Origin: a virus | Direction: 5' to 3' (one strand) | Length of the DNA stretch: 64,000 nucleotides | IMG/VR virus record: IMGVR_UViG_3300032053_000042 | Coordinates: 1 to 64,000 of that record | Part shown: piece after piece, positions 1-64,000 of the stretch | Position numbering within the stretch: position 1 is the first letter of the stretch | Layout: every line of letters begins with the position of its first letter | The notes under the pieces: model-generated | What the model saw: the letters and a program-made list of their open reading frames with translations, nothing else | Told to the model about the DNA's origin: nothing | Databases searched by the model: none | Translations under genes and position numbers: made by a program

Positions 1-11
1 ATGAAGATCAG

Positions 12-1271
12 ATGATTGTCGGGCTATTAATCCATGACGACCCAGGGCAACCCGATGACAACCCACACGTTATTGGCTGCCTGTATGGTGAAGCAGACGT
101 TACGGCAACAGGGATTGCTGGTACCAATTGTGAGACAACCCCGTTTACCGATAGCATCCCAGATACGTGCGGCGGCGTAAGTATTTGGGGTGTTCAGGGA
201 GTATTACAAGCGGCGAGCGAGGAACCTGTACCTGATGACGACGAGGTAATTGATGACCCTCCGATAACGCTTGATGGCATTGCCTACGTGCAGGCCGTAA
301 CGATGCCAGGATATACGGGCGATAACCGAGGTGAGCCGTTGCCAGGGGATCGTAGTGCCTGGAAGACCGACACTGAGCCACACGGCCAGTTACATGCTCA
401 GGATATAACCCATGAAGAGGCAAAGTACCACCTACCCTACTGGGATGCGGCTAACGGCGAAGCGCCGATATTCAATAGTACTACAGGATTCTGGGAACCT
501 GCCGACGTGCTCACGCCCGCTGAACACACAGCCATTGGCGACGGGGCGCCTCATCACGCGGAGGTGACGTTGGCGGCCAGTGCAGCAGTGTTGATGGATT
601 TGGCGGGGCAAGCCATATCACTGGATGTTCAAGATGCTAAAAAGGCGTTGATGGGGCCTGTATCTGGAGCGGCGGCAGCGCCTACATTCAGGGTGTTGGC
701 AAATACCGACCTGCCAGACCCGTTGGGCTTTGCATTGGCAGCAACACCACTCACCATCGCGGCGGGAGCAGTAACGGTTACTCGCAGTCTACATACTCTC
801 ACCAGTCAAGCTGGATTGGCCGATGACCTGGATACCATCACTGCGGCGGGTGATAGGACGTTACTTTTATTGCAGGCTACAGCAACCCATACCATCACCA
901 TCAAACACGGCACGGGGAACATATCGCTCAACGGCGCGGCGGACTTTGTATTGTCGGGGGAGAAGACATTATTATTGTTTTGGAATGGTACGAAGTGGGT
1001 TGACGTAGGAGCGGGTGGCGGAGCGCTAGCGGACCACGACCACTCAGGACATGCAGGGGATGGCGGAACATTTGACGCGGCCAATCTTACGAGTGGGGCG
1101 TCAACTGATGGACAGGTACTGACTTCGGATGGCGCAGGCGGCGCGGCATGGGAGACTCCCCCAACAGTCACGACCTATTGGGAACCCACGATTGCAGTTG
1201 TGGCTGCGGGCGACCCGCACCTTATATTCACAGGTGGCGATGATATTGTTATGGTCGAGGTGCCGATATGA
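12..1271 (+). CDS. Tail fibre / distal tail structural protein (may begin upstream of the window)
   Basis: Ala/Gly/Thr-rich with fibre-type segments (GQVLTSDGAGGAAWE, HTITIKHGTGNI); lies upstream of the lysis genes. Confidence 0.6.
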   Translation: MIVGLLIHDDPGQPDDNPHVIGCLYGEADVTATGIAGTNCETTPFTDSIPDTCGGVSIWGVQGVLQAASEEPVPDDDEVIDDPPITLDGIAYVQAVTMPGYTGDNRGEPLPGDRSAWKTDTEPHGQLHAQDITHEEAKYHLPYWDAANGEAPIFNSTTGFWEPADVLTPAEHTAIGDGAPHHAEVTLAASAAVLMDLAGQAISLDVQDAKKALMGPVSGAAAAPTFRVLANTDLPDPLGFALAATPLTIAAGAVTVTRSLHTLTSQAGLADDLDTITAAGDRTLLLLQATATHTITIKHGTGNISLNGAADFVLSGEKTLLLFWNGTKWVDVGAGGGALADHDHSGHAGDGGTFDAANLTSGASTDGQVLTSDGAGGAAWETPPTVTTYWEPTIAVVAAGDPHLIFTGGDDIVMVEVPI

Positions 1272-1588
1272 CGCTGCCTAATTACAACTTTGTCAGTCAT
1301 AGCATAACCAATCTAGGGCATAAGGCTGTACGAGTAGAAGTGCTATCGTACATCGCAACGCTTACTGATGAGGTGATTGTAGCAAATAAGGCCTCGGCCA
1401 TGTCGGTGACGCTTCCGGCTGCGACTGGCAGTGGAAAGCCTTTCACAGTTATCAATATCAACTTAGGGCTAGTTACGCTTACGCCAAACGGAGCGGATAC
1501 CATTGATGGAGAAACGACACAGCCGATTAACCAGTGGGACAGCATTCAGGTTGTCGATTATGCAGCGAATAAGTGGGTGATTATATGA
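1268..1588 (+). CDS. Small tail-associated beta-rich protein
   Basis: VTLPAATGSG...NGADTIDG pattern typical of phage tail-fibre modules; ATGA coupling to previous gene. Confidence 0.5.
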   Translation: MTLPNYNFVSHSITNLGHKAVRVEVLSYIATLTDEVIVANKASAMSVTLPAATGSGKPFTVININLGLVTLTPNGADTIDGETTQPINQWDSIQVVDYAANKWVII

Positions 1589-2685
1589 GTTATTTTAGGA
1601 ATATCGCATTCGTCTATTCCAGCCGCGATTATCTGGTAGCGATTGCAGAAGATGAAGAGCTGGGGCATAAACGGTTCAGCAAAGTTGGCTACACGCCGAC
1701 ATTCGCAGTGACAGACAATGACCTCTGGAGCGCAGCGGGCGTGTATGTGTGGCCGACGGCAGCTTTGCAGTGGGCGATGGCGGCTGGCAACGCGGCGGAC
1801 TTGGGTGTTAAGATCAAGGGCAACGCCGAGGGAGCGAACCAGACTATCCTGTGCGAGGCGGGCGGCACCACCACAGAGTTGAACGATGCGGACGGCGCGT
1901 TCACCGATGCCACAGCGGTTGCGATTGGCGACCTTGTGTTGGTATCGCCAAAGGGGGATGGCAGCACCGCAGCCCTGACGCCGGAGTTCGGCTACGTTAC
2001 GGCGGTCGCGGCTACTAAGCTCACCTTCGCTGGCGGACTATCCAGTGGTGGGACTTGCGCGGTTGCGCGGGCATATACCGTAGTGGACAAAAGCGACGGC
2101 ACAGGCACAGGTGCGCAGGTGGTTTATATCGAGTATCTTACCAGCCTGTTCGCAGAGAAAAAGATATTTGTGCTGTTAAACGGTGGTGCGCAGGTTGACT
2201 TCAAGAATGCTGCGGGTGCCGCGCTAACCGATACGTACAGGTTAAACGGACTGCGGATTATAGCGGTTGGGACTGGCGGCAAGAGCGCGGCGGCGATTGC
2301 GCTTAGGTTGCAGTCGTCTGGGATAAACTACGGCTACATCACGGCGGGATTCACACGGGCGCGTGGCGGCTTCTACACCGTGCCAGCCGGTAAGAAGCTA
2401 TATGTGAACGAAATGACAGCGGCCTATGGCATGGGCGCAAAGTCTACATTGGTCGACCAGGGGCGGTTTTGGTTGCGGGCAACGCAAACACCAGGGCTGG
2501 AGTTTCCAACGCCGGGTATCTTTTATCCGTTCACCGAGATTATGTCTGACGGCGGTACGGTGATTGTCCCGTTCTTAGTGCCTCTGATGTTCAGGGCGGG
2601 CGTGGACGTGAAAATATCTGGCATGGCCTCGACTGCTGGTTCAGCGATTGCAACGTACAGAGGTTATACGGAAGTGTACCCGTGA
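1585..2685 (+). CDS. Putative virion structural protein
   Basis: Ala/Gly/Thr-rich; ATGA overlap at 1585-1588 suggests this start. Confidence 0.45.
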   Translation: MSYFRNIAFVYSSRDYLVAIAEDEELGHKRFSKVGYTPTFAVTDNDLWSAAGVYVWPTAALQWAMAAGNAADLGVKIKGNAEGANQTILCEAGGTTTELNDADGAFTDATAVAIGDLVLVSPKGDGSTAALTPEFGYVTAVAATKLTFAGGLSSGGTCAVARAYTVVDKSDGTGTGAQVVYIEYLTSLFAEKKIFVLLNGGAQVDFKNAAGAALTDTYRLNGLRIIAVGTGGKSAAAIALRLQSSGINYGYITAGFTRARGGFYTVPAGKKLYVNEMTAAYGMGAKSTLVDQGRFWLRATQTPGLEFPTPGIFYPFTEIMSDGGTVIVPFLVPLMFRAGVDVKISGMASTAGSAIATYRGYTEVYP

Positions 2686-2936
2686 TAGGTTGCATGATGT
2701 GCGGGGATTGTTGCAGATACCTGAGCTACATCATCCCTGTTGATGAGCCTAATCAGGATTGGATACGGCTGCACGGCGCAACGATTGAGGCGCGGGGAGA
2801 CAAGTTACTGGTAAAAGTGCCTGCGATCTGCGCGGCGCTGATGGATAACAAGTGTACGATATACGAAACGCGGCCAGAGGTATGCAGACGGTATAGGTGC
2901 AACAAGAGCATAGAGAATGAGGCGATGCAGGAATGA
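2682..2936 (+). CDS. YkgJ-like CxxCxxCC cysteine-cluster protein
   Basis: CMMCGDCC...C...CTIYETRPEVCRRYRC signature. Confidence 0.75.
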   Translation: MIGCMMCGDCCRYLSYIIPVDEPNQDWIRLHGATIEARGDKLLVKVPAICAALMDNKCTIYETRPEVCRRYRCNKSIENEAMQE

Positions 2937-2966
2937 GCACGCAAATATTGCCTGATAGGAGGTTGA

Positions 2967-3362
2967 ATGGCTAAACACAGTGACTTAGTAACGACAAATA
3001 TCCATATCCCGTATGCCTTCAGCTATGCCAACGCTGGGGCTAGAACTGGGGCGGTGGGCATGGTAGCGGCGGATGTGGGCAAGTTCGCCAGGCAGACGGA
3101 TGATAATTCAATCTGGATTCTGACGGCCACTACTCCAACATGGGTAGCTGTTGGCGGCGGCGGTGGTAATGTCGCCACTGATGCGATATGGGATGCTCTT
3201 GGCGATTTGGCCGCTGGAACTGGGCCTAATACGGCGGCAATCTTGACCGCTGGTGCAAACGGAGAAGTGCTGACGGCGGATGATGGAGAAGCTACTGGGT
3301 TAATATGGGCGCCTGCGGGTGGCGGTTCAACTGACATTTTAATGGTTCAGATATTCACATAG
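2967..3362 (+). CDS. Tail fibre-related protein
   Basis: Gly/Ala-rich; GEVLTAD..GLIW motif resembles that in 12..1271; AGGAGG SD. Confidence 0.5.
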   Translation: MAKHSDLVTTNIHIPYAFSYANAGARTGAVGMVAADVGKFARQTDDNSIWILTATTPTWVAVGGGGGNVATDAIWDALGDLAAGTGPNTAAILTAGANGEVLTADDGEATGLIWAPAGGGSTDILMVQIFT

Positions 3363-3372
3363 GAGAAATGAA

Positions 3373-3726
3373 ATGGCAACATACGAGAAGGTATCGCTAT
3401 CAGGCGCTGACCACGGAGTAGGTATCATGGTGCATGTAAACGTCACATTGGGTACTGTCATACACACCACTCCCAACAACACGACAGATTGGGATGAAGT
3501 ATGGTTATGGGCAGTAAATACCCACACGGCCACTATATTATTAACAATTGAGTGGGGTGGGGTATCAGTTCCTGCCAACATTATAACGGTAGGTATTCCG
3601 GCACAACAGGGTCTAATCCTGGTGGTGCCTGGGCTGATACTACAAGACGCGAAGGTCGTAACAGCGTTCGCCGCTACCATTGACAAGATTTCCATCTCTG
3701 GATTTGTGAACAGGATAACCCCATAA
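3373..3726 (+). CDS. Small virion-associated protein
   Basis: SD AGGAG; beta-rich; tail gene context. Confidence 0.4.
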   Translation: MATYEKVSLSGADHGVGIMVHVNVTLGTVIHTTPNNTTDWDEVWLWAVNTHTATILLTIEWGGVSVPANIITVGIPAQQGLILVVPGLILQDAKVVTAFAATIDKISISGFVNRITP

Positions 3727-4460
3727 TGCCAAACATCTATAACGCATACAGAGGCAGAGACCGAAAATCTGGGGTGATAGATGATAAGGCAGTGGCAACG
3801 TGGTTTCCAGATTCGCTTTCTGGATTGGCAGTTTGGTTGGCGGCATATAAATTGATTGGTAAGAATGATAATGATGCCATAGACTCATGGACCGATGAAA
3901 GCGGGAACGGAAAGCATGCGGTACAAGCCACTGGCAACAAACAACCAATCTATAAGACCAATATCATCAATGGATTACCAATACTACGATTTGATGGTGC
4001 AAATGATGATATGGAAATGACTGGATTATCTGCCGGAAGCGATGTTACCTACTTCTTCGTGATTAAACCAGATGGTACTAGCCCAGTAGGCATATTCGAC
4101 TCAGCGCCGAACACTCAATATACTTTTCGTAATATGAGTGGTGGTTATTTAGAGTGGCATAGTAACGATCCAAACGTGCCTTTACTTTTGGCTGATGTTA
4201 ATGCTGTCATCTTGACGTTTATCTGTACTAGATTATCTAAGCGCCAGATAATTTACTACAAAAATGGTTCCCCTTTATCTACCTATGGCGGCGCAACTTC
4301 AGATATAATGGCGTGGTCTAATCCCAGGATAGGTTCTGTCAATCTCACTGCCGTCTTGTACGATGGAGACATGGCAGAAGTAATTATATACAATTCTGCT
4401 CTTAGCGACGCAAACCTAGCGAAAGTACATGCCTATCTAAAGAATTTATACGGAATTTAG
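3726..4460 (+). CDS. LamG/concanavalin-A-like lectin-fold protein (candidate receptor binding)
   Basis: WTDESGNG..A.Q....QP....INGLP.LRFDG..D and C-terminal GDMAEVIIYNSALS...YL..YGI. Confidence 0.7.
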   Translation: MPNIYNAYRGRDRKSGVIDDKAVATWFPDSLSGLAVWLAAYKLIGKNDNDAIDSWTDESGNGKHAVQATGNKQPIYKTNIINGLPILRFDGANDDMEMTGLSAGSDVTYFFVIKPDGTSPVGIFDSAPNTQYTFRNMSGGYLEWHSNDPNVPLLLADVNAVILTFICTRLSKRQIIYYKNGSPLSTYGGATSDIMAWSNPRIGSVNLTAVLYDGDMAEVIIYNSALSDANLAKVHAYLKNLYGI

Positions 4461-4472
4461 GAGAATAATTCA

Positions 4473-5885
4473 ATGCAACTTCACAAGCCGCTGGCCGCTA
4501 ATTGGCCGGTGAGCACGTTCTATGGCGAAATCCTGTACGACGCCGAGGGCAAGCCGTACCAGCATCTAGCGATAGACTATGCCTGCCCGTCGGGAACGCC
4601 TGTGCTGGCTAGTCATTCGGGAGTGGTGAACTACGAATCTACATTATTAGGCGGCATCGTTGCGCGGGTGACGGGTGACCATTGCTACACGCGGTATTGT
4701 CATCTTATGGGTTATTGGGTTGTGAATGAGGCACAGGTGCAGGCGGGTGAACAGATAGCGGTGAGCGGAAATACGGGAACGACAGATAGTCATCTGCATT
4801 GGGCGGCGCACTGGCTTGATGGTAAAGCGTTTAATCCTACACCGTATATGGGAGGAAGCATGTCTAAAATCGCATTGCACTTTCAGGGAATGACCTCGTG
4901 GGCTGCCTCGATTGTAGCGCAATACTGGCAGTTTCCCAGGTGGGTGAAAGTAATGAATCCGCCAGTGCCAGATGCCTTTCCAGGGACGTATGTGCTCGGT
5001 CGGGCGTTTGTTCACGCCGACAATAATAACTGGGAGCAGGCTTGTGTTGCAAAGGGCGCGGCTGGTGGCGTCGAATACTTTGAGTTTATGCTGCCCTATT
5101 ACGCTGCACGGCGCGGGATTGTTACGGCCTGGGAAGCGGTCAACGAGCCGATATTGCAGTCAATCCAGCAAGCCACGAACTACAGGGATTTCCTGGACTC
5201 CTGGGCGCTAAAGATGCACGGCGTGGGGCTACGGTGTTGCGGGGGCAGTATCAGCGTCGGTAATCCAGCAGTGATGAAGTATAACGCCAACAATGATGTG
5301 CTCAGGATTATCGCGCCAGCTTTATCTCGCTGCGATTACTGGTCATATCACGGTTACTGGCAGAGACCCTATGACCCAGCAGATGGCTGGTGGGCACATC
5401 GTTACCGCCTGATTGTGAACGATTGCGCTGCTATGGGGATAACGTTACCGCCGTTGATTATATCCGAGTGCGGCGCTGACATAGGCGGCGGCCACAACGA
5501 CGGCTGGCGGGTGCAGTATGGCGGAGATTGGAATGCGTTTTTCACGGACATTAAGCGCTACAGCGCCGAGCTGGACAAAGATAATTACGTGGTGACTGCA
5601 ACGTTCTTCACATCGGGACCCAATGACGATTGGGATATGTATGAACACGACCAGATGAACGCGGTTGCAATGGGTCAATTCGTGGTAGGCGATGTACCAG
5701 TTGAACCGCCCCATGAGGGATTGCCGATGGAAGAAACTGCTACAGATGCGAAGACGATTATTGTCAAGTGCAGGTGGTGGTTGGAGGAGTGCCAGCGCCA
5801 ATACGAGTCTGGCAACATTCAGAGAGCGAACGATATTCGTCTATCACTAATCCAGTTGATGTATAGGGCAGAAAACGCCCTTTAG
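4473..5885 (+). CDS. Endolysin: N-terminal M23 peptidase plus TIM-barrel glycoside hydrolase domain
   Basis: HLAID, Y.HL, SGNTG..SHLHW (M23); WEAVNEP and IISECG clan-A GH catalytic motifs. Confidence 0.75.
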   Translation: MQLHKPLAANWPVSTFYGEILYDAEGKPYQHLAIDYACPSGTPVLASHSGVVNYESTLLGGIVARVTGDHCYTRYCHLMGYWVVNEAQVQAGEQIAVSGNTGTTDSHLHWAAHWLDGKAFNPTPYMGGSMSKIALHFQGMTSWAASIVAQYWQFPRWVKVMNPPVPDAFPGTYVLGRAFVHADNNNWEQACVAKGAAGGVEYFEFMLPYYAARRGIVTAWEAVNEPILQSIQQATNYRDFLDSWALKMHGVGLRCCGGSISVGNPAVMKYNANNDVLRIIAPALSRCDYWSYHGYWQRPYDPADGWWAHRYRLIVNDCAAMGITLPPLIISECGADIGGGHNDGWRVQYGGDWNAFFTDIKRYSAELDKDNYVVTATFFTSGPNDDWDMYEHDQMNAVAMGQFVVGDVPVEPPHEGLPMEETATDAKTIIVKCRWWLEECQRQYESGNIQRANDIRLSLIQLMYRAENAL

Positions 5886-5920
5886 CTAATCCGCCGCAAC
5901 GTTCAGAAAGCAGGTGCAGA

Positions 5921-6253
5921 ATGACAGAGGATGAGAGTCGCCAGATAAAGGAAAGTCTTGGAGAAATAACCAGGACATTGTCCACAGTTCAACAGGCGGT
6001 CGCGCGATTGGAAAACCAGGTTTCCAATGAGGCTGCGTTATGTCCGTTCCGGGAAGTAATTTCACGGGCTGCCAATAACGGCGCGCGACTGGCGCTTGCG
6101 GAGACGCACGTCGATCATATTGAAGAAAAGATGCACGCTTTAGAACTACAGTTTGCGAAGGCAGGGATCATCTCGGGTGCTGCGGGTGGTGGCGTGTTTA
6201 GCGCGGTCGGGGTGGTTGTGTTCGCTATCGGTAAGGGCGCAGGTTGGTGGTGA
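5921..6253 (+). CDS. Holin-like protein (coiled coil plus C-terminal TM helix)
   Basis: Follows endolysin; heptad-rich N-terminus, hydrophobic C-terminus. Confidence 0.5.
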   Translation: MTEDESRQIKESLGEITRTLSTVQQAVARLENQVSNEAALCPFREVISRAANNGARLALAETHVDHIEEKMHALELQFAKAGIISGAAGGGVFSAVGVVVFAIGKGAGWW

Positions 6254-6316
6254 TATAGGGAGGCAATATGGAAACATTACTCGATCTACGGTCGAACGGA
6301 TGGAGGGTGAAGCGAA

Positions 6317-6571
6317 ATGACACGAAAAGTAGCAGTGGTGGTAGTAGGTGACGTAGACGGTGCCCAGATCAAGTGCACCAAGGCAGGATACGGTCTTATC
6401 GAGGTTACCTGTGACTTACCTGCCGTGGCTCGTGGAGATCGTATCGTTCCGTCGCTTGTTACTCCCTTACAGGGCACCACGAACAACGCAGCACATCCTG
6501 ATTACGTAGTAGGGATTGCTGTAACGGCCAAAGCTGGTGGAGCAAGCGGTCCTGTAATAATTACGGCTTAG
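6317..6571 (+). CDS. Hypothetical protein
   Basis: SD GGAGG; converges on and overlaps the helicase 3' end. Confidence 0.4.
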
Positions 6572-8186
6572 TCCAGCGTAGAAGTTCTTCGCGTAGCGCA
6601 GTTCCTAAGACCGCTTCAGTCATAGCTATCTTACGCTTGAGAATCTTCTCCACCAGGTCGTCGATCGTCCCGGGACAATAAAGGTTCTGGATAAGCACCT
6701 TTCCTGTTTGACCGATTCCATGTACGCGGTCCTCTGCCTGGCTTTGACGAGTAGGATTCCAATGCTTGTCGATGAAGATGACCACCTCTACTCCTGCCTC
6801 TCTTAGGTTGAGGCCTGTGCCAGCTCCTGCAATAGTTCCCAGGAGCACGCGGGCCTCTCCTCGTATCAGACGTTGCCGAGAAGCCTCCGACTCCTCGGCG
6901 GTTAGGCCTCCCCAGATAGTAGTGAAAGGTATACCCAAGCAGTCTAATCTGTTCATTAGGGCCTCAATTGTAGCTCGAAATAACGTAAAGATTATTACTT
7001 TCCCTTTGTAAGTGCTCAGAAAATCCTCAATGTAGCTAAGCTTGATACTTGTATCTTCTAATCCGAACACTCGAGGAGTGCTTAGGATCTGGCGTAATCT
7101 AGTAATCTTGGCCATAGCGCTATCGATTGTAATAATTTCGCCCTCGGGTAGCTCGATTAACATCTCTTTGGCGGCGGTTCTATAAATCCCTGCCTGTTTA
7201 GCTTCCATCTGCAAAGGTATAGTCTGGTATGTCTTTTCAAGTAGCTGGGGATATACATCAGTCTTAAGGCGTCGAATCATCATGGGCGCCAGGTCGCGCC
7301 GTAGTAGAGCCTCGTTTCTTACCCCTAGAACTTCACGACCACCAAAGCCATTCTCGCGATAACGAACGAACAGCTCGTAGAAGCGCCAGTAGGACTTATA
7401 TCGATCGGGATACAGAAGGTGAAGTAGCGCCCACACCTCTGCTGGGTTGTTACCGTAAGGCGTCGCTGTGATGATAAGCTTATGAAAGCTCTTTAGTTTT
7501 TCGGCGGCCTCGTACGTTTGCGTCTGACGATTGCACAGGGTGTGGCCTTCGTCAAATACTGCCCAGTCCCAATTGATCTTGGCTAACTGAGGAACAAGTG
7601 ACAGCTGTCGATAGTTTACAATAAGCCAGCCTCCTTCGAAGTTGGCCATTTGCTTATCTCGAGTCGTTGAGTCTAGTACTGTAACAGGAAGGCGTTCTCT
7701 AGACCATCGATTGTACTCAAGTTCCCACCACAATTTCAACGTGTTCAAGCAAACTACCAGCACTGTTCCATGCCGCTCAGATACCTCTAGGCCTACTATA
7801 GCCTGTAGCGTCTTGCCAAGTCCTGTGTCATCACATAACAAGACGTGGCCTAAGCGATCGATAGCGTTAACTCCGGCTCTCTGAAAAGGTAAAAGCTTGT
7901 CGGTCGCCGGGTGTACTAGCCAGCTATCTTGCTGGGCTAGGATACGCATTCTGGCCATTTCAGGCATCACCGTGTTGTCGTACCAGACTTGGGCCCTTTC
8001 GTCGAACTGCACCTTCATTGACAGAAGCAGTTCGAAGATTCTGGGTTCGGCAGGTAGAGTTACATAGTTGCTCTTCTTAGCTACCCCTTGGACTAGCTGA
8101 AGTACCTTCCAGACTTTAGCTGCCACAGTGCCATCGACAACCAGCTTGGAGGCGCCCTTAGCAGGAGTAATTAGAGTGCCGGTCAT
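6561..8186 (-). CDS. SNF2-family helicase
   Basis: DDTGLGKT (motif I), FDEGH (II), TATP (III), GTGLNL, QAEDRVH (VI); ATGA-coupled start at 8186. Confidence 0.9.
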
Positions 8187-8563
8187 CCTGGATGCCTCCT
8201 TCGATAGGCCTCGGCATGCCTCCACGCATCTTGCACGTGCACGTTACGAATTCGTGGGTTCCTTGGTAGGAATTTGGCGACCGACGCCATCTGCTCAGCA
8301 ATTGGTATTTGAGCTCGTTCAGCAAGATACTTCACAACTCCTATTACCTGCACGCTCGGAAACCAAGAACCAATCTGCGATTGTGCCTTGTGTCGATAAA
8401 GCCTGAAAGCCTCGATAACAATTATATCTGGACGCGTAGTCCAGATAATGTGATCAATCTTCTCCCACAGGTGCACCACTGTGCCAGAGATCTCGTTGGG
8501 CTTAGTGGTGTCGATAAATGCAATCCCTGTGCTTTCACCGGGATCTATGGCCAATATTTTCAT
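8183..8563 (-). CDS. RuvC-like Holliday junction resolvase
   Basis: ILAIDPG..TG, IVIE, HVQDA acidic RNase H-fold motifs. Confidence 0.75.
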   Translation of the reverse strand: MKILAIDPGESTGIAFIDTTKPNEISGTVVHLWEKIDHIIWTTRPDIIVIEAFRLYRHKAQSQIGSWFPSVQVIGVVKYLAERAQIPIAEQMASVAKFLPRNPRIRNVHVQDAWRHAEAYRRRHPG

Positions 8564-8835
8564 GGCAGCGTTACCTTCGTCACTTCGTCTATAGCCAGTT
8601 TGAAGACCGCATACTCACCCATCGGGAACCAATGAACGCCATGTTTAGCTGACTGCCATTCGAAGGTGATGTTTCCACAGCTATCCCACTCGGCTCCGTA
8701 TAATGGTGCGTACTTCTCACGCATTTCGAGGACGCAGGTAAGAAGGGTGTACTGTGGAGAGCTGTACTCTATGTGCTTATAGCCTTCAGCCCGTGCAAAG
8801 ATGTCCTCGAATACTAATCTATATTTTCGTTCCAT
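8560..8835 (-). CDS. Hypothetical protein
   Basis: SD AGGAG; translationally coupled. Confidence 0.5.
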   Translation of the reverse strand: MERKYRLVFEDIFARAEGYKHIEYSSPQYTLLTCVLEMREKYAPLYGAEWDSCGNITFEWQSAKHGVHWFPMGEYAVFKLAIDEVTKVTLP

Positions 8836-8843
8836 ACGCTCCT

Positions 8844-11162
8844 TTACTTTAGCTTAACTAGGTTACCCCAACGACCGCCAATCTCTGCGGACGCCCTGAA
8901 TGGAACTAACGGACCCCAGATCTCAAGGCCAGAGCGTGCCATAATAGCTACGCCCTCTCGAGCAACCTCTTCGATATGCTCTGTAGGGGCTTCTAGGAGA
9001 ATAGAGTCGTGCACCGTGAGAAGAATGTGTGCTCTACCAGCGAGCTCACGATGAATAGCTATCAACGATCTCAAGGTGGTATCCGAAGCGCCCGACTGAC
9101 ATAGAAAATTGATTGCTTGTCTTTCCACCTCTAAAATGATATCGTCTGTTCTTAATGGAAAGCGCCTGCGTCGACCAGTCTTGGATTCCACATAACCCTG
9201 TGCACGTACCAACCTCTTGATACTCTCGGTCCATCTCACTACTCCAGGAATACGTTCGAAGTACCGTGTAATAAACTCCTCGGCTACCCGCTGCGAGAGG
9301 CCTGGTAGGTTAACATCCTTGGCAAGAGCTCGAGCTGTTCTACCGTACGGCAGGCCGAAGTTTACGGTTTTCGCGAAAAACCTTTGTCTTGATGTGTAGT
9401 TAGGACCAAAGAGCTCTACAGACGTTTCATTGTGTAGATCTCGATCTCCCTGGTACACCTCTACAAGAAATGGATCTTCAGATAATGTAGCAAGCACACG
9501 TAGCTCAGCTTGGCTGAAGTCAAGATATGCTAACGACATTCCTTCGCTGGCTATATATAGGTTCCTAATCTGACTACCGTACGGGTCGCCTTCATCAGAT
9601 GGAAGGTTCTGTAAATTCGGGTCCCTTGACGATAGTCTACCTGTGACAGTGCTGAATAACATGAAGTTCGTATGTAATCTACCACTCGGATCCACACGCC
9701 GCTGTGCACCCTCGATGTAAGTTCCTAAGAGCTTCGACAAGTGACGGTGCTTGACTAAAGCTTTTAGTACGGGCTGGTCGAATCTCGTTGCCAGGATAGC
9801 TAGAGCATCCTTATCAGTAGAACGCCCTTCTATCGTGGGAAGACCAAGAATGTCAAACAGATAAGTAGCTACTTGTCTTGTCGACGCCGGATTGATACGA
9901 TAGCCAACGACCTTCTCTATCTGGCTCTCTAGCTGAACAAGCTCCATGTTCCACTGTTTAGCGGTAGCTTCGGCTCGTTCTAGGTCGATCCGAATACCTC
10001 GTACTGCAACGTCGGCTAGGGCGGTAGAACCAGGTACAAGAAGCTCCTTGACTAGTCGAAGCTGTGCTGGAGCTTTACTAAGACGCTTCACCATCAGGTC
10101 AGTTAGCCTTCGTGTGTACCAACCGTCAAAGGCAGCGTATTTGTATAGAACGCCCTTAGGTAACAAGGCGTATGAGTCTGTCTTCGGCTTGGTTAGGTAC
10201 TTCGTTATATCCGCTTCCCAGTCCGGGGCGTCAAATAGTCTAGCACAGAGTAGCTTTAGATCGTTCGTACCTCGCTCGTCGAGAGCATAGTGAGCGAGCT
10301 GAGTATCAAAAGAGAACACAATGTCGACACCCAACTGTGCCTTAAGAAAAGCACGATCGAACTTGGATCCATGCCCGACCCACTTAACCTTGCAGGCCTG
10401 AAGAGCTTGCGCGAATTCAGGAGTGTAGATCACCTCTTGCTGAATCACGAAGATACTCTCCACAGTACCCACCACTACGCACAAAATCTTGTCCTGGCCG
10501 TAGCGAAAGCCTGAAGTCTCGAGATCTAGAATTGCATAAGGGCTTCGTTCTGCTGCCGCAAAGGCCTTAGCAAAGTCCATAGTAGCCTCTGCCTGTGGAC
10601 GCTCTTCTGCCTTTGCCTCTGCCTCAGCCTCACCGGAGACTTCTCGAGCAGCCTTTTGTAAGTCGGCTGTGAAGTCTGGGTACAGATCAGCGCCACGAAG
10701 GATAGCAGCTGGATGATACGTAGGTAAGACCTTTGTACCGAGTTCAGCTGAGTCGACGATCTTGCCGCGTCTTACTGAGATCCCTGTGATAGCGCCACCA
10801 AGGAGGGCATGAGTAGGAATGTTGCCTAAGGTCACGACGATCTTAGGCGCCTTTGCCTTGATCTCTGCCACTAGACGATCCCGACAGCACAGTGACGCAG
10901 CTTCTTTCATAGCCACGTCTGGTACGTAGCATAGACATGCATTAGTGATCCAGGCAGTGCTGGCCAGCTGGTAGGCATCCAGACAACGTCGTAGAAGCTC
11001 GCCGCTACGTCCAATAAAGACCTTGTTAAGGCGAACTTCATCGTGTCCCGGAGCCTCGCCTACAAAGACTATCGAAGCAGTTCCACTAGGACCACGAGGT
11101 GGAACTAGTGCATACGTTTTGAGAGGACACGAATCACATTTAGCGAGAGGTACTTTCTCCAT
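8844..11162 (-). CDS. DNA polymerase A with N-terminal family-4 uracil-DNA-glycosylase-like domain and 3'-5' exonuclease (SPO1-type architecture)
   Basis: CxxC, GEAPG, FIGRSG, HPA (UDG4); DLETSG, KFD, YAAFD (exo); DFSQAELR, KTVNFGLPYG, VHDS (pol motifs A/B/C). Confidence 0.92.
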   Translation of the reverse strand: MEKVPLAKCDSCPLKTYALVPPRGPSGTASIVFVGEAPGHDEVRLNKVFIGRSGELLRRCLDAYQLASTAWITNACLCYVPDVAMKEAASLCCRDRLVAEIKAKAPKIVVTLGNIPTHALLGGAITGISVRRGKIVDSAELGTKVLPTYHPAAILRGADLYPDFTADLQKAAREVSGEAEAEAKAEERPQAEATMDFAKAFAAAERSPYAILDLETSGFRYGQDKILCVVVGTVESIFVIQQEVIYTPEFAQALQACKVKWVGHGSKFDRAFLKAQLGVDIVFSFDTQLAHYALDERGTNDLKLLCARLFDAPDWEADITKYLTKPKTDSYALLPKGVLYKYAAFDGWYTRRLTDLMVKRLSKAPAQLRLVKELLVPGSTALADVAVRGIRIDLERAEATAKQWNMELVQLESQIEKVVGYRINPASTRQVATYLFDILGLPTIEGRSTDKDALAILATRFDQPVLKALVKHRHLSKLLGTYIEGAQRRVDPSGRLHTNFMLFSTVTGRLSSRDPNLQNLPSDEGDPYGSQIRNLYIASEGMSLAYLDFSQAELRVLATLSEDPFLVEVYQGDRDLHNETSVELFGPNYTSRQRFFAKTVNFGLPYGRTARALAKDVNLPGLSQRVAEEFITRYFERIPGVVRWTESIKRLVRAQGYVESKTGRRRRFPLRTDDIILEVERQAINFLCQSGASDTTLRSLIAIHRELAGRAHILLTVHDSILLEAPTEHIEEVAREGVAIMARSGLEIWGPLVPFRASAEIGGRWGNLVKLK

Positions 11163-11171
11163 TAGATCCTC

Positions 11172-11303
11172 CTATTGTAGCTTGAATATGTGTAGGAAGG
11201 CGTAGACAATTGCGGTAATGACACTCAAGAACACTATCATTATCGCCGTAACGATGATCATGTCAGCACAGAATCTCGCAGCCTCGAGAAGTCGTTTACG
11301 CAT
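11172..11303 (-). CDS. Small single-TM membrane protein (43 aa)
   Basis: MRKRLLEAARFCADMIIVTAIMIVFLSVITAIVYAFLHIFKLQ; GGAGGAG SD; fills the gap between genes. Confidence 0.45.
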   Translation of the reverse strand: MRKRLLEAARFCADMIIVTAIMIVFLSVITAIVYAFLHIFKLQ

Positions 11304-12182
11304 CTACTCCTCCTCGGTCGTCAACTGTACCACGTCTTGCTCGTCCTCTCGTAGCGTATGACCGATTCTACCAACGCAGAAGTCCTTGTACTGATCGATG
11401 TTCCACTGGATAACCGGATTCATTTGCACAGGCGTGAGGAAGTCAGCGTGGCGATGTCCCGCTACAGGAGGCGATACTGGCTCCGTCAGGCGTGGACTGT
11501 AAGTTCCTTGAATACCCCAACGTACTGGCAAGCCTGTATCCATCGAGCGTACGTAGGTTCGTGGCTGTACATACCAACCCTGCGAATACTCGTGACATTG
11601 ACAGCGAGTACTAAGCCCATAAGCTTCTCGCAGGTCCCGCCAGCAGCCCAGCATGTGGTATTGTCGATTGGGATCAATGAAGCCCATGTCTTCCAGCGAG
11701 TCTAGCAGACCAACGCGGCCGCCTTGGAATAAGTCCGAATCGAACATGGAGACACCAATGATATTAACTTCTGGTACTTGTAACAACCTTAAGTAACACA
11801 TCATCCAGTCTGCCACGTTAGATCCGTGTGGTACGGCTATAAGCTTAAAGTTAGGGGAGACAATCATCAAATGCTGGTATGCATCGAGACCTTTCACCGT
11901 AGCTTCATAGGAAGCCTGACCATCTCCTAGCACGTCTGGAAGGATAAACTCCTTAGCGTCCACCATCCCAGCTGCTATCGCGACCATAGAAACTGGTAAG
12001 CTTTTACCTTGTTCGACCACACCGTTATCCACACCAACGAGGACTCCTTGCCAGCTCTGTTGTTGGTAGAACTCTCGATACGCTTCGGACTCGAGAATGA
12101 GATGACTCAGGACAAGATGGTAGTTACCCTGTGCAGCGCATTGGTCTAGTAAGCTGATAGGTGAAGCAATTCCGCAAAGCAT
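11304..12182 (-). CDS. TGT-fold protein, DpdA-like deazaguanine transglycosylase candidate
   Basis: Ordered motifs VDNG..E, LPDVLGD, AVPHG, YHMLG, RSMDT match the TGT/DpdA barrel pattern; clustered with folE/queD/queE. Confidence 0.6.
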   Translation of the reverse strand: MLCGIASPISLLDQCAAQGNYHLVLSHLILESEAYREFYQQQSWQGVLVGVDNGVVEQGKSLPVSMVAIAAGMVDAKEFILPDVLGDGQASYEATVKGLDAYQHLMIVSPNFKLIAVPHGSNVADWMMCYLRLLQVPEVNIIGVSMFDSDLFQGGRVGLLDSLEDMGFIDPNRQYHMLGCWRDLREAYGLSTRCQCHEYSQGWYVQPRTYVRSMDTGLPVRWGIQGTYSPRLTEPVSPPVAGHRHADFLTPVQMNPVIQWNIDQYKDFCVGRIGHTLREDEQDVVQLTTEEE

Positions 12183-12183
12183 G

Positions 12184-12528
12184 TTATTCTCCTTCCTTCA
12201 GATCAGGCATATATATCGCACCACACATACCGTCTTCCGAGACTCTAGCTCCTGTGCAAGTCAGGTCAAGATCTAGTGCATACTCATACAAGAACTTAGC
12301 CATAGTCTCGCAGCTAGAGCCCTCATTGGCGTCCAAGAAGCTCATCAGCTGCTGTCTACACTGCTCTGCGAGTTCGAGGAACTCAATCTCTCTGTCGTTA
12401 ACCACGACGATGTTTACCAAGAACACGAACTCATGCATATGAAGCTTCGACAGATATAGGTACTTCTCAGGAGCGGAGGCCCACCTGTGGAAGCCTATCC
12501 ACTTTCCAACGACTTGTAGGATGATCAT
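12184..12528 (-). CDS. QueD-paralogue T-fold protein (DpdL-like)
   Basis: GFHRW..AP..YL..LHMHEF...DREIEF...SCE.MA...VSED; ATGA-coupled start at 12528 with GGAGG SD. Confidence 0.65.
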   Translation of the reverse strand: MIILQVVGKWIGFHRWASAPEKYLYLSKLHMHEFVFLVNIVVVNDREIEFLELAEQCRQQLMSFLDANEGSSCETMAKFLYEYALDLDLTCTGARVSEDGMCGAIYMPDLKEGE

Positions 12529-12866
12529 TTCGGTCCCTCCGTCTCCAGGCGGTGCTCCTCTTGACGACGATAGGCCCACATCATTGCGCAATAGTTCATG
12601 ATATCCAGCAGTTCGTCGTCGATCTTTTCCTCGAGGCCAAAGTACTGAAGCTCGGTAGCCTCTTTACGCTGGAGCATAGAAACTAGCCGAGCGCACTTAT
12701 GAAAGATCATAGTAATAAAGGACTTCTCACCAAAGCACATCTTCTCCCAGGGAAACATAGCTGCATCGCGTACTACAGAACGATTCGATACGATCTTGTG
12801 CGCCTCTTCCAAAGCCCTGTCGAAGTTAATCCAGAACATGTCCAGATCTTGTTGTCGCTTACTCAT
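12525..12866 (-). CDS. DUF1599/NMAD1-like all-alpha nucleotide-modification-associated protein
   Basis: K.ARL....D.LLDIMNY pattern; helical; adjacent to modification genes. Confidence 0.6.
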   Translation of the reverse strand: MSKRQQDLDMFWINFDRALEEAHKIVSNRSVVRDAAMFPWEKMCFGEKSFITMIFHKCARLVSMLQRKEATELQYFGLEEKIDDELLDIMNYCAMMWAYRRQEEHRLETEGPK

Positions 12867-12886
12867 GTTTCTCCTTTCTACTGTAT

Positions 12887-13369
12887 CTACTCATACCAAC
12901 GCATTAACCACTGGTCCGGAGTACGATCGCCTTTATGATGATTACACATCCAACAGGCTGCTACTAAATTACTTGCTGTCGTGTCACCTCCTAACACTAG
13001 TGGCACTACGTGATCGATCACTCTGTAGAATCGTGCGCTGTCTTTAAGGAAAAGTCGACCACAGTAGAAGCACTTGCGCTTTCGAAGTAACTCGCCTAGC
13101 TCTTCTCGAGTTAACTTCATTACTCGGTTAGCTTGTTTAGTTCGGTACACGAGCCCACTCCATATGGTAGTCACTTTCCCTGTAGGAGTCGCACGATACT
13201 TTTTACCTTTGCTAGCAACCGCTTCAGCTGCTACGCACTTCTTACAAAGGGTCTGCTTCCTATCTTCCGCTATTTCAGAAGGTCCAAAGTCAAGCCTCAT
13301 CAACTTCTTCTGACAGCGAGGACATATCTTAGATAGATACTCATCCTTCCAAGATCGCTTACATGGCAT
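12887..13369 (-). CDS. HNH endonuclease with N-terminal Zn-binding motifs
   Basis: CFYCG...IDHVVP...GG....NLVAACWMCN..K. Confidence 0.88.
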   Translation of the reverse strand: MPCKRSWKDEYLSKICPRCQKKLMRLDFGPSEIAEDRKQTLCKKCVAAEAVASKGKKYRATPTGKVTTIWSGLVYRTKQANRVMKLTREELGELLRKRKCFYCGRLFLKDSARFYRVIDHVVPLVLGGDTTASNLVAACWMCNHHKGDRTPDQWLMRWYE

Positions 13370-15245
13370 CTAACCAACTCCTTCCTGTAGCTGCGTGCAC
13401 CTTCAAAGGCGCGTCCAACTTATAAGGGCTCACCATAGCTTCAGAGACTAGCTTTGTAGTCGCTTCAACCTCGTCCACAGGTACCTCGAGTAATAGCTCA
13501 TCATGAACTTGTAGAACCATACGACTATGCAGACCCGAACGCTGTAGCTCTCGATCTACAGTAATCATCGCTATTTTCATAATGTCTGCAGCCATTCCTT
13601 GGATCGGCATATTTATGGCCGCTCGCTCTGCCGAGCGACGTAGACCGGGAGGCGTATTAGAGCTCGGTAACAGCTCAGGAAAATAGCGCTTACGCCCGAG
13701 CAACGTTTGCACATATCCATGAGCCCGAGCGTACTGCACTGTGTTACGAAAGTAATCTCGTACTCGAACAAAGCGTGAGAAGTAAGCCTCAATGAATTGT
13801 CTTGCCTCCTGTACGCTTCGTTCTGTACGTTCTGCTAGTCCTTGCTCGGAGATACCGTACATAAGCCCGAAATATATTCGCTTCGCTAGGGTACGCTGTG
13901 CATAAGTCACCTCCTTGAGTGGGATGTTAAAGAGCTCCGATGCGGTACTAGTATGTACGTCAACTCCTGCAGCAAAGGCAGCTAGTAACTTAGGATCCTG
14001 CGTGATGTGCGCCAAAATACGTGGCTCTATTTGCGTATAATCACAACTCAGTAGTACGTGACCTTCTGGTGCTATAAACGCACCTCTGATTCTACGGCCT
14101 AAGTCTGTGCGCGTTGGTACCTGCTGCAAGTTCGGATGGCTCGATGAAAGCCTTCCGGTACGAGTACCAGTCTGATTTAGTGAAGTATGTACACGCCCTG
14201 TGCTAGGATTAACTAGTAAGGGTAGAGCGTCGATGTAGGTAGTCATCAACTTGGATAGCTGGCGCTGTTCCAGGATAGGTCCAATGATCGAATGCTTACC
14301 CTTTAGGAATGTCAGGACTCGGATACTCGTCGAGAAGTCGCCACGATATCCCGACAGACCTAGCTCACCAAAGAGCACCTTACCTAACTGCACAGGTGAG
14401 TTGATATTAAACTTATGGCCAGCTATTTGATGGATCTGTTCTTCGGTGTTCTTTAGCTCCTGTCTCAATTCTACTCCCATCGTTCGTAGATAGGGCTGAT
14501 CAATAATCATCCCATACGTCTCCATACGCTTGAGGACCTGTATTAGAGGCATCTCTATCTCATTGAACAGTCTACGTTCTGGCTCCTGCTCGACTAGAGG
14601 TTGGAGTGCCTGCATCAAGCGTAAGGTCATATCGACATCGGCGCAGGCGTAGCGAGCTACTCTAGTGGTACTAATCAGATCCATACCATAGCCAGGACCT
14701 AGAAGCTCGTCGATCGATGTCATTGTACACCCCAGGCGTCGAAGAGCCTGGTCCTTCAGGCCTAGGTGATGTGCTACTGACTCGACCAGCCATGCAGCGA
14801 TCATAGTATCGAACACAGGCCCTCCTAGAGGTAGGCCATGTCTTTCGAGAATTTTCATGTCGAACTTGATATTGTGTCCGACCTTACCGATGCCCTCACT
14901 AGCTAGTACAGGCCCAAGACGAGCCTGTACTAGCTCAAGGGAAAGTTGCTGACCAAGATGTATCAGCGTACTGTGCCCGACTGGTAGATAGAACGCAGTC
15001 CCTGGCTCGCGCGATAGGGAGATGCCAACTAGCTTATCGATCATGGCATTAGTACCTGTGGTTTCGGTGTCTACAGCTAGCCCCTGTGCTCCACGTAAGT
15101 ACTCGAGTAGCTGGTCCAAGGCTTGCTCAGTGTCTACTATTTGGTAGGCACCAAACCCTCGGATGTCGCTTACGTCGTTGGGCCACAAGGGCAGCTGGAT
15201 ATAGCCCTGGCGAGACATCTTAAGCTTATTAGGTCGCTTGGCCAT
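13359..15245 (-). CDS. polA: Second DNA polymerase A (Klenow-like: 3'-5' exo plus polymerase, no 5' nuclease)
   Basis: AVDTETT, GHNIKFD, YACAD; TGRLSSSHPNLQ, DYTQIEPR, KRIYFGLMYG, AERAAINMPIQG, QVHDELL. Confidence 0.92.
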   Translation of the reverse strand: MAKRPNKLKMSRQGYIQLPLWPNDVSDIRGFGAYQIVDTEQALDQLLEYLRGAQGLAVDTETTGTNAMIDKLVGISLSREPGTAFYLPVGHSTLIHLGQQLSLELVQARLGPVLASEGIGKVGHNIKFDMKILERHGLPLGGPVFDTMIAAWLVESVAHHLGLKDQALRRLGCTMTSIDELLGPGYGMDLISTTRVARYACADVDMTLRLMQALQPLVEQEPERRLFNEIEMPLIQVLKRMETYGMIIDQPYLRTMGVELRQELKNTEEQIHQIAGHKFNINSPVQLGKVLFGELGLSGYRGDFSTSIRVLTFLKGKHSIIGPILEQRQLSKLMTTYIDALPLLVNPSTGRVHTSLNQTGTRTGRLSSSHPNLQQVPTRTDLGRRIRGAFIAPEGHVLLSCDYTQIEPRILAHITQDPKLLAAFAAGVDVHTSTASELFNIPLKEVTYAQRTLAKRIYFGLMYGISEQGLAERTERSVQEARQFIEAYFSRFVRVRDYFRNTVQYARAHGYVQTLLGRKRYFPELLPSSNTPPGLRRSAERAAINMPIQGMAADIMKIAMITVDRELQRSGLHSRMVLQVHDELLLEVPVDEVEATTKLVSEAMVSPYKLDAPLKVHAATGRSWLDAM

Positions 15246-15246
15246 G

Positions 15247-15570
15247 TTATCGCTCCACATCCGGAACGTAGACTAGATGGCCCTTCGACATATCTATTAG
15301 GACGCTACGCGCTGGCCAGCCGTATATGAGAATAGCATAGTCACCTTCAATACCATCGACTCCGCCAAACCCTTCATCTAGTACTTGGTATGAAACACCC
15401 TCCGGAGCAGATAGAATTATCCTTCCTTCGCTCTCTGTAGGAGGTGTAGTCGTAACGTGCACTATTCTTCGTTCAGGCCACTTGACTGGCTTACAGCTAT
15501 CTCCTGGGCGAGGGCTAACATGAATGACTCCTGGCAGTTCGTGTAAATACTTATTAAGAGCGTCGCTCAT
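15247..15570 (-). CDS. Hypothetical protein
   Basis: SD GGAGG; fills the operon gap. Confidence 0.5.
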   Translation of the reverse strand: MSDALNKYLHELPGVIHVSPRPGDSCKPVKWPERRIVHVTTTPPTESEGRIILSAPEGVSYQVLDEGFGGVDGIEGDYAILIYGWPARSVLIDMSKGHLVYVPDVER

Positions 15571-15573
15571 TCG

Positions 15574-16185
15574 CTACCTCCGTAGGCTGGACTGATGAAC
15601 GAGACTCATGAACTCGTTACGAACTGCTACCTTTGAGAAGCACCCACGAAAGCCACTAGTGACTGTGAGATGCCCTGGACGCTCCACTCCACGAATGGCC
15701 ATGCACATGTGCTCAGCTTCGATCATTACTCCTACGCCATGCGGATGTAGCTGCTCCCACATAAACGTCGCGATCTTAGATGTTAGATCCTCTTGTATGG
15801 ATAGTCGATGGGCGTAGTGGTCTACAATACGAACTATCTTACTGATACCGCACACCGATAGCCACGGTAGATAGCCTACATGAGCATAGCCTACGTACGG
15901 TAGGCAGTGGTGTGCACATATCGACGCGAACTGGATATGAGTGACAGTTACCATTCCTGGGTCGTCACCGCGTCCTACCGGGAATACTGTAAAGTCGATG
16001 GGTTCCTGCTGCTTGGATAGGAACTCGATCATAGCGTCCGCAGCTCGCACTGCTGTGTTTTTGCCACTGGGACCGCTACACATAGCGGGAATCTCTTCAA
16101 TCTTGTATCCCAGAGCGTAGAGAAAGTCCTCGTAGGCCTTAATAGCTGCACCACGAGCGATACCGAGCGTTGGTTTGATTGTCAT
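15574..16185 (-). CDS. folE: GTP cyclohydrolase I
   Basis: SICAHHCLP, G.AHVGY, GISKIVR, QEDLT, HMCMAIRGV. Confidence 0.93.
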   Translation of the reverse strand: MTIKPTLGIARGAAIKAYEDFLYALGYKIEEIPAMCSGPSGKNTAVRAADAMIEFLSKQQEPIDFTVFPVGRGDDPGMVTVTHIQFASICAHHCLPYVGYAHVGYLPWLSVCGISKIVRIVDHYAHRLSIQEDLTSKIATFMWEQLHPHGVGVMIEAEHMCMAIRGVERPGHLTVTSGFRGCFSKVAVRNEFMSLVHQSSLRR

Positions 16186-16655
16186 AAGTATAGCTCCTGT
16201 GGTACATCGACCTCCACCCAACAGTCAGGGGTCTCCGATATTCGTACCATTACAAGTCGAACTGGATGGTAGACTTGCATCCTTGCCCTTAGCATGGTGA
16301 TAATCTCCTTAGCCATATTCTCAGCCGTTGGTGACTGAGAATGAAACTCGATGCAGTCGTTTAACAACTTATGATCGTAGTGAGCCTTTACCACCTCGAA
16401 GAGCCCCTTTAGTACACTGAAGTCTATAACCATTCCGTTCTTCAGAGGCCCTGCGACGCATACTTCGATAATGTAGTTGTGTCCATGCACGTTCCCGCAA
16501 TGTGGATGACCTGGCAAAAAGTGTGCACAGCTGATAACGAAGCGCCTCCATACTCGTACCTCAGAAGCCTTTGTGTACCTTACTTCTTCCTGTTGCATCA
16601 TAAGTGTTCCCAGCGAGATTGGTGTCTTTGAAGTCGACTCTGATACTTGTTCCAT
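16182..16655 (-). CDS. queD: 6-carboxytetrahydropterin synthase
   Basis: AHFL...C.NVHGHNY, GMVIDF, DHK.LN, PTAENMA, ETP. Confidence 0.92.
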   Translation of the reverse strand: MEQVSESTSKTPISLGTLMMQQEEVRYTKASEVRVWRRFVISCAHFLPGHPHCGNVHGHNYIIEVCVAGPLKNGMVIDFSVLKGLFEVVKAHYDHKLLNDCIEFHSQSPTAENMAKEIITMLRARMQVYHPVRLVMVRISETPDCWVEVDVPQELYL

Positions 16656-16667
16656 GTTTCTCCTTTC

Positions 16668-17294
16668 CTACCTTATTCCAATGAACTTATGTAACTGGAC
16701 GCTCAAACGCCAGTTCTTCTTGATACACTCCTCGTAGCACAGCTTAGTAGCCGAGGAATCTTGGCTCTCGGGCTGCAAGCAGATCGTTGCGTGTCCACGA
16801 AGAATGTGCTGGAGGTGGTCAATAAGAAACTGATTTACCAGGTCGAGATCCTCCTGAAAGCCTACGACAAACTTCAGCTCATCCGCCGTAAGTAAATTCG
16901 GGATAAGTATCCTGTTCCCGCCAGGAACATTAAGCTTAGGCGAGATGCAAACCCAGTCTATCCCACGAGGAATGGGAAGAGTACCGTTCGTTTCCAGAGC
17001 GGTGTTCCTCCCGATTGCATTTAGCTCGCTACACAGCTCGTCGAGAGGTTGCATGGTTGGCTCTCCTCCCGTGATCATCACCCACTGGATACCTGGAAAC
17101 TCTTTAACCTTCTCCACGATGGTTTCCACGTCCATTGCTACTCCACCCTTAGACCAAGTATACTTGGTATCGCAGAAACTACAGGTCAAGTTACACCCTT
17201 GCATTCGTATGATAACCATAGGAATGCCTGTATTACACCCCTCTCCCTGGACGGCACTGTAAATCTCGTTAATCTGATAGTAGAAACTAGGCAT
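16668..17294 (-). CDS. queE: 7-carboxy-7-deazaguanine synthase (radical SAM)
   Basis: QGEG, GCNLTCSFCDT, ITGGEP, ETNG, SPK, RLSVQLHK. Confidence 0.94.
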   Translation of the reverse strand: MPSFYYQINEIYSAVQGEGCNTGIPMVIIRMQGCNLTCSFCDTKYTWSKGGVAMDVETIVEKVKEFPGIQWVMITGGEPTMQPLDELCSELNAIGRNTALETNGTLPIPRGIDWVCISPKLNVPGGNRILIPNLLTADELKFVVGFQEDLDLVNQFLIDHLQHILRGHATICLQPESQDSSATKLCYEECIKKNWRLSVQLHKFIGIR

Positions 17295-17308
17295 GTTCCT
17301 CCTTTACT

Positions 17309-19792
17309 TCACTGGACGTCTAATGTAATCTCACTGAAAGGGCGTAACCTCTTCGGAACATCTAAGCCCTCAAGCTCGGCCTGCTCTACCTTCACTCCTA
17401 CGCATCGCTGAGTACGTGATCCCGTGCCGATGTATTGCTCTGGCATTATGTAGGAGCCTTGAAGTTCTCGAAGCTGCGATCGCACGGCTTGAATTTGCAA
17501 CAGTATACGCCCCTCTCTTCGGCGTTTAGCAGCCCACCATCCCCATGCGCCAGTTAGGTGGAACCATAAAATGTTCTGCTGTACGTCGTAGTACAGGAAG
17601 TATGCTGGCATTGGTGGAATCTGGCTGGCATAGGCGACCACGTCCTCGATAAAGTCGTCGACCAGGATTCGGGTACGTCCTGAAGTCGAGCTCACTAAGG
17701 TCCGCTCAAGGATATGTTTCCACGTCTCGCCTAAAACTTCCATCTGTGTTCCATTATACTCCATTGCGTGCGCGTTATACATCTTCAGGCCACACAGGAC
17801 CACAGCTAGGTTACGTCGTATTCTATCAGGCATCGACATTGGTAGCAGCATCTGAAGATCAGCAAGAGCTGTATCGAACATCAACTTCACCGAGCTCGAG
17901 GTCTCCCGAAGAGTTCGCTGGATATAGCGACCTGCAAAGTCTACAAGGCGTAGACGCGTCAAGGCTAGGAAGGCCTTATACGTTGCACTACCCTCCTGAC
18001 AAGGACCTAAGCTCATATTCACTACCACAGAGCGCTCTCGTATTGCAGGATCGCTAAAGGCGTCCTCTCCATCCACACTAAAAGGAGCGTCAAGATCGTA
18101 GCTTTGTGTCGTCTGATCAGGCCTACCACGAGAGTCTCGACCTACGTCATAAGCGCGTCGTGCTACATCTAGGAACTCTTCTTGGCCGTGAGCTGCTGTA
18201 TCTCTGAACTCCCCGAAGGAGATAGGTACAGCATTCGTACTAGCCATCATTGACAGCAGCACGAACATCCGTGTCTTCGACGGGTAAGCTCTTGGCTCCT
18301 TCCAGCCTACGAGAGGCTGTAGAACTCGTAACAAGGTACTTGACTTTCCACTACCTTGTGTTCCATAGACGTTAAGGATAGGAAACCTCTCTCCAGCTTC
18401 CTGCAGAAGCCCTTTAATCGGTGCAGCGAAGAACCATCCTACCATAGGTGCTATTACTTCCAGGTAGTTGATCTGTGGAAGGAGCTCGGTTATGGCCTTT
18501 ACAAGCTTTCTATACTCATCTGCTGGTGGAAAGGTATATACTACACTAGGAGTCTCTCTACCGCTGGAGAGAAAGACATATGGAGCTTCGTCACTAGGAT
18601 ACACAGTCTCCGCATCGAACACGCATTCGGGAGCGACCCATAGGTTCTCGTGCCGTCCTATGACTGATACTCCATGTGCGTGTGGTAAGCCAATATCATA
18701 TAGCTGATCCATAAGATGAGGTAGCCAAGCTTTTACCTCTCGATCGCTAGCTAGCCACTGCCACGAAGCTACGTGCAGATGCCTTCCTAACGCGTTTACA
18801 CTATTGAACGCCGACTTAGGAAGCGCTACGCCTGACCATGTAAAGTTATGTGAGGTGATGTCACCCAAGATCTGATCCTCGCTATCGTTGCCGTCGACCT
18901 TAATCAGCTTACGTGGCTTGAAGATAAAGGTTGCGACCTTCATAACTCCCTTGGAGGTCTTGTAGCATAGCTCTCCATCCTGCTCTATGAAGTCTGCCAC
19001 TGCAGCTACCTTTGGTTTCTGTAGTCGTGCAGACTCAATTGTACGGTCTAGGTACTGGTCTCCTCCACGCTCTGTATATCGATCTCCTACAGGTAATATC
19101 TGAAACAGGGTGTGGATACCGCTCTCAGAGACACTCACATGTAGGAACTCCTTTACTGCCCAGAAGTCCCTCTCGCTGCGAGACTTAAATCCTTGATTGC
19201 CGCCTTGCCAAAGCTTCTTAACTACGAGCTTGGATAGCGTCGTCAGAGCCAACACATCCGAGGCCTTGTAGATAGCTCTCTCGTTCGTAGACTTCATTGT
19301 CACAGGTACTGGGTGTTCAGGGACCTTATAGTTAGTAGTACCAGGCACCCGTAGTATCCACTTTGCGTTGTAAGTCCTTCCGCCTGCTCCAGCTCCGTGC
19401 GCCTGCCATAAGGCTCTCATTAGTTCGCCAGCTCTCTCGGAGTCAACAGGTTCAATCAAGTTCCAGTATAAGTGATATCCGTGCCCACTCGCTACCTGAT
19501 AAGTAAATGGAACAGGTGGACTTCCGCACAGCTTGTCTAGCTCGCCCTCAGGAAAGTCCTTTGAGTCCAGGTCTAGCCACACCACGGGAACCCTGGTAAC
19601 TTTTTCTACGTCCGTTAAGGCTCTTGGCGCCACACCGAAGTACGCATCGCCCTTTTCCTCGTTCATTGAAGCTGCAATAGCTAAGGCTTCCGGTACGCTT
19701 CGGGCCAGCCTACGCCTGTGAGGGGTAGGCGAGAAGACGAGAATCCCTTCCTCAGCTGTTAGGTCGCTGAAGATCGCTTCCAACAGTCCCAT
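17309..19792 (-). CDS. Primase (RepB-like) fused to P-loop helicase/ATPase
   Basis: WLDLD, SGHGYHLYW, LRVPGTTNYK; Walker A GTQGSGKS. Confidence 0.8.
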   Translation of the reverse strand: MGLLEAIFSDLTAEEGILVFSPTPHRRRLARSVPEALAIAASMNEEKGDAYFGVAPRALTDVEKVTRVPVVWLDLDSKDFPEGELDKLCGSPPVPFTYQVASGHGYHLYWNLIEPVDSERAGELMRALWQAHGAGAGGRTYNAKWILRVPGTTNYKVPEHPVPVTMKSTNERAIYKASDVLALTTLSKLVVKKLWQGGNQGFKSRSERDFWAVKEFLHVSVSESGIHTLFQILPVGDRYTERGGDQYLDRTIESARLQKPKVAAVADFIEQDGELCYKTSKGVMKVATFIFKPRKLIKVDGNDSEDQILGDITSHNFTWSGVALPKSAFNSVNALGRHLHVASWQWLASDREVKAWLPHLMDQLYDIGLPHAHGVSVIGRHENLWVAPECVFDAETVYPSDEAPYVFLSSGRETPSVVYTFPPADEYRKLVKAITELLPQINYLEVIAPMVGWFFAAPIKGLLQEAGERFPILNVYGTQGSGKSSTLLRVLQPLVGWKEPRAYPSKTRMFVLLSMMASTNAVPISFGEFRDTAAHGQEEFLDVARRAYDVGRDSRGRPDQTTQSYDLDAPFSVDGEDAFSDPAIRERSVVVNMSLGPCQEGSATYKAFLALTRLRLVDFAGRYIQRTLRETSSSVKLMFDTALADLQMLLPMSMPDRIRRNLAVVLCGLKMYNAHAMEYNGTQMEVLGETWKHILERTLVSSTSGRTRILVDDFIEDVVAYASQIPPMPAYFLYYDVQQNILWFHLTGAWGWWAAKRRREGRILLQIQAVRSQLRELQGSYIMPEQYIGTGSRTQRCVGVKVEQAELEGLDVPKRLRPFSEITLDVQ

Positions 19793-19794
19793 AG

Positions 19795-20721
19795 CTACGC
19801 CAACGTTCGAAGTCGCTGGTTGATACGCTCACAGAGTTCTAGGTTGGTCTGTGTTACTTGAGCTGTATAAACCCATGCCGCAAGTCGAGCTGCCTTGCTA
19901 TGAACGATATCCAGCTTCAGGACGTCTCCGTCTAGCTCTGAGCAATCAGTCTCTATCATAACTATAGGAGCGTTTCCATCCTCTTCGAATCGCTCTGGAG
20001 GTAGCTCAGCCTTAGGAGTCATCCAGGCGACGCAGCTCTCCCTCGTCCTAGGATTGGTCATCCATGAAGTATCCGGTAGTGGTAGGCTGAGCGCCTCCTC
20101 TACCGTCATCATACGATCGCCGTGCATAGGCGGTGACCATACGTTCTTTTTGCCGCTCCCAGCAGTCCAGCCCAGATAGGTTTCCTGGATCGCCTTCAGA
20201 TAGACCTGGCCTGTTAAGCGTGCATCCTGTGCTACGTATTTCAATACGCGCTTTTGTTCCTCGAGGCTTTTACGCCATAGAATAGGAGCCATGGCTCCGC
20301 TCAGGCCTCCTAGCTTTCCTCCTAGATCAGCGCCCTTAGCGGCGGCATCTAGGCCGATCATAAAGCCTTTAGTACACAACATTAGGAACGCTGGGTCGAT
20401 GCTGTGCAAAGCCAGACTTCTACAGTCGTCGAAGAGTCCACTCTCTTGAGCTAGGATAGGCCAGTCGAAACCTGTACCGTTCCAGGTAACGATGATGTCG
20501 CCTAGATGCCAGCGCTCCAGTAGTAGGTTAACGAGCGCAACGGCTCCGAACTTCTCAATCTGTAGTGCGTGCATCCCTCCTTCTTCTAGAGGCTCACCAT
20601 ATGTTACTGTAGCTGCTCCACGTTCGGAGCTCCACAGAGCGGCGCAGATGATATGAGTGCCCGACAGATCAGTTGTAGCCTCGCACGACGTTTCAATGTC
20701 AAAGCCTATGACGTTTGGCAT
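19795..20721 (-). CDS. DEDD/RNase H-like 3'-5' exonuclease
   Basis: FDIET, WNGTGFD, YVAQD. Confidence 0.75.
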   Translation of the reverse strand: MPNVIGFDIETSCEATTDLSGTHIICAALWSSERGAATVTYGEPLEEGGMHALQIEKFGAVALVNLLLERWHLGDIIVTWNGTGFDWPILAQESGLFDDCRSLALHSIDPAFLMLCTKGFMIGLDAAAKGADLGGKLGGLSGAMAPILWRKSLEEQKRVLKYVAQDARLTGQVYLKAIQETYLGWTAGSGKKNVWSPPMHGDRMMTVEEALSLPLPDTSWMTNPRTRESCVAWMTPKAELPPERFEEDGNAPIVMIETDCSELDGDVLKLDIVHSKAARLAAWVYTAQVTQTNLELCERINQRLRTLA

Positions 20722-21122
20722 GAGTCTCCCTTGTCTACTAGCTTAGCGAAGAAGTCGTCAAGCGCCTGGCGTAGACCAGGCCGCATTACCACAGCATGAG
20801 AGGGAGAGTTCTCTATACTAGGACTAATAGCTCCTAGAATAATCTGTATGGTCCAAAGCGACGCCGTGAACATCAAGGTCTGTACGCTGTCACAGAAGAG
20901 GGCCACTCTACTCCATACTTCCGCAAGTGCCCCTTCGGTAGGATGTCGCCAGACAATCTGTAAGTAGAAGAAGTGGTTATCCGGTACCGCCTGAATGTTC
21001 ATGACGATGTCGCCTCTGACTTTATTGTCGACCTTAACTTCACTGACCCAGCTCGTCTTGTCTGCCTGTATGTTCCATAGAATTGCGAGATCGGGTCCGA
21101 GTGTAGGTTCTGATTGCTCCAT
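20706..21122 (-). CDS. Hypothetical protein
   Basis: AGGAGGT SD. Confidence 0.5.
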   Translation of the reverse strand: MEQSEPTLGPDLAILWNIQADKTSWVSEVKVDNKVRGDIVMNIQAVPDNHFFYLQIVWRHPTEGALAEVWSRVALFCDSVQTLMFTASLWTIQIILGAISPSIENSPSHAVVMRPGLRQALDDFFAKLVDKGDSCQTS

Positions 21123-21244
21123 AATACCTCCTCATAAGGGCTTAGGACTAGTCTTGATGGTTTGTGCTAACCTTAGCTGTTCCAGAGCAAGCTCTAGCCC
21201 TAAGCCCGAGTATTAGGCTACTGGCTAGTACTAGATAGCAAGAC

Positions 21245-21760
21245 CTAGAAGATCGAGTCGGTCTTAGCCTCGGCGACTGGATCGTCGGCGCCCGCAACAC
21301 CTCCGTCTGAAAACGGAGCCGCAGGATCTGTCGTCATCTCGGCAGGTACCTTGTCGATAGACATGACTTTCGTTACACGATTGCGAAGCTCACCTTCGTA
21401 AGTCTGTGTTCCGATTCGAACTCCACAGGTCTGGTCGAGAAGGACCATCGGATTTAAGTGGACCGGACCTTTGAGATCCGACATCGGAAAGCCTAGTCCT
21501 ACCAAGACGCTCTGGAGGATTCCGCGAGCCTGGCCTTGTAGCGAGACCACGAAGAACTGCTTTCGGCCTACATACTTTGCTGGACCGAGCAGCTCGAACG
21601 TGAAGTACAGAGCTGGAGCCCCACTACTCGCGGAGTTCTTAACGTTGACCTCGTCTACCCGCGCGGGATAGATTCCCTCTGGGATTAGTCGAGTCTCCTC
21701 TACCCCGGTGAAGTCAATATCGACCGCGCCATCGGTGTCAATGATTGTATCTTGTGGCAT
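21245..21760 (-). CDS. DUF669-like single-stranded DNA-binding protein
   Basis: IPEG.Y.ARV....SG...L.FTF; acidic tail ending DSIF; next to Sak4-like gene. Confidence 0.75.
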   Translation of the reverse strand: MPQDTIIDTDGAVDIDFTGVEETRLIPEGIYPARVDEVNVKNSASSGAPALYFTFELLGPAKYVGRKQFFVVSLQGQARGILQSVLVGLGFPMSDLKGPVHLNPMVLLDQTCGVRIGTQTYEGELRNRVTKVMSIDKVPAEMTTDPAAPFSDGGVAGADDPVAEAKTDSIF

Positions 21761-21849
21761 TGTTGTCTCCTTTTCTAAACGATTATAGATTCGCAACGCT
21801 GTTCCATCCCTAATACAAGTCGCTCAGAACAAAATAACCACCTCCTTTC

Positions 21850-22632
21850 CTAGACCAGCAGGACAGCATCGTCCGTCCGAGTAGCAGGTAGCTCGGTGCA
21901 GGGGCCGACTAGTGCTGTGTAGATTTTGGCCATCGTTGGGTCCACTAGCGTAGAGCCGAGCTTGCCTTCCGGAGAACGGTCCTTAGCGGTAACGCCGTCG
22001 TATGATTGGACTTGTAGCCAGCGACTAACTGTTGGTGCACGTCCTGGTACAAGAGAAGCTACGGACTTCGAGTTCAGATAGTAGACACCATCAAAATAGC
22101 GACCTGTACGGAATGACAGTTTTCCGGCCATATCAGGGTCGATGGACAACACTCGTCCAGTCTCACCATCAATCAGAGGCTGGTCGTTAGCTGTAGCGAT
22201 AACGTGCACTGTGGCGTGGCCATCGATATAACGGAGTAGTTTCAAGATGCGATCGTGTCCCGTCCTAAAGTCGTTCCGACTAGGAGTGTCCTCATGGTTG
22301 CCCTTAGCCTGCTGTACACGTAGTATAAGAGCGTGCAGCTCCGATAGAGAGTCGATGATCACTGTCTTAATCTTACCTGGACTAGCAATAACGTTCTGAA
22401 GCGCCACTAGGTCTGCCTCAGACACCCCTGTGCAGACTCGAACGCGTCCCGTTTCAATAAAGGTTTTGATAGAGAGCATTCCACGCTCCGTCGCGAACCA
22501 GTAAATGGGACAAAGCTCTTTCACCAGTGCCGCTGTAGCCGCTAGGTAGGTCTTTCCTGAGCCAGAGCGGCCATACAGTAGGACCTTGAGTTTCCAGTCG
22601 GCGAACATTTTACTTGTGTCCAACACAGGCAT
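21850..22632 (-). CDS. Sak4-like AAA_24 recombination ATPase
   Basis: LLYGRSGSGKT, VIIDSLSEL, AKDR. Confidence 0.82.
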   Translation of the reverse strand: MPVLDTSKMFADWKLKVLLYGRSGSGKTYLAATAALVKELCPIYWFATERGMLSIKTFIETGRVRVCTGVSEADLVALQNVIASPGKIKTVIIDSLSELHALILRVQQAKGNHEDTPSRNDFRTGHDRILKLLRYIDGHATVHVIATANDQPLIDGETGRVLSIDPDMAGKLSFRTGRYFDGVYYLNSKSVASLVPGRAPTVSRWLQVQSYDGVTAKDRSPEGKLGSTLVDPTMAKIYTALVGPCTELPATRTDDAVLLV

Positions 22633-22701
22633 CTACTTCCTCCTTAGTGTACAACTATACGACTACGTGATCACAGCTACATAGCTTCCACGTCTCCTCT
22701 A

Positions 22702-23754
22702 TCATACGTCCTCCACTAGACACTCTCGAGCTAGCTTGTCCTCATGCAGCGATAGGAACCTTGGGTGCCTGTATGCCCCGTCGCGTGTAATCTCCATTGC
22801 TGTAATCCTCATAACCTTACCCACGAGAGCTTCAGCGGTCTTAGAGCTAAAGCTAGCTCGTACATCTTCCGTCATTCCACTACAGGTGCCAAGACGAACT
22901 AGTCGACCTGTACGGTTGTACTTCCCAAAAACGACCGCTCCAATCCATTGATTGTACCAGAGCTTTGTTACAGCATCACCGCCCTCCCAATACAACCAAT
23001 TATTGGCGTCCTTACCAGTATACTCTCTTGTAGGTGGCTCGAAGCCCATTATAACGACGTCGTCGTCGAACTCGGCTTTAACTTTAAGCCAGCACCAAGC
23101 GGGACGCTTCCCAGGATAGTATAAGCCACGACGACTCTTGAGCACAATACCTTCACGCCCCGCAGCTAGCTCCGCGTCAAGAAAAGCTCGCTTATCGGTC
23201 TTGACTACCTTGACGACATGAACCAGCTCGGACTCAATGGTCCTAGTAATAGAATCTAGATAGGCCCGACGTCCTTCCCAGGGTACTCCTATCATCGACG
23301 CTCCCTCGATGGTACGTAGTATGTCGAAGACCATATAATGCAGCTGAGTCTTCTCCTGACGCCGAACTGCCTCGTCGGCCTCGCATCCTACAACACTTAC
23401 TACATCCTGTGCCTTTCCGCCTAGAACAACGATCTCTCCATCGAGAATGAGCTTACCTAGGAACAGATGCAGCTTCATATCCTCGAGTGAGCCTGCGTAG
23501 AGCTCCTGGACAATAGGCCTTAGTTGTGCAGTCTTCTCAACAGGCCAGCCTGTGGGTTCTCCATCGACTACCTGTATGTGTGTCGAAAAGAACCTACCGT
23601 CGATATACAAGTAACGGCATCCATCCCATTTGGTCTCCGCGATGTAGTCTGTACCATCCAGGGCCTCGTCTAGTTTAGTCATGTGGCCTGGATTGTCCTT
23701 ATTAGGCTTACAAGGCTTCATTACTTCTAGAACGCTCTTTAGCGGATATGTCAT
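22702..23754 (-). CDS. ATP-dependent DNA ligase
   Basis: ETKWDGCR, LDGEI, FDIL, EGIVLK, WLKVK, RHPRF. Confidence 0.9.
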   Translation of the reverse strand: MTYPLKSVLEVMKPCKPNKDNPGHMTKLDEALDGTDYIAETKWDGCRYLYIDGRFFSTHIQVVDGEPTGWPVEKTAQLRPIVQELYAGSLEDMKLHLFLGKLILDGEIVVLGGKAQDVVSVVGCEADEAVRRQEKTQLHYMVFDILRTIEGASMIGVPWEGRRAYLDSITRTIESELVHVVKVVKTDKRAFLDAELAAGREGIVLKSRRGLYYPGKRPAWCWLKVKAEFDDDVVIMGFEPPTREYTGKDANNWLYWEGGDAVTKLWYNQWIGAVVFGKYNRTGRLVRLGTCSGMTEDVRASFSSKTAEALVGKVMRITAMEITRDGAYRHPRFLSLHEDKLARECLVEDV

Positions 23755-23776
23755 AGCCCTCCTTTCACTACCACTA

Positions 23777-24157
23777 CTAGTTAATCTCTCCTAGTGCACA
23801 TCCGTCTTTGCCTAAACCAACCTCTTGAGCTGCAGCTGGCCATAGATCCACGTAGCCACTGATCCCGTTGGCTAGTCTATCTACCACAGTAACAGTCACC
23901 TCACGACGAGCCTGAATGTCGCCATTGCACTCGTGCAGCACAGTGATGTGTAGGACGGTGCCTAGCGGAACGTCATTCGAGGCGGCTCCAAGATACTCGT
24001 AGTTCACTACTTCTGGTGCACCTACTGGCGTTACCCTGTGCCAGCTCGCTGCGTGGCGTCTCCAGGTGAATTCGTCATCGATACCATAAGTTGTAACGGT
24101 CACAGGCACAGATGCAATATGTAGCGCCAACAGTAGCGCAATAAGACTTGAAGGCAT
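23777..24157 (-). CDS. Secreted RlpA-like double-psi beta-barrel protein
   Basis: Signal peptide; AA...PLGT.L.I...V.VVDR...DL...A. Confidence 0.55.
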   Translation of the reverse strand: MPSSLIALLLALHIASVPVTVTTYGIDDEFTWRRHAASWHRVTPVGAPEVVNYEYLGAASNDVPLGTVLHITVLHECNGDIQARREVTVTVVDRLANGISGYVDLWPAAAQEVGLGKDGCALGEIN

Positions 24158-25167
24158 TACGCATCTTCCTTGTAATACTCGCTCACGCTAAACTCTTCAA
24201 GCATATCGTTGTAAAGCTGCCCGCTGAATCGAGCTCGACATAGCTCCGTGAACTCGCATCCTGGACACGTTCGTAAGGCGTCTTGAGGGTATATAGCTGG
24301 CTTGTTAATGATCTCGCCCACGATTGCTTCTAAGCTATGCTCGAAGATCTGTAGCTGCTCGTCCGAGTAAGTAATCAAGTAGCGCCGAAAGAAAAGGTCT
24401 TTCGGTAGAAGACTAACGAACTCGGCATAGTCATCTGGATCGAGTCCCTTAGCTCGTACCAGTGCTAGATAGGCCTCAGGAGTCGAACGAAGGTTGCGTC
24501 GCTTCGCCAGCTGGCCCGAAGCCAACACCTCAGGCTTCGTGGGCGGTACCTTGTACAAGAAGTTATACATGATCCCTTTGATGAAACCTACGTTTGCTAG
24601 AGCTGGATCTTTTCTCGCAGCCCATACGTAAGCCTGACCCTGGTACGCCATCGCCACTAAAGGCTCAGCAGGTATTCGAGAGCTGGTCTTGTGCTCAAGT
24701 AGCCACAAATCCCCACGAAGGTCTTGGACAAGGCCGTCTGTCTGTCCGGCGAAATCGTACGTTGACCGAGTTACTTTTAGAGGCACCTCAGGCATAATCA
24801 CGGTGAAGTGGTCGTGGCCCGGCGCCCAGAGGGCATAATGATTGAGAACATCCATCCCTAGCTGCGCAAATTCCTTTAGGTCCTCTGGGACGTAGCCTAG
24901 CTCCTCTTTGATATGTCCAAGGGATCTTAGTACTTCTGAGGTGTAGGCACCTCGTAATGAAGCTGCTGCACGAGTACTCGAGCCTGCACCGTAGTAAGCA
25001 GCAAGTGCATAGTGTACCATTCTCCCGAGCCACATATGTTTGCTAGGCTTGGCCGGAGCTAGGCTCTGTCGTAGCGGAGAGGTAAAGTCCCACTTCGCAC
25101 GACAATTTAGATATGTGGCCACGTCGGATATGTGAATGACTGGCCGCTCGGCGTCAGTTTGTGACAT
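24157..25167 (-). CDS. PD-(D/E)XK (RecB/Cas4-like) nuclease
   Basis: S....YLNC, G..VH.AL, E...GQTDGL...LEHKT, C..CEF..LC. Confidence 0.85.
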   Translation of the reverse strand: MSQTDAERPVIHISDVATYLNCRAKWDFTSPLRQSLAPAKPSKHMWLGRMVHYALAAYYGAGSSTRAAASLRGAYTSEVLRSLGHIKEELGYVPEDLKEFAQLGMDVLNHYALWAPGHDHFTVIMPEVPLKVTRSTYDFAGQTDGLVQDLRGDLWLLEHKTSSRIPAEPLVAMAYQGQAYVWAARKDPALANVGFIKGIMYNFLYKVPPTKPEVLASGQLAKRRNLRSTPEAYLALVRAKGLDPDDYAEFVSLLPKDLFFRRYLITYSDEQLQIFEHSLEAIVGEIINKPAIYPQDALRTCPGCEFTELCRARFSGQLYNDMLEEFSVSEYYKEDA

Positions 25168-25597
25168 CTTGTACTCCCATAGGGAAGAGTGTCGATTGTA
25201 TAATAACAATCTTGTCGTCACTACCTGCTACATCCTCAAGCGATTTATGAAAGCTACGAGCCTGCAGTACGTCTTCTGGTACCACAGGGGCTGCATCAGC
25301 AAGGGCGATAAGCTCGTCTGCCAGCTGCCGTAGCTTCTCTACGTTCAGGTAGTACAGAACTCGCTTCGGTTCCACGTTGTGTTGGAAGACTAGACCTACG
25401 TCGATGAGCGTGCTCATGTGATGCCACAACCCTAACGATCTTGGTAGAAGGTCAGCCAGTTCTGTTGGCCGCCTAGGTCCATCAGTCAGAGCCAGCAAGA
25501 TTCGCACTCTAGGATCGCTACCTAGAGCTGCAAAGCCCTTGATATCGATAACATCGCTAACAGTCTCTGTATCTGTGTCGAATACTTCGTCTGTCAT
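25154..25597 (-). CDS. ArsR-family winged-HTH regulator
   Basis: ALG..PRVRIL..L..GP....ELA......HHM..L...GLV. Confidence 0.75.
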   Translation of the reverse strand: MTDEVFDTDTETVSDVIDIKGFAALGSDPRVRILLALTDGPRRPTELADLLPRSLGLWHHMSTLIDVGLVFQHNVEPKRVLYYLNVEKLRQLADELIALADAAPVVPEDVLQARSFHKSLEDVAGSDDKIVIIQSTLFPMGVQDVTN

Positions 25598-25607
25598 TCT
25601 CTCCTCC

Positions 25608-25901
25608 TTATCGTTTCGCTCGTGTCGTTAGTAGCTGCATTGAGATCACCGCGTACCAGGCGTCGCTTGGGTCTAGTAGTTCGACTTCACCAGAGTCGCC
25701 TATGTACTCGATTGGAAGCCCTAGTTGTAGTCGTTCCTTAACAGATAATCCTGCGAGCCCTTCTGTGTCTTGCTGAACCTGTCGTATCTGTACCTGTATC
25801 TGAGGCACCTTGGGGCTCTGATGAAACCACCATTCTCGATTCCACCATACTACAGCTACGACCAGAATGAGAACGAGGAGGAGGCCTCCACAGACAGCCA
25901 T
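25608..25901 (-). CDS. Small membrane-anchored protein
   Basis: N-terminal TM helix after GGAG SD. Confidence 0.5.
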   Translation of the reverse strand: MAVCGGLLLVLILVVAVVWWNREWWFHQSPKVPQIQVQIRQVQQDTEGLAGLSVKERLQLGLPIEYIGDSGEVELLDPSDAWYAVISMQLLTTRAKR

Positions 25902-26698
25902 TACTCCTTCACTCCGAAGGCTTGGCTCAACAGAGCCTCGATACCTATTTGGCCCTCGACAGTACTTCGTATTCGTGCTCCTCGTACTTCGTTCCACAGA
26001 ATGAAGCTTGCTAGCTTGACCGGATGTACATCGGCCTTCGCTGCCGCTCTCTTCAGAGCTACCTTAAAGTCTGCAGAAGTCTGCACTAACTTTCTCTGAG
26101 GCGCTTCGTAGCCATGAAGTCGCATACAGTACCCCTCGAACGCTTTCCACAGTGGTGTACCTACTAGAACTGATAGGTCCACTATAGCCATCGCCTCAAG
26201 AGCTCGATAGATAGCCTCGTAGGCGTCACATTCCCTTCCATTACAAACTCGCTGTAGCTCTTCCATATACATCTTGTGGGCGAAGTCGAACACCCAAGTA
26301 AGAATAGGATGATCTCGAGCGCTTTCGTGTGCCATTGGTACTCGTAGTTCCAAGCCTGGAAAAAGCTCAGGTGCAGCTTGGAGTGTAGGTAAGTTCTCCT
26401 GAAGAATGAAGTTACCCACAGAGTCAGCTAGATTAGCGTTGTACATTGTAGTAGCAAGGCGTGTTAGTAGTCTTGCAGCTCTTGGAGAAATAATGATAGA
26501 ACGTCGAGTGCCTCTGAGCCTAAGCTCGTCTTGGAGCCAAGCTAAGGCTTCATGTGCTCCTGCGTCTAATACTTGGTAGTGCTCAAGGATCAAATAATCG
26601 GCAATGACATCCATTGATACAGGCCAGCGCTTCTTAATAGTTCGCTGCGTCATCAAAAGTTCGGTACGTACGTCGTCTGCTAGTCTTAGAGTACCCAC
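25901..26698 (-). CDS. Hypothetical protein
   Basis: GTG start behind a GGAGGAGGAGG run. Confidence 0.5.
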   Translation of the reverse strand: MGTLRLADDVRTELLMTQRTIKKRWPVSMDVIADYLILEHYQVLDAGAHEALAWLQDELRLRGTRRSIIISPRAARLLTRLATTMYNANLADSVGNFILQENLPTLQAAPELFPGLELRVPMAHESARDHPILTWVFDFAHKMYMEELQRVCNGRECDAYEAIYRALEAMAIVDLSVLVGTPLWKAFEGYCMRLHGYEAPQRKLVQTSADFKVALKRAAAKADVHPVKLASFILWNEVRGARIRSTVEGQIGIEALLSQAFGVKE

Positions 26699-26726
26699 GA
26701 TCCTCCTCCTCCTCTCGTTCAAGATA

Positions 26727-26823
26727 GAGCGGTGTCGCGACTCGAACGCGATGTCAGACGCTGGGAGTCCGACCTAGGAACTAGCGGGGTCTAGTCCTAG
26801 TGCACGCCTTGCAAGCACCGCTC
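26727..26823 (-). ncRNA. Non-canonical tRNA-like RNA (8-bp acceptor, 5-bp T-stem, two long internal arms)
   Basis: GAGCGGTG/CACCGCTC; TGCA-AGGCG-TGCA; CTAGGACTAG/CTAG(T)TCCTAG; GTCGGAC/GTCTGAC; TCGCG-TTCGAGT-CGCGA; intergenic; no encoded CCA. Confidence 0.7.
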
Positions 26824-26832
26824 GTACATCTG

Positions 26833-27057
26833 TTAGTGTTTCCGATTCCACATACACGACCAGGTCTTTGTGCGTCGGTCGTACTGTGGGCACGTCCGGA
26901 TGGACCAGCATTCAGTAACCGTTACAGGCGCGTCGTGTTCGGACTCTTGATAGCCTATGCCTAGATTGTAACGGTTGTAGTGGCAGCCTGGACACACCTT
27001 CTCCTTCATCATAGCGATGAAGGCCTTCGAGCCCTTTCGGATACGTGGTTTCTTCAT
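26833..27057 (-). CDS. Small Cys-rich basic protein
   Basis: CPGC...CW...C; coupled start. Confidence 0.45.
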   Translation of the reverse strand: MKKPRIRKGSKAFIAMMKEKVCPGCHYNRYNLGIGYQESEHDAPVTVTECWSIRTCPQYDRRTKTWSCMWNRKH

Positions 27058-27422
27058 CCTCGAATGCCCTTAGCAATGATAGCCGGAAGGACGTTGTCGA
27101 CGCGATTGTAGACCTCGCCATCAGAGCCCCTTGGCTTGACTAGGACGACCAACGTACATTGCTTCCCAAGTAGCTCGTCCGTGTCCAGCGTCTTAGGAAG
27201 GCCACCGAGAATAGCTTGGACCCAGCGACCTAATTTACTTTTCGACGAGAGTGTGGTACCTGTCCAAGCTCGTAGCTCCGTTCGTGTAGGGTTGTTAAGG
27301 ACAAAGTCGAACTGCAGTTCTGGTCCATACTTTCCTTCTGTGGCAGTAACCGCGGTAACGGTTGCGGGATACTCGCCCATTGGTATAGACTCAAATACTC
27401 GTTGTTGTAGCTTGACTCCCAT
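27054..27422 (-). CDS. Second DUF669-like/SSB-like protein
   Basis: IPMGEYPATV....GKYG..LQFDF; resembles 21245..21760 but lacks the acidic tail. Confidence 0.55.
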   Translation of the reverse strand: MGVKLQQRVFESIPMGEYPATVTAVTATEGKYGPELQFDFVLNNPTRTELRAWTGTTLSSKSKLGRWVQAILGGLPKTLDTDELLGKQCTLVVLVKPRGSDGEVYNRVDNVLPAIIAKGIRG

Positions 27423-27465
27423 GGCGTTGCCTCCTTCTTTTGAGTTTTGATGAGCTTGAGCTTCA

Positions 27466-27711
27466 TTACCAGTTCATCCTGCTGATTATCGCGCGAGACG
27501 CCCGTAGCTTTCTGTCTGCGGTCTCGACGCTCATAGTCTTGTACTGTGTACACGAGAATGAGCGTCTAACGCGCAATACGTCAACCATGTACTTACAGTA
27601 GCGTCCTGGCTTGTCCACGACACCTCGCAGACGATGTACGCACTTCGCACACAGTTGCTGCTTGACGCTCTCGTACCACTTCGGCGTCTTCGGTTTAGCC
27701 TTGGCTTTCAT
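27466..27711 (-). CDS. Small Cys-containing basic protein
   Basis: CAKC..C..C; GGAGGTG SD. Confidence 0.45.
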   Translation of the reverse strand: MKAKAKPKTPKWYESVKQQLCAKCVHRLRGVVDKPGRYCKYMVDVLRVRRSFSCTQYKTMSVETADRKLRASRAIISRMNW

Positions 27712-27842
27712 ATCCTCACCTCCCTTCTATACTATTCGAACACGTTATCTCGAGCCAGCGATAAGCGTAACCACGACAGCGATCACGCATAGCAAAATGA
27801 CTGTAAAGCCACCTATGTCGGCTATTGTCGCTAGTAGGCGCA

Positions 27843-28055
27843 TTATATCCTCCGCACAGGCTGTTCGTCGTCAATGTACCCACCAGGTGCGCGATATCGA
27901 CGCTGGAGCTCGTGAACGACTTCTGGCCACTCTCGCTCAATCTTTTCCAGGTTGTCCGTGTCGGCCCTTCGAATGAGAGCGAAGAGGAGCCCATAGAATG
28001 GAACATCCTTCGCCGCTAGTTCTTGCGAGACCGTGTAATCGTAGTGTGAAGCCAT
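27843..28055 (-). CDS. Hypothetical protein
   Basis: TAATG coupling to the HTH gene. Confidence 0.5.
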   Translation of the reverse strand: MASHYDYTVSQELAAKDVPFYGLLFALIRRADTDNLEKIEREWPEVVHELQRRYRAPGGYIDDEQPVRRI

Positions 28056-28285
28056 TACGCGTACGTCTCTTCGTCCGTGATAGGCTCTTGAGGAGCGTCT
28101 CCTGTTGAGCCCTCGCTCTCGCACTTCGTGAGCCAGGCCTCGATTGACGATCGGCGGAAGCGCCAAGTCCGGCCCATCTTGATAGCTGGAAGCTTGCCGC
28201 TCTGTGCCCACACGTAGATGGTCGTGGGTTTCATTCCCAGCATTTCGGCGACCTCTTTAATGGTTAGTAGCTCCTTCTTTTCCAT
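28055..28285 (-). CDS. MerR-like/excisionase-type HTH_17 DNA-binding protein
   Basis: LLTIKEVAEMLG....TIY.W...GKLPA.K.GR.WRF. Confidence 0.85.
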   Translation of the reverse strand: MEKKELLTIKEVAEMLGMKPTTIYVWAQSGKLPAIKMGRTWRFRRSSIEAWLTKCESEGSTGDAPQEPITDEETYA

Positions 28286-28326
28286 TATCTCTTTCTCCTT
28301 TCTCTTGCTACTCGGTCTCGACACAA

Positions 28327-28367
28327 CCGACGACTGTGGATTCGAACCACGGCGCCGTAGTCGTCGG
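28327..28367 (-). ncRNA. tRNA minihelix-like element (9-bp stem plus T-arm)
   Basis: CCGACGACT-ACGGCGCC-GTGG-TTCGAAT-CCAC-AGTCGTCGG; intergenic. Confidence 0.6.
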
Positions 28368-28375
28368 ATGCGCAG

Positions 28376-30532
28376 CTACTTCAGTGCTACTACCTGGTCG
28401 TTGACCACGATGGTCTGTGGCATGACTACACCCAGGGACCTTTCGACTGCGGCGATCACACGTTCTTGTTGCTCGATAGCTGTCTCGAGCGCCTTGACCA
28501 AGGCGGCTTCAGGGCAATTACTAAGCAGCTTAGTCTGGCTGTTCGCGACCACAAGGTCCCACACATCCAACGCCGCCTTAGCTCGCTCCATAGCCGGATG
28601 CGTCTGCAGTTGAGCCTGTGCACGTCCTAGTACGGCCTTCAGATTGGTCAGCATGATATCCGCGTCCTCACGTCTCTTTGCTAGATTCACACTCATTATT
28701 GTTACCTCCTTTCGTAAGCTCGATTTCCACGACAAGAGCGTCGATTGATAAGCCTGCGTCTCGAACTCGTTCCTCGAGTAGTGTCAGCTGAGGCACGAAC
28801 TCGTACACTTCGAGAAGAGCCTTACTAGCCTGTTGTAGAGTTGTAAGCAGAGCTGCGTTACGCACGCGAACAGCGTCTGCCTGTGCGTCTTTCCACAGAG
28901 TCTGGAACTGCTTTATCGCAGAAGGTATTCCTCCGTGCCTCCACGTGGCAGCTAGTCGACGCTGCCAGTAGTTCCTCAGGTCGTCCCCGACTAGCACAGG
29001 TGCAGGTGTATTAGTTGCCATCTGTGGACTCCTCGGTCTCTAGCTTCTCGGTCTCTGGCTCAGGCGTAGGCGTCGGCTCAGGCCTAGCCAGGTTCGTGGC
29101 TTCACGTACTTGCAAGCCTATGTTGTAGCCGTGTTGCCAAGCGTTATCCCAGGACTTGTAGAACTCGGCCATAGCCCGGACGATACTAGTGTTAAGCCAC
29201 GCGTGTCGAGTAGCTTGCCAGTTAGCTTGTCGCTCAACTCTATCAGCTTGCGGTAGTTCGTGCTTCGGCATACTTAGCCTCCTTTCTCTTCGAGTGCTTG
29301 TACATACTCGTCGTAGATCTGCTTACCCACGTGCTTCTCAATGCCTGCGTGCTCCTCAATGTCCGTAGGACGGTGTGAGAGACTTTTCATTAGACGCTCT
29401 ACTCGTGGAAATGGTACATTGGAATCTGGAGCTAGAACTCCCTGTGTCTCTTCCATATCGAAATGCAGCTCGTTTCGCATTGCCGCCCGAATGAGTCCAG
29501 CATGGTACCGCATTCCAGAAACGTCAAGAGCCTCAAGGATATTGAGTATCATCTTGACAGTGTCCTTGAACGAGTAGGTGTTCATAGGCCACCAGCTGGA
29601 CATCACCCGGAGATTGAAGTCGTTTAACCACAGGCAGATGTGATGGTGGGCCTTACGGATATCCGCCTTCGCTAGGTGGCTCACTTTCTTGTCTTCGATC
29701 ATCCTAGCCAAGTAGTCGCGAGTCTGACGGAAGGCGTACATTAGTTGAGCCTGCTGTGGCTGAAGCTGAGGTTCTACTCCTAACATGGATTCAATACCTC
29801 CTCCGCTCGCTTAGCCTGCTCTTCCATTAGAGCTCTTGCTGCAGCTACTAGAATCTCAGATGTACTCGCGAGTCGATACTCGACGACGTCCTGGTCGCCT
29901 ACCGTACGGTTTATCTGGACGTATAGCGTAGGCGTCCAAAGGAATGTGCCATCGCATCCATCAGGAACGATGTGGTCCATCCAGTCGTCGTCCTCGTTGT
30001 CGTCAGGATCTCGCATATCGTTACATTCGGCTCCGTCTGCACAGTGTAGGCAGCCTTCGTCGCTAGGACAAGGCCATAGGAAACCTTCGTCGCCTGGGCG
30101 TTTGGGCTCGCTTGGTGCTAGCTCAAGTACAGGCCCAACGTAGGTCTGAGCCGCCCAGCCACCGGCGACACTGAACGCGTTACTGATAGCCTCTAAGGCG
30201 TCGTGGACTATCTTGTTAAGTTTGTCCCATATGTTAGGCTCTGGTACAAGCTCGTGTTGCTGGTCGTCCAGATTGCATTCACCAGCACCGTGGCACTTTG
30301 TACAGGCTGCGTCACAGGCCGCTTTGTCGTCCGTGAATTTCTGTAGCGCCACGATGTACTCATCTGGTAGGTTTGGTAGCGAAGCCTCAGGGTCTTCGTC
30401 TGGATGCTCCACAGGCTGTCTAGCTAGAGGGACATCATTGATGAGTTCTGTTAGAGCACACTCGCCTACGTCGTCACATTCGTCACAACTTCCGTCGCAG
30501 TCTTCTCGTTCTGGCTCTTGTTTTGCTGTCAT
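28376..30532 (-). CDS. Five small hypothetical early genes (28376-28696, 28668-29021, 29011-29271, 29274-29786, 29780-30532; the last is acidic and Cys-rich)
   Basis: Tightly packed ORFs with GGAG/GGAGG SDs; no recognisable family. Confidence 0.55.
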
Positions 30533-30578
30533 TGTCTTGCCTCCTCTCTTCTACTAGTACTATTACTATTACGACCAT

Positions 30579-30697
30579 TGCAGGCGTCGGGATTTGAACC
30601 CTTACTACATTATTTTAAGTCTTCTCCTCGCCGCTCGGCTTGAGGACTAGGAATATGCCTAGTGGACCTGCACGAAACCCGTCGTGCTCGCGCCTGC
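30579..30697 (-). ncRNA. Degenerate tRNA-like RNA
   Basis: GCAGGCG/CGCCTGC-A acceptor; GCACGA/TCGTGC; ACTAGG/CCTAGT; CCTC/GAGG; GGG-TTCAAAT-CCC T-arm; intergenic. Confidence 0.55.
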
Positions 30698-30703
30698 TCG
30701 TTA

Positions 30704-33363
30704 CTAATGAAACCGACCTATGGCCACTGCTAATCGAATGAAGGCGTAGAGGATAGCCACTACGCCAAGCGCTATAACCACGAACCACAGACATCCAACA
30801 CAACTTACACAGCCTTCGTAAGGTCGTGGGTCGTCGCCACAGAGCTCAGGGTTAGTCATAATGGTCCCTCCCAGGTCCTCGCCTCGGCTATACCTTGCTC
30901 GAGAAGGTCTATACACTCTTTAACCCAAGTAGGGGTCTGTGCCAACGGCTGCCGACGCTCAATTTCGTTTTGCACAATCTCATGTACCTCGTCGTTTCCT
31001 CGCTCGAGTATGTCGGCTAGCTGCTTAAGGGGAGCCTCTCGAATAGCTCTCGTAAAGAGCTCTCGCTGTCCATCTGGAGTGAGGCTCTCCACGATCTTGC
31101 GTGTCCAGGACCACAGGTAGTCGTGCATGAACTCTGACGCACTCTTGCTCATAATGGTCCCTCCCAGTGTGCTCGTTTCCAGTCTTCGAGCTGTAGGGTA
31201 AGTTCACGATTACGTGTTTCGAGTTCACAGCGCTGCCGAATGAGCTCGTCGATTCGAGCGTACAGATTGACCACACCCGTGTGGATGTCCAGCTCAGCCT
31301 TTGTGGCCGGATGATAGCGCGTTTCGGTACCGAATACTTCGCACACCATATAGATTCGATCGTCTGGTTGTGGCACAGGTTGTGGTACAGGTTGTGGCCT
31401 ATTAAGTACTCGTCGGAGAACTTCGTTGCTTTTCTGTAGCTCGCCTATGGTATACTCACGACTTCGTAGCGTATCAGTCAGCTTGTCCAGCTGGTCACGT
31501 AGTACAAGGTTGTTTAGGGCGTCGTTGTAGAAGCTAAGTGCTGGGCTCATGACTCCTCCTTGATATTGGTACAGCACTCGTTACACACTACTTTCCCATG
31601 TACCACCCTAGACCACCCTCTACTGTTAGGCGCTTCACTGGTCTTGCCGCACAAGACGCACGACAACCTTTGGGTGTTAGCGTATACTCTTGACGCCTGC
31701 CCAAGGCAAGCTACGCACATGTTTCTGTTACCTGCCTGTGTTGCAATCCAACCTAGCGTCTCTCCTTCGGGGATTGGTAGTTCGCAAACCCGACATATTC
31801 TACTTGTGTCGTCAATCCTGGAGGCAGGCTCATCGTGCTCCATCTCGTCGAGCATTCTGTATTCTTCTTCCGTTGGTGTCTTCGTACATCCAGGCGGCGG
31901 TACGATGTACTTTCTCATCCCTAGCTTGTGCGCCGCTGCCTCGATTTGAGCGTCGGTGGCTTGGCCAAACATTTCTGCGTTAAAGGCAGATGGTTTGAGC
32001 CATACATACAGCGTCTCGCCTGGCTCGCTAGTCGAGGCCAGCTTGGTAGCCTCGTCTAGACAGCATAATCGGTCACAGGCTTCACGAAGGGTTAACAACT
32101 TCGCTTTATAATTTACCAGTACCTGGACAATTGCCTGGTGAATCTCATTGGACGATTGGGCTGGCTCAGGTGTAGGCGCTGGTCGAAAGGCTTCTTCGAT
32201 ACGATGCTCGATCTCCTTCACAGCCCGCTCTCGGAAGGAGACGTCGTGCATGTCACCACGTGGAGTGTAGGCATGTGAAGCATACGTCACAAGTTCCCAG
32301 ATAGACATATCTGTGATAGGCTTATCGGATAGCGATAGCGTTTGCGGCTGATAGCCCCAGATAGTACGGTTACGCCAGTCTTCGAGTGCTTTGATTCGCT
32401 CCTCCTGAGCACCAAGACGCACGTCGCGCTCGTTTAGAGCCTCTGCGACCATCCGGTTAATAGTGTTGACGAGCTTTTCTGGGTCGAAGTCTGTCATTGT
32501 ATCCTCCTGCTCTTTCTATGGGTATTGATTTATCGTAACATTCTCTGCATCGATAAATGTTTCCATCATAACAACTAAATGTTACAATGACATCTGGCAT
32601 ACTAAGCACCTTTCCCCACAATCTGCACACCTACCTGAAGGAGTAGACTCTGACTGTGGTGCAGGCGTAGGTTCGGTAGGCTTGGACTCGACTGAAACTC
32701 GCTGGAGCGCTTCCATAGCAGTTTGTTGGGCCTTCTCGGCCTCGACTTTAGCCCACCACTCGTCGTTCAACTCGAGTAGACGAGCCTGGGTCATTTCGCC
32801 TCTGCTCTCGCCCTCACCAATGAACTGTACCTGATAGCCACCGAAGCGCTTGTGCCATTCTACTTGACGCTCTGGACGATGAGCTTCTAGGTCGCCTTTG
32901 GCAAAGCCTCCATCGCTGCACAGGTGGTTGGCTAGGCCTTCACCTGTCTCAGCGATAAGAGTGTAGAGTCCTTCGCCAAGGTCGTCAGGCCCAAGGATGT
33001 ATAGTTTCATCGCTGTCCTCCAGTTTCCTGTGGCCTGTGGGCCCGTAGTAAGCGCAGGTATGAGATGGTCTCACGAACTCTAGGCAATTGAAGCTCTGTA
33101 CCTAGGTCTTCCCAGACGAGCTGGAACTTAGGGTCGTTGGAGACGATGCGCGCTAGGCCTTCCTGGTTATGGTACAGTAGACGCGTTGAGTATCTTGGCA
33201 TCTCCTTGATAGAAGTCGGCCAAGTCTGCTGGCGACCACACAGAGCTTGCCAGGCTAGATAACGCGCTTGGCTAGGGGACTTTGCAATGACCAGCTCTTT
33301 GACTGTCGAGAATGTCTCGCGAACTAGGTACAGGTTAAGGTTAAGGCCAGAGTTGAGTTTCAT
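30704..33363 (-). CDS. Six hypothetical early genes (30704-30859, 30856-31152, 31149-31550, 31547-32497, 32582-33010, 33007-33363)
   Basis: Mostly ATGA-coupled ORFs; 31547-32497 ends in tandem CxxC Zn-finger motifs. Confidence 0.55.
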
Positions 33364-33944
33364 TTTGAAACTCCCTGGGAGCCTTCCATAGTATCCTGTG
33401 CGACCTCTGCGCGTTCGATGTGCTCGCTGGTTGCTGCTTGCTCTCGTGCAATCAGTTCACGATCGGCCACACAGGCCATGCAGGTAGCGCGCAAGCCGTC
33501 GTCTTCATATGCGTCGACTTCGAAGGCACTAATAGGTTTGGCCTGGCCACAGGCGGCGCAGTGTTTGACTAGCTCGATGCCCTCTGCATCCGCTTTTGCC
33601 CATCGGCGTTTGAACTTGAACAGGAACTGGTACTTTCGTGAAGCTCTAGATGGTGCGTCTTCTCCTTCCTTCGAAATGAATCCGCCTAGCACAGGTGCAG
33701 ACTCGGTCTTGATAGGAAATACGTCTTGGAGAACTCGTACGTCGATAGCGTTCTGAGCTTTCTCCATAAAGTAGCAGACGATACAGGTGTCCTCTAGGCC
33801 GTCCTCGATTAGGTTACTGATAGCGAACTCAGTAACGGGCTTTGCGGTTTGACAGAGAACGCACTGCTTAACTACTACTTTATCCTGTGCTCCAGCCTCG
33901 CGCCGCTTTCGTTGCAGCTCAATGAGTTGAGTACTATTTAGCAT
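33360..33944 (-). CDS. Protein with two repeated CxxC...CxxC Zn fingers
   Basis: KQCVLC..AKP...F....DGL..TC..C and KHCAAC..AKP...F....DGL..TC..C. Confidence 0.65.
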   Translation of the reverse strand: MLNSTQLIELQRKRREAGAQDKVVVKQCVLCQTAKPVTEFAISNLIEDGLEDTCIVCYFMEKAQNAIDVRVLQDVFPIKTESAPVLGGFISKEGEDAPSRASRKYQFLFKFKRRWAKADAEGIELVKHCAACGQAKPISAFEVDAYEDDGLRATCMACVADRELIAREQAATSEHIERAEVAQDTMEGSQGVSK

Positions 33945-33957
33945 TGTTGAGCCTCCT

Positions 33958-33992
33958 TTCGTTCGTTCGTTCGTTCGTTCGTTCGTTCGTTC
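33958..33992 (-). repeat. (CGAA)n tetranucleotide repeat, about 8 copies, abutting an SD
   Basis: ttcgttcg... run directly upstream of AGGAGG on the minus strand. Confidence 0.9.
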
Positions 33993-34107
33993 TCGGCCCG
34001 TACACGACTATCGATTTCACGCCGAGCCTGCTTGTGCGCCCCTCGAATAGCGAATTAGCTTGATTAGGGCCCGTGCGCGTGCACCCGAACTAACTTAAAC
34101 TGTCCTT

Positions 34108-34136
34108 ATTATACATTATTTCAAACCAAAAGTCTA
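34108..34136 (-). promoter_or_regulatory. Sigma70-type early promoter
   Basis: TAGACT-17 bp (..GAAATAATG)-TATAAT. Confidence 0.75.
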
Positions 34137-35136
34137 CGTACCAACGAGGCAATTTCGAGTTTTCGCGCAGCGCAAAATGTATTTGATTTTTAGGGTAGTA
34201 GGATGTCAACTTAAATAGTAGGGCGACACAGTTGGTGTATGCTGGGCACATCTATATGCCATACTCTAGTCGGCTGAAGCGTTCAAGGATATGGATATGT
34301 GTGTTATATCACTCTACTTGCCACATTTTGACTTTAGATGCCATACGGCGTTATCTAGTGTACGTGGCCCAGGATTGCACAGGTGGTTAGCATTGGCACT
34401 CTGGAATGGCATCAAAGGGTTCGGTCGAAAGCCACCAAGTATAAAATACCGCAAGGACTTGGCAACGGGCGTTATCGAGTGAGCTTTCCGTAATGCCATG
34501 TGGATCCTACATGTCCCAAAGTCTAGACATAATAGGTCTAAATTAGAATAGTGAGTATAAAGGGGTCCCCCTATATACACGCTTTTAGAACCTACAAAAT
34601 CTATTTAGTTGAGGGTTCGAATCTAGGAATATACATACATATATACACATATCTATATATATATATATCTATATCCTTATATGCTTACTAGTGGCGCTCT
34701 GGTGATTGTAGCGATTGGCCGTGTATGTATGTGTGAAAACGTATAAAAAACAGCAAGGGCAATCCACGGCTCCGAACCTAAGTTATAGCTCCATTCGATT
34801 TGAGTCCTCGGTGAATTGTAGATGGGATCAATGAAGTTCGCAATTTTTGGAAAGTGGACTTGTCCATGATCTTTCCCTTTTGCGATTCTTATACACCCTG
34901 TTGGCACCCTGTTGGTCTCGGCGCCTTTCGTGTTCGGGTGGACAAACTCGCTATACCCCTTCCATAGGCGACTCGCCCTGGGCTTGCCTACGGTACCAAT
35001 CATGAAAGACATGCACTGTGATGTGCCCAGAAAGAGTACATACTCCGTGTTACCCCGTGGGCGCCCTGTATCAGGCGTTCGCGCACGAGGACTGACCTAG
35101 GGCTCTGACGTGAACTGGCGCTTCGTACATCGACAA

Positions 35137-35173
35137 AGGAAAAGGCGCCAGCCAATTTCTTGGCTGACGCCCT
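35137..35173 (-). terminator. Intrinsic terminator
   Basis: GGCGTCAGCCAA-GAAA-TTGGCTGGCGCC followed by TTTTCCTTT, downstream of 35193..35669. Confidence 0.75.
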
Positions 35174-35192
35174 ACCTCTCTGAGGCGTCGGA

Positions 35193-35669
35193 CTAGAGCT
35201 TGTTGAGCAAATTGCTGAAGTCCGCTGGTACTGCGGGCTCGGTGGTCACGACGGTCTCACCGGGCTCGTTGTCGTCCTCAGCGTCTTCAATCTCTGTATC
35301 GCCTGCTGGGTTAGCCGCGGCCTCGGCTAAAGCCTTCTCGGTCAGGCTGGCGATAATCGCGTTCAAGACCTGGATGGTAGTAGCCTGGGCAGGTCCTACG
35401 GCGATCAGATCCTGTACGAGTTTCTTGGTTGCACGTGCGTGACGAAGCTGGGTGCCAGAGCTGACACCGGCTGCACGAGCCTCACCGCGCTCGGGCGGGA
35501 CGAACTTGGCCAGAGAGGCCTCTTCGAGTAGCAGATGGCCCATCTCATCGCGGACCCACGCAATACTGCCTGCGTGGACGTACTGACGAGTTCGCGCTGT
35601 GCTGCGACCGATCTTGGTGGCTGCCTGTCGTAGCGTAACATAACCTTGCTTACCTGTAGCTGCTGACAT
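35193..35669 (-). CDS. HTH DNA-binding protein (paralogue of 41047..41475)
   Basis: YVTLRQAA..IGRS..RTRQ....G. Confidence 0.6.
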   Translation of the reverse strand: MSAATGKQGYVTLRQAATKIGRSTARTRQYVHAGSIAWVRDEMGHLLLEEASLAKFVPPERGEARAAGVSSGTQLRHARATKKLVQDLIAVGPAQATTIQVLNAIIASLTEKALAEAAANPAGDTEIEDAEDDNEPGETVVTTEPAVPADFSNLLNKL

Positions 35670-35805
35670 AGTTGTGTAGCCTCCTTCGTGTGTACTGTAA
35701 CTTATGGTAGCCTGGCCTTGCTGACCAGCGAGCCTCGAACCAGAAAGCGTGTGCGTTTATTTCATTGATGCCCTCCTTTTGCTTACTGTTCAATCTTACC
35801 TATAT

Positions 35806-35834
35806 AGCATACAACATTTCAGATTGAAAGTCCA
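35806..35834 (-). promoter_or_regulatory. Sigma70-type early promoter
   Basis: TGGACT-17 bp (..GAAATGTTG)-TATGCT. Confidence 0.6.
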
Positions 35835-35927
35835 CGTAACAACGTCGATTTTTCGGATTTTGCGTAGCGCAGTATTTCAGGTTATTAAGGTGCTACCACA
35901 AACTCACCTAGCGCCTTCCATATGGTC

Positions 35928-37203
35928 CTAGCGATTAGCGGTGTAGCAGTTGAGCCCGAGCTTGACCTCTGGCCGCCCAGGAACTGGGACGTTACCACTA
36001 GTGGTGGCAATCATCAGCGACTTGCCAGAGCCGCTAGGGGTCTTGGCAACTTTGTCGAGCTCTATCTCGATGATGAGCTTCGAGCCTTGCAGGGACATCT
36101 TGATGTTGCTCTGTGGTGTAAGTGTTTCCATGTTACCTCCTTTCGTTAGGAATCGAAACTCGCGTAGCGCCTTCCATATGGGCAAGCCTCTGACTTCCAG
36201 GCACGCCCAGCCCCTAGCCCTAAGGTCCTGTCCGTTCAATCTAGGTGGCGCGTGTATGGGCCCCTCGCTAGGAGAGGCCCATCGTATCCGACGCCTAGGC
36301 GACGTAGAAGCTGGTCATCCAGCGTTCGTGGATCAGGTGCAAGACGTCCGGACCATCCCATCTGGTGATAGCACCGTGACCGTATTGTTGCGCGTCAATC
36401 GCCTTATTCAGAAGGCGGTTGCGCTGAACTCCTAGAGTAGCAGGCGGAGCCCAGCTTTCCACGAGCTTGAATCCATCGATGACTCGGAAGATCTGGTAGC
36501 CTTTGAATGGTTTGCACATGTTAGCGGGTTTCCTCCTTCAGTATCTCACCACAAGCTTGGCAGACCTTATATGAGTGGTGCCCACTGTGGAGCCACTTGT
36601 AGCTCGTGTGTGGACAGGTTTGACGCTCCATCGACGCGCCCTGGGCCTTCTTCGTGGCCATGACGAACTTACGACGATAGCTGGTTCGCGTGCTCACTCT
36701 GTGCCTCCTTAACTGTTGTGATGTCGACGCTTACGCACTGGCCTGTGGTTGGGTGGGCCATTGTAGCACAGGAGACCCTACCGTCAGCCTTGGTGCACCA
36801 GTTGATCTTGTAGCCCTTAGCCTTCAGGGCCTCGACTAGCTGGTCAACCACGGTGTAGGCCTCGGCTAAGGTTGTGACCTCCTTGAGCTCGTTGCCTTTC
36901 GTACCTGTGGCATGAAGACGTACTTGGATCATGTTACCTCCTTTCTTCGTGGGTTTCTGAGCGCGCTTCGATAGCGATGGCCAGTAGCTCGTTGGTCGAG
37001 AAGTCGTGAGGAGCTACTTCTAGTATGGCCATATGTACGACTATTTCTTCGAGTACTCCTTTAGGGGAGTTACGAAAGCCGAGATGTAGATGCTGGTACT
37101 CCTTGTAGTAGGCAGCATAGAACGCGTCGAACTCGACTGCGTACGTGGCAAGGATGCTACGTGTGGCGGTCCACGGCTTTCTAGGAACCTGTGGTAAGTT
37201 CAC
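35928..37203 (-). CDS. Four small hypothetical genes (35928-36131, 36295-36519, 36669-36932, 36934-37203)
   Basis: Each has a GGAG(G) SD; no function recognised. Confidence 0.5.
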
Positions 37204-37550
37204 TTAACTCCTCGGTAGCCCAGGCTCTGTACGACAAGAGCAGCCTGTGTAATAGCAAGCTGCTCGACGTTCAGTATCTTCTCTTTCGACTTAGCTGTAG
37301 TCGTACGCCACCCACCACAGTAGAACATGTTACGGATGCACCCGGTTTTGAGGTCTAGTAAGCGTACGCGGTCCCAACCGTAGCTGTGCCTGTATGTACC
37401 ATCCTCTTGTCGCGTACTCCACTTCCGGATAGCCACAAACTTGTAGCCTCGTTTCGTAGCGCGCTGGATGTACTTCTCCAGTTCTGCTTGTAGGTCCTTT
37501 TGGTACTGCTCACCTTCGGACCACCCTTCATGACGCTGTAGCTTACTCAT
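37200..37550 (-). CDS. Early paralogue family member 1
   Basis: GW...L.KYI.RA.KRG...KW.T...RV.LLD.KTG..R..FYCGG. Confidence 0.65.
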   Translation of the reverse strand: MSKLQRHEGWSEGEQYQKDLQAELEKYIQRATKRGYKFVAIRKWSTRQEDGTYRHSYGWDRVRLLDLKTGCIRNMFYCGGWRTTTAKSKEKILNVEQLAITQAALVVQSLGYRGVK

Positions 37551-37663
37551 GCTGCTCCTTTTCTGGTCTCTGGTTTGTGAGAACACGACACATAGTAGGA
37601 AAGAGATGGGTCACATTCATGTACGCTCCTTTCTAATACTCACTATCCAATCGTTACAAAGTT

Positions 37664-37692
37664 AGTATACATTATTTTGGGAAAAAAGTCCA
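37664..37692 (-). promoter_or_regulatory. Sigma70-type early promoter
   Basis: TGGACT-17 bp (..AAAATAATG)-TATACT. Confidence 0.7.
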
Positions 37693-38305
37693 CCAACCTC
37701 GGCATGTTCCGGTCAGCGTGGTTTTCTTGCAGAGGAACAAACTATAGCGCTGGTTCCAGCCGGGCCTTTTCTTGGTACCACAAACTCTGGTAACTGTTCC
37801 ACCGGGGCGGATTGTGGGTACGTGAGATCTAAGCGCTATAGACTCTTGAGCTGGTTCCAGCGGGACCAGAAAGTGGGCACGACAAACTCAAGCGCTGGTT
37901 CCACCCGGACCTGAATCTTGTCACCTGGAAAGTTGGTACCTACGCAAGGGATCCGAGGGGCGAGGTGAGCGTTATGGAAGCCCTAGGCTATCTGGGAGTA
38001 TAGGTCGAGACGCCACAATAAAGTGCACTAGCTACTCTAGGGCATCGTTTTGTACCAAGCGATCTAACTATGTTGCTAGTTCCAGCGGCGGGAGATCCGG
38101 TCACCACTTGCCAAGGCGCTGGTACCTGCCGGTACGGGACTTTGGTCCTACTTTTAGGAATGTTGAAAAAGTGGTACCAACGAGGAGGCGGTTTTGGTAC
38201 CAATAACGCCAATTGGATGGTACCAACTTGGAAGCGAGGAAGGGTCCGGTAGCAGAAGGCCGCCTAGGTCAATTCCTAGGCGACCTTAGAAGTGGTTAGT
38301 CGTTA

Positions 38306-38734
38306 CTACTTAACCTCTTCTGGAGGTATACATTCGATGCAAGTACCCTTGGTGCAACCTTCGCAAGGTTCGTCTGGATTAGGGCCAATCGCTCCTAGGA
38401 TCTTCTTTGACCAGGCCCTCGCTTCGTCGTGCCGTTTCTCCAGGTACTTATGAAGCTTGACTAATCCTTCAACGACTATAACTTCGGGTTGCTTCCGAAC
38501 CAGGTTCCCGTAGTAGTTCTGGACAATCTGTTGGCAGTAGCGAAGTATTCGTACGTTCTCGGGTGTGGGAATACTAAGCGCCTTGTCCATGGCTTCCTCT
38601 TGTTCTCGTACGTAGGTATAGAACTGCTTCATTGCTTCTGTTCCTGATAGCTGCTCCACAAATAGCTCGATCAATTGTTGGAGCTCATGCTGCATGGCCG
38701 ATATTCTTGTCGTTTCGCTCATTCCGGTTTCCAC
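38306..38734 (-). CDS. Hypothetical protein with C-terminal CxxC..C..C
   Basis: Shares RBS module AAAGGAGCAAACGAAC with the upstream gene. Confidence 0.55.
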   Translation of the reverse strand: METGMSETTRISAMQHELQQLIELFVEQLSGTEAMKQFYTYVREQEEAMDKALSIPTPENVRILRYCQQIVQNYYGNLVRKQPEVIVVEGLVKLHKYLEKRHDEARAWSKKILGAIGPNPDEPCEGCTKGTCIECIPPEEVK

Positions 38735-38794
38735 GTTCGTTTGCTCCTTTTGTTTGGCCTGGGCGACTTTTGGTCACCCAGGCTTTGGTTAAGG

Positions 38795-39160
38795 CTAGTT
38801 AGCCGCTGGGAACATCTTATGGATCTCTTCTTCTAAGGTTCCTGGAAATAGTGCTTCGGCACCTCCTTCGTGCCTACGAACTAGGCCTGCCATTCTAGAT
38901 GCGTCTGTTGCTGGTAGGTCCTTTCCGGCTTTGCTCCATCCTCCGCAGTAGAAAAGGTTGCGCTGGATTCCGGTCTTGCAATCCAAAAGGCGCACTCGAT
39001 TGGTGTGGTGCGGACGATAGTGGTCATAAGAAATGGTATTCCAAGTCTTAACCACTACAAAGTACCAACCTCGTTTACTTGCACGCAGAATATACTTGTC
39101 CAGTTCTGGCTGCAAGTTTTCCTTGAATACTCCTACAAACCATCCTTCTTCGCGCTCCAT
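38795..39160 (-). CDS. Early paralogue family member 2
   Basis: EGW...LDKYILRASKRG...RVRLLDCKTG.QRNLFYCGGW. Confidence 0.65.
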   Translation of the reverse strand: MEREEGWFVGVFKENLQPELDKYILRASKRGWYFVVVKTWNTISYDHYRPHHTNRVRLLDCKTGIQRNLFYCGGWSKAGKDLPATDASRMAGLVRRHEGGAEALFPGTLEEEIHKMFPAAN

Positions 39161-39271
39161 GTTCGTTTGCTCCTTTGTTCTAGTGCACACAATGTTTGGG
39201 ACATGATCTTGGAACCAATTTAATAGTGTTATTAACTTATTGGCTTATCCTTTCTTAACTATTATATAGGT

Positions 39272-39300
39272 ATTATACATTATTTCCGATAAAAAGTCAA
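39272..39300 (-). promoter_or_regulatory. Strong sigma70-type promoter (leftward)
   Basis: TTGACT-TTTTATCGGAAATAATG-TATAAT. Confidence 0.85.
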
Positions 39301-39533
39301 CGAACCTGTGCTAGTTCTGGACAGAGTAAAATATGATCAGATCAACAAACTCTGGTAGCTGTTCCAGAGGGTCATGGATTTAGAACCAAGTAACAGCGTA
39401 ACAATTTATAATGGATATAGAAGTTGATACCACTTGCCATATCGTTGGTACCAACACATGGAGAAGTTGTTGGCGAGTAGTAACAGGATTTGATTCTTAT
39501 ATTTTGCTGAGCGCGTGCCGACACGTTGTTACG

Positions 39534-39562
39534 TTGACTTTTAGTTTGAAATAATGTATACT
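39534..39562 (+). promoter_or_regulatory. Strong sigma70-type promoter (rightward)
   Basis: TTGACT-TTTAGTTTGAAATAATG-TATACT. Confidence 0.85.
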
Positions 39563-39703
39563 ATATTTAGATTAACATGAAGTTAATCAACTTAATAGTG
39601 TTAAGAAAGAGAGTGACAATAAGTTTAGTAACAAAACATTTTCTCAAGTCATACAGTTCTTGTAGAGTCGAAAGAGTCACAACAGAACAGAGGAGAGCAC
39701 AAA

Positions 39704-40024
39704 ATGCAGTTCGACAAAAAGATCTTAACAGAGTTACAAGAGAAGTCAATAAAGTTCTATCAGCTGACAAAAGAGCAGATAGTACAGTGGTCAACTAAAG
39801 AAGCAGGTAGCTGGATTGCACATCCTGAAACAGTAGTTGCTGCTTATGCTGCTGAGAGAAATAATGTTGACTTCATCGTTATTGCACAGTTCGATGATAA
39901 TGCTTTCATGGTCTTCACTGAAGGTGTCAACATTCAAGAAGAACTCTGTTATGAAGAGTACGATGAGTTAGTTGCACTGAATCAGTGGTACGTAGTAGTT
40001 AATGAGTACTTTCTCAGTAACTAA
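39704..40024 (+). CDS. Small acidic early protein
   Basis: AGGAG SD, own promoter and terminator; about 18 D/E versus 7 K/R. Confidence 0.65.
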   Translation: MQFDKKILTELQEKSIKFYQLTKEQIVQWSTKEAGSWIAHPETVVAAYAAERNNVDFIVIAQFDDNAFMVFTEGVNIQEELCYEEYDELVALNQWYVVVNEYFLSN

Positions 40025-40047
40025 GTAACTGTAGAGCAGAGTTAAGA

Positions 40048-40081
40048 AGAGTACAGAGTTGAGCAATCGATTCTGTACTCT
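40048..40081 (+). terminator. Terminator-like hairpin
   Basis: AGAGTACAGAGTTGA-GCAA-TCGATTCTGTACTCT then CTTTATGT. Confidence 0.65.
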
Positions 40082-40698
40082 CTTTATGTCTGTTACTAAT
40101 TGCCATCGAGCGATAGATTCGTGAGCTGGTTCCAGCGAGAAATTATCTTGACAATTGAAAAGATGTTAATCGATATTGAAAGATTGAAACTCTAGTAGCT
40201 GTAGAGGTTGTTGGTGACAATTGCCAAGCAACCTGTGGGACTGATAACTCTGATCCTGGTTCCAGCGACGGAAGTTCTTTAGGACTCGGAATCGTGCTGA
40301 TTCAAAAAGTGGTTCCAGCGCAGGGTGTCTGAGTTGACTTGATTTCGATGGTAATCGAACTAGATATCTAGATAGATTGAGACCAGCGATGATCGACTGG
40401 TCCCAATGAGTATAATAGTACTAGCTGATCTTGGCTGGTTGGCAACCTGTGGGACAATAAACTATGGAGCTGGTTCCAGTGATGATAAAGAAGTTGTTGA
40501 GATGATTATGAGGGTGGTTCCAGTGATGAGTGAAATAGTGTTAATAGAGATGTTAGTGATTGTGAGGGTGGTTCCAGAGGGTATTGTGATGTTGCGCGTC
40601 GTCGAAAAAACAACAAAAAACAATAACTAGCTAAACCCGACCAAACAAAAACCTAAAATAAAATAAAAGAATATAAAAAATGTGAAAAATCTTTGATC

Positions 40699-40872
40699 GG
40701 ATTACTTCGAGGATACTTTGAGTAACTGGATTACTTCGAGGATACTTCGAGTAACTGGATTACTTCGAGGATACTTCGAGTAACTGGATTACTTCGAGGA
40801 TACTTCGAGTAACTGGATTACTTCGAGGATACTTCGAGTAACTGGATTACTTCGAGGATACTTCAAGTAATT
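40699..40872. repeat. Tandem repeat, 6 x 29 bp (GGATTACTTCGAGGATACTTCGAGTAACT)
   Basis: Four identical central copies, first and last slightly degenerate; no spacers. Confidence 0.95.
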
Positions 40873-40894
40873 GGGTTACTTGTAAAACTCCCTA

Positions 40895-40923
40895 TTGACA
40901 ATTTTTTTGATTGGGTATATAAT
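40895..40923 (+). promoter_or_regulatory. Perfect consensus sigma70 promoter
   Basis: TTGACA-17 bp-TATAAT. Confidence 0.88.
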
Positions 40924-41046
40924 GATCGTGTCGGCCAGGATAGCAAAAAAAGATTGGGGTGAAAAAAATATAATAGACCGTAAAGCAATTAAAAAAGCGT
41001 ATATGGCGCACAAAAACCGTGTCTAAACAGTAAAAGAAGGGATAAA

Positions 41047-41475
41047 ATGTCAGCAAACATCAAGAAGGCGTTGGAAAATGCTAAATCAACGCAATCTAGC
41101 ACAGCAAAAACGCCTGCGGTTGACGTAACAAGGTTTGTTACCATCAAACAAGCATCGGTATTACTTGACAGAAGTATATATCGGACAAGGCAATTATATT
41201 GGGACGGACATTTCCCATCATCAGTAAAGCCAGAAAAAGAAGTCTATTTATTAAAAATAGAAGTCTTGGCCTGGAAAAAGATAATGGACGGTCGAGCGGT
41301 CAAAAACGACACGCTCGATGATAGCAGGATGGGCAAGCGAGTAGTATTTGCTTGCGAAACGGTAAATTTGTTGGTAACACAAGATACATCGCTAGGCAAG
41401 GAACTCCAAAACATAATAGCGAGTATTTTGGTAGGATATATAAAAGAAGGTCAAAGTATGATAAAAGAAAAGTAA
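41047..41475 (+). CDS. HTH DNA-binding protein (paralogue of 35193..35669)
   Basis: FVTIKQAS.LLDRSIYRTRQL..DG. Confidence 0.6.
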   Translation: MSANIKKALENAKSTQSSTAKTPAVDVTRFVTIKQASVLLDRSIYRTRQLYWDGHFPSSVKPEKEVYLLKIEVLAWKKIMDGRAVKNDTLDDSRMGKRVVFACETVNLLVTQDTSLGKELQNIIASILVGYIKEGQSMIKEK

Positions 41476-41564
41476 TAACAATAAATAAATAGAGCTAGGT
41501 CGGCAGGATTACGCCTAGCTCTCATAATATAGAGTCAAAGATAATAGAATATGGGAGAAGGATA

Positions 41565-41777
41565 ATGTACACGTTAAAAGAGGCCTCAGAAGTAACTGGT
41601 ATCAGTATCTATCGGATTAGAGCAATGGTATTGTCAGGAACGATAACAGGCGCAGTAAAAGTAGGTAATACCATAATGCTTACGGAAAAGACGGTCAGAT
41701 ACATATACAACGTACAAAAAGCGGTTCGGATATACAATCAAGTAATATCCGATGGTAAGCAAGGGAGAAACCAATGA
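41565..41777 (+). CDS. Small HTH protein
   Basis: YTLKEASEVTGIS..RIR.M...G.I.GA.KVG. Confidence 0.65.
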   Translation: MYTLKEASEVTGISIYRIRAMVLSGTITGAVKVGNTIMLTEKTVRYIYNVQKAVRIYNQVISDGKQGRNQ

Positions 41778-42085
41778 ATATCGCAACATATACCCAAACC
41801 TATAGAAATAATAGGAATGGATGGGTAGGAACGGAATTAGACCGTATAGAGCTTTGGAGTAACTTGATGCAATATGTAGAAAAAGCAGCCAAACGTGGAG
41901 TATGCTATACGGTAGGTATGCAATGGCACGTACACACGGGAGAAGGTACATATAGACCTATAACCTATAATTATGTAGAATTGTTGGCAATGTGGGGTGA
42001 AGGTGTAGTAAACCGTATTATACTACGCTGTTACATATATATTATAGGTGATATAGTAGTAAAATGGAGTAGAATATATAGATAA
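41774..42085 (+). CDS. Early paralogue family member 3
   Basis: RNGW...L.QYVEKAAKRG..Y....QWH.H. Confidence 0.6.
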   Translation: MNIATYTQTYRNNRNGWVGTELDRIELWSNLMQYVEKAAKRGVCYTVGMQWHVHTGEGTYRPITYNYVELLAMWGEGVVNRIILRCYIYIIGDIVVKWSRIYR

Positions 42086-42105
42086 TATAGAATAGATAGA
42101 TAAAC

Positions 42106-42591
42106 AGAGCGTAGTATAATCAGCGATACTACGCTCTCATAGAATAGGTTGATGTAGTAATCAGTAGTAATAAACAAGGAGAAAAGTGAAAGTTGTAAAA
42201 GAGAACTCAAAGCGTCATAACGGATGGGATGCGGATGTAGAATATGGGAAAGAACTTGTATGTAAACTCATATTATACATAGATAGAGCAAAAAACAGGG
42301 GTTATACCTACTCTATTATAAGCAAATGGCATACACACGTGAAACGTCAAGTACGTGGAATAGAGTATAGAGGAATTTGGCATTATACTACTAGTGTTGA
42401 CAAAGAGGTAATTATCTATAACAGAGTAGAATTAGTTGACAGGTGTACAAAAAAACACGTTAAACTGTTTTTCTATACAGGCGGTAGCAATAATACAGGT
42501 AATATGACAGGCAGATGGAAAAGACAATAAAATAATAATAAATAGGTAAACAAATAGAGCGTAGTATAATCAGCGATACTACGCTCTCATA
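42106..42591 (+). repeat. Identical 36-bp hairpin direct repeats (42106-42141, 42556-42591)
   Basis: AGAGCGTAGTAT-AATCAGCG-ATACTACGCTCT-CATA twice. Confidence 0.9.
42186..42530 (+). CDS. Early paralogue family member 4
   Basis: RHNGW...L.LYIDRAKNRG...KWHTH...RVELVD..T....LFFYTGG. Confidence 0.6.
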   Translation: MKVVKENSKRHNGWDADVEYGKELVCKLILYIDRAKNRGYTYSIISKWHTHVKRQVRGIEYRGIWHYTTSVDKEVIIYNRVELVDRCTKKHVKLFFYTGGSNNTGNMTGRWKRQ

Positions 42592-43124
42592 TTATCTAAC
42601 AATAATAGAATAAGATACAAAACCGCAGTTAAAATGACGGCCGTCGTCTATAAAAAGATAATTAAATATAATTAAATATAATTAAAATATAAATAAGAAA
42701 AAAGAAAGCAGAAAAAGTGTTGGGTTGGGGAAAAACAAACATCAAAGATAGTGGGAGTATGCACATTATCTTTTCAATGCTACCAATCACATCAGACTAC
42801 CGAACTTTTACACAACTTTACCATACTATCCATCTACATGCAACCCTCACCCTGGAATACGGCCCACCATATCTACGTTACCTAATTTTCCAGCAATGTT
42901 TAGGTCGTGTACGACGCTAGTACCATTCTAGGAGTGGGCCCATACGAGTTTGAAATTGTCTGAAATTGCTGAGAAAACAGGATAGAAGAAACGTGCGTCC
43001 CCCCGGAATTTGGCTTTTCTTTTGTGTTGGTTTGATGTACGGTATCAGTGTAAATATACTAAAACGTGCCGAGATTTAGGAGGTCGTCTGTGCCTACTCG
43101 TATCCATCGAACCAAGCTTGCCTA

Positions 43125-44075
43125 ATGCTAGACATCGCCACACTTAGGCAGCGTCAGAGCTTACCTTTGGAAGCAAAGGTCATGATGTCTCTACACAAGA
43201 TCAGGGAATGGTACGACCGCTGGCGTGGTCAAGTGTACGTTGCGTACAGCGGCGGTAAGGACAGCACAGTACTACTTCACCTAGTACGACAGTTTTACCC
43301 AGAAGTTCCTGCAGTGTTCAACAATACGGGCCTAGAGTACCCAGAAATCTTGGAACAGGTACGTGGCACAGAAAGCGTTGTATGGCTAAGGCCGAAGTAC
43401 TCATTTAAGGAGTGTTGCACCCGATGGGGTTTTCCAGCAGTAAGCAAAGAGGTATCTGACAAGGTACAACGTATCAGGAACACGAAGGACGAGCAGCTAA
43501 GGCAGCTATGGATGTACGGCAGGAATGACCAGGGAAGAACGACGATATTACGATTAAGCGATAAATGGCATTTTCTATTGCAGGCCCCGTTTAAGATAAG
43601 TCCTAATTGCTGTATACATCTAAAGAAGAATCCAGCTAAGCATTATGAGGGAGAAACCGGCTTGTGGCCGATGTTAGGTACACTAGCAGAGGAAAGCCTA
43701 GGACGCACAACGGAATACCTCCGCTTTGGTTGTAATAATTATACTAATAGCCGACCTAAAAGCACTCCGTTAGGCTTCTGGACAGAGCAGGATATACTAC
43801 AATATATTACACGGGAAGGGCTAAAGATTGCAGCAGTTTATGGCGACATAGTAGAGACCGATGGCCGTCTTCGTTGCATAGGCGAAGACAGAACTGGATG
43901 TATAGCGTGTCCCTTTGGTTGCCACGCTGGAGTACAAAACAGTTTTCAACGAATGGCCATAACTAAGCCGAAGTTACTTAACTGGATACTCGATGACCTA
44001 AGTATGCGACAAGTTCTTGACTTTACTGGAATTCCCTACACGGCACAGGATGTAGGATCTGAAGCTACATACTAG
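43125..44075 (+). CDS. PAPS-reductase-family PP-loop protein with Fe-S-type cysteines
   Basis: AYSGGKDS, NTGLEYPE, CC..LKK.P, P..FWTEQD, RTGC.AC.FG. Confidence 0.85.
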   Translation: MLDIATLRQRQSLPLEAKVMMSLHKIREWYDRWRGQVYVAYSGGKDSTVLLHLVRQFYPEVPAVFNNTGLEYPEILEQVRGTESVVWLRPKYSFKECCTRWGFPAVSKEVSDKVQRIRNTKDEQLRQLWMYGRNDQGRTTILRLSDKWHFLLQAPFKISPNCCIHLKKNPAKHYEGETGLWPMLGTLAEESLGRTTEYLRFGCNNYTNSRPKSTPLGFWTEQDILQYITREGLKIAAVYGDIVETDGRLRCIGEDRTGCIACPFGCHAGVQNSFQRMAITKPKLLNWILDDLSMRQVLDFTGIPYTAQDVGSEATY

Positions 44076-44090
44076 AGGTAACGTGTTATT

Positions 44091-44585
44091 ATGTCATTCA
44101 TCAACACCCGCACACAGTGGATCGTATTAGACGAGACGCAGTTCCAGCAGCTGCTGGGAGGGAGCGTTATAATGCCTGCATTTAATACGCGACAGCAACA
44201 AGTAGTTCTAGATAGTATCCAATTCACGCAGCTACAGGCGGTTCTAGCGTCCACGGCGGCCGCAGTTATAGCTGCGGCTGCACCCAAGCTACTAAGCGTC
44301 GAGACCGGAATCATAGCCAGTCCTATACAGTCGCAGGCAGGGGCAACGCAGTTAAATGATTATTCTACAGTACATGAAATATCGGTGTGTGCAACTGTTG
44401 GTGATGCCGTTAGACTCCCTCCTGCAGTTGCCGGTAAAATGGTCATTATCTGCAACAAAGGCGTAGAACAAGCGCAGGTTTGGCCTGCGATCGGAGACCA
44501 GCTTGACCCTAACAGTCCAAACGTGGCATCTAATTTTGTGCAATTTATTGCCGTAGACGATACACAGTGGTATTCGAGCAAATAA
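44091..44585 (+). CDS. Putative structural/decoration-like protein
   Basis: QAGATQL...ATVGDAVRLP.A.AG....I.NKG....VWPA.GD pattern seen in phage virion proteins. Confidence 0.4.
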   Translation: MSFINTRTQWIVLDETQFQQLLGGSVIMPAFNTRQQQVVLDSIQFTQLQAVLASTAAAVIAAAAPKLLSVETGIIASPIQSQAGATQLNDYSTVHEISVCATVGDAVRLPPAVAGKMVIICNKGVEQAQVWPAIGDQLDPNSPNVASNFVQFIAVDDTQWYSSK

Positions 44586-44673
44586 TTTGCCGTTAGTAAT
44601 ACGCTATGGAATTATATATACGATACGGTTACATTAGTCGTATCAGAATAATAGTGTTTAGATAGGTGATAAG

Positions 44674-45195
44674 ATGGAATGGTCCCTAATGCAACGCAAG
44701 TACCAACTCTGGCTAGCGGTTCCTAGCAAGAACCGCCCACGCAACCTTCGAAACCGCGAAGAGGTCGCCAAGGCTCTCGGCGTCGACGTCGACACCTTGC
44801 TGGTTTGGGAGGCTAGCGCTGGCTTCTGGGACGACACGTTCTCAATCGCTCGTGCCCTTATCGGCCACCGTCTAGCCGACATTCTCGAAGCTAACGCACG
44901 CGAAGCAGTACGTGGCAGTGTTACTGCCATGAAGCTCGCTTATCAGGTGTTGGGCGTAGCAAGTGAGAAGATTGAGCACAAACTGTCTATGGAAGACGAT
45001 CAGCTAGTGATTGTCATGCGTAACGCACCAGATAGTGCCCTCACCAAGCCACCTGCCCAGGCTTCTGGCACTGCACCTGTGCAGCCGAACACCGACGCTG
45101 CGGTAGCCGCAGCGATCGCGTCCGGCCTGATCACAGGTCTAGTCGGCTCTACTATACCCAAGTCCACATCAGAGTCGGACGTGGAGACAGAATAG
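44674..45195 (+). CDS. Terminase small subunit (HTH type)
   Basis: EEVAKALGVD..TL..W...GF, A..GSV.AMKL; upstream of TerL. Confidence 0.7.
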   Translation: MEWSLMQRKYQLWLAVPSKNRPRNLRNREEVAKALGVDVDTLLVWEASAGFWDDTFSIARALIGHRLADILEANAREAVRGSVTAMKLAYQVLGVASEKIEHKLSMEDDQLVIVMRNAPDSALTKPPAQASGTAPVQPNTDAAVAAAIASGLITGLVGSTIPKSTSESDVETE

Positions 45196-46146
45196 ATGAC
45201 AAGCTGGGGCGATCCAGGTAGCTTGCCTTATACGGCCTACACGAAGGCCCCTATGATCGCCTCTGGGCCCAAGCTGGCCCATAACGCGCCCCGCTTCCTA
45301 ATCACGCCAACCTATGAAGGCTCAGGCCAGGCTGCACACCCCGATGTCCTATATGACTCTCAAGAGCAGTGGTACTGGATGGCTATGACGCCCCTACCGC
45401 AGGAACAACCGACATTCGAGAACCCTTCGATACTGGTAAGCACTGACGGCAACAATTGGTTGCCACCTGTGGGTCTTGAAAACCCGATCGACGAGCCCAC
45501 AGCAGCGACCTGGACCGGTGCACCTGTGGGGCACAACTCTGATCCAGACCTGGTCCTGATTCCCAGCCCACGAGAGTTCGTCTGCTTCTGGAGATGGACC
45601 GACCAAGTCGAGCGCGAGATAATCTACTACTCCTGCTCCTCTGACGGTATCAAGTGGTCCCATAAGGTACCTCTCTTCCGCTCTCAACGCCTCAAGCGAT
45701 CGATGCTATCACCTTCTGTCGTATATAGATTTGGCCGCTGGGAGATGTGGTATGTAAGTGCGGTCACTAGTTGCCACCAATTATATCATCGATACTCCCA
45801 CAACCTTGCTAGAGGATGGTCTGATGCACAGGCGTGTACGCTACCAAGGCCAGACTGGCTTGAGCCTTGGCACGCAGACGTAATCTACGACTCGAAGGAC
45901 GAGGTATACGTAGCACTACTTCAGAATCGGCGAGGCTTGTTCCTCGCTAAGAGCCGTAATGGCACCCTGTGGAACCTACCAAGCTCAGTCCCTGTGCTAG
46001 AGCCTTCTGAGCGTGGGTGGGATGCCTCCCTGATTTATCGGTCTACACTGCTCAGGCGTCGGGATGATTATGATTGTTGGTACTCGGCTCGCGGCCTTGA
46101 CGGCTCTTTTCATATTGGCAGGACCTCAATTCCGCTGATAGCGTAG
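45196..46146 (+). CDS. Beta-propeller glycoside-hydrolase-like protein
   Basis: HPDV, ENPSILVSTDG.NW, NSDPDL, SSDGIKWS, LSPSV, PWH.DV, SRNG..W. Confidence 0.65.
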   Translation: MTSWGDPGSLPYTAYTKAPMIASGPKLAHNAPRFLITPTYEGSGQAAHPDVLYDSQEQWYWMAMTPLPQEQPTFENPSILVSTDGNNWLPPVGLENPIDEPTAATWTGAPVGHNSDPDLVLIPSPREFVCFWRWTDQVEREIIYYSCSSDGIKWSHKVPLFRSQRLKRSMLSPSVVYRFGRWEMWYVSAVTSCHQLYHRYSHNLARGWSDAQACTLPRPDWLEPWHADVIYDSKDEVYVALLQNRRGLFLAKSRNGTLWNLPSSVPVLEPSERGWDASLIYRSTLLRRRDDYDCWYSARGLDGSFHIGRTSIPLIA

Positions 46147-46152
46147 ACGCGT

Positions 46153-47715
46153 ATGCCTAAAGTATTCATAGCGAATCCTACACAAGAGCCTTTTCTCCTA
46201 AGCGATGCACGCTTTTTGGGCTTCTTCGGTGGAATTGGCAGTGGTAAGACCGCAGCAGGGGCGATAAAAGCAATACAAAAGTTACGAGACGGCGACGGAA
46301 TTATCGTAGGTCCGGACTACCCTCACTTTTGTAAATCGACCTGGGTGGAGGTTGCGAAATGGCTTCCATGGTCCCGGGTAACGAACAGAAATCTTCAGCA
46401 TCCGCACACCAGTGAGAAGGTACTGAAGATTCAGACGGCACAGGGTGAGCGTAGGATCTATTACGGAGGGATGGACGACGCCGCGGCCTGGGCTGGTCCT
46501 AGCGTCAATTTTGTTTGGGCCGATGAGTTTCGACGCAAGCCCACTCGCCAACATTTCGATGTGCTCGCTGGACGTATTCGCGTCGGGCATAACCCACAGT
46601 TATGGTTAACAACTACACCGAAAGCCACGTTACGTGGGCAACAGCACTGGCTGCACGAGGTTTTTGTCCAGAAGAAGTTCGATCCGGAAGTTCTAAAGGC
46701 TTTTGCAGGTGCCAATCAGAAGTTAGTTGAATACTTTACGGCTCCTACTAGCGAGAATGCTGAACACCTAGACTCATTGTACTTGGCGAGCCTGAAAGGT
46801 CTATACTCAGGGAAGTACGCAGACCAGGAGCTCGGGGGCGAATTTATTGACTTCGAAGGTCTAGTCTTTGCCAACTTCGACGAGGATAATGGGAACGTCA
46901 GCGTAGCTGCAGACTACACACCTGGAGTGGCTATCGAATGGGCGGTCGATAATGGTTTTACGGAGGGCCATCCTCTAGTAATCCTGTTAGCCCAAACGAT
47001 TCCACCGTTCGTTAACATATTCGCAGAGTACGTAGCAGTACGTGAACAACAGGAAGTGTGTATCGCTAAGGCTCTCCAGATGGGTTATCCACTCCCATCT
47101 GTAGCAAGAGTGGACTCGTCAGCACCAGATTTGATTCAACGCCTGTGGGATCGAGGTATTGAGACCGCACAGGGCTCGCACGACGTAGATGCAGGTATCT
47201 CTCATTTGCGATCGTTTATTCGGGATGGTAAGGACCAGGTCCATATTCGCTTTCATCCGCGTTGCACGTTCTCGATTGCAGAGATCCAAGCGTATTCGTA
47301 CCCGGATGCCGTGGAATCAGGAATTTCGATATCGTCGGACAAGGCTGCGAGGCCGATGAAGGAATCGGACAATGCAGCAGATGCACTTCGTTACTTGGTT
47401 TGGCCTAAGCAACTGGCGACGTTAGAGGCTTCGGCCGCCAGAGGCGATGTAATTCGTATACAAACTGGGAGGCCTAGTACACAGGGCCAGCAGCAACAAG
47501 TCCCGGCGCGTGGGTCTGTACCCTCGTTAACGCCGGTGACGTTGCAGGAGCAGGGCAGACCTGCGGCCACAGGGACGCAACCTGATCCTACTCCTACAGA
47601 ACCACTGCGAGCACCTGTGGAACGACGTACCGGCTGGTCAATTTTCGGCGGACCACGGAAGCCGAAGCCTCAGCGGATCAAACGCGACGCAAGTCGTCTT
47701 CCGCCCGGATGGTAA
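46153..47715 (+). CDS. terL: Terminase large subunit
   Basis: GGIGSGKT Walker A, WADE Walker B, TTTP motif III, nuclease D.G...DNAADALRY. Confidence 0.9.
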   Translation: MPKVFIANPTQEPFLLSDARFLGFFGGIGSGKTAAGAIKAIQKLRDGDGIIVGPDYPHFCKSTWVEVAKWLPWSRVTNRNLQHPHTSEKVLKIQTAQGERRIYYGGMDDAAAWAGPSVNFVWADEFRRKPTRQHFDVLAGRIRVGHNPQLWLTTTPKATLRGQQHWLHEVFVQKKFDPEVLKAFAGANQKLVEYFTAPTSENAEHLDSLYLASLKGLYSGKYADQELGGEFIDFEGLVFANFDEDNGNVSVAADYTPGVAIEWAVDNGFTEGHPLVILLAQTIPPFVNIFAEYVAVREQQEVCIAKALQMGYPLPSVARVDSSAPDLIQRLWDRGIETAQGSHDVDAGISHLRSFIRDGKDQVHIRFHPRCTFSIAEIQAYSYPDAVESGISISSDKAARPMKESDNAADALRYLVWPKQLATLEASAARGDVIRIQTGRPSTQGQQQQVPARGSVPSLTPVTLQEQGRPAATGTQPDPTPTEPLRAPVERRTGWSIFGGPRKPKPQRIKRDASRLPPGW

Positions 47716-47736
47716 AGGGAGATAGAAGGAGGGAAC

Positions 47737-48036
47737 ATGAGTCTCGAAATTCTTGTCGACATATTGGCTATAATCGTGATTGCTATGAAGGTTGTGGACG
47801 CTCTCTTCAAGCCGTTGTTCCTCAAGTTGAAGATCGACTTCTGGTGGCTACTCTACGTGGGTATAGCGGTAGGCGCCTTGATCGGATGGGGTTCTGGGCT
47901 AAACGCTTTTCCTGCGATAAAGGCGTACCCTTGGGTAGGCCAATTATTGACAATCTGTCTTTGTGGTGTGGGCCCATCGGTTCTTTACGATCGCCTGGAT
48001 AGAGGCGACATCGCTCGGCTACCACGTAACCCATAA
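47737..48036 (+). CDS. Small multi-TM membrane protein (holin-like)
   Basis: Three hydrophobic segments, charged C-terminus. Confidence 0.5.
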   Translation: MSLEILVDILAIIVIAMKVVDALFKPLFLKLKIDFWWLLYVGIAVGALIGWGSGLNAFPAIKAYPWVGQLLTICLCGVGPSVLYDRLDRGDIARLPRNP

Positions 48037-48050
48037 ACGGAGACGAGTAA

Positions 48051-49397
48051 ATGCCTGTAGTCGATCCCAAAGACCTAACTAGTCTGAGCGTCCAAGAGCG
48101 AGCATTGGAGGAATTCCGTACCAATGCCCCCATAACGTGGCGTATTGCCTCCATGGCAGACGATATGCCTGCTTACGGCTCTCCTGAACGCGATATCGCC
48201 TTGGATAAGTTCTGGAAAACTGAGCCGATCCTAGCTGGGGCCATTTACTCTATGGCAGCCAAGATCGCAGCACTGGACTTCAGGCTGAAGGGTCCACGCC
48301 GTCTTGTGAAGAAGTACAAGCAGCTCCTCATGGCTGCCGATTTTGGTATCGGCAATGGATGGGTCAATTTTGTGTTCAAAGTGGCCCAAGACATGCTCAC
48401 GCAGGATAATGGAGCTTTCATCGAGCTACTTCGTAACGACGGGGCAAGTCCATACACTGCTGTCCAGGGTGTAGCTCATATAGACTCCCAGAGATGCACC
48501 CGCACTGGGAACCCTATGGTACCTGTGCAGTACCAGCCCTACACTAAGCCCGTTCGTCAGCTACAGTGGTACGAAGTTATCGCGATGTCGGATATGCCAT
48601 CTCCTCGTGAAGAGATGTACAACAGAGGTCTATGTGCCGTTAGCCGCGTGTTACGAGCTGCCCAAACGATGCGCGACATCTCGGTGTACAATCGACAAAA
48701 GCTAGCTGGTAAGCGTACACCAGCGATAGCGTGGGTTAACGGAATCTCACGAGACTACGTTAAGGCTTGCATTGACAAGGCCATAGAGGATCAGCTTAGC
48801 CAAGGCGATACACTCTATTCGGGACCTATTATCATCGCTTCGATGGACGCCTCTGTACCTGTGCATGCTGAGCTTATGGAGCTTGCCGGGTTACCGGATA
48901 ACTACAGCGAGGACACCGCGCTAAAATGGTATATTGCGACTTTGGCTTTGGACTTTGGCACGGACTATACGGAATTCAGCCCTTTACCCGGCGGTAACTT
49001 AGGGTCAGCTACTCAAGCCACTGAGATGGCTGCAAGGGCTCGTGGCAAGGGTCCTGGAGCGATGCTACAGCAGTTTGAGTTTGCTTTCAATTACTGGGTC
49101 TTGCCAGAGAGCTGCGAGTTTCAATTTGCTAGTACGGATGCTACAGCAGAGCAGCAACGTATTACTCAGAGGAGGGAGCGTGCACAAGAGCGAGCTATAC
49201 GTATCCAGTCAACAGAGATTACACCTTTACAAGCTCTTGAGCTTGCTGTGGCTGATGGAGACGCTCCCGACAGCTTCTTAGCACCAGGAGAGGATACAGT
49301 CGACAGTCGCATTGATGCGGTATTAAAAGAGCTAGGTGGCGTGCATAGTAAGCTTGCTAACGTACAAGACCGACTATCGTCCCAGGTGGAGGAGTAA
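48051..49397 (+). CDS. Portal protein
   Basis: Size and position after TerL; D.L..DNGAFIE.LR portal-type motif. Confidence 0.75.
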   Translation: MPVVDPKDLTSLSVQERALEEFRTNAPITWRIASMADDMPAYGSPERDIALDKFWKTEPILAGAIYSMAAKIAALDFRLKGPRRLVKKYKQLLMAADFGIGNGWVNFVFKVAQDMLTQDNGAFIELLRNDGASPYTAVQGVAHIDSQRCTRTGNPMVPVQYQPYTKPVRQLQWYEVIAMSDMPSPREEMYNRGLCAVSRVLRAAQTMRDISVYNRQKLAGKRTPAIAWVNGISRDYVKACIDKAIEDQLSQGDTLYSGPIIIASMDASVPVHAELMELAGLPDNYSEDTALKWYIATLALDFGTDYTEFSPLPGGNLGSATQATEMAARARGKGPGAMLQQFEFAFNYWVLPESCEFQFASTDATAEQQRITQRRERAQERAIRIQSTEITPLQALELAVADGDAPDSFLAPGEDTVDSRIDAVLKELGGVHSKLANVQDRLSSQVEE

Positions 49398-49975
49398 TGG
49401 CCAATCCTAGTTACACTTACGCTGGTGCTGCTGGCGCTGGCTTGCAAGTTGTTTTTAAGGCGATCGTCCCCCGATCGTGGTCGCTAAAGCACGTGATACC
49501 GGAGATGCTAGCAGAGCTTGATCATATTGCTTTCCAGACGTTCCAGAAGTTTCGCGATGTGACAGCCACGTGGACCGAGGTTGTACTATTCACGTTCGCA
49601 CGAAGAGTGTATCCTGGAGCACAGACCGCATCGATCAAGATTACGACGGACAACCTGATCTTTGGCCTTGTGAACGGTGGAGTAGAGGCCCACTCTATTG
49701 AGCCTAGGGAGTCAATGAGTAAGCGTAATCCTGCTTATCCTAGCGCTCTATCCGCTCGAGCACAAGGGTCGTATCGAGCTAAGACATCTCCTGGACGTCT
49801 GTCTTCTGGTCCAGGAGGCCCTTCAGGGCCTATAATCTATAGGCCAGGGGTGTGGCATCCGGGCTACCCAGGAAGAAACTTCGTTGAACAGATCGCAGAA
49901 TGGTCAGAAGGACAAATGGACCTGAAGCTACCCCAGGCTATTGAGCGTGGAGTAGATAAAGGGATGATACAGTAG
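49397..49975 (+). CDS. Morphogenesis protein (HK97 gp10-like?)
   Basis: G...H.I.PR...V.HPG..GRNF; head gene context. Confidence 0.45.
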   Translation: MANPSYTYAGAAGAGLQVVFKAIVPRSWSLKHVIPEMLAELDHIAFQTFQKFRDVTATWTEVVLFTFARRVYPGAQTASIKITTDNLIFGLVNGGVEAHSIEPRESMSKRNPAYPSALSARAQGSYRAKTSPGRLSSGPGGPSGPIIYRPGVWHPGYPGRNFVEQIAEWSEGQMDLKLPQAIERGVDKGMIQ

Positions 49976-49987
49976 TTTAGTTATGGT

Positions 49988-51577
49988 ATGGAGGCCAACA
50001 TGCCCTATACAGTAAGACACGACGGCACGGGCGATAAGTCTTGGTGTGTTTATAAGAAGGACGGAGGCGAGAGTAAAGGCTGTAGCGCTACTCGAGCTCA
50101 GGCCTATGCACACGTAAGAGCTATGTACGCCGGAGAGCACTCAAAGGCCGACGAAGAGAGCCTTCAGGAGCGTCTCAACAAGATTCGCGCCGCCTTTGAG
50201 GAGGCAACTAAGCCTCCACCGAGTATATCCAATCCGGATGCGCCAACCTACACGTCCCTGTGGATCGTAGACACGTTCGAGACTTACTTGGTAGTCAAGT
50301 GCTGGGCGTCGGACACCTACTGGAAGGCAGGTTATACTATTAAGGACGACGTGGTCGAGATTCAGTCAGAGGACGAGTGGATCGAACTCGAGATGAAGTA
50401 CGTTCCTGTAACTAGCTCGGAAGAGAAGGCTATTGAGCCCGTAGTTGAACCTGTGGTACTCGAACCGCCGATGGACCAGTTCTATACGAAGGCGCAGGCT
50501 GATGGAAGGAAGCGGTGGGTAGCAGTATCCTCGACGGCTTTCCTAGACGGCCACAAGGAAATTGTGTCGCGCGAGGGAGTCGATAAGGGTATTGAGAGAG
50601 CAAAGAGCACAGGAGCAGGCCCACTGGTCTTCTGGCACGACGGTAGAATTCCCCTTGCGGACTGTGACTTTCAGATGCGCGTTGACGCCTGCTTAGTAGA
50701 GTCGGGCCTGTGGGACGACACTCCTCAGGGCATTGCAGCGGCGAAGTCGAACGAGGAGCATCCTGAGAACTGGGCTATGAGTATCAAGTTTCTAGGCTAC
50801 AAGGCTGAGCCTGCAATTATCAATGGTACGAGTGTACGCGCCGTATGGAAGGATATCGGGTTTGTCGAGAGATCCATCCTACCGGCGAATAAGCCAGCTA
50901 CGAGGTTCTCGTTTATTCAGACAAAAGCAGAAGGAGATGGAGGTGCAGCTATGAAGGACGAACAAGCAAAGGCCTTGACTGATCTTCTAGGAGAAGACTT
51001 GGCCAAGCAAGTGATCGCGAAGGTGGACGCTACTAATACCGCAGCTGCGGCTACTGGGGCCGTAACTAAGGAGATTGGAGCTCCAGCACTAAGCGACGTA
51101 CTGAAGAGTGTTACGGATTCTTTGGTTACCCCGACCACGCCTATAGCGTCAGTCCCTGTGGATTCAAACGCTCCAGTGCAGGAGCAGATCGCGAAGGCAG
51201 TGGCGGCAGTCGTAGGTGTCACTACACCTGTGGTAGAGAAGGCTGCGGCAGGCAACTACGTGTGCCCCGAGTGCGGCAAGAAAGCGAAGCTAGCAGAAGA
51301 TGGTCCTGCTCCTAAGTGTGCAGCCTGCGACAAGACCATGAAGCTTGCCCCTGTGGCGAAGGAAGCAGACGTCGACGTGGTCATGATACTTAAGGAGCTT
51401 CAGACCACTGTGCGAGGTCTTGCGGATGAGGTACAGGCACTTAAGAACGGCGAAGTGCCCCGCGTTGTTAAGGCCGGGCCCCCGGATTCTACGACACCGG
51501 CAGCTATTGTACCTACTCAGCCAGAAACACCAGCTGTGATCAAGAGTATGGCGGCACAAATCTTTAAGGTGGCGTAA
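49988..51577 (+). CDS. Prohead protease / scaffold fusion
   Basis: D...EIVS, L.FWH, MSI.F, ERSIL...PA; Ala/Pro-rich C-terminal half; between portal and capsid. Confidence 0.65.
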   Translation: MEANMPYTVRHDGTGDKSWCVYKKDGGESKGCSATRAQAYAHVRAMYAGEHSKADEESLQERLNKIRAAFEEATKPPPSISNPDAPTYTSLWIVDTFETYLVVKCWASDTYWKAGYTIKDDVVEIQSEDEWIELEMKYVPVTSSEEKAIEPVVEPVVLEPPMDQFYTKAQADGRKRWVAVSSTAFLDGHKEIVSREGVDKGIERAKSTGAGPLVFWHDGRIPLADCDFQMRVDACLVESGLWDDTPQGIAAAKSNEEHPENWAMSIKFLGYKAEPAIINGTSVRAVWKDIGFVERSILPANKPATRFSFIQTKAEGDGGAAMKDEQAKALTDLLGEDLAKQVIAKVDATNTAAAATGAVTKEIGAPALSDVLKSVTDSLVTPTTPIASVPVDSNAPVQEQIAKAVAAVVGVTTPVVEKAAAGNYVCPECGKKAKLAEDGPAPKCAACDKTMKLAPVAKEADVDVVMILKELQTTVRGLADEVQALKNGEVPRVVKAGPPDSTTPAAIVPTQPETPAVIKSMAAQIFKVA

Positions 51578-51635
51578 CACGCTCGATGTTCGATGTGCGA
51601 CGAGTTGTAGATATACTGTTCAATTAAGGAGAGAA

Positions 51636-53069
51636 ATGAAGCAATCAGTTAATGATCTGGTCCTTCAGCTGCAAGGGCTGTTGCAGCAGAAAGACGCCAC
51701 AGGTGTACCGAATGCACAGATGTTGCACGGGCCAGGCGGTCTTTTTAGTACGTTCGGGATCGACAACGTGGTCGTTAATGCACACATGACGCCACGAGGC
51801 ATCGAGGGTATGCTTCCTGTGCTGCCTTCCGTGTATCTTAATCCCCTCTTTACCTTTCTCACGGGCTTCGAAAGCGACGGCGGTAGCGAACCTAGCGGCC
51901 CTTGTGATACCTGCCCTGGCGGGGTGATCGAAACCTGTCACCAAACAGCTACTTTCGGCCGCGTCTGCCGTAGCAGCCAGGAGATCGAAGTTAACGAGAT
52001 CGTCAACATGATCAACCGTGGTGAGACGACCCCGTTGCGGCTCTTAGGTGAGGTACTAGGTCCTGGTGGTCTAGCCCCTAAAGACAACCTAGACGTTACC
52101 GGTTGGATTAACATGGTTCTCCAGGCACAGATGGTGCTGATCTCGATCTTGTTCCAGCGTGCTCTGCTCCCGATGGTCTGGACTGGTAATCCGGCGAACA
52201 ACACCCTCGGTGGCTACGCTGAGTTCCCAGGACTGGACATGCTGATCGGTACTGGTAAGATCGACGCTATCACAGGTGTAGCCTGCGGCGCCTTGGATAG
52301 CGACGTGAAGGACTTCGGCTATAATCCGATGTACGGCGCCGACCCGGATATCGTGCGGTACTTGAGCACGATGGAATGGTACCTGCGTAACAACGCACGG
52401 GGTATGGGTCTGGAGCCAGTTGACTGGGTGATCGCGATGAGGCCTGAGGCGTGGTTCGAATTGACCGAGATCTGGCCGATTCGATACAACACGGGTCTTG
52501 TCTCTCTAGCTATGCCGAACCAATCGTTTATCATGGTTAACGGACGCGACAATACGGCCGAGCGGGATCGTATGCGCGAGCAAATGCGTATACCGATCAA
52601 CGGTAACTGGTATCCAGTGATCGTCGACGACGGTATTGACGAGCAGACCCAAGCCGACAACGCTCTTATCCCACAGGGCGAGTTCGCTTCGAGCATCTAC
52701 TTTATCCCGTTACGTGCCCGCGGAATGACCACGGTCTATTGGGAGACCAAGGACTATCGTGGTATTCCAGGACAGCTCTCTGTTCTACAGCAAACGAACC
52801 CCTACTGGATCAGTGATGGTGGAAGGTACCTCTGGACTTTAGAAAAGCTCACATGGTGCTTTTTCTTGATGGGCAAGATTGAGCCCCGAATTATCTTACG
52901 TACACCTCAACTTGCAGGTCGCATCCAGAACGTACGCTACTCACCGTTACAACACCTAAGGTCACCTTTCCAGGACTCTGGATACTTCAAGAAGGGCGGC
53001 AACGAGAGCTACGACGCGCCGACCTATTACTCGGAGTGGAATGCCAGGAGCCCCAGCGAGCATAACTAG
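51636..53069 (+). CDS. Major capsid protein
   Basis: 477 aa after scaffold, strong SD; EF.GLD.LI motif typical of HK97-fold capsids. Confidence 0.7.
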   Translation: MKQSVNDLVLQLQGLLQQKDATGVPNAQMLHGPGGLFSTFGIDNVVVNAHMTPRGIEGMLPVLPSVYLNPLFTFLTGFESDGGSEPSGPCDTCPGGVIETCHQTATFGRVCRSSQEIEVNEIVNMINRGETTPLRLLGEVLGPGGLAPKDNLDVTGWINMVLQAQMVLISILFQRALLPMVWTGNPANNTLGGYAEFPGLDMLIGTGKIDAITGVACGALDSDVKDFGYNPMYGADPDIVRYLSTMEWYLRNNARGMGLEPVDWVIAMRPEAWFELTEIWPIRYNTGLVSLAMPNQSFIMVNGRDNTAERDRMREQMRIPINGNWYPVIVDDGIDEQTQADNALIPQGEFASSIYFIPLRARGMTTVYWETKDYRGIPGQLSVLQQTNPYWISDGGRYLWTLEKLTWCFFLMGKIEPRIILRTPQLAGRIQNVRYSPLQHLRSPFQDSGYFKKGGNESYDAPTYYSEWNARSPSEHN

Positions 53070-53099
53070 TCTAGTGTAACAAAGGAGGGCTCAAACCTT

Positions 53100-53801
53100 A
53101 TGACTGAAATAACATGGCCTACAGTAGTAATACTAATAGTGACCTACGATAGGCCACAAGAAATCCGAGCAACGATCCTGGGACTGATACACCATCTGTC
53201 TTACAGAGGTCAGCTCCTGTACGCAGTCTGTGACGACGGATCACCTGAAGGATATTTACAAGGTATCCACGAAGCCTTTCCGGACTTACAGATTGCGTTC
53301 TCGACGACGAAGAGACAGGGTTGGGGCGCCAATGTCAACGTAGGTATACGGACTCTAGTTCATAAGAATTATTGCTTCCTTACTGAAGACGATCAAGTAG
53401 CACTCACGAAGATTGACCTTACTAGTGGTGTGGCTCTACTAGAAGCGCTTCCAGATCTTGGCGCGATCAGATATGATGGAGTTGCAGGTCATGCACTAAA
53501 CCTCGAGTTACGAGAGGCCGAGACCGCTATAGGTAGAATGAACTACCTGAGGATTCTCAAGTCCTCGCCGCACCTGAACGTGTACTCAAATCGACCTCAC
53601 CTGGCAGCTCCGCGCTTCCATGAGGTATACGGTACCTATTTAGTCGGAAAGACGTTAGGCCAAACAGAAGAAAGCTTTGCCCATAAAGTGAGGGACCAAG
53701 AGGGACCTGACATAGGCTGCTTAACCGATGGTATTGCACTAGCCTTCGACCATATCGGGAAGAGCCGGCAAAACACCACGGAGGACGTACACCATGACTG
53801 A
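53100..53801 (+). CDS. GT2 glycosyltransferase
   Basis: ILIVTYDR, DDGS, GWGANVN.G, TEDD. Confidence 0.85.
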   Translation: MTEITWPTVVILIVTYDRPQEIRATILGLIHHLSYRGQLLYAVCDDGSPEGYLQGIHEAFPDLQIAFSTTKRQGWGANVNVGIRTLVHKNYCFLTEDDQVALTKIDLTSGVALLEALPDLGAIRYDGVAGHALNLELREAETAIGRMNYLRILKSSPHLNVYSNRPHLAAPRFHEVYGTYLVGKTLGQTEESFAHKVRDQEGPDIGCLTDGIALAFDHIGKSRQNTTEDVHHD

Positions 53802-54396
53802 CGTCGTACCTTGGGACGAGGGAAATGTTGCGAAGGCTATTGACACGTACTGGCTTACAAGCCCAATGGAAATAGAGTGGCGACGCCTTCTTATCGAGGA
53901 TATGAAGCAAACGGTATTTACAGAACCAAGACCTTATCCAATCCTAGAGGTAGGTTGTGGTAGTGGTCTAATCTACGAGGCGATGGAGCTAGCAGGCTTA
54001 ACGACTCCAGAGCTGTACGTGGGTGGAGATGTCAGTAAGTCAATGTTGGAGCTTGCTCGGTCTAGGTACGATGCTACCTTTCAAGAGCTCGACGGGCTTA
54101 AGCTACCATTCGAGGACCGCTCACAGGAGAACGTGATTTGTGTTAGCGTACTACAGCACCTACCAGACTACCAACAGGCGTTACTTGAGCTATTAAGGGT
54201 TACGCGTAAGCGTCTGTACATAGCCCTGTGGATGCGTGACAGCGCTGGGGATGATATCCAGTTCGGTGGAAAGTTCTTTAACAACACATATTCGCTACGG
54301 CTTTTTAGTAAGCTAACGCAGAGTAAGCAGCCTACCATACGACACCTATACCTCTCGAACTATTCTGTGCTCTTTGTACAGAAGGAGCGAAAGTGA
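53794..54396 (+). CDS. Class I SAM-dependent methyltransferase
   Basis: ILEVGCGSG, G.DVS.SMLE.AR, LPF.D, VLQH. Confidence 0.9.
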   Translation: MTDVVPWDEGNVAKAIDTYWLTSPMEIEWRRLLIEDMKQTVFTEPRPYPILEVGCGSGLIYEAMELAGLTTPELYVGGDVSKSMLELARSRYDATFQELDGLKLPFEDRSQENVICVSVLQHLPDYQQALLELLRVTRKRLYIALWMRDSAGDDIQFGGKFFNNTYSLRLFSKLTQSKQPTIRHLYLSNYSVLFVQKERK

Positions 54397-54935
54397 ACTA
54401 CGCGGTGGGTGGGAGAGTGCGATTACGACCAGTAGAGATTAAAGACGATGAGTACATCGTGCGGTGGCGGAATACCGACCGCTTAGCTTTTTTCGATCAG
54501 ACTGTAGTCACACCTGACACCCACCGTCTTTTCGTGGAGAATCGCAAGTCTCACGATCTCGTATGGATGGTCGAAGCAGGTTCGTGGACTGTGGGAATGG
54601 TTAGTCTGACAGTCGACGTAGTCAATGCTACCGCCGAGTTTGGTAGACTGTACATCGCTCAGGGCTTTCGTAGGCAGCGACTGGGTACAGAGGCTTCTTA
54701 CACCGCTCTCGCCTATGGCTTCGAGCTACTACGTCTACAATCGATCTGGCTGCTAGCCCGTTCGGACAACAAGGAGGTTCGGCGGATGTACGATAACATG
54801 GGATGGTGTGCTGAGCTAGCAAAGCTCGACGTGATTCGTATGACGTACAAGAATACGTACTGGGCTCTAGAGGGTCGTAATCGTTTTATGAGGGACTTTG
54901 GAGTAAACCTTGATCCGCATCTTGACACTATTTAA
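54393..54935 (+). CDS. GNAT N-acetyltransferase (RimJ/PseH-like)
   Basis: LRP....D...IVRWRN, AEFGRL, R..LG, DN....MY..MG. Confidence 0.85.
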   Translation: MNYAVGGRVRLRPVEIKDDEYIVRWRNTDRLAFFDQTVVTPDTHRLFVENRKSHDLVWMVEAGSWTVGMVSLTVDVVNATAEFGRLYIAQGFRRQRLGTEASYTALAYGFELLRLQSIWLLARSDNKEVRRMYDNMGWCAELAKLDVIRMTYKNTYWALEGRNRFMRDFGVNLDPHLDTI

Positions 54936-55554
54936 TAAAGCTCAGCTCGTACTAGAGGCCATAGCTAGCGTGGAGGCACAGACTCGACGCGATTATATCC
55001 ACTTTGCAAGACCAGATACTTATCGTGCGCGCGATGGCAGATATCCACCGGCAGTCTATTATAATGAGATGGCAAGAATAGCTCCGATGGAAGATTACAT
55101 TAGTTGGTTATCGGATGATGATCTTTTGTTCCCTAATTACGTAGCTGATCTAGCAGGACATCTAGACGCGCATCCTGAGATCGATTGTGTATATGGTGGT
55201 AGCAAGCACGTTCTACACGAGCCACCACAGGAGGATAGACTGATACGAAACCTTCCGCAGCAGTGGCCGTTTCCATTGTTCAACGCCGAGCTTTCACCCT
55301 TTTGTCAGATCGACGGTGGACAGTTTATGATTCGACGGTCGGGCCTGGAGAAGATTCCGTATCCGTGGTATCCTGAGGACGCTGCAAGTGCGAGTGGATG
55401 TGATGCAATCTTTATGCGTAAGATCTCGCAGTACTTTCCGATGTATCCGATACCGGTCTTCGTTATGACTAATCGGGCGACTTCTGCTAGTTGCCACACT
55501 GTGGCAGTTCGTGGACATCTAGAGAAGGGCGTTGGATGGAAACCTTATGGGTGA
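54910..55554 (+). CDS. GT2 glycosyltransferase
   Basis: AIASV.AQT, YISWLSDDD. Confidence 0.8.
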   Translation: MIRILTLFNKAQLVLEAIASVEAQTRRDYIHFARPDTYRARDGRYPPAVYYNEMARIAPMEDYISWLSDDDLLFPNYVADLAGHLDAHPEIDCVYGGSKHVLHEPPQEDRLIRNLPQQWPFPLFNAELSPFCQIDGGQFMIRRSGLEKIPYPWYPEDAASASGCDAIFMRKISQYFPMYPIPVFVMTNRATSASCHTVAVRGHLEKGVGWKPYG

Positions 55555-56209
55555 TGTAACGGCTGTAATAGTCAATCTGAATACGGTTGAGCTTACAAAG
55601 ATAGCAGTAGAGAGCTTAGTTCGAGCCTATCCAGATATAGCTCTTATCTTGATAGACAACGGCTCAGTAGATGGCACGACGCAGTACCTACAAGAGCATT
55701 GCTCAGATAGAGAGAAGTCTAGAGCACTTTTCTTGCATCACAACATTGGACATGGACCTGCCTTGCATCTAGCTACGAACATGATTGGTACACCGTATTT
55801 CTTTACGATGGATTCTGACTGTGAGGTTCGTGCACCTGGCTTTCTAGAGTCTATGATACAGTACTTCGATGACGGGTCAGTGTACGCTGTAGGGGACCTA
55901 CTATACGTTCGATCAGAGGATGCAGAGGATCCTTCGAGAGAGTTTAGAAGCTGGCCTACGTACGTTCCATACATATCACCCCACGCTGGTTTATATCGAA
56001 TGAGCTTTTACAGGACAACCTATCCGTTCATGCACCATGGAGCTCCACTACTGTGGAACATGATAGGAGCACGATCACGCGGCTGGATGTGTATAAGCTT
56101 TCCGATACAGGAGTACGTAGCTCACCTAAGAGCCGGTACACGTAAATTATACGACGCTAGCCAACGAGAGTGGAATATTGTAGCTGGACGACTTCCGGTA
56201 GGATGGTAA
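55547..56209 (+). CDS. GT2 glycosyltransferase
   Basis: DNGSVDGT, NIGHGPAL, MDSDC. Confidence 0.85.
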   Translation: MGDVTAVIVNLNTVELTKIAVESLVRAYPDIALILIDNGSVDGTTQYLQEHCSDREKSRALFLHHNIGHGPALHLATNMIGTPYFFTMDSDCEVRAPGFLESMIQYFDDGSVYAVGDLLYVRSEDAEDPSREFRSWPTYVPYISPHAGLYRMSFYRTTYPFMHHGAPLLWNMIGARSRGWMCISFPIQEYVAHLRAGTRKLYDASQREWNIVAGRLPVGW

Positions 56210-56211
56210 TA

Positions 56212-56820
56212 ATGTTCAATCACGATGCAGTCTTTCACTCAACTTATCGAGGAGTACCGATAGTTAAGCTTCCGCTAGACCTGTGGGTCTACCAGGAACT
56301 AATGTCGAGACTAGGAAATGTTCGCTGCGTCGTGGAGATTGGAACCTTTCAAGGCGGTAGTGCACTAGCTCTATACGATATGATGTGTGCGATCAATCAG
56401 TGCGAGGATAATCTAGTTGTTACGATTGACGTTAAGGCAGATGTCCATAGTGATCTTGTCCTACACAACCCACACATTATTCGCTTAGTAGGTAATGCTG
56501 CCTACCCCAGCACAGTAGTGAAGACATTCGAAGAGTGCGCAGCTTACGCCGACGAGGTTATGGTTATAGATGATGGTAGTCATTTACGCGACGAGGTACT
56601 AGCCGCCTTATGCCAGTATCGTGTATTAGTAGCTGTGGGTGGATACTATATCGTCGAGGATACGATCTGTCATCATGGTATGGAGGTAGGACCTATTCCT
56701 GGTCCCTACGAGGCAGTTCAAGAGTTTCTACGTACCAACGACGACTTTGTAGTCGACGCCACCTGTGAGAAGTTTGGACTGACCTATAATCCGTCAGGGT
56801 TCCTGAGGAGGGTTCGATGA
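56212..56820 (+). CDS. CmcI-family (rhamnosyl-type) O-methyltransferase
   Basis: G.P..K.P.DLW.YQE, EIGT..GGSAL, DDGSH, Y.IVEDT, NPSGFL. Confidence 0.88.
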   Translation: MFNHDAVFHSTYRGVPIVKLPLDLWVYQELMSRLGNVRCVVEIGTFQGGSALALYDMMCAINQCEDNLVVTIDVKADVHSDLVLHNPHIIRLVGNAAYPSTVVKTFEECAAYADEVMVIDDGSHLRDEVLAALCQYRVLVAVGGYYIVEDTICHHGMEVGPIPGPYEAVQEFLRTNDDFVVDATCEKFGLTYNPSGFLRRVR

Positions 56821-57878
56821 TTCCACTGCTCCGACCGTCTTGTACCGATGCTGAGATTGAGGCAGTTACGAAGGTAATGCGCTCTGGTTGGTGGGGTATG
56901 GGAAAGGTCTGCGAAGAGGTTGAGGCTTTCCTAAGTAACTACTACGACTACGCGCACTGTGTAACGACCAATAGTGCCACAGCGGCGTTACATTTAGCCT
57001 TACTGTCACACAACATAGGTCCAGGAGACGAGGTTATCGTTCCGGCCTTAACCTTTATCAGTACTGCTCTAGCTGTAAGCTACGTTGGAGCCACACCGGT
57101 GTTCGCAGATATTGATCCTAGGACCTTATGTATTGATATGGCTGATGTCGAGCGTAGAATAACTCGACATACCAAGGCCATTATTGCGGTGGACTATGCA
57201 GGATATCCAGCGCTGGTCGAGAGACCAGAATATCCATTTCCGACTATTCAGGACGCGGCACACTCCTGTGGAGGAGTAGGTTACGGTGATGATATTTGCT
57301 TGAGCTTTCATCCAGTTAAGAACATAGCTACCGGTGATGGTGGAGCGATTATAACTAACGGCGAAGTGCGAGCTAATCGACTTCGAGCTTTACGTTGGTG
57401 CGGCATCGATAAAAGTACTTGGGAACGTACTACTACTCGGTACGGTTGGGATTATGATATCAACGAGATGGGATTTAAGTGTCACTGGAATGACATACAG
57501 GCGGCCATTGGGCTGGTTCAGCTACACAGAATGCCAGAGCTTCTAGCTCGTCGGCGAGCAATTGCTAAGATGTACGATGAGGGTTTGTTGGGTCTTTGTC
57601 AGTTACCGTTAGACCATCCGAAGCATACGTATCATTTGTATCCGATCAGGGTAGACGCAAGAAAGAGGAATCGAACTATTCAGCACCTTCTGTCGAAGGG
57701 GATCAGCGCTGGAGTGCATTATAAGGCTCTTACGGAATATCCGATGTACCACCAAGCCACCCCACCCGTTACGGATTATACGTGGCATCGACTAATAAGC
57801 TTACCGATCTTCTTCGATATGACGGACGAGCAGGTTAATCTAGTTATCACGACTCTAAGGGAGGTCCTTGATGGCTGA
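56817..57878 (+). CDS. DegT/DnrJ/EryC1/StrS sugar aminotransferase
   Basis: NSATAALHLAL, GDEVIVP..TF, QDAAHS, SFHPVKN..TGDGG. Confidence 0.93.
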   Translation: MIPLLRPSCTDAEIEAVTKVMRSGWWGMGKVCEEVEAFLSNYYDYAHCVTTNSATAALHLALLSHNIGPGDEVIVPALTFISTALAVSYVGATPVFADIDPRTLCIDMADVERRITRHTKAIIAVDYAGYPALVERPEYPFPTIQDAAHSCGGVGYGDDICLSFHPVKNIATGDGGAIITNGEVRANRLRALRWCGIDKSTWERTTTRYGWDYDINEMGFKCHWNDIQAAIGLVQLHRMPELLARRRAIAKMYDEGLLGLCQLPLDHPKHTYHLYPIRVDARKRNRTIQHLLSKGISAGVHYKALTEYPMYHQATPPVTDYTWHRLISLPIFFDMTDEQVNLVITTLREVLDG

Positions 57879-59097
57879 CATAGATACCCTGAGGGAACGT
57901 ATTCCTTGGCTATTTGGGCTTGGAGGCGAGCTTCTACTCATCGCCGATAAGCCTGGACGTAACTCCCTAACCGCTTCCTTAGCGAAAGAGGGCTATCGAG
58001 TTACACTTCTGGAGCCGAGACGTAACTTTGCTCGGGGAGCGGAGCGTAGTAAGGCGTTTACTAGGATTCTACAGGGGCTTCCTTACGATATTGCCGCTAT
58101 AGCATCTATGCAAGGCCTGCAGTGGGATATAGTATTATGGTACCATCGAATGGATGTAGTCTCGTATGAGGAGTTTGTGCGTAGCCTATCGCAGCTCCAG
58201 CTCGTTACTAGAAAGGTAGTCGTGGTAGGAGATCCACACCATACACGTTTCGCTAAAGATCTAGGATTGCACGACTTTCATCTCGTAGGTGATCTAGGTA
58301 TATGGTATGGAGGACAGTGGCCTTTACCAAGGCCGGCTGGGGTGGTGTCTGAGGTGGTACCTGAGGTAGCACCTGTGGTACAAACTCCCGAGCTTGTTCC
58401 ATCCCTTGCAGAACTAGGTCAGGTTACGGCGATTGTGGTTGGCTTTAACACGAAGGCTTTGACCAGGAACGCAGTAGCCACGCTGAGGCAGGCCTATCCT
58501 AAGTTGTCTGTAATTCTGTTGGATAACGCGTCGTCTGACGGATCTACACCAGATGTGGCACGACTAGCTACAAGTTATAACGTACAACCTGTACTAAACG
58601 GCACGAATATCGGCCACGGGCCCGCATTAGACCAGGGTATTCGGATGTGCAATACGCCCTACATTCTACTTTTGGACTCTGATTGTGTCGTGCATAAAGC
58701 AGGCTTTATCGAGGCTATGCTAGCTCGATTCGCGGAGGATTCTAAGTTGTATGCGGTGGGCTGGTTGCGCACTGTAGATCGCTATTCCGGGGTACCTTTG
58801 GAGTGGCACGTAGTACAACCGTCTTCAGCTCAATTCTGCCAATACGTGCACCCCAGCTGTGCCCTAATTGACCGAGCGAAGTACTTAGGTCTCCCATCGG
58901 CCTTTCATCACGGAGCTCCTATGCTACAGAATATGCGAGGAGCGGTGGATGCGGGCTATACCTTGGAAGACTTTCCTGTTGGCGAGTTCGTTGAACATCT
59001 AGTCGCAGGTACGCGAAGGATCTATCAGGGAAAATGGAACCCCCTAACGAACGAGGCTCGTGGTACGTGGCGAGCTACTGATAAGCTACCGATCTAG
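57871..59097 (+). CDS. Degenerate methyltransferase-like N-domain plus GT2 domain
   Basis: C-terminal DNASSDG, NIGHGPAL, LDSDC; close paralogue of 55547..56209. Confidence 0.75.
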   Translation: MADIDTLRERIPWLFGLGGELLLIADKPGRNSLTASLAKEGYRVTLLEPRRNFARGAERSKAFTRILQGLPYDIAAIASMQGLQWDIVLWYHRMDVVSYEEFVRSLSQLQLVTRKVVVVGDPHHTRFAKDLGLHDFHLVGDLGIWYGGQWPLPRPAGVVSEVVPEVAPVVQTPELVPSLAELGQVTAIVVGFNTKALTRNAVATLRQAYPKLSVILLDNASSDGSTPDVARLATSYNVQPVLNGTNIGHGPALDQGIRMCNTPYILLLDSDCVVHKAGFIEAMLARFAEDSKLYAVGWLRTVDRYSGVPLEWHVVQPSSAQFCQYVHPSCALIDRAKYLGLPSAFHHGAPMLQNMRGAVDAGYTLEDFPVGEFVEHLVAGTRRIYQGKWNPLTNEARGTWRATDKLPI

Positions 59098-59139
59098 ATC
59101 TTCTGGAGGGCTGCTCAAAACTGGAGAAGAGGAGGATTT

Positions 59140-61779
59140 ATGAGTTTGAAGGTCTTTATGCATCCTGAGCCAGATACGAAGCCTGAGGCCATAGGTAACG
59201 GAATACAAATGGTCGTCCAGGCGATGTATAAGCATTTACCTACTATGGACATTGAGCTGGTGTCGTCACTAGACCATGCCGACCTTTTCGCGTCACACGT
59301 AGACTCGCCCTTTAGAGTGCCAGACGTACTACACACACATGGACTCTATCCCACAGGTGAGATGGAGATGGGCGGGTGGGCTTTTGAAGTTAATGCCAGG
59401 GTTATCACGAACGCTAGACAGGCTCTGGCCGTAACGGCGCCTTCAACGTTCGTGGCGGATATTTTTGCTCGTAATCTAGGCTTTAGACCAAAGGTAATAG
59501 GTCACGGAATCGAGCCAGGCGAATGGCCTGAGCCTTCTCGACGTAACGAGCTGACAGTTCTATTCAATAAGAACCGCGCAGGGGACGTATGCTCAGCTGA
59601 ACCTGTTGAGCGTCTAGCACAGCTACGCCCGAACGTAAAGTTCATGTCGACGTTCGGTACTAAGCGTCGTAACCTTGAAATCACAGGTGCAATGCCACAT
59701 CCTGCAATGAAAGAGTTGTTATACAAGTGCGGGATATATTATGCGCCAACCAAGGAGACCTACGGTATCGGCATTCTAGAGGCCATGGCTGCGGGAATGC
59801 CTGTACTAACGTGGGACTGGGGCAACAATCCTGAGTTAGTACGACATATGGTCGATGGATACATCGTCGAGCCCTACGACTATACTGGTACCGCTAAAGG
59901 CCTTGACTGGTGTATTGAGCACTTCAGCGAGCTTACGGGGCATGCTCGAGTACAAGCCTTAACACACTCTTGGGAGGGACCGATAGCTTCATACGCTGCC
60001 CTTTATCGACAAGCGTATGCTCGCAAGCTTGCTAAGGGCCCGTTAGTATCAGTTGTGATTCCTTGTTACAATTATGGTAAGTACGTAGCCGAAGCCATAC
60101 AGTCCGTGAAAGATCAGACCCTTACAGATTGGGAGTGCATCGTAGTAGACGATGGCTCAACTGACGACTCTTTTGAAGTAGCCAAGAAGGCCACGCAGGA
60201 CGATCCTAGGTTCACAGTAATAACGCAGTTGAATGCAAAGGTAGCAAATACACGCAATCGTGGGGCCACTCGTGCTCAAGGTAAGTACCTGTGCTTCCTG
60301 GACGCCGACGACTATATGCTACCAAGGTGCTTAGAGATCCTAACAGCCGCCTTACTTAAGGACCGAACCGCTGGTATTGCCTATGGTAGGCTCAAGGAGC
60401 TCACAGATAAGGGACTAGAGGCTGGCGTCTCAAGCTGGCCTAACGACTTTAACATGACGCAGCAGCTCGCTCAACGGAATCAAGTACCGTCGTGCTGCTT
60501 GATTGAGACTAGAGCGTTCTTTCGAGCTGGTGGCTTTCGTTCTCACACTATACCAGCAGAGGATGCCGAGCTGTGGACTAGAATTCCTCTTCTAGGCTTT
60601 AACGTGATCAAGGCTACTGACGAGGCTACGTATGTTTATCGAAAGCATGGTACAAACGCTACACTAGTTCATCCAGGGATGCCTCCATGGACGGCTTGGC
60701 TTCCTGCAGCTCATAAGGGAGTTCAGCCTATTGCTAGTGTGGCTCCAGCTGCGAAGCAATCGCACCCCGTGTTCAACTACGACAGACCTTTAGTAAGCTT
60801 CGTCACACCTGTGGGACCTGGACACGAGGCTCTTGTAGGTGATGCAATTGAGTCGGTTTGCGCACAGATAGACCCTAGGTGGGAGCATATCATTATCGAC
60901 GACACAGAGGGAGGTAGTCTACAGGAGTATGGCGTTATTCCATATGCTATGAGATATCCTCACCTTAAGTGGCTACGTAGTTCAAAGCTTCACAATGTTA
61001 GTGCGGCACGTAACGCTGGTGCTAGGATGGCTAGAGGTAGGTTCCTGTGCTTCCTAGACGCTGACGACATGTTATTCAAGGAGTTCGTACGCGATACTCT
61101 ACCAATGACTATGGAGCGAGCTAAGCCTCTAGTTTACACCGACTGGATTGAGCTTCCTGAGGGTACAGTACACCAGGCGGAGAACTGGGATCCAAAGGCG
61201 CTTCAGCAACGATCTATAATGGCTGTAACCTTTCTGCACGAGAAGAGCGCCTTTACGCTCGTAGGTGGGTTCGACGAGTCCTTGGACATGTGGGAGGACT
61301 GGGATTACACAGTACGGCTTTCCTTCCTAGGCTATCAAGGTATACACGTACCCAAGCCTTTGTTCAGCTATAGCTACAATACTGGGAAGAGGCGAGAGGA
61401 AAGTCTGGAGAAGGCCAAGCAAGTAGTTAAGAGCGACGCTCGAACACCTGTGGAGACTCAGGTACCAGCACAAGTTATAGCACCACCGCCTGTGGAGGAT
61501 CCTCGATTCGCTATACATAAGGCGATACGACCACCTGCGGTTCCTCGGGCACAGGTGCAAGAGAACATGACGATTATCCAGCCTAGGTTGACTCGGCCTG
61601 GGCAAGCTAATAACGTAGGAGTACGGTATATTGGAACAGTAGCAGACACTAGGCTCTATCGAGCTCCGAGTGGGAGGAGATATCGATTCGGTTCCGGTGT
61701 ACACCAGGTACAGATGGTAATGGCCGAGGATGTTGCGCATTTTAAGGCTATGTCTGGCCTATTCGAACTTGTATCATAG
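59140..61779 (+). CDS. Tri-domain glycosyltransferase GT4-GT2-GT2 plus small C-terminal domain
   Basis: ETYGIGILEAMAAG.PV (GT4); VSVVIPCYN..DDGSTD..FLDADD; second IIDD..ARNAG..FLDADD..EDWD. Confidence 0.9.
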   Translation: MSLKVFMHPEPDTKPEAIGNGIQMVVQAMYKHLPTMDIELVSSLDHADLFASHVDSPFRVPDVLHTHGLYPTGEMEMGGWAFEVNARVITNARQALAVTAPSTFVADIFARNLGFRPKVIGHGIEPGEWPEPSRRNELTVLFNKNRAGDVCSAEPVERLAQLRPNVKFMSTFGTKRRNLEITGAMPHPAMKELLYKCGIYYAPTKETYGIGILEAMAAGMPVLTWDWGNNPELVRHMVDGYIVEPYDYTGTAKGLDWCIEHFSELTGHARVQALTHSWEGPIASYAALYRQAYARKLAKGPLVSVVIPCYNYGKYVAEAIQSVKDQTLTDWECIVVDDGSTDDSFEVAKKATQDDPRFTVITQLNAKVANTRNRGATRAQGKYLCFLDADDYMLPRCLEILTAALLKDRTAGIAYGRLKELTDKGLEAGVSSWPNDFNMTQQLAQRNQVPSCCLIETRAFFRAGGFRSHTIPAEDAELWTRIPLLGFNVIKATDEATYVYRKHGTNATLVHPGMPPWTAWLPAAHKGVQPIASVAPAAKQSHPVFNYDRPLVSFVTPVGPGHEALVGDAIESVCAQIDPRWEHIIIDDTEGGSLQEYGVIPYAMRYPHLKWLRSSKLHNVSAARNAGARMARGRFLCFLDADDMLFKEFVRDTLPMTMERAKPLVYTDWIELPEGTVHQAENWDPKALQQRSIMAVTFLHEKSAFTLVGGFDESLDMWEDWDYTVRLSFLGYQGIHVPKPLFSYSYNTGKRREESLEKAKQVVKSDARTPVETQVPAQVIAPPPVEDPRFAIHKAIRPPAVPRAQVQENMTIIQPRLTRPGQANNVGVRYIGTVADTRLYRAPSGRRYRFGSGVHQVQMVMAEDVAHFKAMSGLFELVS

Positions 61780-61788
61780 GAGGGCGCT

Positions 61789-62061
61789 ATGCCGTGTCGC
61801 AATTGCCGTCAGAAGGCACAAGCTAAGTTCTATGCAGGAGTGAAAATCAAACGGCTCGTCAACGAGCCTAACACGGATCCCGCTTCCGAGGATGAGTTCG
61901 TTGTGGAGTTTCTTGGATCTGGAACCAACGAAGTGAAGTACCGTGGACCAACTGGTAAAGCATATCGCTTTGCTGCTGGTTCGAGCGCTGTGCAGAAGAT
62001 ATGTGAGACCGATGCGCTCTTCTTTAATCAGCTGTCCATGTTTAGGGTGCATGCGGCATAA
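61789..62061 (+). CDS. Small protein (CxxC N-terminus) homologous to the C-terminal domain of the GT4-GT2-GT2 protein
   Basis: V.F.G......YRGPTGK.YRF.......I...D...F....F. Confidence 0.6.
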   Translation: MPCRNCRQKAQAKFYAGVKIKRLVNEPNTDPASEDEFVVEFLGSGTNEVKYRGPTGKAYRFAAGSSAVQKICETDALFFNQLSMFRVHAA

Positions 62062-62073
62062 CAGGAGTTCGAA

Positions 62074-63258
62074 ATGGGAATCGCAAGCACTGAAACTCTG
62101 TTGAGTCTGGACCAGTACGCGGAAATAATGGGCATCCCGCCCTCACATTTTAACCAAGCTGTCTGCGTCGATTATCCTGATGTCGACAGCTGCCATAGCA
62201 TATGGTACCAGTATAGTTGGATGAGCCCGGGCAAAGCTTCAAGGGAGGAGCTAGCTCGAGCAATTGCACAGGCTGAGACCATGATTGCTCAGCTAATGGG
62301 TGTGTGGCCTGCACCTAAGTGGCTTACAGAGGACACGCAGCCCTATCCACGGCAGCGAATGCACCAGAATAGCTTCGTAGAGTACTATCCTGCAATGTCC
62401 ACAGGGCGACGTAAGACTGTTGGAACACGATGGACTCATTTCATCGCAGGCGGACGTCGAGCAGTGGCTTCTATCGCAGCAGGTGTGACTGTAACTTATC
62501 CAGCTGCACCACATCTAGGTAGCGGTACGGCCTCGATATCAGTCGCTTATGTAGGTACTGCAACGGCTAACGAGATTGCAGTCTTTTCCTCTACGAACAC
62601 GTCGCCTAATAAGCAGATCAGGCATCTTGAGGTCACTATAGCTAGTGGAGTACTTACGATTCGTGGACGATCAGCACAGTTTCTCTTGCCAACTCTGTGG
62701 GAGGATGAAGCTCTTATCGACGGTGACGACCTTACACAGTACCTAACGACCGTGAACATCTATAGGGTGTACAACAGTGCAATCGATAACGCTGAAGCTC
62801 CTGTCGAGTTTGGCTGGCAAGCAGCCGACGCCATCGACTTACTCAAGGGCTATGGTACCTTGCAGGTCTGGGATGCTCGAGTAGGTATCGTATCACCTAT
62901 ACCTGCAGTGTGGAACGCTACTACGCTCGAGTGGGATGCAAAAGTGTTCTGTCCTGGAGATGAGCCGCATACAATGCAGCTGTTTTACAAAGCTGGTTGG
63001 ACTCTTGATCCTCAAGGCCGAATGTCGGAGCCTGTGGCGCGAGCAGTTGCAGCGTTAGCCACAGCACTCTTATCGGCTCCGGTGTGCGGATGTAGTCAGG
63101 CCGAGAAAATGTCCATATGGTGGCAAAGTTATCCCAGTAAGGACGAGCCGACGAGTTATCGGCAGATAGAGTGTCCGTGGGGTGCCCGACGTGGTGCTTA
63201 CGAGGCTTATAGAGTACTAAGCACGTTTTGGGGAAGTGCGGGAAGTATTGGTCTTTAG
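62074..63258 (+). CDS. Putative head-tail adaptor
   Basis: RE.LA.AI..AE..I...G helical N-terminus, Y.AG motif; position after the head cluster. Confidence 0.5.
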   Translation: MGIASTETLLSLDQYAEIMGIPPSHFNQAVCVDYPDVDSCHSIWYQYSWMSPGKASREELARAIAQAETMIAQLMGVWPAPKWLTEDTQPYPRQRMHQNSFVEYYPAMSTGRRKTVGTRWTHFIAGGRRAVASIAAGVTVTYPAAPHLGSGTASISVAYVGTATANEIAVFSSTNTSPNKQIRHLEVTIASGVLTIRGRSAQFLLPTLWEDEALIDGDDLTQYLTTVNIYRVYNSAIDNAEAPVEFGWQAADAIDLLKGYGTLQVWDARVGIVSPIPAVWNATTLEWDAKVFCPGDEPHTMQLFYKAGWTLDPQGRMSEPVARAVAALATALLSAPVCGCSQAEKMSIWWQSYPSKDEPTSYRQIECPWGARRGAYEAYRVLSTFWGSAGSIGL

Positions 63259-63293
63259 TTAAGTTGGTTCTTAGTTAAGAAGGAGCAATTGAA

Positions 63294-64000
63294 ATGGATC
63301 AACAGACGGGCTTCGGGCGCGTTTTTATACAGGAAAACGGCGCAAATCCAGGTAACCCCTATTCCTATCAAGGATGCGGGAAGCTTGGAGGCTTTACTGA
63401 ACCTCAGGGAGGGATCACAGCAATTAAATGTCCTTCCGCAAGTCAGTACGATGAGTTTGAAGTTGTAGGCAGTGTAAGAGGCGAAGCGGGTCTACCTACC
63501 ACCTCGCTGATTATTCGCCTTCAACCTCGACTCCGCATGTTACGTATGAAGTGTGCATTTGACATTCAGGCCCACTACGGCGAATGCACCAGTCCATCAG
63601 ATTTCCACAAGTGGACTCAGATCGTCGCTTTTGAGCAAGCACGATTTACTCAGAAGAGTAGTGGCGAGCTGACAGCTATGGAAGAGACGGAACGCGCCAC
63701 TGTCCTAGTCACAGGGGACATCACGGCCCAGAGGATCTGGTACGTCGAAACCATGACTCTGGCCGAGGTTGCACCGACAGAAGTAACCGACGAGGTCGTT
63801 GGTGTAGCCATGGATCCCCGTGTGATGTGCGGCACCTGTGGTGTTCCATCCGATGGGACACAACGGATGTTCGCAGTTGTGAAATCTCCGACAGCGACGT
63901 CCCCGGGTCTACCAGCAGAACTACTGGTATCTGAGGACGGCGGAGGTACTTGGACTCAGTACGTTATCAATACGCTTGGTCCTAGCGATGACCCATCGGG
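63294..64000 (+). CDS. Probable tail (tube) protein, 3' truncated by the window end
   Basis: AGGAG SD; open frame MDQQTGFGRVFIQ... to the end; Asp-box SEDGGGTW. Confidence 0.5.
   Translation, partial: MDQQTGFGRVFIQENGANPGNPYSYQGCGKLGGFTEPQGGITAIKCPSASQYDEFEVVGSVRGEAGLPTTSLIIRLQPRLRMLRMKCAFDIQAHYGECTSPSDFHKWTQIVAFEQARFTQKSSGELTAMEETERATVLVTGDITAQRIWYVETMTLAEVAPTEVTDEVVGVAMDPRVMCGTCGVPSDGTQRMFAVVKSPTATSPGLPAELLVSEDGGGTWTQYVINTLGPSDDPS

Follow-up and report, generated by a model that had tools for sequence, protein, structure and literature searches.

The window analysed here, a 64,000-nucleotide stretch of DNA from an uncultured sediment phage, encodes two complete family A DNA polymerases on its minus strand, PolA-1 and PolA-2. 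We estimate at about 55% the probability that PolA-1 is the replicase and that PolA-2 is a captured, trimmed, and pocket-altered Chloroflexota-type Pol I serving as an accessory polymerase, probably not as a polymerase for 7-deaza-dGTP. The features of the locus are as follows:

8844–11162, minus strand: PolA-1, candidate family 4 UDG, DEDD 3'–5' exonuclease, and family A polymerase, 772 aa (Pfam, NCBIfam)
11172–11303, minus strand: hydrophobic ORF of 43 aa, single transmembrane-like, between the DpdA-like gene and PolA-1 (ORF list, translation)
11304–12182, minus strand: DpdA-like candidate DNA guanine transglycosylase, 292 aa (AF2 model, Foldseek)
12184–12591, minus strand: DpdL-like T-fold protein, candidate 7-carboxy-7-deazaguanine decarboxylase (motif; PHROG 17812, function unknown)
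12525–12866, minus strand: weakly DUF1599-like protein (nucleotide modification associated domain 1), 113 aa (PF07659, E 9e-4; 20 bits against a cut-off of 25)
12887–13369, minus strand: free-standing HNH endonuclease (Pfam HNH_5 6.8e-13, HNH 4.7e-10)
13359–15245, minus strand: PolA-2, Klenow-like 3'–5' exonuclease and family A polymerase, 628 aa (Pfam, Klenow alignment, tree)
15574–16221, minus strand: FolE (Pfam, PHROGs)
16182–16655, minus strand: QueD, carrying CGNVHGH (Pfam, PHROGs)
16668–17294, minus strand: QueE (Pfam, PHROGs)

The original prediction had claimed two polymerases carrying motifs A, B, and C and Exo I–III, and this was borne out: both ORFs are present, they share only 29% identity when aligned, and their exonuclease and polymerase catalytic residues, read off alignments, are complete. 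Family A membership was judged by a full-length profile match together with the motif A Asp, the motif B R-x3-K-x3-F/Y-G-x2-Y-G, and the motif C His-Asp; against PF00476 (cut-off 34.3 bits), PolA-1 scored 290.6 bits and PolA-2 468.2 bits. The DEDD 3'–5' proofreading exonuclease (PF01612), recognized by Exo I D-x-E, Exo II D, and Exo III Y-x3-D, is likewise found in PolA-1 (DLET/KFD/YAAFD) and in PolA-2 (DTET/KFD/YACADVD). The genes announced between the two polymerases (HNH, DUF1599-like, DpdL-like, DpdA-like, and the small hydrophobic ORF) were all recovered. Assembly chimerism, named at the outset as the way in which this picture could fail, is ruled out by contigs from two other sediment samples that bridge the two genes, one spanning 8765–13559 (along with overlapping pieces) and the other, of 4,013 bp, running across 10975–14794. 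The closest non-phage homologues of PolA-2 are indeed cellular, as a chimera of phage and Chloroflexota DNA would predict, but PolA-1, the intervening genes, and PolA-2 are joined in contigs of other samples and studies, PolA-2 lacks a 5' nuclease domain, overlaps a phage gene at either end, and is phage-like in composition, and three more short phage-type copies of it exist. We thus rejected this candidate, which the bridging contigs leave vanishingly improbable.

In PolA-1, Pfam detected UDG (9.5e-21), DNA_pol_A_exo1 (1e-14), and DNA_pol_A (2.2e-86), with the motifs LDLET, SKFD, YAAFD, DFSQAE, and RFFAKTVNFGLPYG, followed by a motif C, VHDS, in which Ser replaces Glu as the second acidic residue. 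This HDS is kept across the whole PolA-1 clade, in whose alignment GEAPG, HPAA, the Cys residues, Exo I–III, and motifs A and B are also conserved. Family 4 UDGs are defined by a motif A GE(A/G)PG, a motif B HP(S/A), a uracil-pocket Asn, and four Cys for a 4Fe-4S cluster; the corresponding region of PolA-1 carries GEAPG, ITNA, HPAA, and a CxxC with two more conserved Cys (putative Fe-S cluster ligands), and scores 74.8 bits against Pfam UDG (cut-off 24.3) and 85.5 against TIGR00758, under the cut-off of 125.3. A PolA-1-type enzyme is the sole PolA of three complete relatives (G003, G004, and G015) and the only one in the majority of some 160 related loci, and its neighbors, encoding a primase, the DpdA-like protein, a RuvC-like protein, and SNF2, are conserved and unchanged. 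By sequence comparison, we take PolA-1 to be the polymerase ancestral to a large phage family, in which it is probably the replicative enzyme.

PolA-2 starts at an ATG at 15245 behind a GGAG ribosome-binding site, in agreement with the database gene call (P0063), while the longest ORF extends to 15260. Pfam detected its exonuclease (4.3e-25) and DNA_pol_A (2.6e-140) domains, with Exo I DTET, Exo II NIKFD, Exo III YACADVD, motif A DYTQIE, motif B RxxxKxxxFGxxYG, and motif C QVHDE. It is bacterial-like and devoid of a 5' nuclease, as had been predicted: the Klenow fragment aligns with it end to end, and a FEN or 5' nuclease domain, including 5_3_exonuc_N, was not found anywhere in the phage genome. 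A bacterial Pol I equivalog is full length, bears an N-terminal 5'–3' nuclease (PF02739/PF01367), and scores above the curated cut-off; PolA-2 matches only positions 296–888 of the model and stays below the thresholds (665.5 versus 720 and 587.2 versus 600, NCBIfam NF004397 / TIGR00593). The phylogeny proposed as a check in the original prediction places PolA-1 in a phage family and PolA-2 among Chloroflexota-type cellular Pol I. PolA-2 and its three phage relatives (P0064, P0065, and P0066, at 96%, 78%, and 66% identity) form a clade (SH-aLRT 100) lying inside a 99-supported group of full-length, 5'-nuclease-bearing Pol I whose recorded sources are Anaerolineae or Chloroflexota, and which is itself surrounded by a wider Chloroflexota assemblage. 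Since PolA-2 nests within these enzymes, to which it is about 58% identical, it would derive from a cellular Pol I that was captured and shed the 5' nuclease, an origin that the original prediction had missed. Its composition is fully ameliorated to the phage (GC 0.498; RSCU correlation with phage genes 0.76, versus 0.71 for PolA-1).

All catalytic residues of PolA-2 are kept across phage copies that are only 62–78% identical to one another, with exonuclease motifs intact in four out of four. Of 95 positions invariant in cellular Pol I, all four copies retain 88 and are changed at five, namely N678Q, I679V, S707T, L711P, and N761Y (E. coli numbering). These clade-wide substitutions all fall in motif 2, motif A, or motif B, at sites that are 97–100% invariant among 104 cellular Pol I, and would suggest an altered substrate handling rather than plain Pol I housekeeping. 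N678Q and L711P also occur in unrelated phage replicative PolAs (L003, L009, L010, and L015), a recurrence from which it follows that PolA-2 may have shifted toward a replicative role.

Whether relatives keep both polymerases receives a mixed answer. PolA-2 is kept, with its remodeled pocket, in at least four diverged phages, but most relatives have a single PolA. The absence of the second PolA from cluster-bearing relatives, the observation against which the original prediction had staked itself, is found in at least eight phages that retain FolE, QueE, and the DpdA-like gene (G007, G008, G009, and G010–G014), one of which, G009, is 95% complete; a 75%-identical relative, P0004, may also lack PolA-2, to judge by the length of its 47-kb contig. 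In two protein searches of a phage collection, more than one PolA place was present in no more than about 5 to 11 of the best 5,000 matching records, some of which will be split genes. Yet two PolAs also occur in another lineage of this phage family (L028/L029/L106/L257–L263, hereafter the L028 lineage), where in the tree they are tandem UDG-PolA sister paralogues (support 95, 38% identity), so that its second enzyme was gained independently, by tandem duplication. The extra copy has degenerate UDG motifs (GEFPS, VTTK, HPIQ), whereas its sister keeps them, and it sits directly after the DpdA-like gene in a QueC-QueD-QueE-FolE phage. The two lineages thereby differ in predicted modification, QueC-less with a DpdL-like gene here and QueC-containing there.

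FolE, QueD, and QueE (15574–17294) are predicted to synthesize 7-carboxy-7-deazaguanine, and QueC was not found in the 76-kb record. A DpdA is expected to fold into a TGT-type TIM barrel with catalytic Asp residues and to be encoded in genomes that also carry preQ0/CDG synthesis genes. The 292-aa protein had no match in Pfam (including TGT), NCBIfam, or PADLOC, but its AF2 model (pLDDT 90) best matches tRNA-guanine transglycosylases in Foldseek, with DpdA 7ui4 among the top matches (E about 1e-5, TM about 0.5), and its gene adjoins PolA-1, near FolE/QueE, in 35 relatives' loci. This fold implies a post-replicative base exchange, and every known 7-deazaguanine modification of DNA is introduced by DpdA once the DNA has been replicated (PMC10516641). 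DpdL is characterized by a QueD-like T-fold in which LxxxHRHxF replaces CxxxHGH, in a phage with DpdA, FolE, QueD, and QueE and without QueC. This genomic setting is the one seen here, and the 135-aa ORF, whose true start is likely an internal MIILQ, carries LSKLHMHEF, with Met where the signature LxxxH(R)HxF has Arg (PMC10516641). The DpdL-like segment is swapped or diverged among otherwise near-identical strains. The HNH gene, whose start overlaps the PolA-2 stop codon, has a homologue (31%) adjoining the PolA of the relative L018.

From a mechanistic perspective, the phage family would always have used the UDG4-exo-PolA as its own replicase, and an Anaerolineae-type Chloroflexota Pol I, probably of the host lineage, would have been captured in the recent ancestry of the small PolA-2 clade. 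Its 5' nuclease domain would then have been trimmed off and its composition adapted to the phage, purifying selection holding the enzyme while five normally invariant residues, predicted to surround the incoming nucleotide and nascent base-pair pocket, changed. The accessory role, which we infer from domain content, would most likely be that of a glycosylase-free polymerase, taking on synthesis for which the UDG-armed replicase is poorly suited or which would otherwise fall to host Pol I. Such tasks could be the filling of gaps as Okazaki fragments mature, recombination-dependent synthesis, or the repair of patches left by uracil excision or by an abortive base exchange. The degenerate UDG of the extra L028 paralogue counts for such a UDG-free second enzyme; against the proposal, PolA-2 without a 5' nuclease could not remove primers unaided by nick translation. 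In both known dual-PolA lineages a deazaguanine cluster is present and the extra polymerase adjoins the DpdA-like gene, an arrangement that may reflect a link to the modification.

A division of labor between the two PolAs, as originally predicted, is plausible in its general form, in view of two intact enzymes, the retention of PolA-2 in at least four phages, and the second dual-PolA lineage. The dedication of one enzyme to 7-deazaguanine nucleotides or templates is not supported, given the DpdA fold and the single-PolA relatives. PolA-2 would in that case insert 7-deaza-dGTP ahead of the DpdA step or serve to copy templates with heavy modification, and its position inside the cluster (FolE on one side, the DpdL-like and DpdA-like genes on the other), its five clade-wide pocket substitutions, and the similar placement of the extra L028 polymerase all agree with it. 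Pol I enzymes of the usual kind, Taq and Klenow for example, however, already accept 7-deaza-dGTP and templates containing 7-deazaguanine, the scanned replication-module ORFs include no recognizable nucleotide kinase, dGTPase, or like dNTP-level enzyme, the modifications predicted for the two dual-PolA lineages are not alike, and at least eight cluster-bearing relatives, the 95%-complete G009 included, manage with one PolA. The DpdA-like, DpdL-like, and FolE-QueD-QueE genes predict a 7-deazaguanine swap into finished DNA, as in all known cases (PMC10516641), so PolA-2 is probably no 7-deaza-dGTP polymerase and we consider this specialization unlikely. We give slightly more credit, while still finding it doubtful, to the view that UDG-replicase phages with predicted DpdA-made 7-deazaguanine DNA repeatedly recruited a glycosylase-free second polymerase beside dpdA as a dedicated arm of the modification system, which would have happened in one case by theft of a host Pol I and in the other through gene duplication. 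Such a synthesis or repair arm would, for example, refill sites damaged in base exchange or copy modified templates, and the five substitutions would tune PolA-2 to that substrate.

It is rather unlikely that the main replicase of this clade is now PolA-2, with PolA-1 kept mainly as a uracil-sensing or repair polymerase. The convergence of N678Q and L711P on residues of unrelated phage replicative PolAs and the tightly packed operon shared with a primase-helicase point that way, but PolA-1 has lost none of the motifs of the polymerase that serves the family alone and still has the same conserved neighbors, and, if P0002 and P0065 share one contig, it is better conserved than PolA-2 between the same pair of relatives (88% versus 78%). 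That PolA-2 is a redundant passenger without a distinct role, having arrived for instance with the adjacent HNH endonuclease, seems more improbable still. The overlap of the free-standing HNH gene with the PolA-2 stop codon, the frequency of HNH genes, inteins, and split genes in the polymerase region of this family, and the absence of a second PolA from most relatives would fit a passenger, but not the complete catalytic residues of such divergent copies, the fully ameliorated composition, or the non-random, clade-wide substitutions at invariant pocket sites in place of scattered decay.

Phages are generally taken to have one replicative polymerase. On our preferred reading, an uncultured sediment phage would keep its own polymerase along with a domesticated host-type Pol I with an altered active-site pocket, whose origin gives a clue to a Chloroflexota/Anaerolineae host. 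The two-polymerase layout, apparently reached twice, by capture and by duplication in a sister lineage, would offer a natural experiment in polymerase sub- or neofunctionalization, and five defined substitutions in a Klenow-like scaffold may be of interest for polymerase engineering (substrate choice, fidelity, speed). The findings also temper the view that a phage with modified bases requires a polymerase dedicated to them.

With regard to known systems, PolA-2 aligns over its full length with the E. coli Klenow fragment (1KFD/1D8Y; E 7.8e-136), all catalytic residues included, and nests among full-length Anaerolineae-type Chloroflexota Pol I (58% identity). It differs from bacterial Pol I in lacking the 5' nuclease domain and in being encoded in a phage replication operon, and from the 104 cellular Pol I in its five substitutions. 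A precedent for a non-canonical-base polymerase is DpoZ, a 2-aminoadenine-specific phage PolA encoded beside base-synthesis genes, in phages that make the modified base as a dNTP. Neither enzyme reaches the DpoZ models (PolA-1 129.9 and PolA-2 182.5 versus 500; 44 and 48 versus 350; NF038380 / NF038381), and, unlike in DpoZ phages, the DpdA-type transglycosylase points to an exchange after replication.

PolA-1 shares its three-domain architecture with the UDG-exo-PolAs of Pseudomonas phage PaBG (gp205, PMC7412058) and of Brevundimonas, Serratia, and SPO1-like Bacillus phages, with 27–31% identity across 88–99% of its length; it departs from them in its motif C, HDS instead of HDE, and in having a second PolA alongside, and its own clade is uncultured and at most 44% identical to the IMG/VR relatives. 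Compared with the dDG-type 7-deazaguanine cluster of Cellulophaga phage phiST (PMC10516641), the cluster of the window, whose modification is predicted, differs by the inserted second polymerase. The closest parallel lies within the same phage family, in the L028 lineage, where a second intact PolA likewise stands beside a DpdA-like gene and a deazaguanine pathway and, like PolA-2, is without an intact UDG; there, the extra enzyme is a duplicated copy accompanied by QueC, whereas here it would stem from the capture of a cellular Pol I.

The window covers 64 kb of an IMG/VR virus record (76,123 bp, CheckV completeness 91%), and a search of the whole record found exactly two PolA genes in it. 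Both lie in a single, tightly packed run of genes on the minus strand. The coordinates and gene list of the original prediction proved correct, as judged from the ORFs, their Pfam domains and, for PolA-2, an ATG at 15245 that is preceded by a GGAG site and opens the 628-aa product of the public gene calls. In the order of the run, the genes are:

17309-19792, minus strand: primase-helicase-like gene
15574-17294, minus strand: QueE, QueD and FolE
between FolE and PolA-2, minus strand: 107-aa ORF
13359-15245, minus strand: PolA-2
next, minus strand: HNH endonuclease, then a weak DUF1599-like ORF
12184-12591, minus strand: DpdL-like ORF (135 aa)
11304-12182, minus strand: DpdA-like ORF (292 aa)
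next, minus strand: 43-aa hydrophobic ORF
8844-11162, minus strand: PolA-1
next, minus strand: 91-aa ORF, RuvC-like ORF and SNF2 helicase

The region has no megablast match among known phages, and single-sequence scans of viral contigs returned no close relative of either polymerase. The 292-aa, 135-aa, 107-aa and 91-aa ORFs match nothing in Pfam, NCBIfam or PADLOC, and ten other early or replication ORFs had no informative Pfam match. The best sigma-70-like match of the region (11239-11266, minus strand; CTGACA, 16-nt spacer, GATAAT, 10/12) falls within the 141 bp that precede PolA-1, inside the 43-aa hydrophobic ORF, and could be an internal PolA-1 promoter, in a promoter and terminator scan that was uninformative overall, with fewer sites than in shuffled controls.

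The phage carries two intact and physically linked polymerases, along with a gene of DpdA fold. PolA-1 (772 aa) combines UDG, DNA_pol_A_exo1 and DNA_pol_A domains; in PolA-2, Pfam finds the exonuclease and polymerase domains only, and the whole Klenow fragment can be aligned to it (E 7.8e-136). The two are 29% identical and hence not the products of a recent duplication. That both are catalytically intact, as had been claimed, is borne out by their motifs. All four known phage copies of PolA-2 keep Exo I (DTET), Exo II (KFD), Exo III (YACADVD), the Asp and steric-gate Glu of motif A, the R/K/F/Y of motif B and the HDE of motif C. In PolA-1, Exo I-III and motifs A and B are intact, and motif C reads VHDS (residues 716-719, window 9006-9017) where HDE is usual. 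Apart from rare cases of Glu or Ala, this Ser is common to the whole UDG-PolA clade, and it is also found where the enzyme is the only polymerase, so that it is a trait of the clade rather than a lesion, and these replicases function without the second acidic residue. The UDG domain of PolA-1 has the family 4 motifs (GEAPG, HPAA, the pocket Asn, and CxxC with two more conserved Cys) and scores below the strict TIGR00758 cut-off.

The pair is not the product of assembly chimerism. We aligned Logan contigs from sediment metagenomes other than the likely source to positions 6000-18000. In one run (X2), a single contig spans 8765-13559 with 5 differences and covers the whole of PolA-1, the genes between and the 3' end of PolA-2; two more contigs of the same run extend to 18000, each overlapping by about 30 bases. 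In another (X4), a single 4,013-bp contig from a diverged strain runs from 10975-12081 through a replaced segment into 12524-13689 and 13982-14794, which links the N-terminus of PolA-1 physically to PolA-2. Besides these bridging contigs, PolA-2 is phage-like in composition, with a GC content of 0.498 against 0.502 for the phage and an RSCU correlation with the phage of 0.76, against 0.71 for PolA-1, and a chimera was rejected on these grounds.

As regards their origin, PolA-1 is, from sequence comparison, the ancestral polymerase of this phage family and normally its sole one. A large protein database holds UDG-exo-PolA relatives at graded identities of 88, 85, 75, 70, 54 and about 44%, and their alignment, used to scan viral and metagenome contigs, yielded 160 loci with a conserved neighbourhood of primase, (DpdA-like gene), PolA, RuvC-like gene and SNF2. 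Whole-record searches found a single PolA in relatives G003 and G004 (terminal repeats, 100% complete), G015 (100%), G009 (95%) and ten more partial records; it is on this pattern and on the shared neighbourhood that the ancestral status of PolA-1 is based. In many relatives (L030, L034, L093, L132, L142, L015), the UDG-PolA gene is split between motifs by inserts of 0.6-1.2 kb, and one 987-aa homologue (P0009) has HNH_3 and Hint_2 domains; the gene seems to be a frequent target of inteins, introns or homing endonucleases. IMG/VR classes the G015 record (locus L032), which has one UDG-PolA, as a provirus; at least some members of the family may be temperate.

PolA-2 is a Chloroflexota-type Pol I that has been captured, truncated, ameliorated and conserved in the phage, with five substitutions in its active-site pocket. 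Its short, phage-type copies P0064, P0065 and P0066 are 96, 78 and 66% identical to it; its other best matches are full-length Pol I of about 917 aa with the 5' nuclease, at 58% identity, from sources labelled Chloroflexi, Anaerolineae or Chloroflexota, and the best named genomes are Anaerolineae and other Chloroflexota. In a tree of 116 sequences, for which the PolA-1 family served as root, the phage copies group together as one clade of four (SH-aLRT 100) nested in a 99-supported group of full-length, 5'-nuclease Pol I, itself within a Chloroflexota assemblage, with Bacteroidota, Pseudomonadota and other phyla elsewhere. On the simplest reading of the tree, a cellular Pol I was captured, lost its 5' nuclease at the domain linker and was then inherited vertically within a small clade of phages, a reading that also points to Chloroflexota as the phage host. 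As for timing, the PolA-1 relatives at 75% and 54% identity lie on contigs of 47,265 and 9,627 bp, both with a DpdA-like gene, and no PolA-2 relative is listed for either contig (matched by bp size only; P0004 is the 47,265-bp one), which hints that the capture is younger than the splits from these relatives.

To characterize the divergence of PolA-2, the four phage copies were compared with 104 cellular Pol I, among which 95 positions are at least 95% conserved. All four copies keep 88 of these, two are changed in one copy only, and five are changed in all four, namely (E. coli numbering, by offset from the Klenow alignment):

N678Q and I679V: PNLQNIP to PNLQQVP
S707T and L711P: DYSQIELR to DYTQIEPR
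N761Y: AKxINFG to AKRIYFG

In the numbering of PolA-2 itself, they are Q380, V381, T409, P413 and Y463. Going by known structures of Klenow, Taq and Bst, these five residues probably line the surroundings of the catalytic Asp, the steric-gate Glu and the O-helix, at the pocket of the incoming nucleotide and nascent base pair. At these sites the canonical residues are retained in PolA-1 and almost all of its relatives. Since Q678 and P711 are found as a pair in unrelated phage PolAs (L003, L009), and P711 without Q678 in others (L010, L015), the changes partly converge on a phage-type active site. Taken as a whole, the changes in PolA-2 resemble directed functional change with constraint maintained, not decay. 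Taq Arg660 (E. coli R755), a residue that contacts N7 and O6 of the incoming G, corresponds to a Thr in PolA-2; this was rejected as a phage-specific change because the nearest cellular relatives already have Ala or Ser.

PolA-2 may have some link to the modification system; the original prediction had given, as one example of a division of labour, one of the two enzymes handling 7-deazaguanine nucleotides or templates. Among the genes between the polymerases, the 292-aa protein, which has no profile match, gives a confident model (pLDDT 90) with structural matches to tRNA-guanine transglycosylases, the DNA preQ0 insertase DpdA (7ui4) among them, and its homologues adjoin PolA in many relatives, with FolE and QueE close by. 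In the 135-aa ORF, a candidate DpdL, the motif LSKLHMHEF is compatible with the signature of that protein, and the gene set of the window (FolE, QueD and QueE present, QueC absent) agrees with the DpdL criteria of PMC10516641; the whole 76-kb record has no QueC and no Pfam-detectable TGT. The DpdL-like ORF is also a hotspot of strain variation (window 12081-12524), where the X4 strain, otherwise about 95% identical, has 442 bases swapped for 468 others, and where the ORF of contig L098 is only 60% identical between neighbours at 96-100%. The predicted chemistry would run from GTP to CDG, decarboxylation to 7-deazaguanine and exchange into finished DNA. According to PMC10516641, all viruses known to have 7-deazaguanine bases encode a DpdA, and insertion is post-replicative; the predicted pathway creates no need for a polymerase using modified dNTPs. 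Moreover, most relatives with the modification cluster have one PolA: FolE, QueE and the DpdA-like gene accompany a single polymerase in G009 (95% complete), G007, G008 and G010-G014, an absence of the second enzyme that the original prediction had itself named as refuting, and that speaks against a second polymerase required by the modification. That relatives keep both enzymes holds, as far as seen, for the window's small clade, with its four known PolA-2 copies, and fails across the wider family; within the clade, P0002 (PolA-1 type) and P0065 (PolA-2 type) both have a longest contig of 24,752 bp, a match in length that suggests their co-residence, and the longest contig of P0066 is 19,341 bp.

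A count of how many separate motif A regions each locus contains brought out another dual-PolA lineage (L028/L107, L029, L106, L257-L263; at least seven contigs, 82-100% identity). Its gene order is QueC-QueD-QueE-FolE, PD-(D/E)XK and AAA_24 genes, a DpdA-like gene and two full-length UDG-exo-PolA in tandem (L029:6794-12274). The paralogues are 38% identical and sisters in the family tree (support 95), consistent with an old tandem duplication, and both keep intact polymerase and exonuclease motifs. The upstream copy, adjoining the DpdA-like gene, has a degenerate UDG (GEFPS for GEAPG, VTTK for ITNA, HPIQ for HPAA). Two lineages of one phage family have thus arrived, by different routes, at the same layout beside dpdA: an intact UDG-polymerase accompanied by another polymerase that has no working UDG. 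As there are just two such independent lineages, and deazaguanine clusters occur in roughly a quarter of related loci, the association with these clusters is suggestive but not statistically meaningful.

Alternatively, PolA-2 may be shifting towards the main replicative role. We rather infer an accessory enzyme without glycosylase, which would do the synthesis for which the UDG-armed replicase is ill suited, or which the phage would otherwise leave to host Pol I. The replication module (19795-20721 and 22702-25221) also encodes an RNase H-fold/PolB-exo-like protein (308 aa), an ATP-dependent DNA ligase (350 aa) and a PD-(D/E)XK nuclease (354 aa), which with a gap-filling polymerase would make up a self-contained repair/maturation set. 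No FEN-type 5' nuclease is found in the whole record, and primer removal must depend on another nuclease or on the host.

Compared with known systems, each polymerase belongs to a known family, and both the deazaguanine cluster and the UDG-exo-PolA architecture are already in the literature, the latter in cultured phages such as PaBG. Two complete PolAs in a single phage were not described anywhere in the searchable literature, whose limited coverage makes this no proof of absence. The features that seem new are the presence of an ancestral phage PolA beside a domesticated host Pol I in one phage, the defined remodelling of the captured enzyme's pocket, and the convergent two-polymerase solution of a sister lineage.

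Follow-up and report, generated by a model that had tools for sequence, protein, structure and literature searches.

Our analysis revealed that one early expression unit of an uncultured sediment phage is purged of the dinucleotides GG and CC, and that this purge is real, extreme and specific. The ban concerns GG/CC only, is a property of the slot that the unit occupies, acts on DNA, and is most simply explained by selection. We consider it likely that selection on duplex DNA keeps the whole unit, which is self-contained and swappable, free of GG/CC. That the cassette evolved invisibility to a reader of GG/CC, as a preliminary description of this DNA had proposed, is supported and extended here. 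Avoidance of short motifs is already known from phages, either as a weak bias across the whole genome or where a leading region has lost a few restriction sites; new here is a two-letter step removed to the theoretical limit from one unit, shaping protein composition and re-imposed on whichever gene fills the slot.

The unit lies in a linear IMG/VR record of 76,123 bp (CheckV completeness 91%, no end repeats), of which bases 1–64,000 form the stretch analysed here, hereafter the window. Two arms of genes diverge at ~39.3–39.5 kb, within a mosaic early region of low GC (34–39%). Two family-A DNA polymerases, a ligase, a PD-(D/E)XK nuclease, FolE, QueD and QueE are among the genes of the leftward arm, and a PAPS-reductase-like protein, the large terminase and a glycosyltransferase block among those of the rightward arm. 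The locus shows traits like those of a leading region, namely sigma-70-type promoters and strain-variable units, then a non-coding repeat stretch: positions 40100–41046 (~950 bp), after the unit, hold arrays of boxes and a 29-bp tandem repeat in six copies. The contig breakpoints of relatives, as calculated from the locus coordinates, are arbitrary. Megablast of the region against a phage GenBank collection gave no match, and Rfam and tRNA scans of the region returned nothing. Feature coordinates are collected in Table 1.

Table 1 Features of the purged unit, its surroundings and the deazaguanine genes, in window coordinates unless a contig is named.
Feature	Position	Strand	Basis and remarks
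DpdA (DNA guanine transglycosylase) homologue	11304..12182	-	tblastn; Atlas lead to PF23859
FolE, QueD and QueE genes (7-deazaguanine precursor)	15574..17294	-	Pfam
Closest paralogue of the cassette promoter	34107..34146	-	Retains two GGs absent from the cassette promoter
Left GGTWCC cluster, 9 sites	37752..38224	+	Non-coding spacer
Divergent leftward paralogous early promoter, TTGACT-17-TATAAT (predicted)	39272..39300	-	Contains GG/CC
GG/CC-free zone	39519..40102	.	8 GG/CC in 584 bp, all forced by SD or codons
Sigma-70-type promoter of the unit, TTGACT-17-TATACT (predicted)	39534..39562	+	Consensus scan and alignment with three leftward paralogues
5' leader, ~135 nt	39569..39703	+	Start inferred from promoter; matches L066 until just past the SD
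106-aa ORF (allele 1), acidic ORFan	39704..40024	+	pI 4.26, net charge -11, Gly 1.9%, Pro 0.9%
Intrinsic terminator	40048..40095	+	15-pair stem (40048–40081), 4-nt loop, T-rich tail; GG/CC absent; kept in L066
Right GGTTCC cluster, 6 boxes, all in + orientation	40128..40575	+	Non-coding stretch 3' of terminator
Allele 2 ORF, 182 aa, acidic ORFan	L066 9309–9857		pI 4.9, net charge -14

The GG/CC-free zone, bounded by a CC on either side (39518 and 40103), contains 7 GG and 1 CC where ~36 are expected, and it harbours the four longest GG/CC-free gaps of the 76,123-bp genome (174, 116, 97 and 86 bp). The preliminary description had counted 7 GG and 1 CC in 560 bp, which is exact for 39541–40100 (GG at 39692, 39789, 39806, 39813, 39910, 39923 and 39987; CC at 39824). 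Base composition predicts 36.5 GG+CC for this interval, and its observed/expected ratio of 0.21–0.22 makes it the lowest 560-bp window genome-wide (mean 0.87, sd 0.13). At a size of 300 bp, the zone again supplies both of the lowest windows (0.17 and 0.25), and the next lowest in the genome is 0.42. The few dinucleotides that remain had been attributed to the Shine–Dalgarno sequence (SD) or to forced codons, and this attribution is correct: one belongs to the SD GGAG, three to Trp TGG, two to Gly GGT and one to an ATG|GTC (Met–Val) junction, and the single CC belongs to Pro CCT. The terminator stem is without either step, as had been stated. The rest of the genome holds ~8,600 GG/CC, and the immediate flanks of the unit are rich in them.

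Controls at the level of codons place the 106-aa ORF at its floor, its 7 GG+CC being the dynamic-programming minimum for any coding of the protein. Resampling with the codon usage of the genome gave 24.4 ± 3.2, resampling with that of low-GC neighbours gave 16.9 ± 2.8, and permutation of the ORF's own codons gave 14.1 ± 1.7; under each of these three models, none of 20,000 samples was as low as 7, and the depletion is significant given base and amino-acid composition. The non-coding parts follow suit, with one GG/CC in the 5' 185 bp of the unit (9.0 expected, P = 4e-4) and none in its 3' 78 bp (5.3 expected, P = 0.002). An avoidable-use index, defined as (observed - minimum)/(uniform - minimum) and computed for 94 ORFs of the genome, is 0.00 for the 106-aa ORF, compared to 0.80 on average (sd 0.20) and 0.35 for the next-lowest ORF. 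The Gly+Pro content of the 106-aa protein (2.8%) is also the genome's lowest (mean 12.2%, next-lowest 6.2%). GG/CC are rarer here than in composition-, codon- and amino-acid-matched controls alike.

Within this allele (allele 1), the GC step occurs at a normal frequency (13 vs 13.2 expected), CG is moderately depleted and AT somewhat depleted. Since the palindromes GTAC, TCGA, GATC and ACGT are frequent both here and in the second allele described below, the purge is not a general avoidance of restriction sites, a candidate explanation that we rejected given this plenty of palindromes lacking GG/CC. A general avoidance of steps between G/C and G/C was likewise rejected, GC being normal and CG normal in allele 2.

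The GG/CC-free zone coincides with a single predicted transcription unit, which is monocistronic, with its terminator directly 3' of the ORF and no aca-type HTH repressor gene. The leader, which has a fold z-score of -2.57, contains a sole GG, that of the SD (39692–39695). The cassette promoter is one of four paralogous early promoters, and while the three leftward copies contain GG/CC, the cassette copy has none. Among 37 nt, it departs from its closest paralogue (34146 to 34107) in three, two of which each cost it a GG (39529 and 39543), one by G to A and the other by a transversion, G to T. These two positions are 5' of the transcription start deduced from the promoter, which argues for a constraint on DNA rather than RNA. 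Other early units with the same promoter family are unpurged.

A scan of metagenome contigs with the cassette promoter recovered two contigs, L067 and L066. The former represents the same phage (98.8% identical) and carries an identical cassette. The latter is 94–99% identical to the window over 28656–40551 and retains the promoter, leader, SD and terminator of the unit, but between flanks of 95–99% identity its ORF is unrelated: the swap is ORF-precise, starting directly past the SD and ending shortly ahead of the terminator. BLASTP found no similarity between the resulting 182-aa protein and the 106-aa protein. An independent sediment run also yielded contigs with the allele 2 junction at 39703. 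With promoter and terminator conserved on either side of an ORF that is replaced between close relatives, the unit fits a PeSL-type pattern.

Allele 2 is purged as well. It contains 14 GG/CC against a minimum of 10, whereas three models predict 31.0 ± 2.9, 34.1 ± 4.6 and 47.4 ± 5.3 (none of 4,000 samples was as low as 14), and it forms the lowest GG/CC zone of its contig. All six of its CC are Pro codons, and its four avoidable GGs all fall within GAGG(T/A), which may mean that the ban covers a narrower word than GG. Allele 2 has ~44% GC and no depletion of CG (30 vs 25 expected), whereas allele 1 has ~37% GC and is CG-poor; with the alleles differing in both respects, their sole common peculiarity is the GG/CC ban. 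In allele 2 the missing steps are replaced by many CG, GT and AC steps. Of the invisibility attributed to the cassette, the core therefore stands, there being no avoidable GG/CC in the first ORF and both a second, unrelated allele and the promoter being purged; as for candidate readers, general avoidance of restriction sites is unlikely.

The means of the purge is visible at codon junctions. We considered codons with a synonymous choice and asked how often a G- or C-ending form is used when the next codon begins with that letter, and how often before other codons. G-ending codons precede G-starting codons in 0/24 cases in allele 1 and 2/49 in allele 2, compared to 18/43 and 37/79 before other codons; for C the corresponding values are 0/10 and 0/32, compared to 20/64 and 28/115. 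Pooled, these amount to 2/115 versus 103/301 (Fisher P = 6e-15), while in large genes elsewhere in the genome the difference is only 30% versus 35%.

Could the pattern be a passive relic, brought in with an ORF from a GG/CC-poor donor genome or arising by chance? The unit does sit in a low-GC, mosaic early region, and both alleles are ORFans. Yet two unrelated alleles of differing base composition share only the GG/CC ban, the purge extends to the leader, terminator and promoter, which belong to the phage itself, and the count equals the theoretical minimum, leaving import or chance extremely improbable.

GG and CC are each depleted independently on the same strand, a symmetry expected of duplex DNA, and we therefore read the constraint as acting on DNA. 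An RNA-level constraint, under which a transcript without GG/CC would escape an RNase or an RNA-binding repressor, avoid internal sequences resembling SD or anti-SD, or stay unstructured for fast translation, appears improbable to us. Such a constraint is consistent with the coincidence of zone and transcription unit, with the SD as the only non-coding GG, and with the confinement of allele 2's avoidable GGs to GAGG(T/A). It sits poorly with the independent depletion of GG and CC and with the purging, relative to the paralogues, of a promoter upstream of the inferred start. The mRNA is also no less structured than codon-permuted versions (-148.9 vs -139.9 ± 4.9 kcal/mol), and GG/CC count is uncorrelated with folding energy; the idea of an unstructured mRNA was rejected, as the native transcript folds slightly better than its permuted counterparts. 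By our estimate, the z-score of -4 for the transcript against shuffles appears largely due to the terminator hairpin.

Mutation rather than selection might also erase these steps. A CC-preferring activity resembling that of a cytosine deaminase, acting on a highly transcribed unit, would remove non-essential CC/GG, and by turning GGN into GAN it would yield acidic proteins poor in Gly as a side effect. Several features are in line with this: AG+CT are in excess in allele 1 (54 vs 44.8 ± 2.3), the coding strand has a G>C skew, both alleles encode acidic products with little Gly and Pro, and one of the two promoter GG losses is G to A. However, the other promoter change is a transversion, the replacements in allele 2 extend beyond transition products to many CG, GT and AC steps, and the SD has been preserved together with all three Trp TGG codons and the two long ORFs. 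Nor is there an effect on neighbouring units that share the promoter family, and we know of no local CC-specific mutator in phages or bacteria. We regard hypermutation as quite unlikely.

The product of the unit is, as had been described, small and acidic. Searches returned no homologue of the 106-aa protein but itself (5.8e9 clusters; HMMER against 1.84e9 representatives), and the homologue search with the 182-aa protein likewise returned only the query. Neither protein has a Pfam, PADLOC or significant PHROG match, and no similarity to known Acr proteins was found. Structure models are of low confidence (pLDDT 57 for allele 1 and 35 for allele 2, the latter unusable), and fold searches with them gave best structural matches of Z <= 4.1 and Foldseek E >= 0.14; Atlas structure neighbours include clusters of immunity proteins at a TM of only 0.5–0.6. 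An early promoter, a strain-specific swap of ORFans and mild acidity would fit a role of these proteins in host takeover or counter-defence, though mild acidity by itself is weak evidence for the inhibitor role that had been proposed.

A ban of this kind implies a molecular reader of GG/CC that acts at the very start of infection. We tentatively favour, as a possibility short of even odds, the phage's own enzyme: a DpdA-type exchange of guanine for 7-deazaguanine at a short motif containing GG. The genome encodes FolE, QueD and QueE (Pfam GTP_cyclohydroI 5.7e-47, PTPS 2.8e-31 and Radical_SAM 2.5e-15) and a DpdA homologue, and the 'GG-specific DNA modifier' named among the candidate readers in the preliminary description gains weight from their presence. 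This gene set is rare, making its occurrence in the same genome as the purge informative. By tblastn, the DpdA homologue is distantly but significantly related to enzymes of phages with deazaguanine gene sets: it hits a protein annotated as 'DNA guanine transglycosylase' in Flavobacterium phage immuto (3e-9 over 75% of the query) as well as phiST and the Campylobacter phages CP20 and CPt10, at an identity of only 24–27%; it has no Pfam match in our local copy and no PDB sequence match. A recognisable QueC is absent from the deazaguanine system of this phage.

The DpdA of phage CAjan targets GA plus GGC. Motifs of two to three nucleotides are typical of the characterised DpdAs, with two target motifs for the CAjan enzyme (PMC7544227) and GA for that of phage iggy (PMC10484667). 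In the present phage, the slot itself is likely a self-contained immediate-early unit, in which a sigma-70 promoter and a leader of 135 nt with its SD precede a single ORF and an intrinsic terminator, and which strains of the same phage fill with unrelated small acidic ORFan proteins. Selection on it likely works via synonymous choice at codon junctions, proteins poor in Gly and Pro, and changes in the non-transcribed promoter. Under the DpdA hypothesis, the slot would be the only part of the injected genome almost devoid of modified bases, which host RNA polymerase could read at once and at full efficiency, modification presumably hampering early reading elsewhere; the strain-differing product would then act in host takeover or counter-defence.

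Comparisons with other phages bear on this DpdA hypothesis from both sides. Four relatives (terL 45–49% identical) are without FolE, and no purged island occurs along the full length of their genomes, in a comparison of only four genomes that differ in much else. A GG/CC-poor zone of the relatives L002/L003 is GCGC-rich, codes for Ala and Arg and lies within codon permutation (P = 0.15), and was not considered analogous; a zone at 67–69 kb of the relative G002 is only moderately poor (index 0.4–0.6). Two cultured phages with distant DpdA homologues count against the hypothesis: phiST has no sharp island in its whole genome, whose 30% GC makes detection weak, and Youna2 has none in the first 50 of its 52.9 kb. 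Viral contigs scanned for sequence patterns gave only chance matches for the promoter family and nothing for the leader, and scans for close relatives using neighbouring genes, terL and DpdA returned nothing.

Other observations also weigh against a DpdA as the reader. GG as the target motif of the candidate enzyme is something that we only infer, and the restriction of allele 2's avoidable GGs to GAGG(T/A) could mean a narrower word. Sibling early units driven by the same promoter family are unpurged, so a need of host polymerase for unmodified DNA cannot be general. We found no published evidence for deazaguanine bases hindering transcription. More tentatively still, we propose as a wider rule that guanine-hypermodifying phages may keep a modification-free window by purging the dinucleotide that their DpdA targets (here GG) from an immediate-early slot with exchangeable genes, with effects reaching codon junctions, the amino acids used and the promoter. 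If true, this would amount to a new rule, a self-exemption of first-read genes from the phage's own epigenetic armour; the motif of such an enzyme would be predictable from bare sequence, and the slot would lend itself to a test of 7-deazaguanine DNA against host transcription.

The alternative is a reader that belongs to the host. In that case the slot would encode counter-defence proteins, and its DNA would lack GG/CC so that a host system could not bind it, cut it or take spacers from it before the product is made. Candidate readers are CC PAMs (types I-F, I-B and I-A), NGG (type II) and enzymes with sites containing GG/CC, and the unit may be in the first-injected region. PAM recognition is the best-known two-letter reading of duplex DNA. 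For phages, depletion of PAMs across the genome has been documented (PMC4246573, PMC12174588), and Autographiviridae phages escape type I RM when the motif is missing only from their first-injected region (PMC12455610), a variable region rich in anti-defence genes that provides an experimental precedent (PMC12455610). The locus also resembles an arms race, with unrelated acidic ORFans swapped between strains that are 94–99% identical, and the ~950-bp non-coding repeat stretch after the unit recalls the long non-coding region after the first-step-transfer (FST) DNA of T5/BF23 (PMC10644984).

However, GG/CC abound in the rest of the genome and in the flanks of the unit, and a local ban would protect only if injection is staged, if repair occurs or if infecting phages cooperate. 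Restriction palindromes lacking GG/CC show no avoidance, and a host reader leaves the presence of the rare deazaguanine gene set unexplained. We consider such a reader rather unlikely and prefer self-exemption from the phage's own DpdA over a host PAM or restriction reader. Should a host system nonetheless read GG/CC, the slot would mark a set of new counter-defence proteins and 'protecting the protector' would be visible in sequence.

Several known systems share parts of this pattern. The acr loci of Mu-like Pseudomonas phages combine a strong early promoter with small, unrelated ORFans that differ between near-identical phages. Unlike them, the slot has no aca-type repressor gene in its unit, and its proteins have no homology to known Acr. 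PeSL cassettes of T4-type phages have conserved promoter/terminator modules that flank novel ORFs inserted, deleted or replaced between close phages, as in the slot; in contrast, a dinucleotide ban is not mentioned in the portions of the PeSL papers available to us, and the swap in the slot is ORF-precise, from after the SD to before the terminator (PMC2839356, PMC4122927).

FST DNA of T5/BF23 and the leading region of Autographiviridae resemble the slot in that a DNA word present elsewhere is absent locally from an early variable region, where it decides the outcome in those phages, and in that a long non-coding repeat region follows (PMC12455610, PMC10644984). In those phages the word is a defined restriction site of 6–13 bp and the region is known to enter first, whereas in the slot a dinucleotide is at its theoretical minimum on both strands of one ~0.6-kb unit with GG/CC-rich flanks. 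PAM depletion in phages is also avoidance of a very short motif, CC/GG included (CC being the type I-F PAM), and is also credited to a DNA reader; as published it is described for whole genomes, while that of the slot is absolute, limited to one unit and overrides amino-acid usage, the rest of the genome having an observed/expected ratio of ~0.87 (PMC4246573, PMC12174588). Like the proposed reader, the DpdAs of CAjan and iggy read a G-containing motif of 2–3 nt on duplex DNA; we found no description of a motif-free island in those phages, and the present phage differs in its putative GG motif and in lacking a recognisable QueC (PMC7544227, PMC10484667).

The GGTWCC-rich clusters noted on both sides of the unit are real, clustered and polar, with nine sites on the left and six on the right, all GGTTCC on the + strand. 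The window contains 95 GGTWCC matches, compared to 50 ± 8 expected. The boxes are deletion or recombination joints in strain variants: one strain lacks 38185–39468 by a deletion between two GGTACCAAC boxes, and L066 lacks ~37802–39344 by a deletion between two boxes of the AAACTCTGGTA type.

The entire early region differs among strains in a mosaic fashion: in another sediment sample, unrelated DNA of 358–679 bp stands in place of window 40582–40962, 41737–42086 and 42171–42538. Within this strain-mosaic region, the GG/CC purge was found solely in the 39519–40102 slot. Strains also differ by the loss of early units between repeated boxes. One strain variant lacks window 38185–39468, a loss of whole early units between repeated GGTACCAAC boxes, and L066, the contig of a near-identical phage that carries the second allele of the slot, lacks window 37802–39344, an early-unit deletion bounded by repeated AAACTCTGGTA(A/G)CTGTTCCA boxes. 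Because these deletions run between repeated boxes, the polar box arrays are the joints at which recombination removes or adds modules.

All four of the avoidable GGs remaining in the second allele (L066 9395, 9527, 9634 and 9757) sit within GAGG(T/A), which is also the context of the Shine-Dalgarno; the word under ban may be narrower than GG. Positions 8600–9300 of L002, a relative (IMGVR_UViG_3300033141_002949), are GCGC-rich (GC+CG o/e 1.7–1.8, GG/CC o/e 0.24–0.47) and encode small Ala/Arg-rich ORFs, with a tandem repeat and promoter just downstream; we rejected this stretch as a purged zone since amino-acid and codon content account for its depletion. The longest GG/CC-free gap in the deazaguanine phage phiST of Cellulophaga (443 bp, 32848–33291), of uncertain significance in a genome of 30% GC, falls within the gene for a 720-aa hypothetical protein with just 4.2% Gly+Pro.

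Upstream of its promoter, L002 carries a different repeat, in three copies, at the same position as the window phage's tandem array (see table).

Features of the early region and adjacent genes in the window
Feature	Position	Strand	Remark
29-bp unit, 6 tandem copies	40699–40872		directly upstream of rightward-arm promoter
Perfect consensus promoter, TTGACA-17-TATAAT (predicted from sequence)	40895–40923		start of rightward gene arm
Small early protein, paralogue group of four	37200–37586	-	left of divergence point
Small early protein, paralogue group of four	38795–39190	-	left of divergence point
Small early protein, paralogue group of four	41774–42085	+	right of divergence point
Small early protein, paralogue group of four	42186–42530	+	right of divergence point
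PAPS-reductase-domain protein	43125–44075		between early genes and terminase

The four paralogous small early proteins matched no family; translations compared by eye, unaligned, apparently share an EGW...RA.KRGY plus FYCGGW-type pattern. Each of the two leftward genes has a paralogous promoter, and the rightward genes are each followed by one of two near-identical bidirectional terminators (42106–42137 and 42556–42587). The N-terminal part of the PAPS-reductase-domain protein is similar to BrxP, SspD and DndC (PADLOC, BrxP 1.3e-15), and this protein could provide a second DNA-modification activity or substitute for the missing QueC.

Follow-up and report, generated by a model that had tools for sequence, protein, structure and literature searches.

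One allele of a hypervariable, putative virion-glycosylation locus between the capsid and neck genes of an uncultured tailed phage

Gene content of the cassette and its flanks

The window analyzed here, 64,000 nucleotides in length, covers positions 1 to 64,000 of IMG/VR record IMGVR_UViG_3300032053_000042, an uncultured siphovirus-type tailed phage of 76 kb (76,123 bp; estimated completeness 91%). Nine ORFs on the + strand (g1 to g9) occupy the whole interval 53100-61779 (Table 1), and most of them overlap their neighbors, with junctions of +30, -8, -4, -26, -23, -40, -4, -11 and +42 nt along the cassette. The ORF layout and Pfam searches confirmed the preliminary description of this interval as nine coupled late genes with glycan enzymes, including its count of six GT2 domains and one GT4 domain (g4 being marginal, with the GT-A signatures SVEAQT and DDD in its translation), and the DegT aminotransferase, PseH-like GNAT, class I methyltransferase and CmcI-type methyltransferase were all recovered with Pfam or NCBIfam. 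As had been noted, no membrane GT is present: no cassette enzyme has a membrane segment (maximum Kyte-Doolittle 19-mer of 1.47 or less for every GT), and the data support a set of soluble enzymes without lipid-carrier or export machinery. The CTAG-rich style that the block was said to share with the phage was also observed, the CTAG observed/expected ratio being 1.72 in the block and 1.26 in the rest of the genome. Tetranucleotide correlation with the remaining genome is 0.82 (most other equal-sized chunks, 0.77-0.87) and codon usage correlates with that of the structural genes at r 0.83, all of which supports the assignment of the cassette enzymes to the phage itself. Their genes lie within its late structural operon.

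Table 1. Features of the cassette and adjoining genes (window positions)
Feature	Position	Strand	Description	Evidence
Major capsid protein	51636-53069	+	477 aa, HK97 fold; directly upstream of cassette	
g1	53100-53801	+	GT2 glycosyltransferase, 233 aa	PF00535, 29.8 bits
g2	53794-54396	+	Class I SAM methyltransferase, 200 aa	Pfam Methyltransf_11, 58.8 bits
g3	54393-54935	+	GNAT N-acetyltransferase, PseH-like, 180 aa	Pfam Acetyltransf_3, 49.5 bits
g4	54910-55554	+	GT-A/GT2-like, 214 aa	PF00535, 22.5 bits, marginal (cut-off 23.3)
g5	55532-56209	+	GT2 glycosyltransferase, 225 aa	PF00535, 66.8 bits
g6	56170-56820	+	CmcI / rhamnosyl O-methyltransferase family, 216 aa	PF04989 (RMNT_CmcI), 115.7 bits
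g7	56817-57878	+	DegT-family PLP sugar 4-aminotransferase, 353 aa	PF01041, 302.5 bits
g8	57868-59097	+	409 aa; N-terminal 185 aa without assignment, then GT2	PF00535, 62.4 bits, residues 188-303
g9	59140-61779	+	GT4, then two GT2 stretches, then small C-terminal domain	Pfam
g9 domain 1	59140-60024	+	GT4, GT-B fold	Glyco_transf_4, residues 28-126; Glycos_transf_1, residues 177-260
g9 domain 2	60049-60645	+	GT2, GT-A fold	PF00535, residues 304-453
g9 domain 3	60787-61404	+	Second GT2, GT-A fold	Second PF00535 stretch
g9 linker and CTD	61405-61776	+	Pro-rich linker, then small domain; CTD core about 61600-61776	
s90	61789-62061	+	90-aa stand-alone CTD paralogue	N-terminal CxxC (MPCRNC)
p394	62074-63258	+	Conserved lineage protein, always after g9	Syntenic in 36 loci
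p492	63294-64000, on to genome position 64772	+	C-terminal BNR/Ycf48-like beta-propeller	

The catalytic residues of g9 are strongly conserved. In its GT4 domain, both glutamates of the EX7E motif (E206 and E214) are invariant in 8 homologues, and across 36 homologues E206 remains invariant and E214 nearly so. The same 36 sequences show invariant D338, D388 and D390 and a nearly invariant D391 in domain 2, whose closest solved structure is the chondroitin synthase K4CP (98.7 bits), as well as invariant D640, A641, D642, D643, E719 and D720 in domain 3, where residues 616-740 match the PglI-type GT 9jma.

The best NCBIfam match of g3 is PseH (43.8 bits, equivalog cut-off 93.1), g6 scores 95.1 bits against rhamnosyl O-methyltransferase, under the cut-off, and g7 matches PseC (265.8 bits) and ArnB (262.2 bits), both under equivalog cut-offs; among solved structures, ArnB is closest to g7 (214 bits, compared to 111 bits for Helicobacter pylori PseC). 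A six-frame search with PF02719 and PF01370, positive in control genomes, found no SDR dehydratase in the whole 76,123-bp record, extending to the entire record the earlier remark that the window has no NDP-sugar dehydratase. Since the cassettes of relatives often encode their own 4,6-dehydratase, in some cases a Polysacc_synt_2 (PseB/PglF-type) enzyme directly after the capsid gene, and one complete genome, whose DegT is the nearest to g7 (59% identity), has its own dehydratase or SDR in the slot, the keto-sugar of this phage would come from the host or from a gene outside the record. Thus, the need for an outside source, as proposed previously, stands, and the host is a plausible source, although this follows from an absence in a record estimated to be 91% complete. 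The sugar cannot be named, because the NCBIfam matches fall below equivalog cut-offs, the dehydratase and PseG/PseI/PseF are missing and ArnB is the closest structure.

The upstream gene encodes the major capsid protein, as the preliminary description had it: an AF2 model built from a 51-sequence alignment (pLDDT 80.8) gave 286 Foldseek matches in the PDB at E<=1e-3, with the SU10, SPO1 and HK97 capsid proteins at the top, and the family has 1976 metagenomic homologues at E<=1e-5. The other boundary, described earlier as head-tail genes, is suggested by position and by leads that are weak. p394 is probably a head-completion or connector protein: its ESM Atlas features point weakly to the head completion protein HCP (0.90), its structure resembles that of a head-tail connector, also weakly (TM 0.62 by target), and a PDB sequence search gave no match. 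p492 is probably the major tail protein; its profile matches Ycf48 in the PDB (E 1.7e-15) as well as Pfam PSII_BNR and BNR, and it is followed by p200, a 1166-aa protein, Dit (SPP1_Dit, Sipho_tail) and Sipho_Gp37. The genes downstream of the cassette thereby take the form of a siphovirus neck and tail module.

A conserved position with variable content

Synteny was examined in 56 viral contigs of relatives that extend 9 kb or more beyond the capsid gene. A g9 homologue was within reach in 47 of them, all with the order capsid, variable cassette (0.01 to 9 kb), g9 and neck genes; sugar genes were present there in eight more, and only one contig (L033) was without g9. The capsid gene and g9 lie 14 to 8835 nt apart (median 4000). 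Several contigs with this architecture have direct terminal repeats and 100% estimated completeness. The idea that the system is peculiar to this phage was therefore not borne out, and the cassette is better regarded as one allele of a hypervariable slot kept over a large uncultured non-actinophage lineage, on which a literature search found no paper. The neighborhood of g9 and the capsid gene persists across capsid divergence down to about 33-40% identity, which argues for a functional tie to head assembly.

The slots of relatives contain PseB-type dehydratases, SDRs, DegT, GHMP kinase, UDP-Glc dehydrogenase, methyltransferases of the C-, O- and FkbM types, hexapeptide and GNAT acyltransferases, and sulfotransferases with APS kinase, a variation in content like that of a surface-antigen locus. 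Among the genes of the present cassette, g1 is the most widely kept after g9 (29 of 66 related loci have a tblastn homologue in the slot); L010 has homologues of g2 (34% identity) and g7, L099 of g3 (37%) and g7 (59-60% in both contigs), and g8 homologues are present in L017, L020, L021, L023 and L029. Across the lineage, the triple GT g9 forms the conserved core, and it is the tailoring genes that vary. The commonest slot families in 68 related loci include no phosphoglycosyl transferase, flippase, polymerase, ABC transporter or oligosaccharyltransferase, and none of 344 slot ORFs has more than three hydrophobic segments. The slot also gathers selfish or moron genes (HNH endonucleases, DNA methylases and TnpB), which makes position weaker as functional evidence than it looks.

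g9 homologues share a conserved small C-terminal domain (CTD), a profile of which retrieved 1012 cluster representatives at E<=1e-3. The next gene, s90, which has GGAGG 5 nt upstream of its ATG, is 31% identical to the CTD of g9 over 55 aa (BLASTP, E 7e-10) and is detected by a local HMM of g9 C-termini (E 6.8e-9). The CTD is fused to g9 in most relatives, separate in L088, duplicated in this phage and L020, and present alone in L033 as a 186-aa gene in the same slot (E 1.4e-21). Since it can be split off, duplicated or retained alone, the CTD has a function of its own among the head genes. The linkers between the last GT domain and the CTD are Pro/Ser/Thr/Ala-rich in most homologues; that of this phage is Pro-rich and low in Ser and Thr. 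A helix-hairpin-helix domain (HHH_5), a motif usually linked with DNA binding, follows the CTD in 3 of the 36 g9 homologues and in many forms that stand alone or carry a single GT2.

Possible acceptors of the glycan

Considering the late operon, the soluble enzymes and the synteny, glycosylation of virion proteins offers the best reading of the cassette, and we favor it, with some reserve, over the other readings. The preliminary description had the phage building a methylated amino-sugar glycan on its virion; that reading remains the best fit, and position and synteny across relatives point to the capsid protein as the most likely acceptor. The block would then be, somewhat more probably than otherwise, the version that this phage has of a hypervariable locus for virion glycosylation, present throughout the lineage between capsid and neck/tail genes. 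A variable cassette occupies this slot in hundreds of relatives, from which it is predicted that such phages most likely sugar-coat their own particles.

According to this model of virion glycosylation, the nine enzymes would be made late in infection alongside the structural proteins. g7 would aminate a UDP-4-keto sugar, supplied by the host or by a gene absent from this record, and g3 would then N-acetylate the product. Working in the cytoplasm and independently of any lipid carrier, g9 may put core sugars straight onto a virion protein, most likely the capsid protein and possibly the tail tube protein too; in the suggested order of transfer, g1, g4, g5 and g8 would extend the glycan, and g2 and g6 may methylate it. 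The CTD, of which s90 is a free copy, would hold g9 at its target. Several points count against this reading: a Ser/Thr-rich tail is missing from the capsid family, whose C-terminus is conserved, the CTD has no known fold or function, and GT2 and GT4 enzymes without membrane segments also use lipid-linked acceptors in cells.

Glycosylation of the phage DNA, in which the CTD (with helix-hairpin-helix in some relatives) brings g9 to DNA to build a protective base glycan, is an unlikely alternative. The HHH_5 domains after the CTD speak for it, as do a sub-threshold match of one homologue to the TET-associated GT family, the DNA methylases in the slots of some relatives, and a 7-deazaguanine pathway (QueD confirmed) that modifies the DNA of this phage; moreover, phage GTs are known to add diverse glycans to 5hmC (10.1101/2023.12.21.572611). 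However, Pfam detects no helix-hairpin-helix domain in this phage's own g9, and no ThyA-like hydroxymethylase was found in this genome or in the records of five relatives (four of them 93-100% complete). TET searches were likewise empty in this genome and the five records, those of the relatives being run without a positive control. QueD and TGT/DpdA are absent from the same five records, of which three show g9 and the other two show genes of the cassette; the GT system thus occurs independently of the deazaguanine system. Known DNA GT genes adjoin base-modifying genes (10.1101/2023.12.21.572611), whereas this cassette keeps its place in the late operon, flanked by the capsid and neck genes, with about 36 kb separating it from the genes for DNA modification.

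About equally improbable is that the enzymes act during infection on a glycan of the host envelope (LPS, capsule, S-layer or flagellar), remodeling it on a lipid carrier or protein of the host. A possible purpose of such remodeling would be a superinfection block or the freeing of progeny from receptors. Bacterial surface-glycan loci typically encode GT2, GT4 and PseC/PseH-like enzymes, undecaprenyl-linked acceptors are commonly served by soluble GTs, and dependence on a host-made keto-sugar implies that the host makes a related glycan. On the other hand, neither the cassette nor the commonest families of the 68 loci include an initiating transferase, flippase, polymerase, transporter or ligase, and the genes are late and co-translated with structural genes of a phage that shows no lysogeny signs in the parts examined, which would leave little time for export ahead of lysis. 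The GTs known from seroconverting phages are membrane proteins encoded elsewhere in the genome, and envelope remodeling leaves both g9 at the capsid-neck junction and its lone-surviving domain unexplained.

A slightly more doubtful proposal is that the glycan is built, instead of on the capsid protein, on the CTD protein, on g9's own linker or on s90 as a self-priming carrier, giving a proteoglycan that decorates the head or is released at lysis. The Pro/Ser/Thr/Ala-rich linkers of most homologues, the free small CTD genes beside g9 in this phage and L020, and the similarity of the g9 GT2 domain to polymerizing bifunctional synthases (chondroitin synthase and heparosan synthase) would suit such a carrier, but the linker of this phage is Ser/Thr-poor although Pro-rich, and L033 keeps the CTD without any GT, so serving as a GT substrate is not the primary role of the CTD. 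This proposal also overlaps with virion glycosylation, as its product would still reach the virion. Finally, a host polysaccharide locus without a phage role, either misassembled, as raised earlier as a possible refutation, or recently captured, is scarcely credible: the enzymes belong to families found in bacterial glycan loci, but the composition is phage-like, the genes overlap each other and abut structural genes, and dozens of independent viral contigs share the architecture, several of them with direct terminal repeats and 100% estimated completeness.

Comparison with known glycosylation systems

Glycan hypermodification of 5hmC also involves phage GT-A and GT-B enzymes, gene content that varies between relatives, and diverse, sometimes multi-sugar glycans, with GTs that cluster with a C5-methyltransferase and 5mYOX or with ThyS-type hydroxymethylases (10.1101/2023.12.21.572611); this phage and the relatives checked have none of those partners, and their cassette lies in the head operon. 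K4CP (Escherichia coli K4 chondroitin synthase, 2z86) and heparosan synthase, the best solved matches of the g9 GT2 domain, likewise carry several GT domains per chain, but g9 combines a GT4, two GT2 domains and a small non-catalytic tail, and no polymer product is known. The DegT and GNAT pair matches the PseC and PseH steps of the pseudaminic acid pathway (PseB/PseC/PseH), and the Polysacc_synt_2 dehydratase of relatives is of the PseB/PglF type, the latter belonging to the bacillosamine pathway (PglF/PglE/PglD); this phage differs in the missing dehydratase and PseG/PseI/PseF and in that ArnB, of the Ara4N pathway, and not PseC is the closest structure.

Giant viruses perform autonomous glycosylation, as for the PBCV-1 capsid protein Vp54 and the amino-sugar pathways of Mimivirus (PMC7019647, PMC4691112). 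As in the present cassette, they encode cytoplasmic GTs, multi-domain GTs and sugar aminotransferases, acetyltransferases and methyltransferases, and their glycan is placed on the major capsid protein independently of host membrane machinery. They differ in having eukaryotic hosts, large DNA genomes, double jelly-roll capsids and no homology of context, whereas the present phage is a 76-kb siphovirus-type with an HK97 capsid and lacks the first pathway step.

In the mycobacteriophages Che8, Corndog and Myrna, phage-encoded GTs glycosylate capsid and tail tube subunits (Freeman et al. 2023, Cell Host Microbe, via PMC12619734, PMC12363180 and PMC11256854). As far as these sources describe them, they too are tailed phages with soluble GTs of their own, and their glycans are added in the cytoplasm. 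The literature searched describes for them, and for published tailed-phage virion glycosylation in general, only a few GTs and no sugar-nucleotide tailoring, in keeping with the earlier judgment that the present system is more elaborate than known ones. Judged from its genes alone, this phage has seven GT domains together with an aminotransferase, an N-acetyltransferase and two methyltransferases, and its non-actinophage lineage is set apart from the mycobacteriophages by a conserved three-domain GT with a docking-type domain and by a variable slot.

The nine-gene block and its structural neighbours

The window spans bases 1-64,000 of a 76,123-bp virus record (91% complete by CheckV) from a tailed phage with minus-strand replication genes. 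The sugar block is filled by nine plus-strand open reading frames (g1 to g9), most of whose junctions are overlaps of 4 to 40 nt. Coordinates of these and other features are collected in the table below. Pfam searches assigned g1 and g5 to GT2 glycosyltransferases, g2 to class I methyltransferases (MTases), g3 to the GNAT family, g6 to CmcI/rhamnosyl O-MTases and g7 to DegT aminotransferases (302.5 bits); g8 has an N-terminal half belonging to no Pfam family, followed by a GT2 domain, and g9 consists of a GT4 and then two GT2 domains. The GT2 score of g4 is marginal (22.5 bits against a cut-off of 23.3), and its translation contains the usual GT-A signatures. The nearest NCBIfam models are PseC and ArnB for g7 and PseH for g3, all below their equivalog cut-offs (265.8 bits against 423.5 for PseC and 43.8 against 93.1 for PseH), and membership holds at the family level only, namely DegT and GNAT. 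The solved structure nearest to g7 is that of ArnB (214 bits), and H. pylori PseC scores 111 bits. None of the block proteins has a membrane-type segment. Tetranucleotide and codon usage of the block fit the phage, with CTAG over-represented (observed/expected 1.72).

Six-frame searches of the whole 76-kb record for SDR dehydratases and epimerases (PF02719 and PF01370) returned no match, while the control genomes were positive, and the PseB-type UDP-GlcNAc 4,6-dehydratase/5-epimerase of the early pseudaminic acid pathway was not found here. The preliminary description had therefore been right in its nine genes of glycosyltransferase, DegT, GNAT and two-MTase content (g4 being the marginal case), in the CTAG-rich phage style of the block, and in the lack of both a membrane glycosyltransferase and a dehydratase. 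A step that many relatives encode is thus missing from this phage. In one related locus (L010), a PseB-like dehydratase is followed by an MTase (34% identity to g2), a DegT protein (60% identity to g7) and then a GNAT protein; in a complete 87.7-kb genome (L099), GNAT (37%), DegT (59%) and g9 homologues are found, and an SDR gene just across the contig ends lies upstream within the same slot. A third relative (L023) has a cassette of the same type as that of this phage (GT2, DegT, GNAT, MTases, glycosyltransferases, a g8-like gene and g9) and no dehydratase in its fully covered slot, the record being 53% complete. The simplest reading is that the keto-sugar is supplied by the host, which rests on an absence in a 91%-complete record.

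Megablast against GenBank phages revealed no close relative, every tblastn match of the large terminase in GenBank had at most 27% identity, and the structural genes flanking the block had no PHROGs or Pfam match. The 477-aa product of the gene upstream of the block had no Pfam, PHROG or PDB match by sequence, and a profile search of the PDB was also empty. An AF2 model built from 51 homologues reached a pLDDT of 80.8, as compared with only 36.5 from a 7-sequence alignment, and Foldseek retrieved 286 matches at E≤1e-3 to phage HK97-fold capsids, with SU10, SPO1 and HK97 on top and a probability of 1.00 against SU10, SPO1, HK97 and lambda capsid proteins. An Atlas lead obtained before agrees with this match. 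The product is thus predicted to be an HK97-fold major capsid protein, the fold having been recovered by comparison of modelled structures. Four cysteines (C90, C101, C217 and C408) are invariant or nearly so among the 51 homologues, which hints at disulfide or metal sites.

Past the window end lies a siphovirus tail module, in which a protein of 1166 aa, placed where a tape measure is expected, precedes a 300-aa protein matching SPP1_Dit and Sipho_tail and a 377-aa protein matching Sipho_Gp37. The block had been placed between the major capsid and head-tail genes: the HK97-type capsid gene upstream and the tail module downstream bear this out, and for head-tail genes proper the second downstream protein (p394, 394 aa), encoded after a 90-aa gene (s90), offers leads to head-completion or connector proteins that are all weak, with no PDB match by sequence or profile. 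The next protein (p492, 492 aa) is probably the tail tube protein, judging from its position ahead of the tape-measure and Dit genes; its last 300 residues form a BNR/Ycf48-like beta-propeller, which is unusual on a tail tube and may be a glycan-binding or adhesion domain. The record breaks within the tail-fibre region. A phage depolymerase C-terminal beta-sandwich (PF25692) occurs in two proteins, one per record end, which makes a polysaccharide layer on the host probable. In addition, shortly before the terminase region, where the DNA is AT-rich (GC 0.39-0.40 at 40-44 kb), there is a PAPS-reductase/PP-loop family gene (PF01507, 58.7 bits).

Coordinates of features in the window, in extracts of the same record (L002 and L015) and in related viral loci (other L0xx)
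Feature	Sequence	Coordinates	Assignment or remark
Depolymerase-domain protein	window	3-1271	PF25692
Depolymerase-domain protein	L002	9670-11805	PF25692
PP-loop gene	window	43125-44075	PF01507
Large terminase	window	46153-47715	Pfam Terminase_6N
Capsid gene	window	51636-53069	predicted HK97 fold
Sugar block, g1 to g9	window	53100-61779	plus strand
C-terminal domain of g9 and s90	window	61600-62061	
p492 with propeller	window	63294-64000	continues to genome position 64772
p492 in full (gene of the preceding row)	L015	2295-3773	
Example of slot genes in relatives	L053	14426-15949	
Split g9	L097	3681-7528	
TGA/hairpin site	L016	21092-21150	candidate SECIS
TGA/hairpin site	L017	16129-16187	candidate SECIS
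TGA/hairpin site	L019	18878-18936	candidate SECIS
TGA/hairpin site	L024	12248-12306	candidate SECIS
TGA/hairpin site	L028	15282-15340	candidate SECIS

A variable slot closed by a conserved glycosyltransferase

In the metagenome protein collection, 1976 proteins are homologous to the capsid protein at E≤1e-5, including two with 86% and 78% identity (P0002 and P0003). In IMG/VR, 159 capsid loci were confirmed, 80 of which were compared with the window proteins by tblastn. Among the 56 loci that extend 9 kb or more past the capsid gene, a g9 homologue was within reach in 47; eight further loci contain sugar genes, with g9 apparently farther on or cut by the locus end, and L033 is the only one without g9. 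The gene order is constant (capsid, variable cassette, g9, p394, p492 and the downstream gene p200), and the distance between the capsid gene and g9 varies from 14 nt (L078; also L038 and L048) to 8.8 kb, with a median of 4.0 kb and 6.1 kb in this phage. The sugar block is thus a lineage-wide feature and not peculiar to one phage.

Pfam and homology searches indicated that cassette contents differ between phages. PseB/PglF-type 4,6-dehydratases occur in 27 of 66 loci, usually directly behind the capsid gene, along with other SDRs (27 loci), DegT (16) and GHMP kinases (13). The slots of relatives also hold several kinds of methyltransferases, hexapeptide and GNAT acyltransferases, and, in some cases, UDP-glucose dehydrogenase, a GFO/IDH/MocA oxidoreductase, a radical SAM enzyme and FkbM methyltransferases. 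The presence of sulfotransferases (three cluster representatives) and APS kinase suggests sulfated glycans in some relatives. Since the slot additionally contains HNH endonucleases (4), N6/N4 and C5 DNA methylases (5), an endonuclease VII and a TnpB-like gene, it is considered an insertion hot spot for selfish or moron genes as well as sugar genes.

Both GT2 and GT1/GT4 Pfam domains are present in all 36 g9 homologues scanned. Residues E206, D338, D388, D390, D640, A641, D642, D643, E719 and D720 are invariant across homologues, and those of the DxD/DDD, EX7E and EDW motifs vary hardly or not at all in up to 36 homologues; by Pfam and motif conservation, the catalytic motifs of the phage-encoded glycosyltransferases are intact. 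In L097, g9 is split: GT4 is a separate 318-aa gene, followed by a 241-aa gene and a 732-aa protein with two GT2 domains, the small C-terminal domain (CTD) of g9 and a helix-hairpin-helix (HhH) tail.

The CTD, together with its paralogue s90 (the 90-aa gene that follows g9), represents a large unannotated family. BLASTP aligned the g9 C-terminus to s90 with 31% identity over 55 residues (E 7e-10), and a local profile of g9 C-termini found s90 (E 6.8e-9) as well as a free-standing protein of 186 aa encoded between the capsid and neck genes of L033 (E 1.4e-21). Moreover, in L088 the CTD is split off as a 217-aa protein encoded directly behind a g9 that lacks this tail, and L020 has two additional small copies. 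When a 66-position core was compared with 1.84 billion cluster representatives, it matched 1012 proteins at E≤1e-3, of which 138 also passed E≤1e-10 (members include P0122-P0270). Most are small proteins of 75-275 aa in which a CxxC precedes the domain and a Pro-rich linker follows it, often with an HhH or HeH-like tail behind, whereas others have one, two or three glycosyltransferase domains ahead of it. Pfam had no family for s90 or the L033 protein, the CTD profile had no match among PDB sequences, a search for related loci with two stand-alone CTD proteins was empty, and an alignment-based scan gave g9 homologues only. Because free, split, duplicated and glycosyltransferase-fused forms occur, the CTD appears to be a mobile module that would repeatedly bring glycosyltransferases to a partner and would also have an independent function next to the capsid gene.

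Five relatives in one clade (L016, L017, L019, L024/L025 and L028) have a single in-frame TGA in g9, in the context RRG-TGA-GG. In other homologues, this codon corresponds exactly to the Cys that opens a CxxC/CxC motif ahead of the CTD, and in the five relatives the CTD goes on in the same frame. Each of them has, starting approximately 20 nt downstream, a hairpin whose CGUG loop is conserved. Automatic alignment of the region gave no consensus fold, and the hairpins were therefore aligned by hand, which revealed both-side changes in six of the seven stem pairs. Pairing was observed in 82.9% of cells, compared with 50.8% in shuffles (0/500 reaching the former value) and 20-55% in slid controls, a count that is biased since the windows were picked from single-sequence folds. 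Rfam identified no SECIS family at these TGA codons. This arrangement looks like a bacterial-type selenocysteine insertion element (SECIS), or else programmed readthrough, and is absent from the window. Whole-genome recoding of TGA was rejected, as the other genes of these relatives are open under table 11.

Candidate acceptors of the glycan

The cassette is part of the structural gene block: it lies between the HK97-type capsid gene and neck/tail genes, shares their strand and has junctions that overlap. Its location is the same in 47 of 56 relatives. A virion protein is, with some reservation, the favoured acceptor, because the position at the capsid-neck junction is fixed across deep divergence, the genes would be translated late together with structural genes, the enzymes are soluble and lack carrier or export functions, the slot varies like an antigen locus, and the CTD module persists alone in the head block. 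Glycosylation of mycobacteriophage capsid and tail tube provides a precedent; two reports describe both subunits as glycosylated (PMC12619734, PMC12363180).

DNA as the acceptor is unlikely, even though HhH tails raise the possibility and the 7-deazaguanine pathway of this phage is real (QueD, 108.7 bits). Known phage glycosyltransferases acting on DNA adjoin enzymes that create the hydroxymethyl acceptor (10.1101/2023.12.21.572611), whereas neither PF00303 (ThyA-like) nor PF12851 (TET) was matched in the genome of this phage. The records of five relatives, three with g9 and two with cassette genes, contain no PF00303 match, no TET in a search there that had no positive control, and neither QueD nor TGT, four of them being 93-100% complete. 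An HhH tail is present in only 3 of 36 g9 homologues and is lacking in the g9 of this phage.

A glycan destined for the host envelope is also improbable. No initiating phosphoglycosyl transferase, flippase/polymerase or ABC transporter was detected by Pfam in the cassette of this phage, no lipid-carrier or export function was found among the 25 commonest of 61 families (90 slot-cluster representatives, the other 36 families being single-member), and 0 of 344 slot ORFs have more than three hydrophobic segments; the late timing of the co-translated genes argues against it as well. Another reading, in which the small CTD protein would itself carry the glycan as a self-primed proteoglycan, is quite improbable. 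Misassembly of a host locus was rejected on the basis of phage-like composition and synteny in relatives.

With a virion protein as the favoured acceptor, these observations could be combined, quite tentatively, into a large uncultured lineage of siphovirus-type phages of 65-90 kb that possess a serotype-like glycan locus fixed to the capsid gene, in which a small domain that had not been described before would tether a conserved three-domain glycosyltransferase to the particle during assembly, and one clade would use selenocysteine for the first Cys of CxxC/CxC in the enzyme hinge. The earlier proposal that the phage builds its own methylated amino-sugar glycan on the virion from a host keto-sugar is partly supported and substantially widened, as the cassette is lineage-wide.

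Relation to known glycosylation systems

To our knowledge, published glycosylated phage particles are limited to some actinophages using a few glycosyltransferases, and we know of no cultured member of this lineage. Our literature search found no description of the lineage or of such cassettes adjoining tailed-phage capsid genes. If the favoured reading is true, coats of glycan on the virion would be widespread among environmental phages and diversifying, and not an actinophage curiosity, and many metagenomic "auxiliary metabolic" sugar genes may serve the virion, not host metabolism. Particles coated with amino, acetamido, methyl and, in relatives, apparently sulfated sugars would represent a common and fast-evolving surface trait, with possible effects on adsorption to particles or biofilms, on grazing and stability, and on how host defences recognise the phage. 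The fixed capsid-g9-neck architecture offers a simple marker for finding such systems, and the CTD is a candidate targeting module that could be reused if docking is true.

In enzyme content, the block resembles the autonomous capsid glycosylation systems of chloroviruses and Mimivirus (PMC7019647, PMC4691112), although the type of virus differs and the block is without the first pathway step. Compared with mycobacteriophage virion glycosylation, the block would work alike, but it adds a sugar-nucleotide tailoring pathway and a conserved three-domain glycosyltransferase whose tail is of a targeting type, and its slot is hypervariable and belongs to a lineage other than the actinophages.
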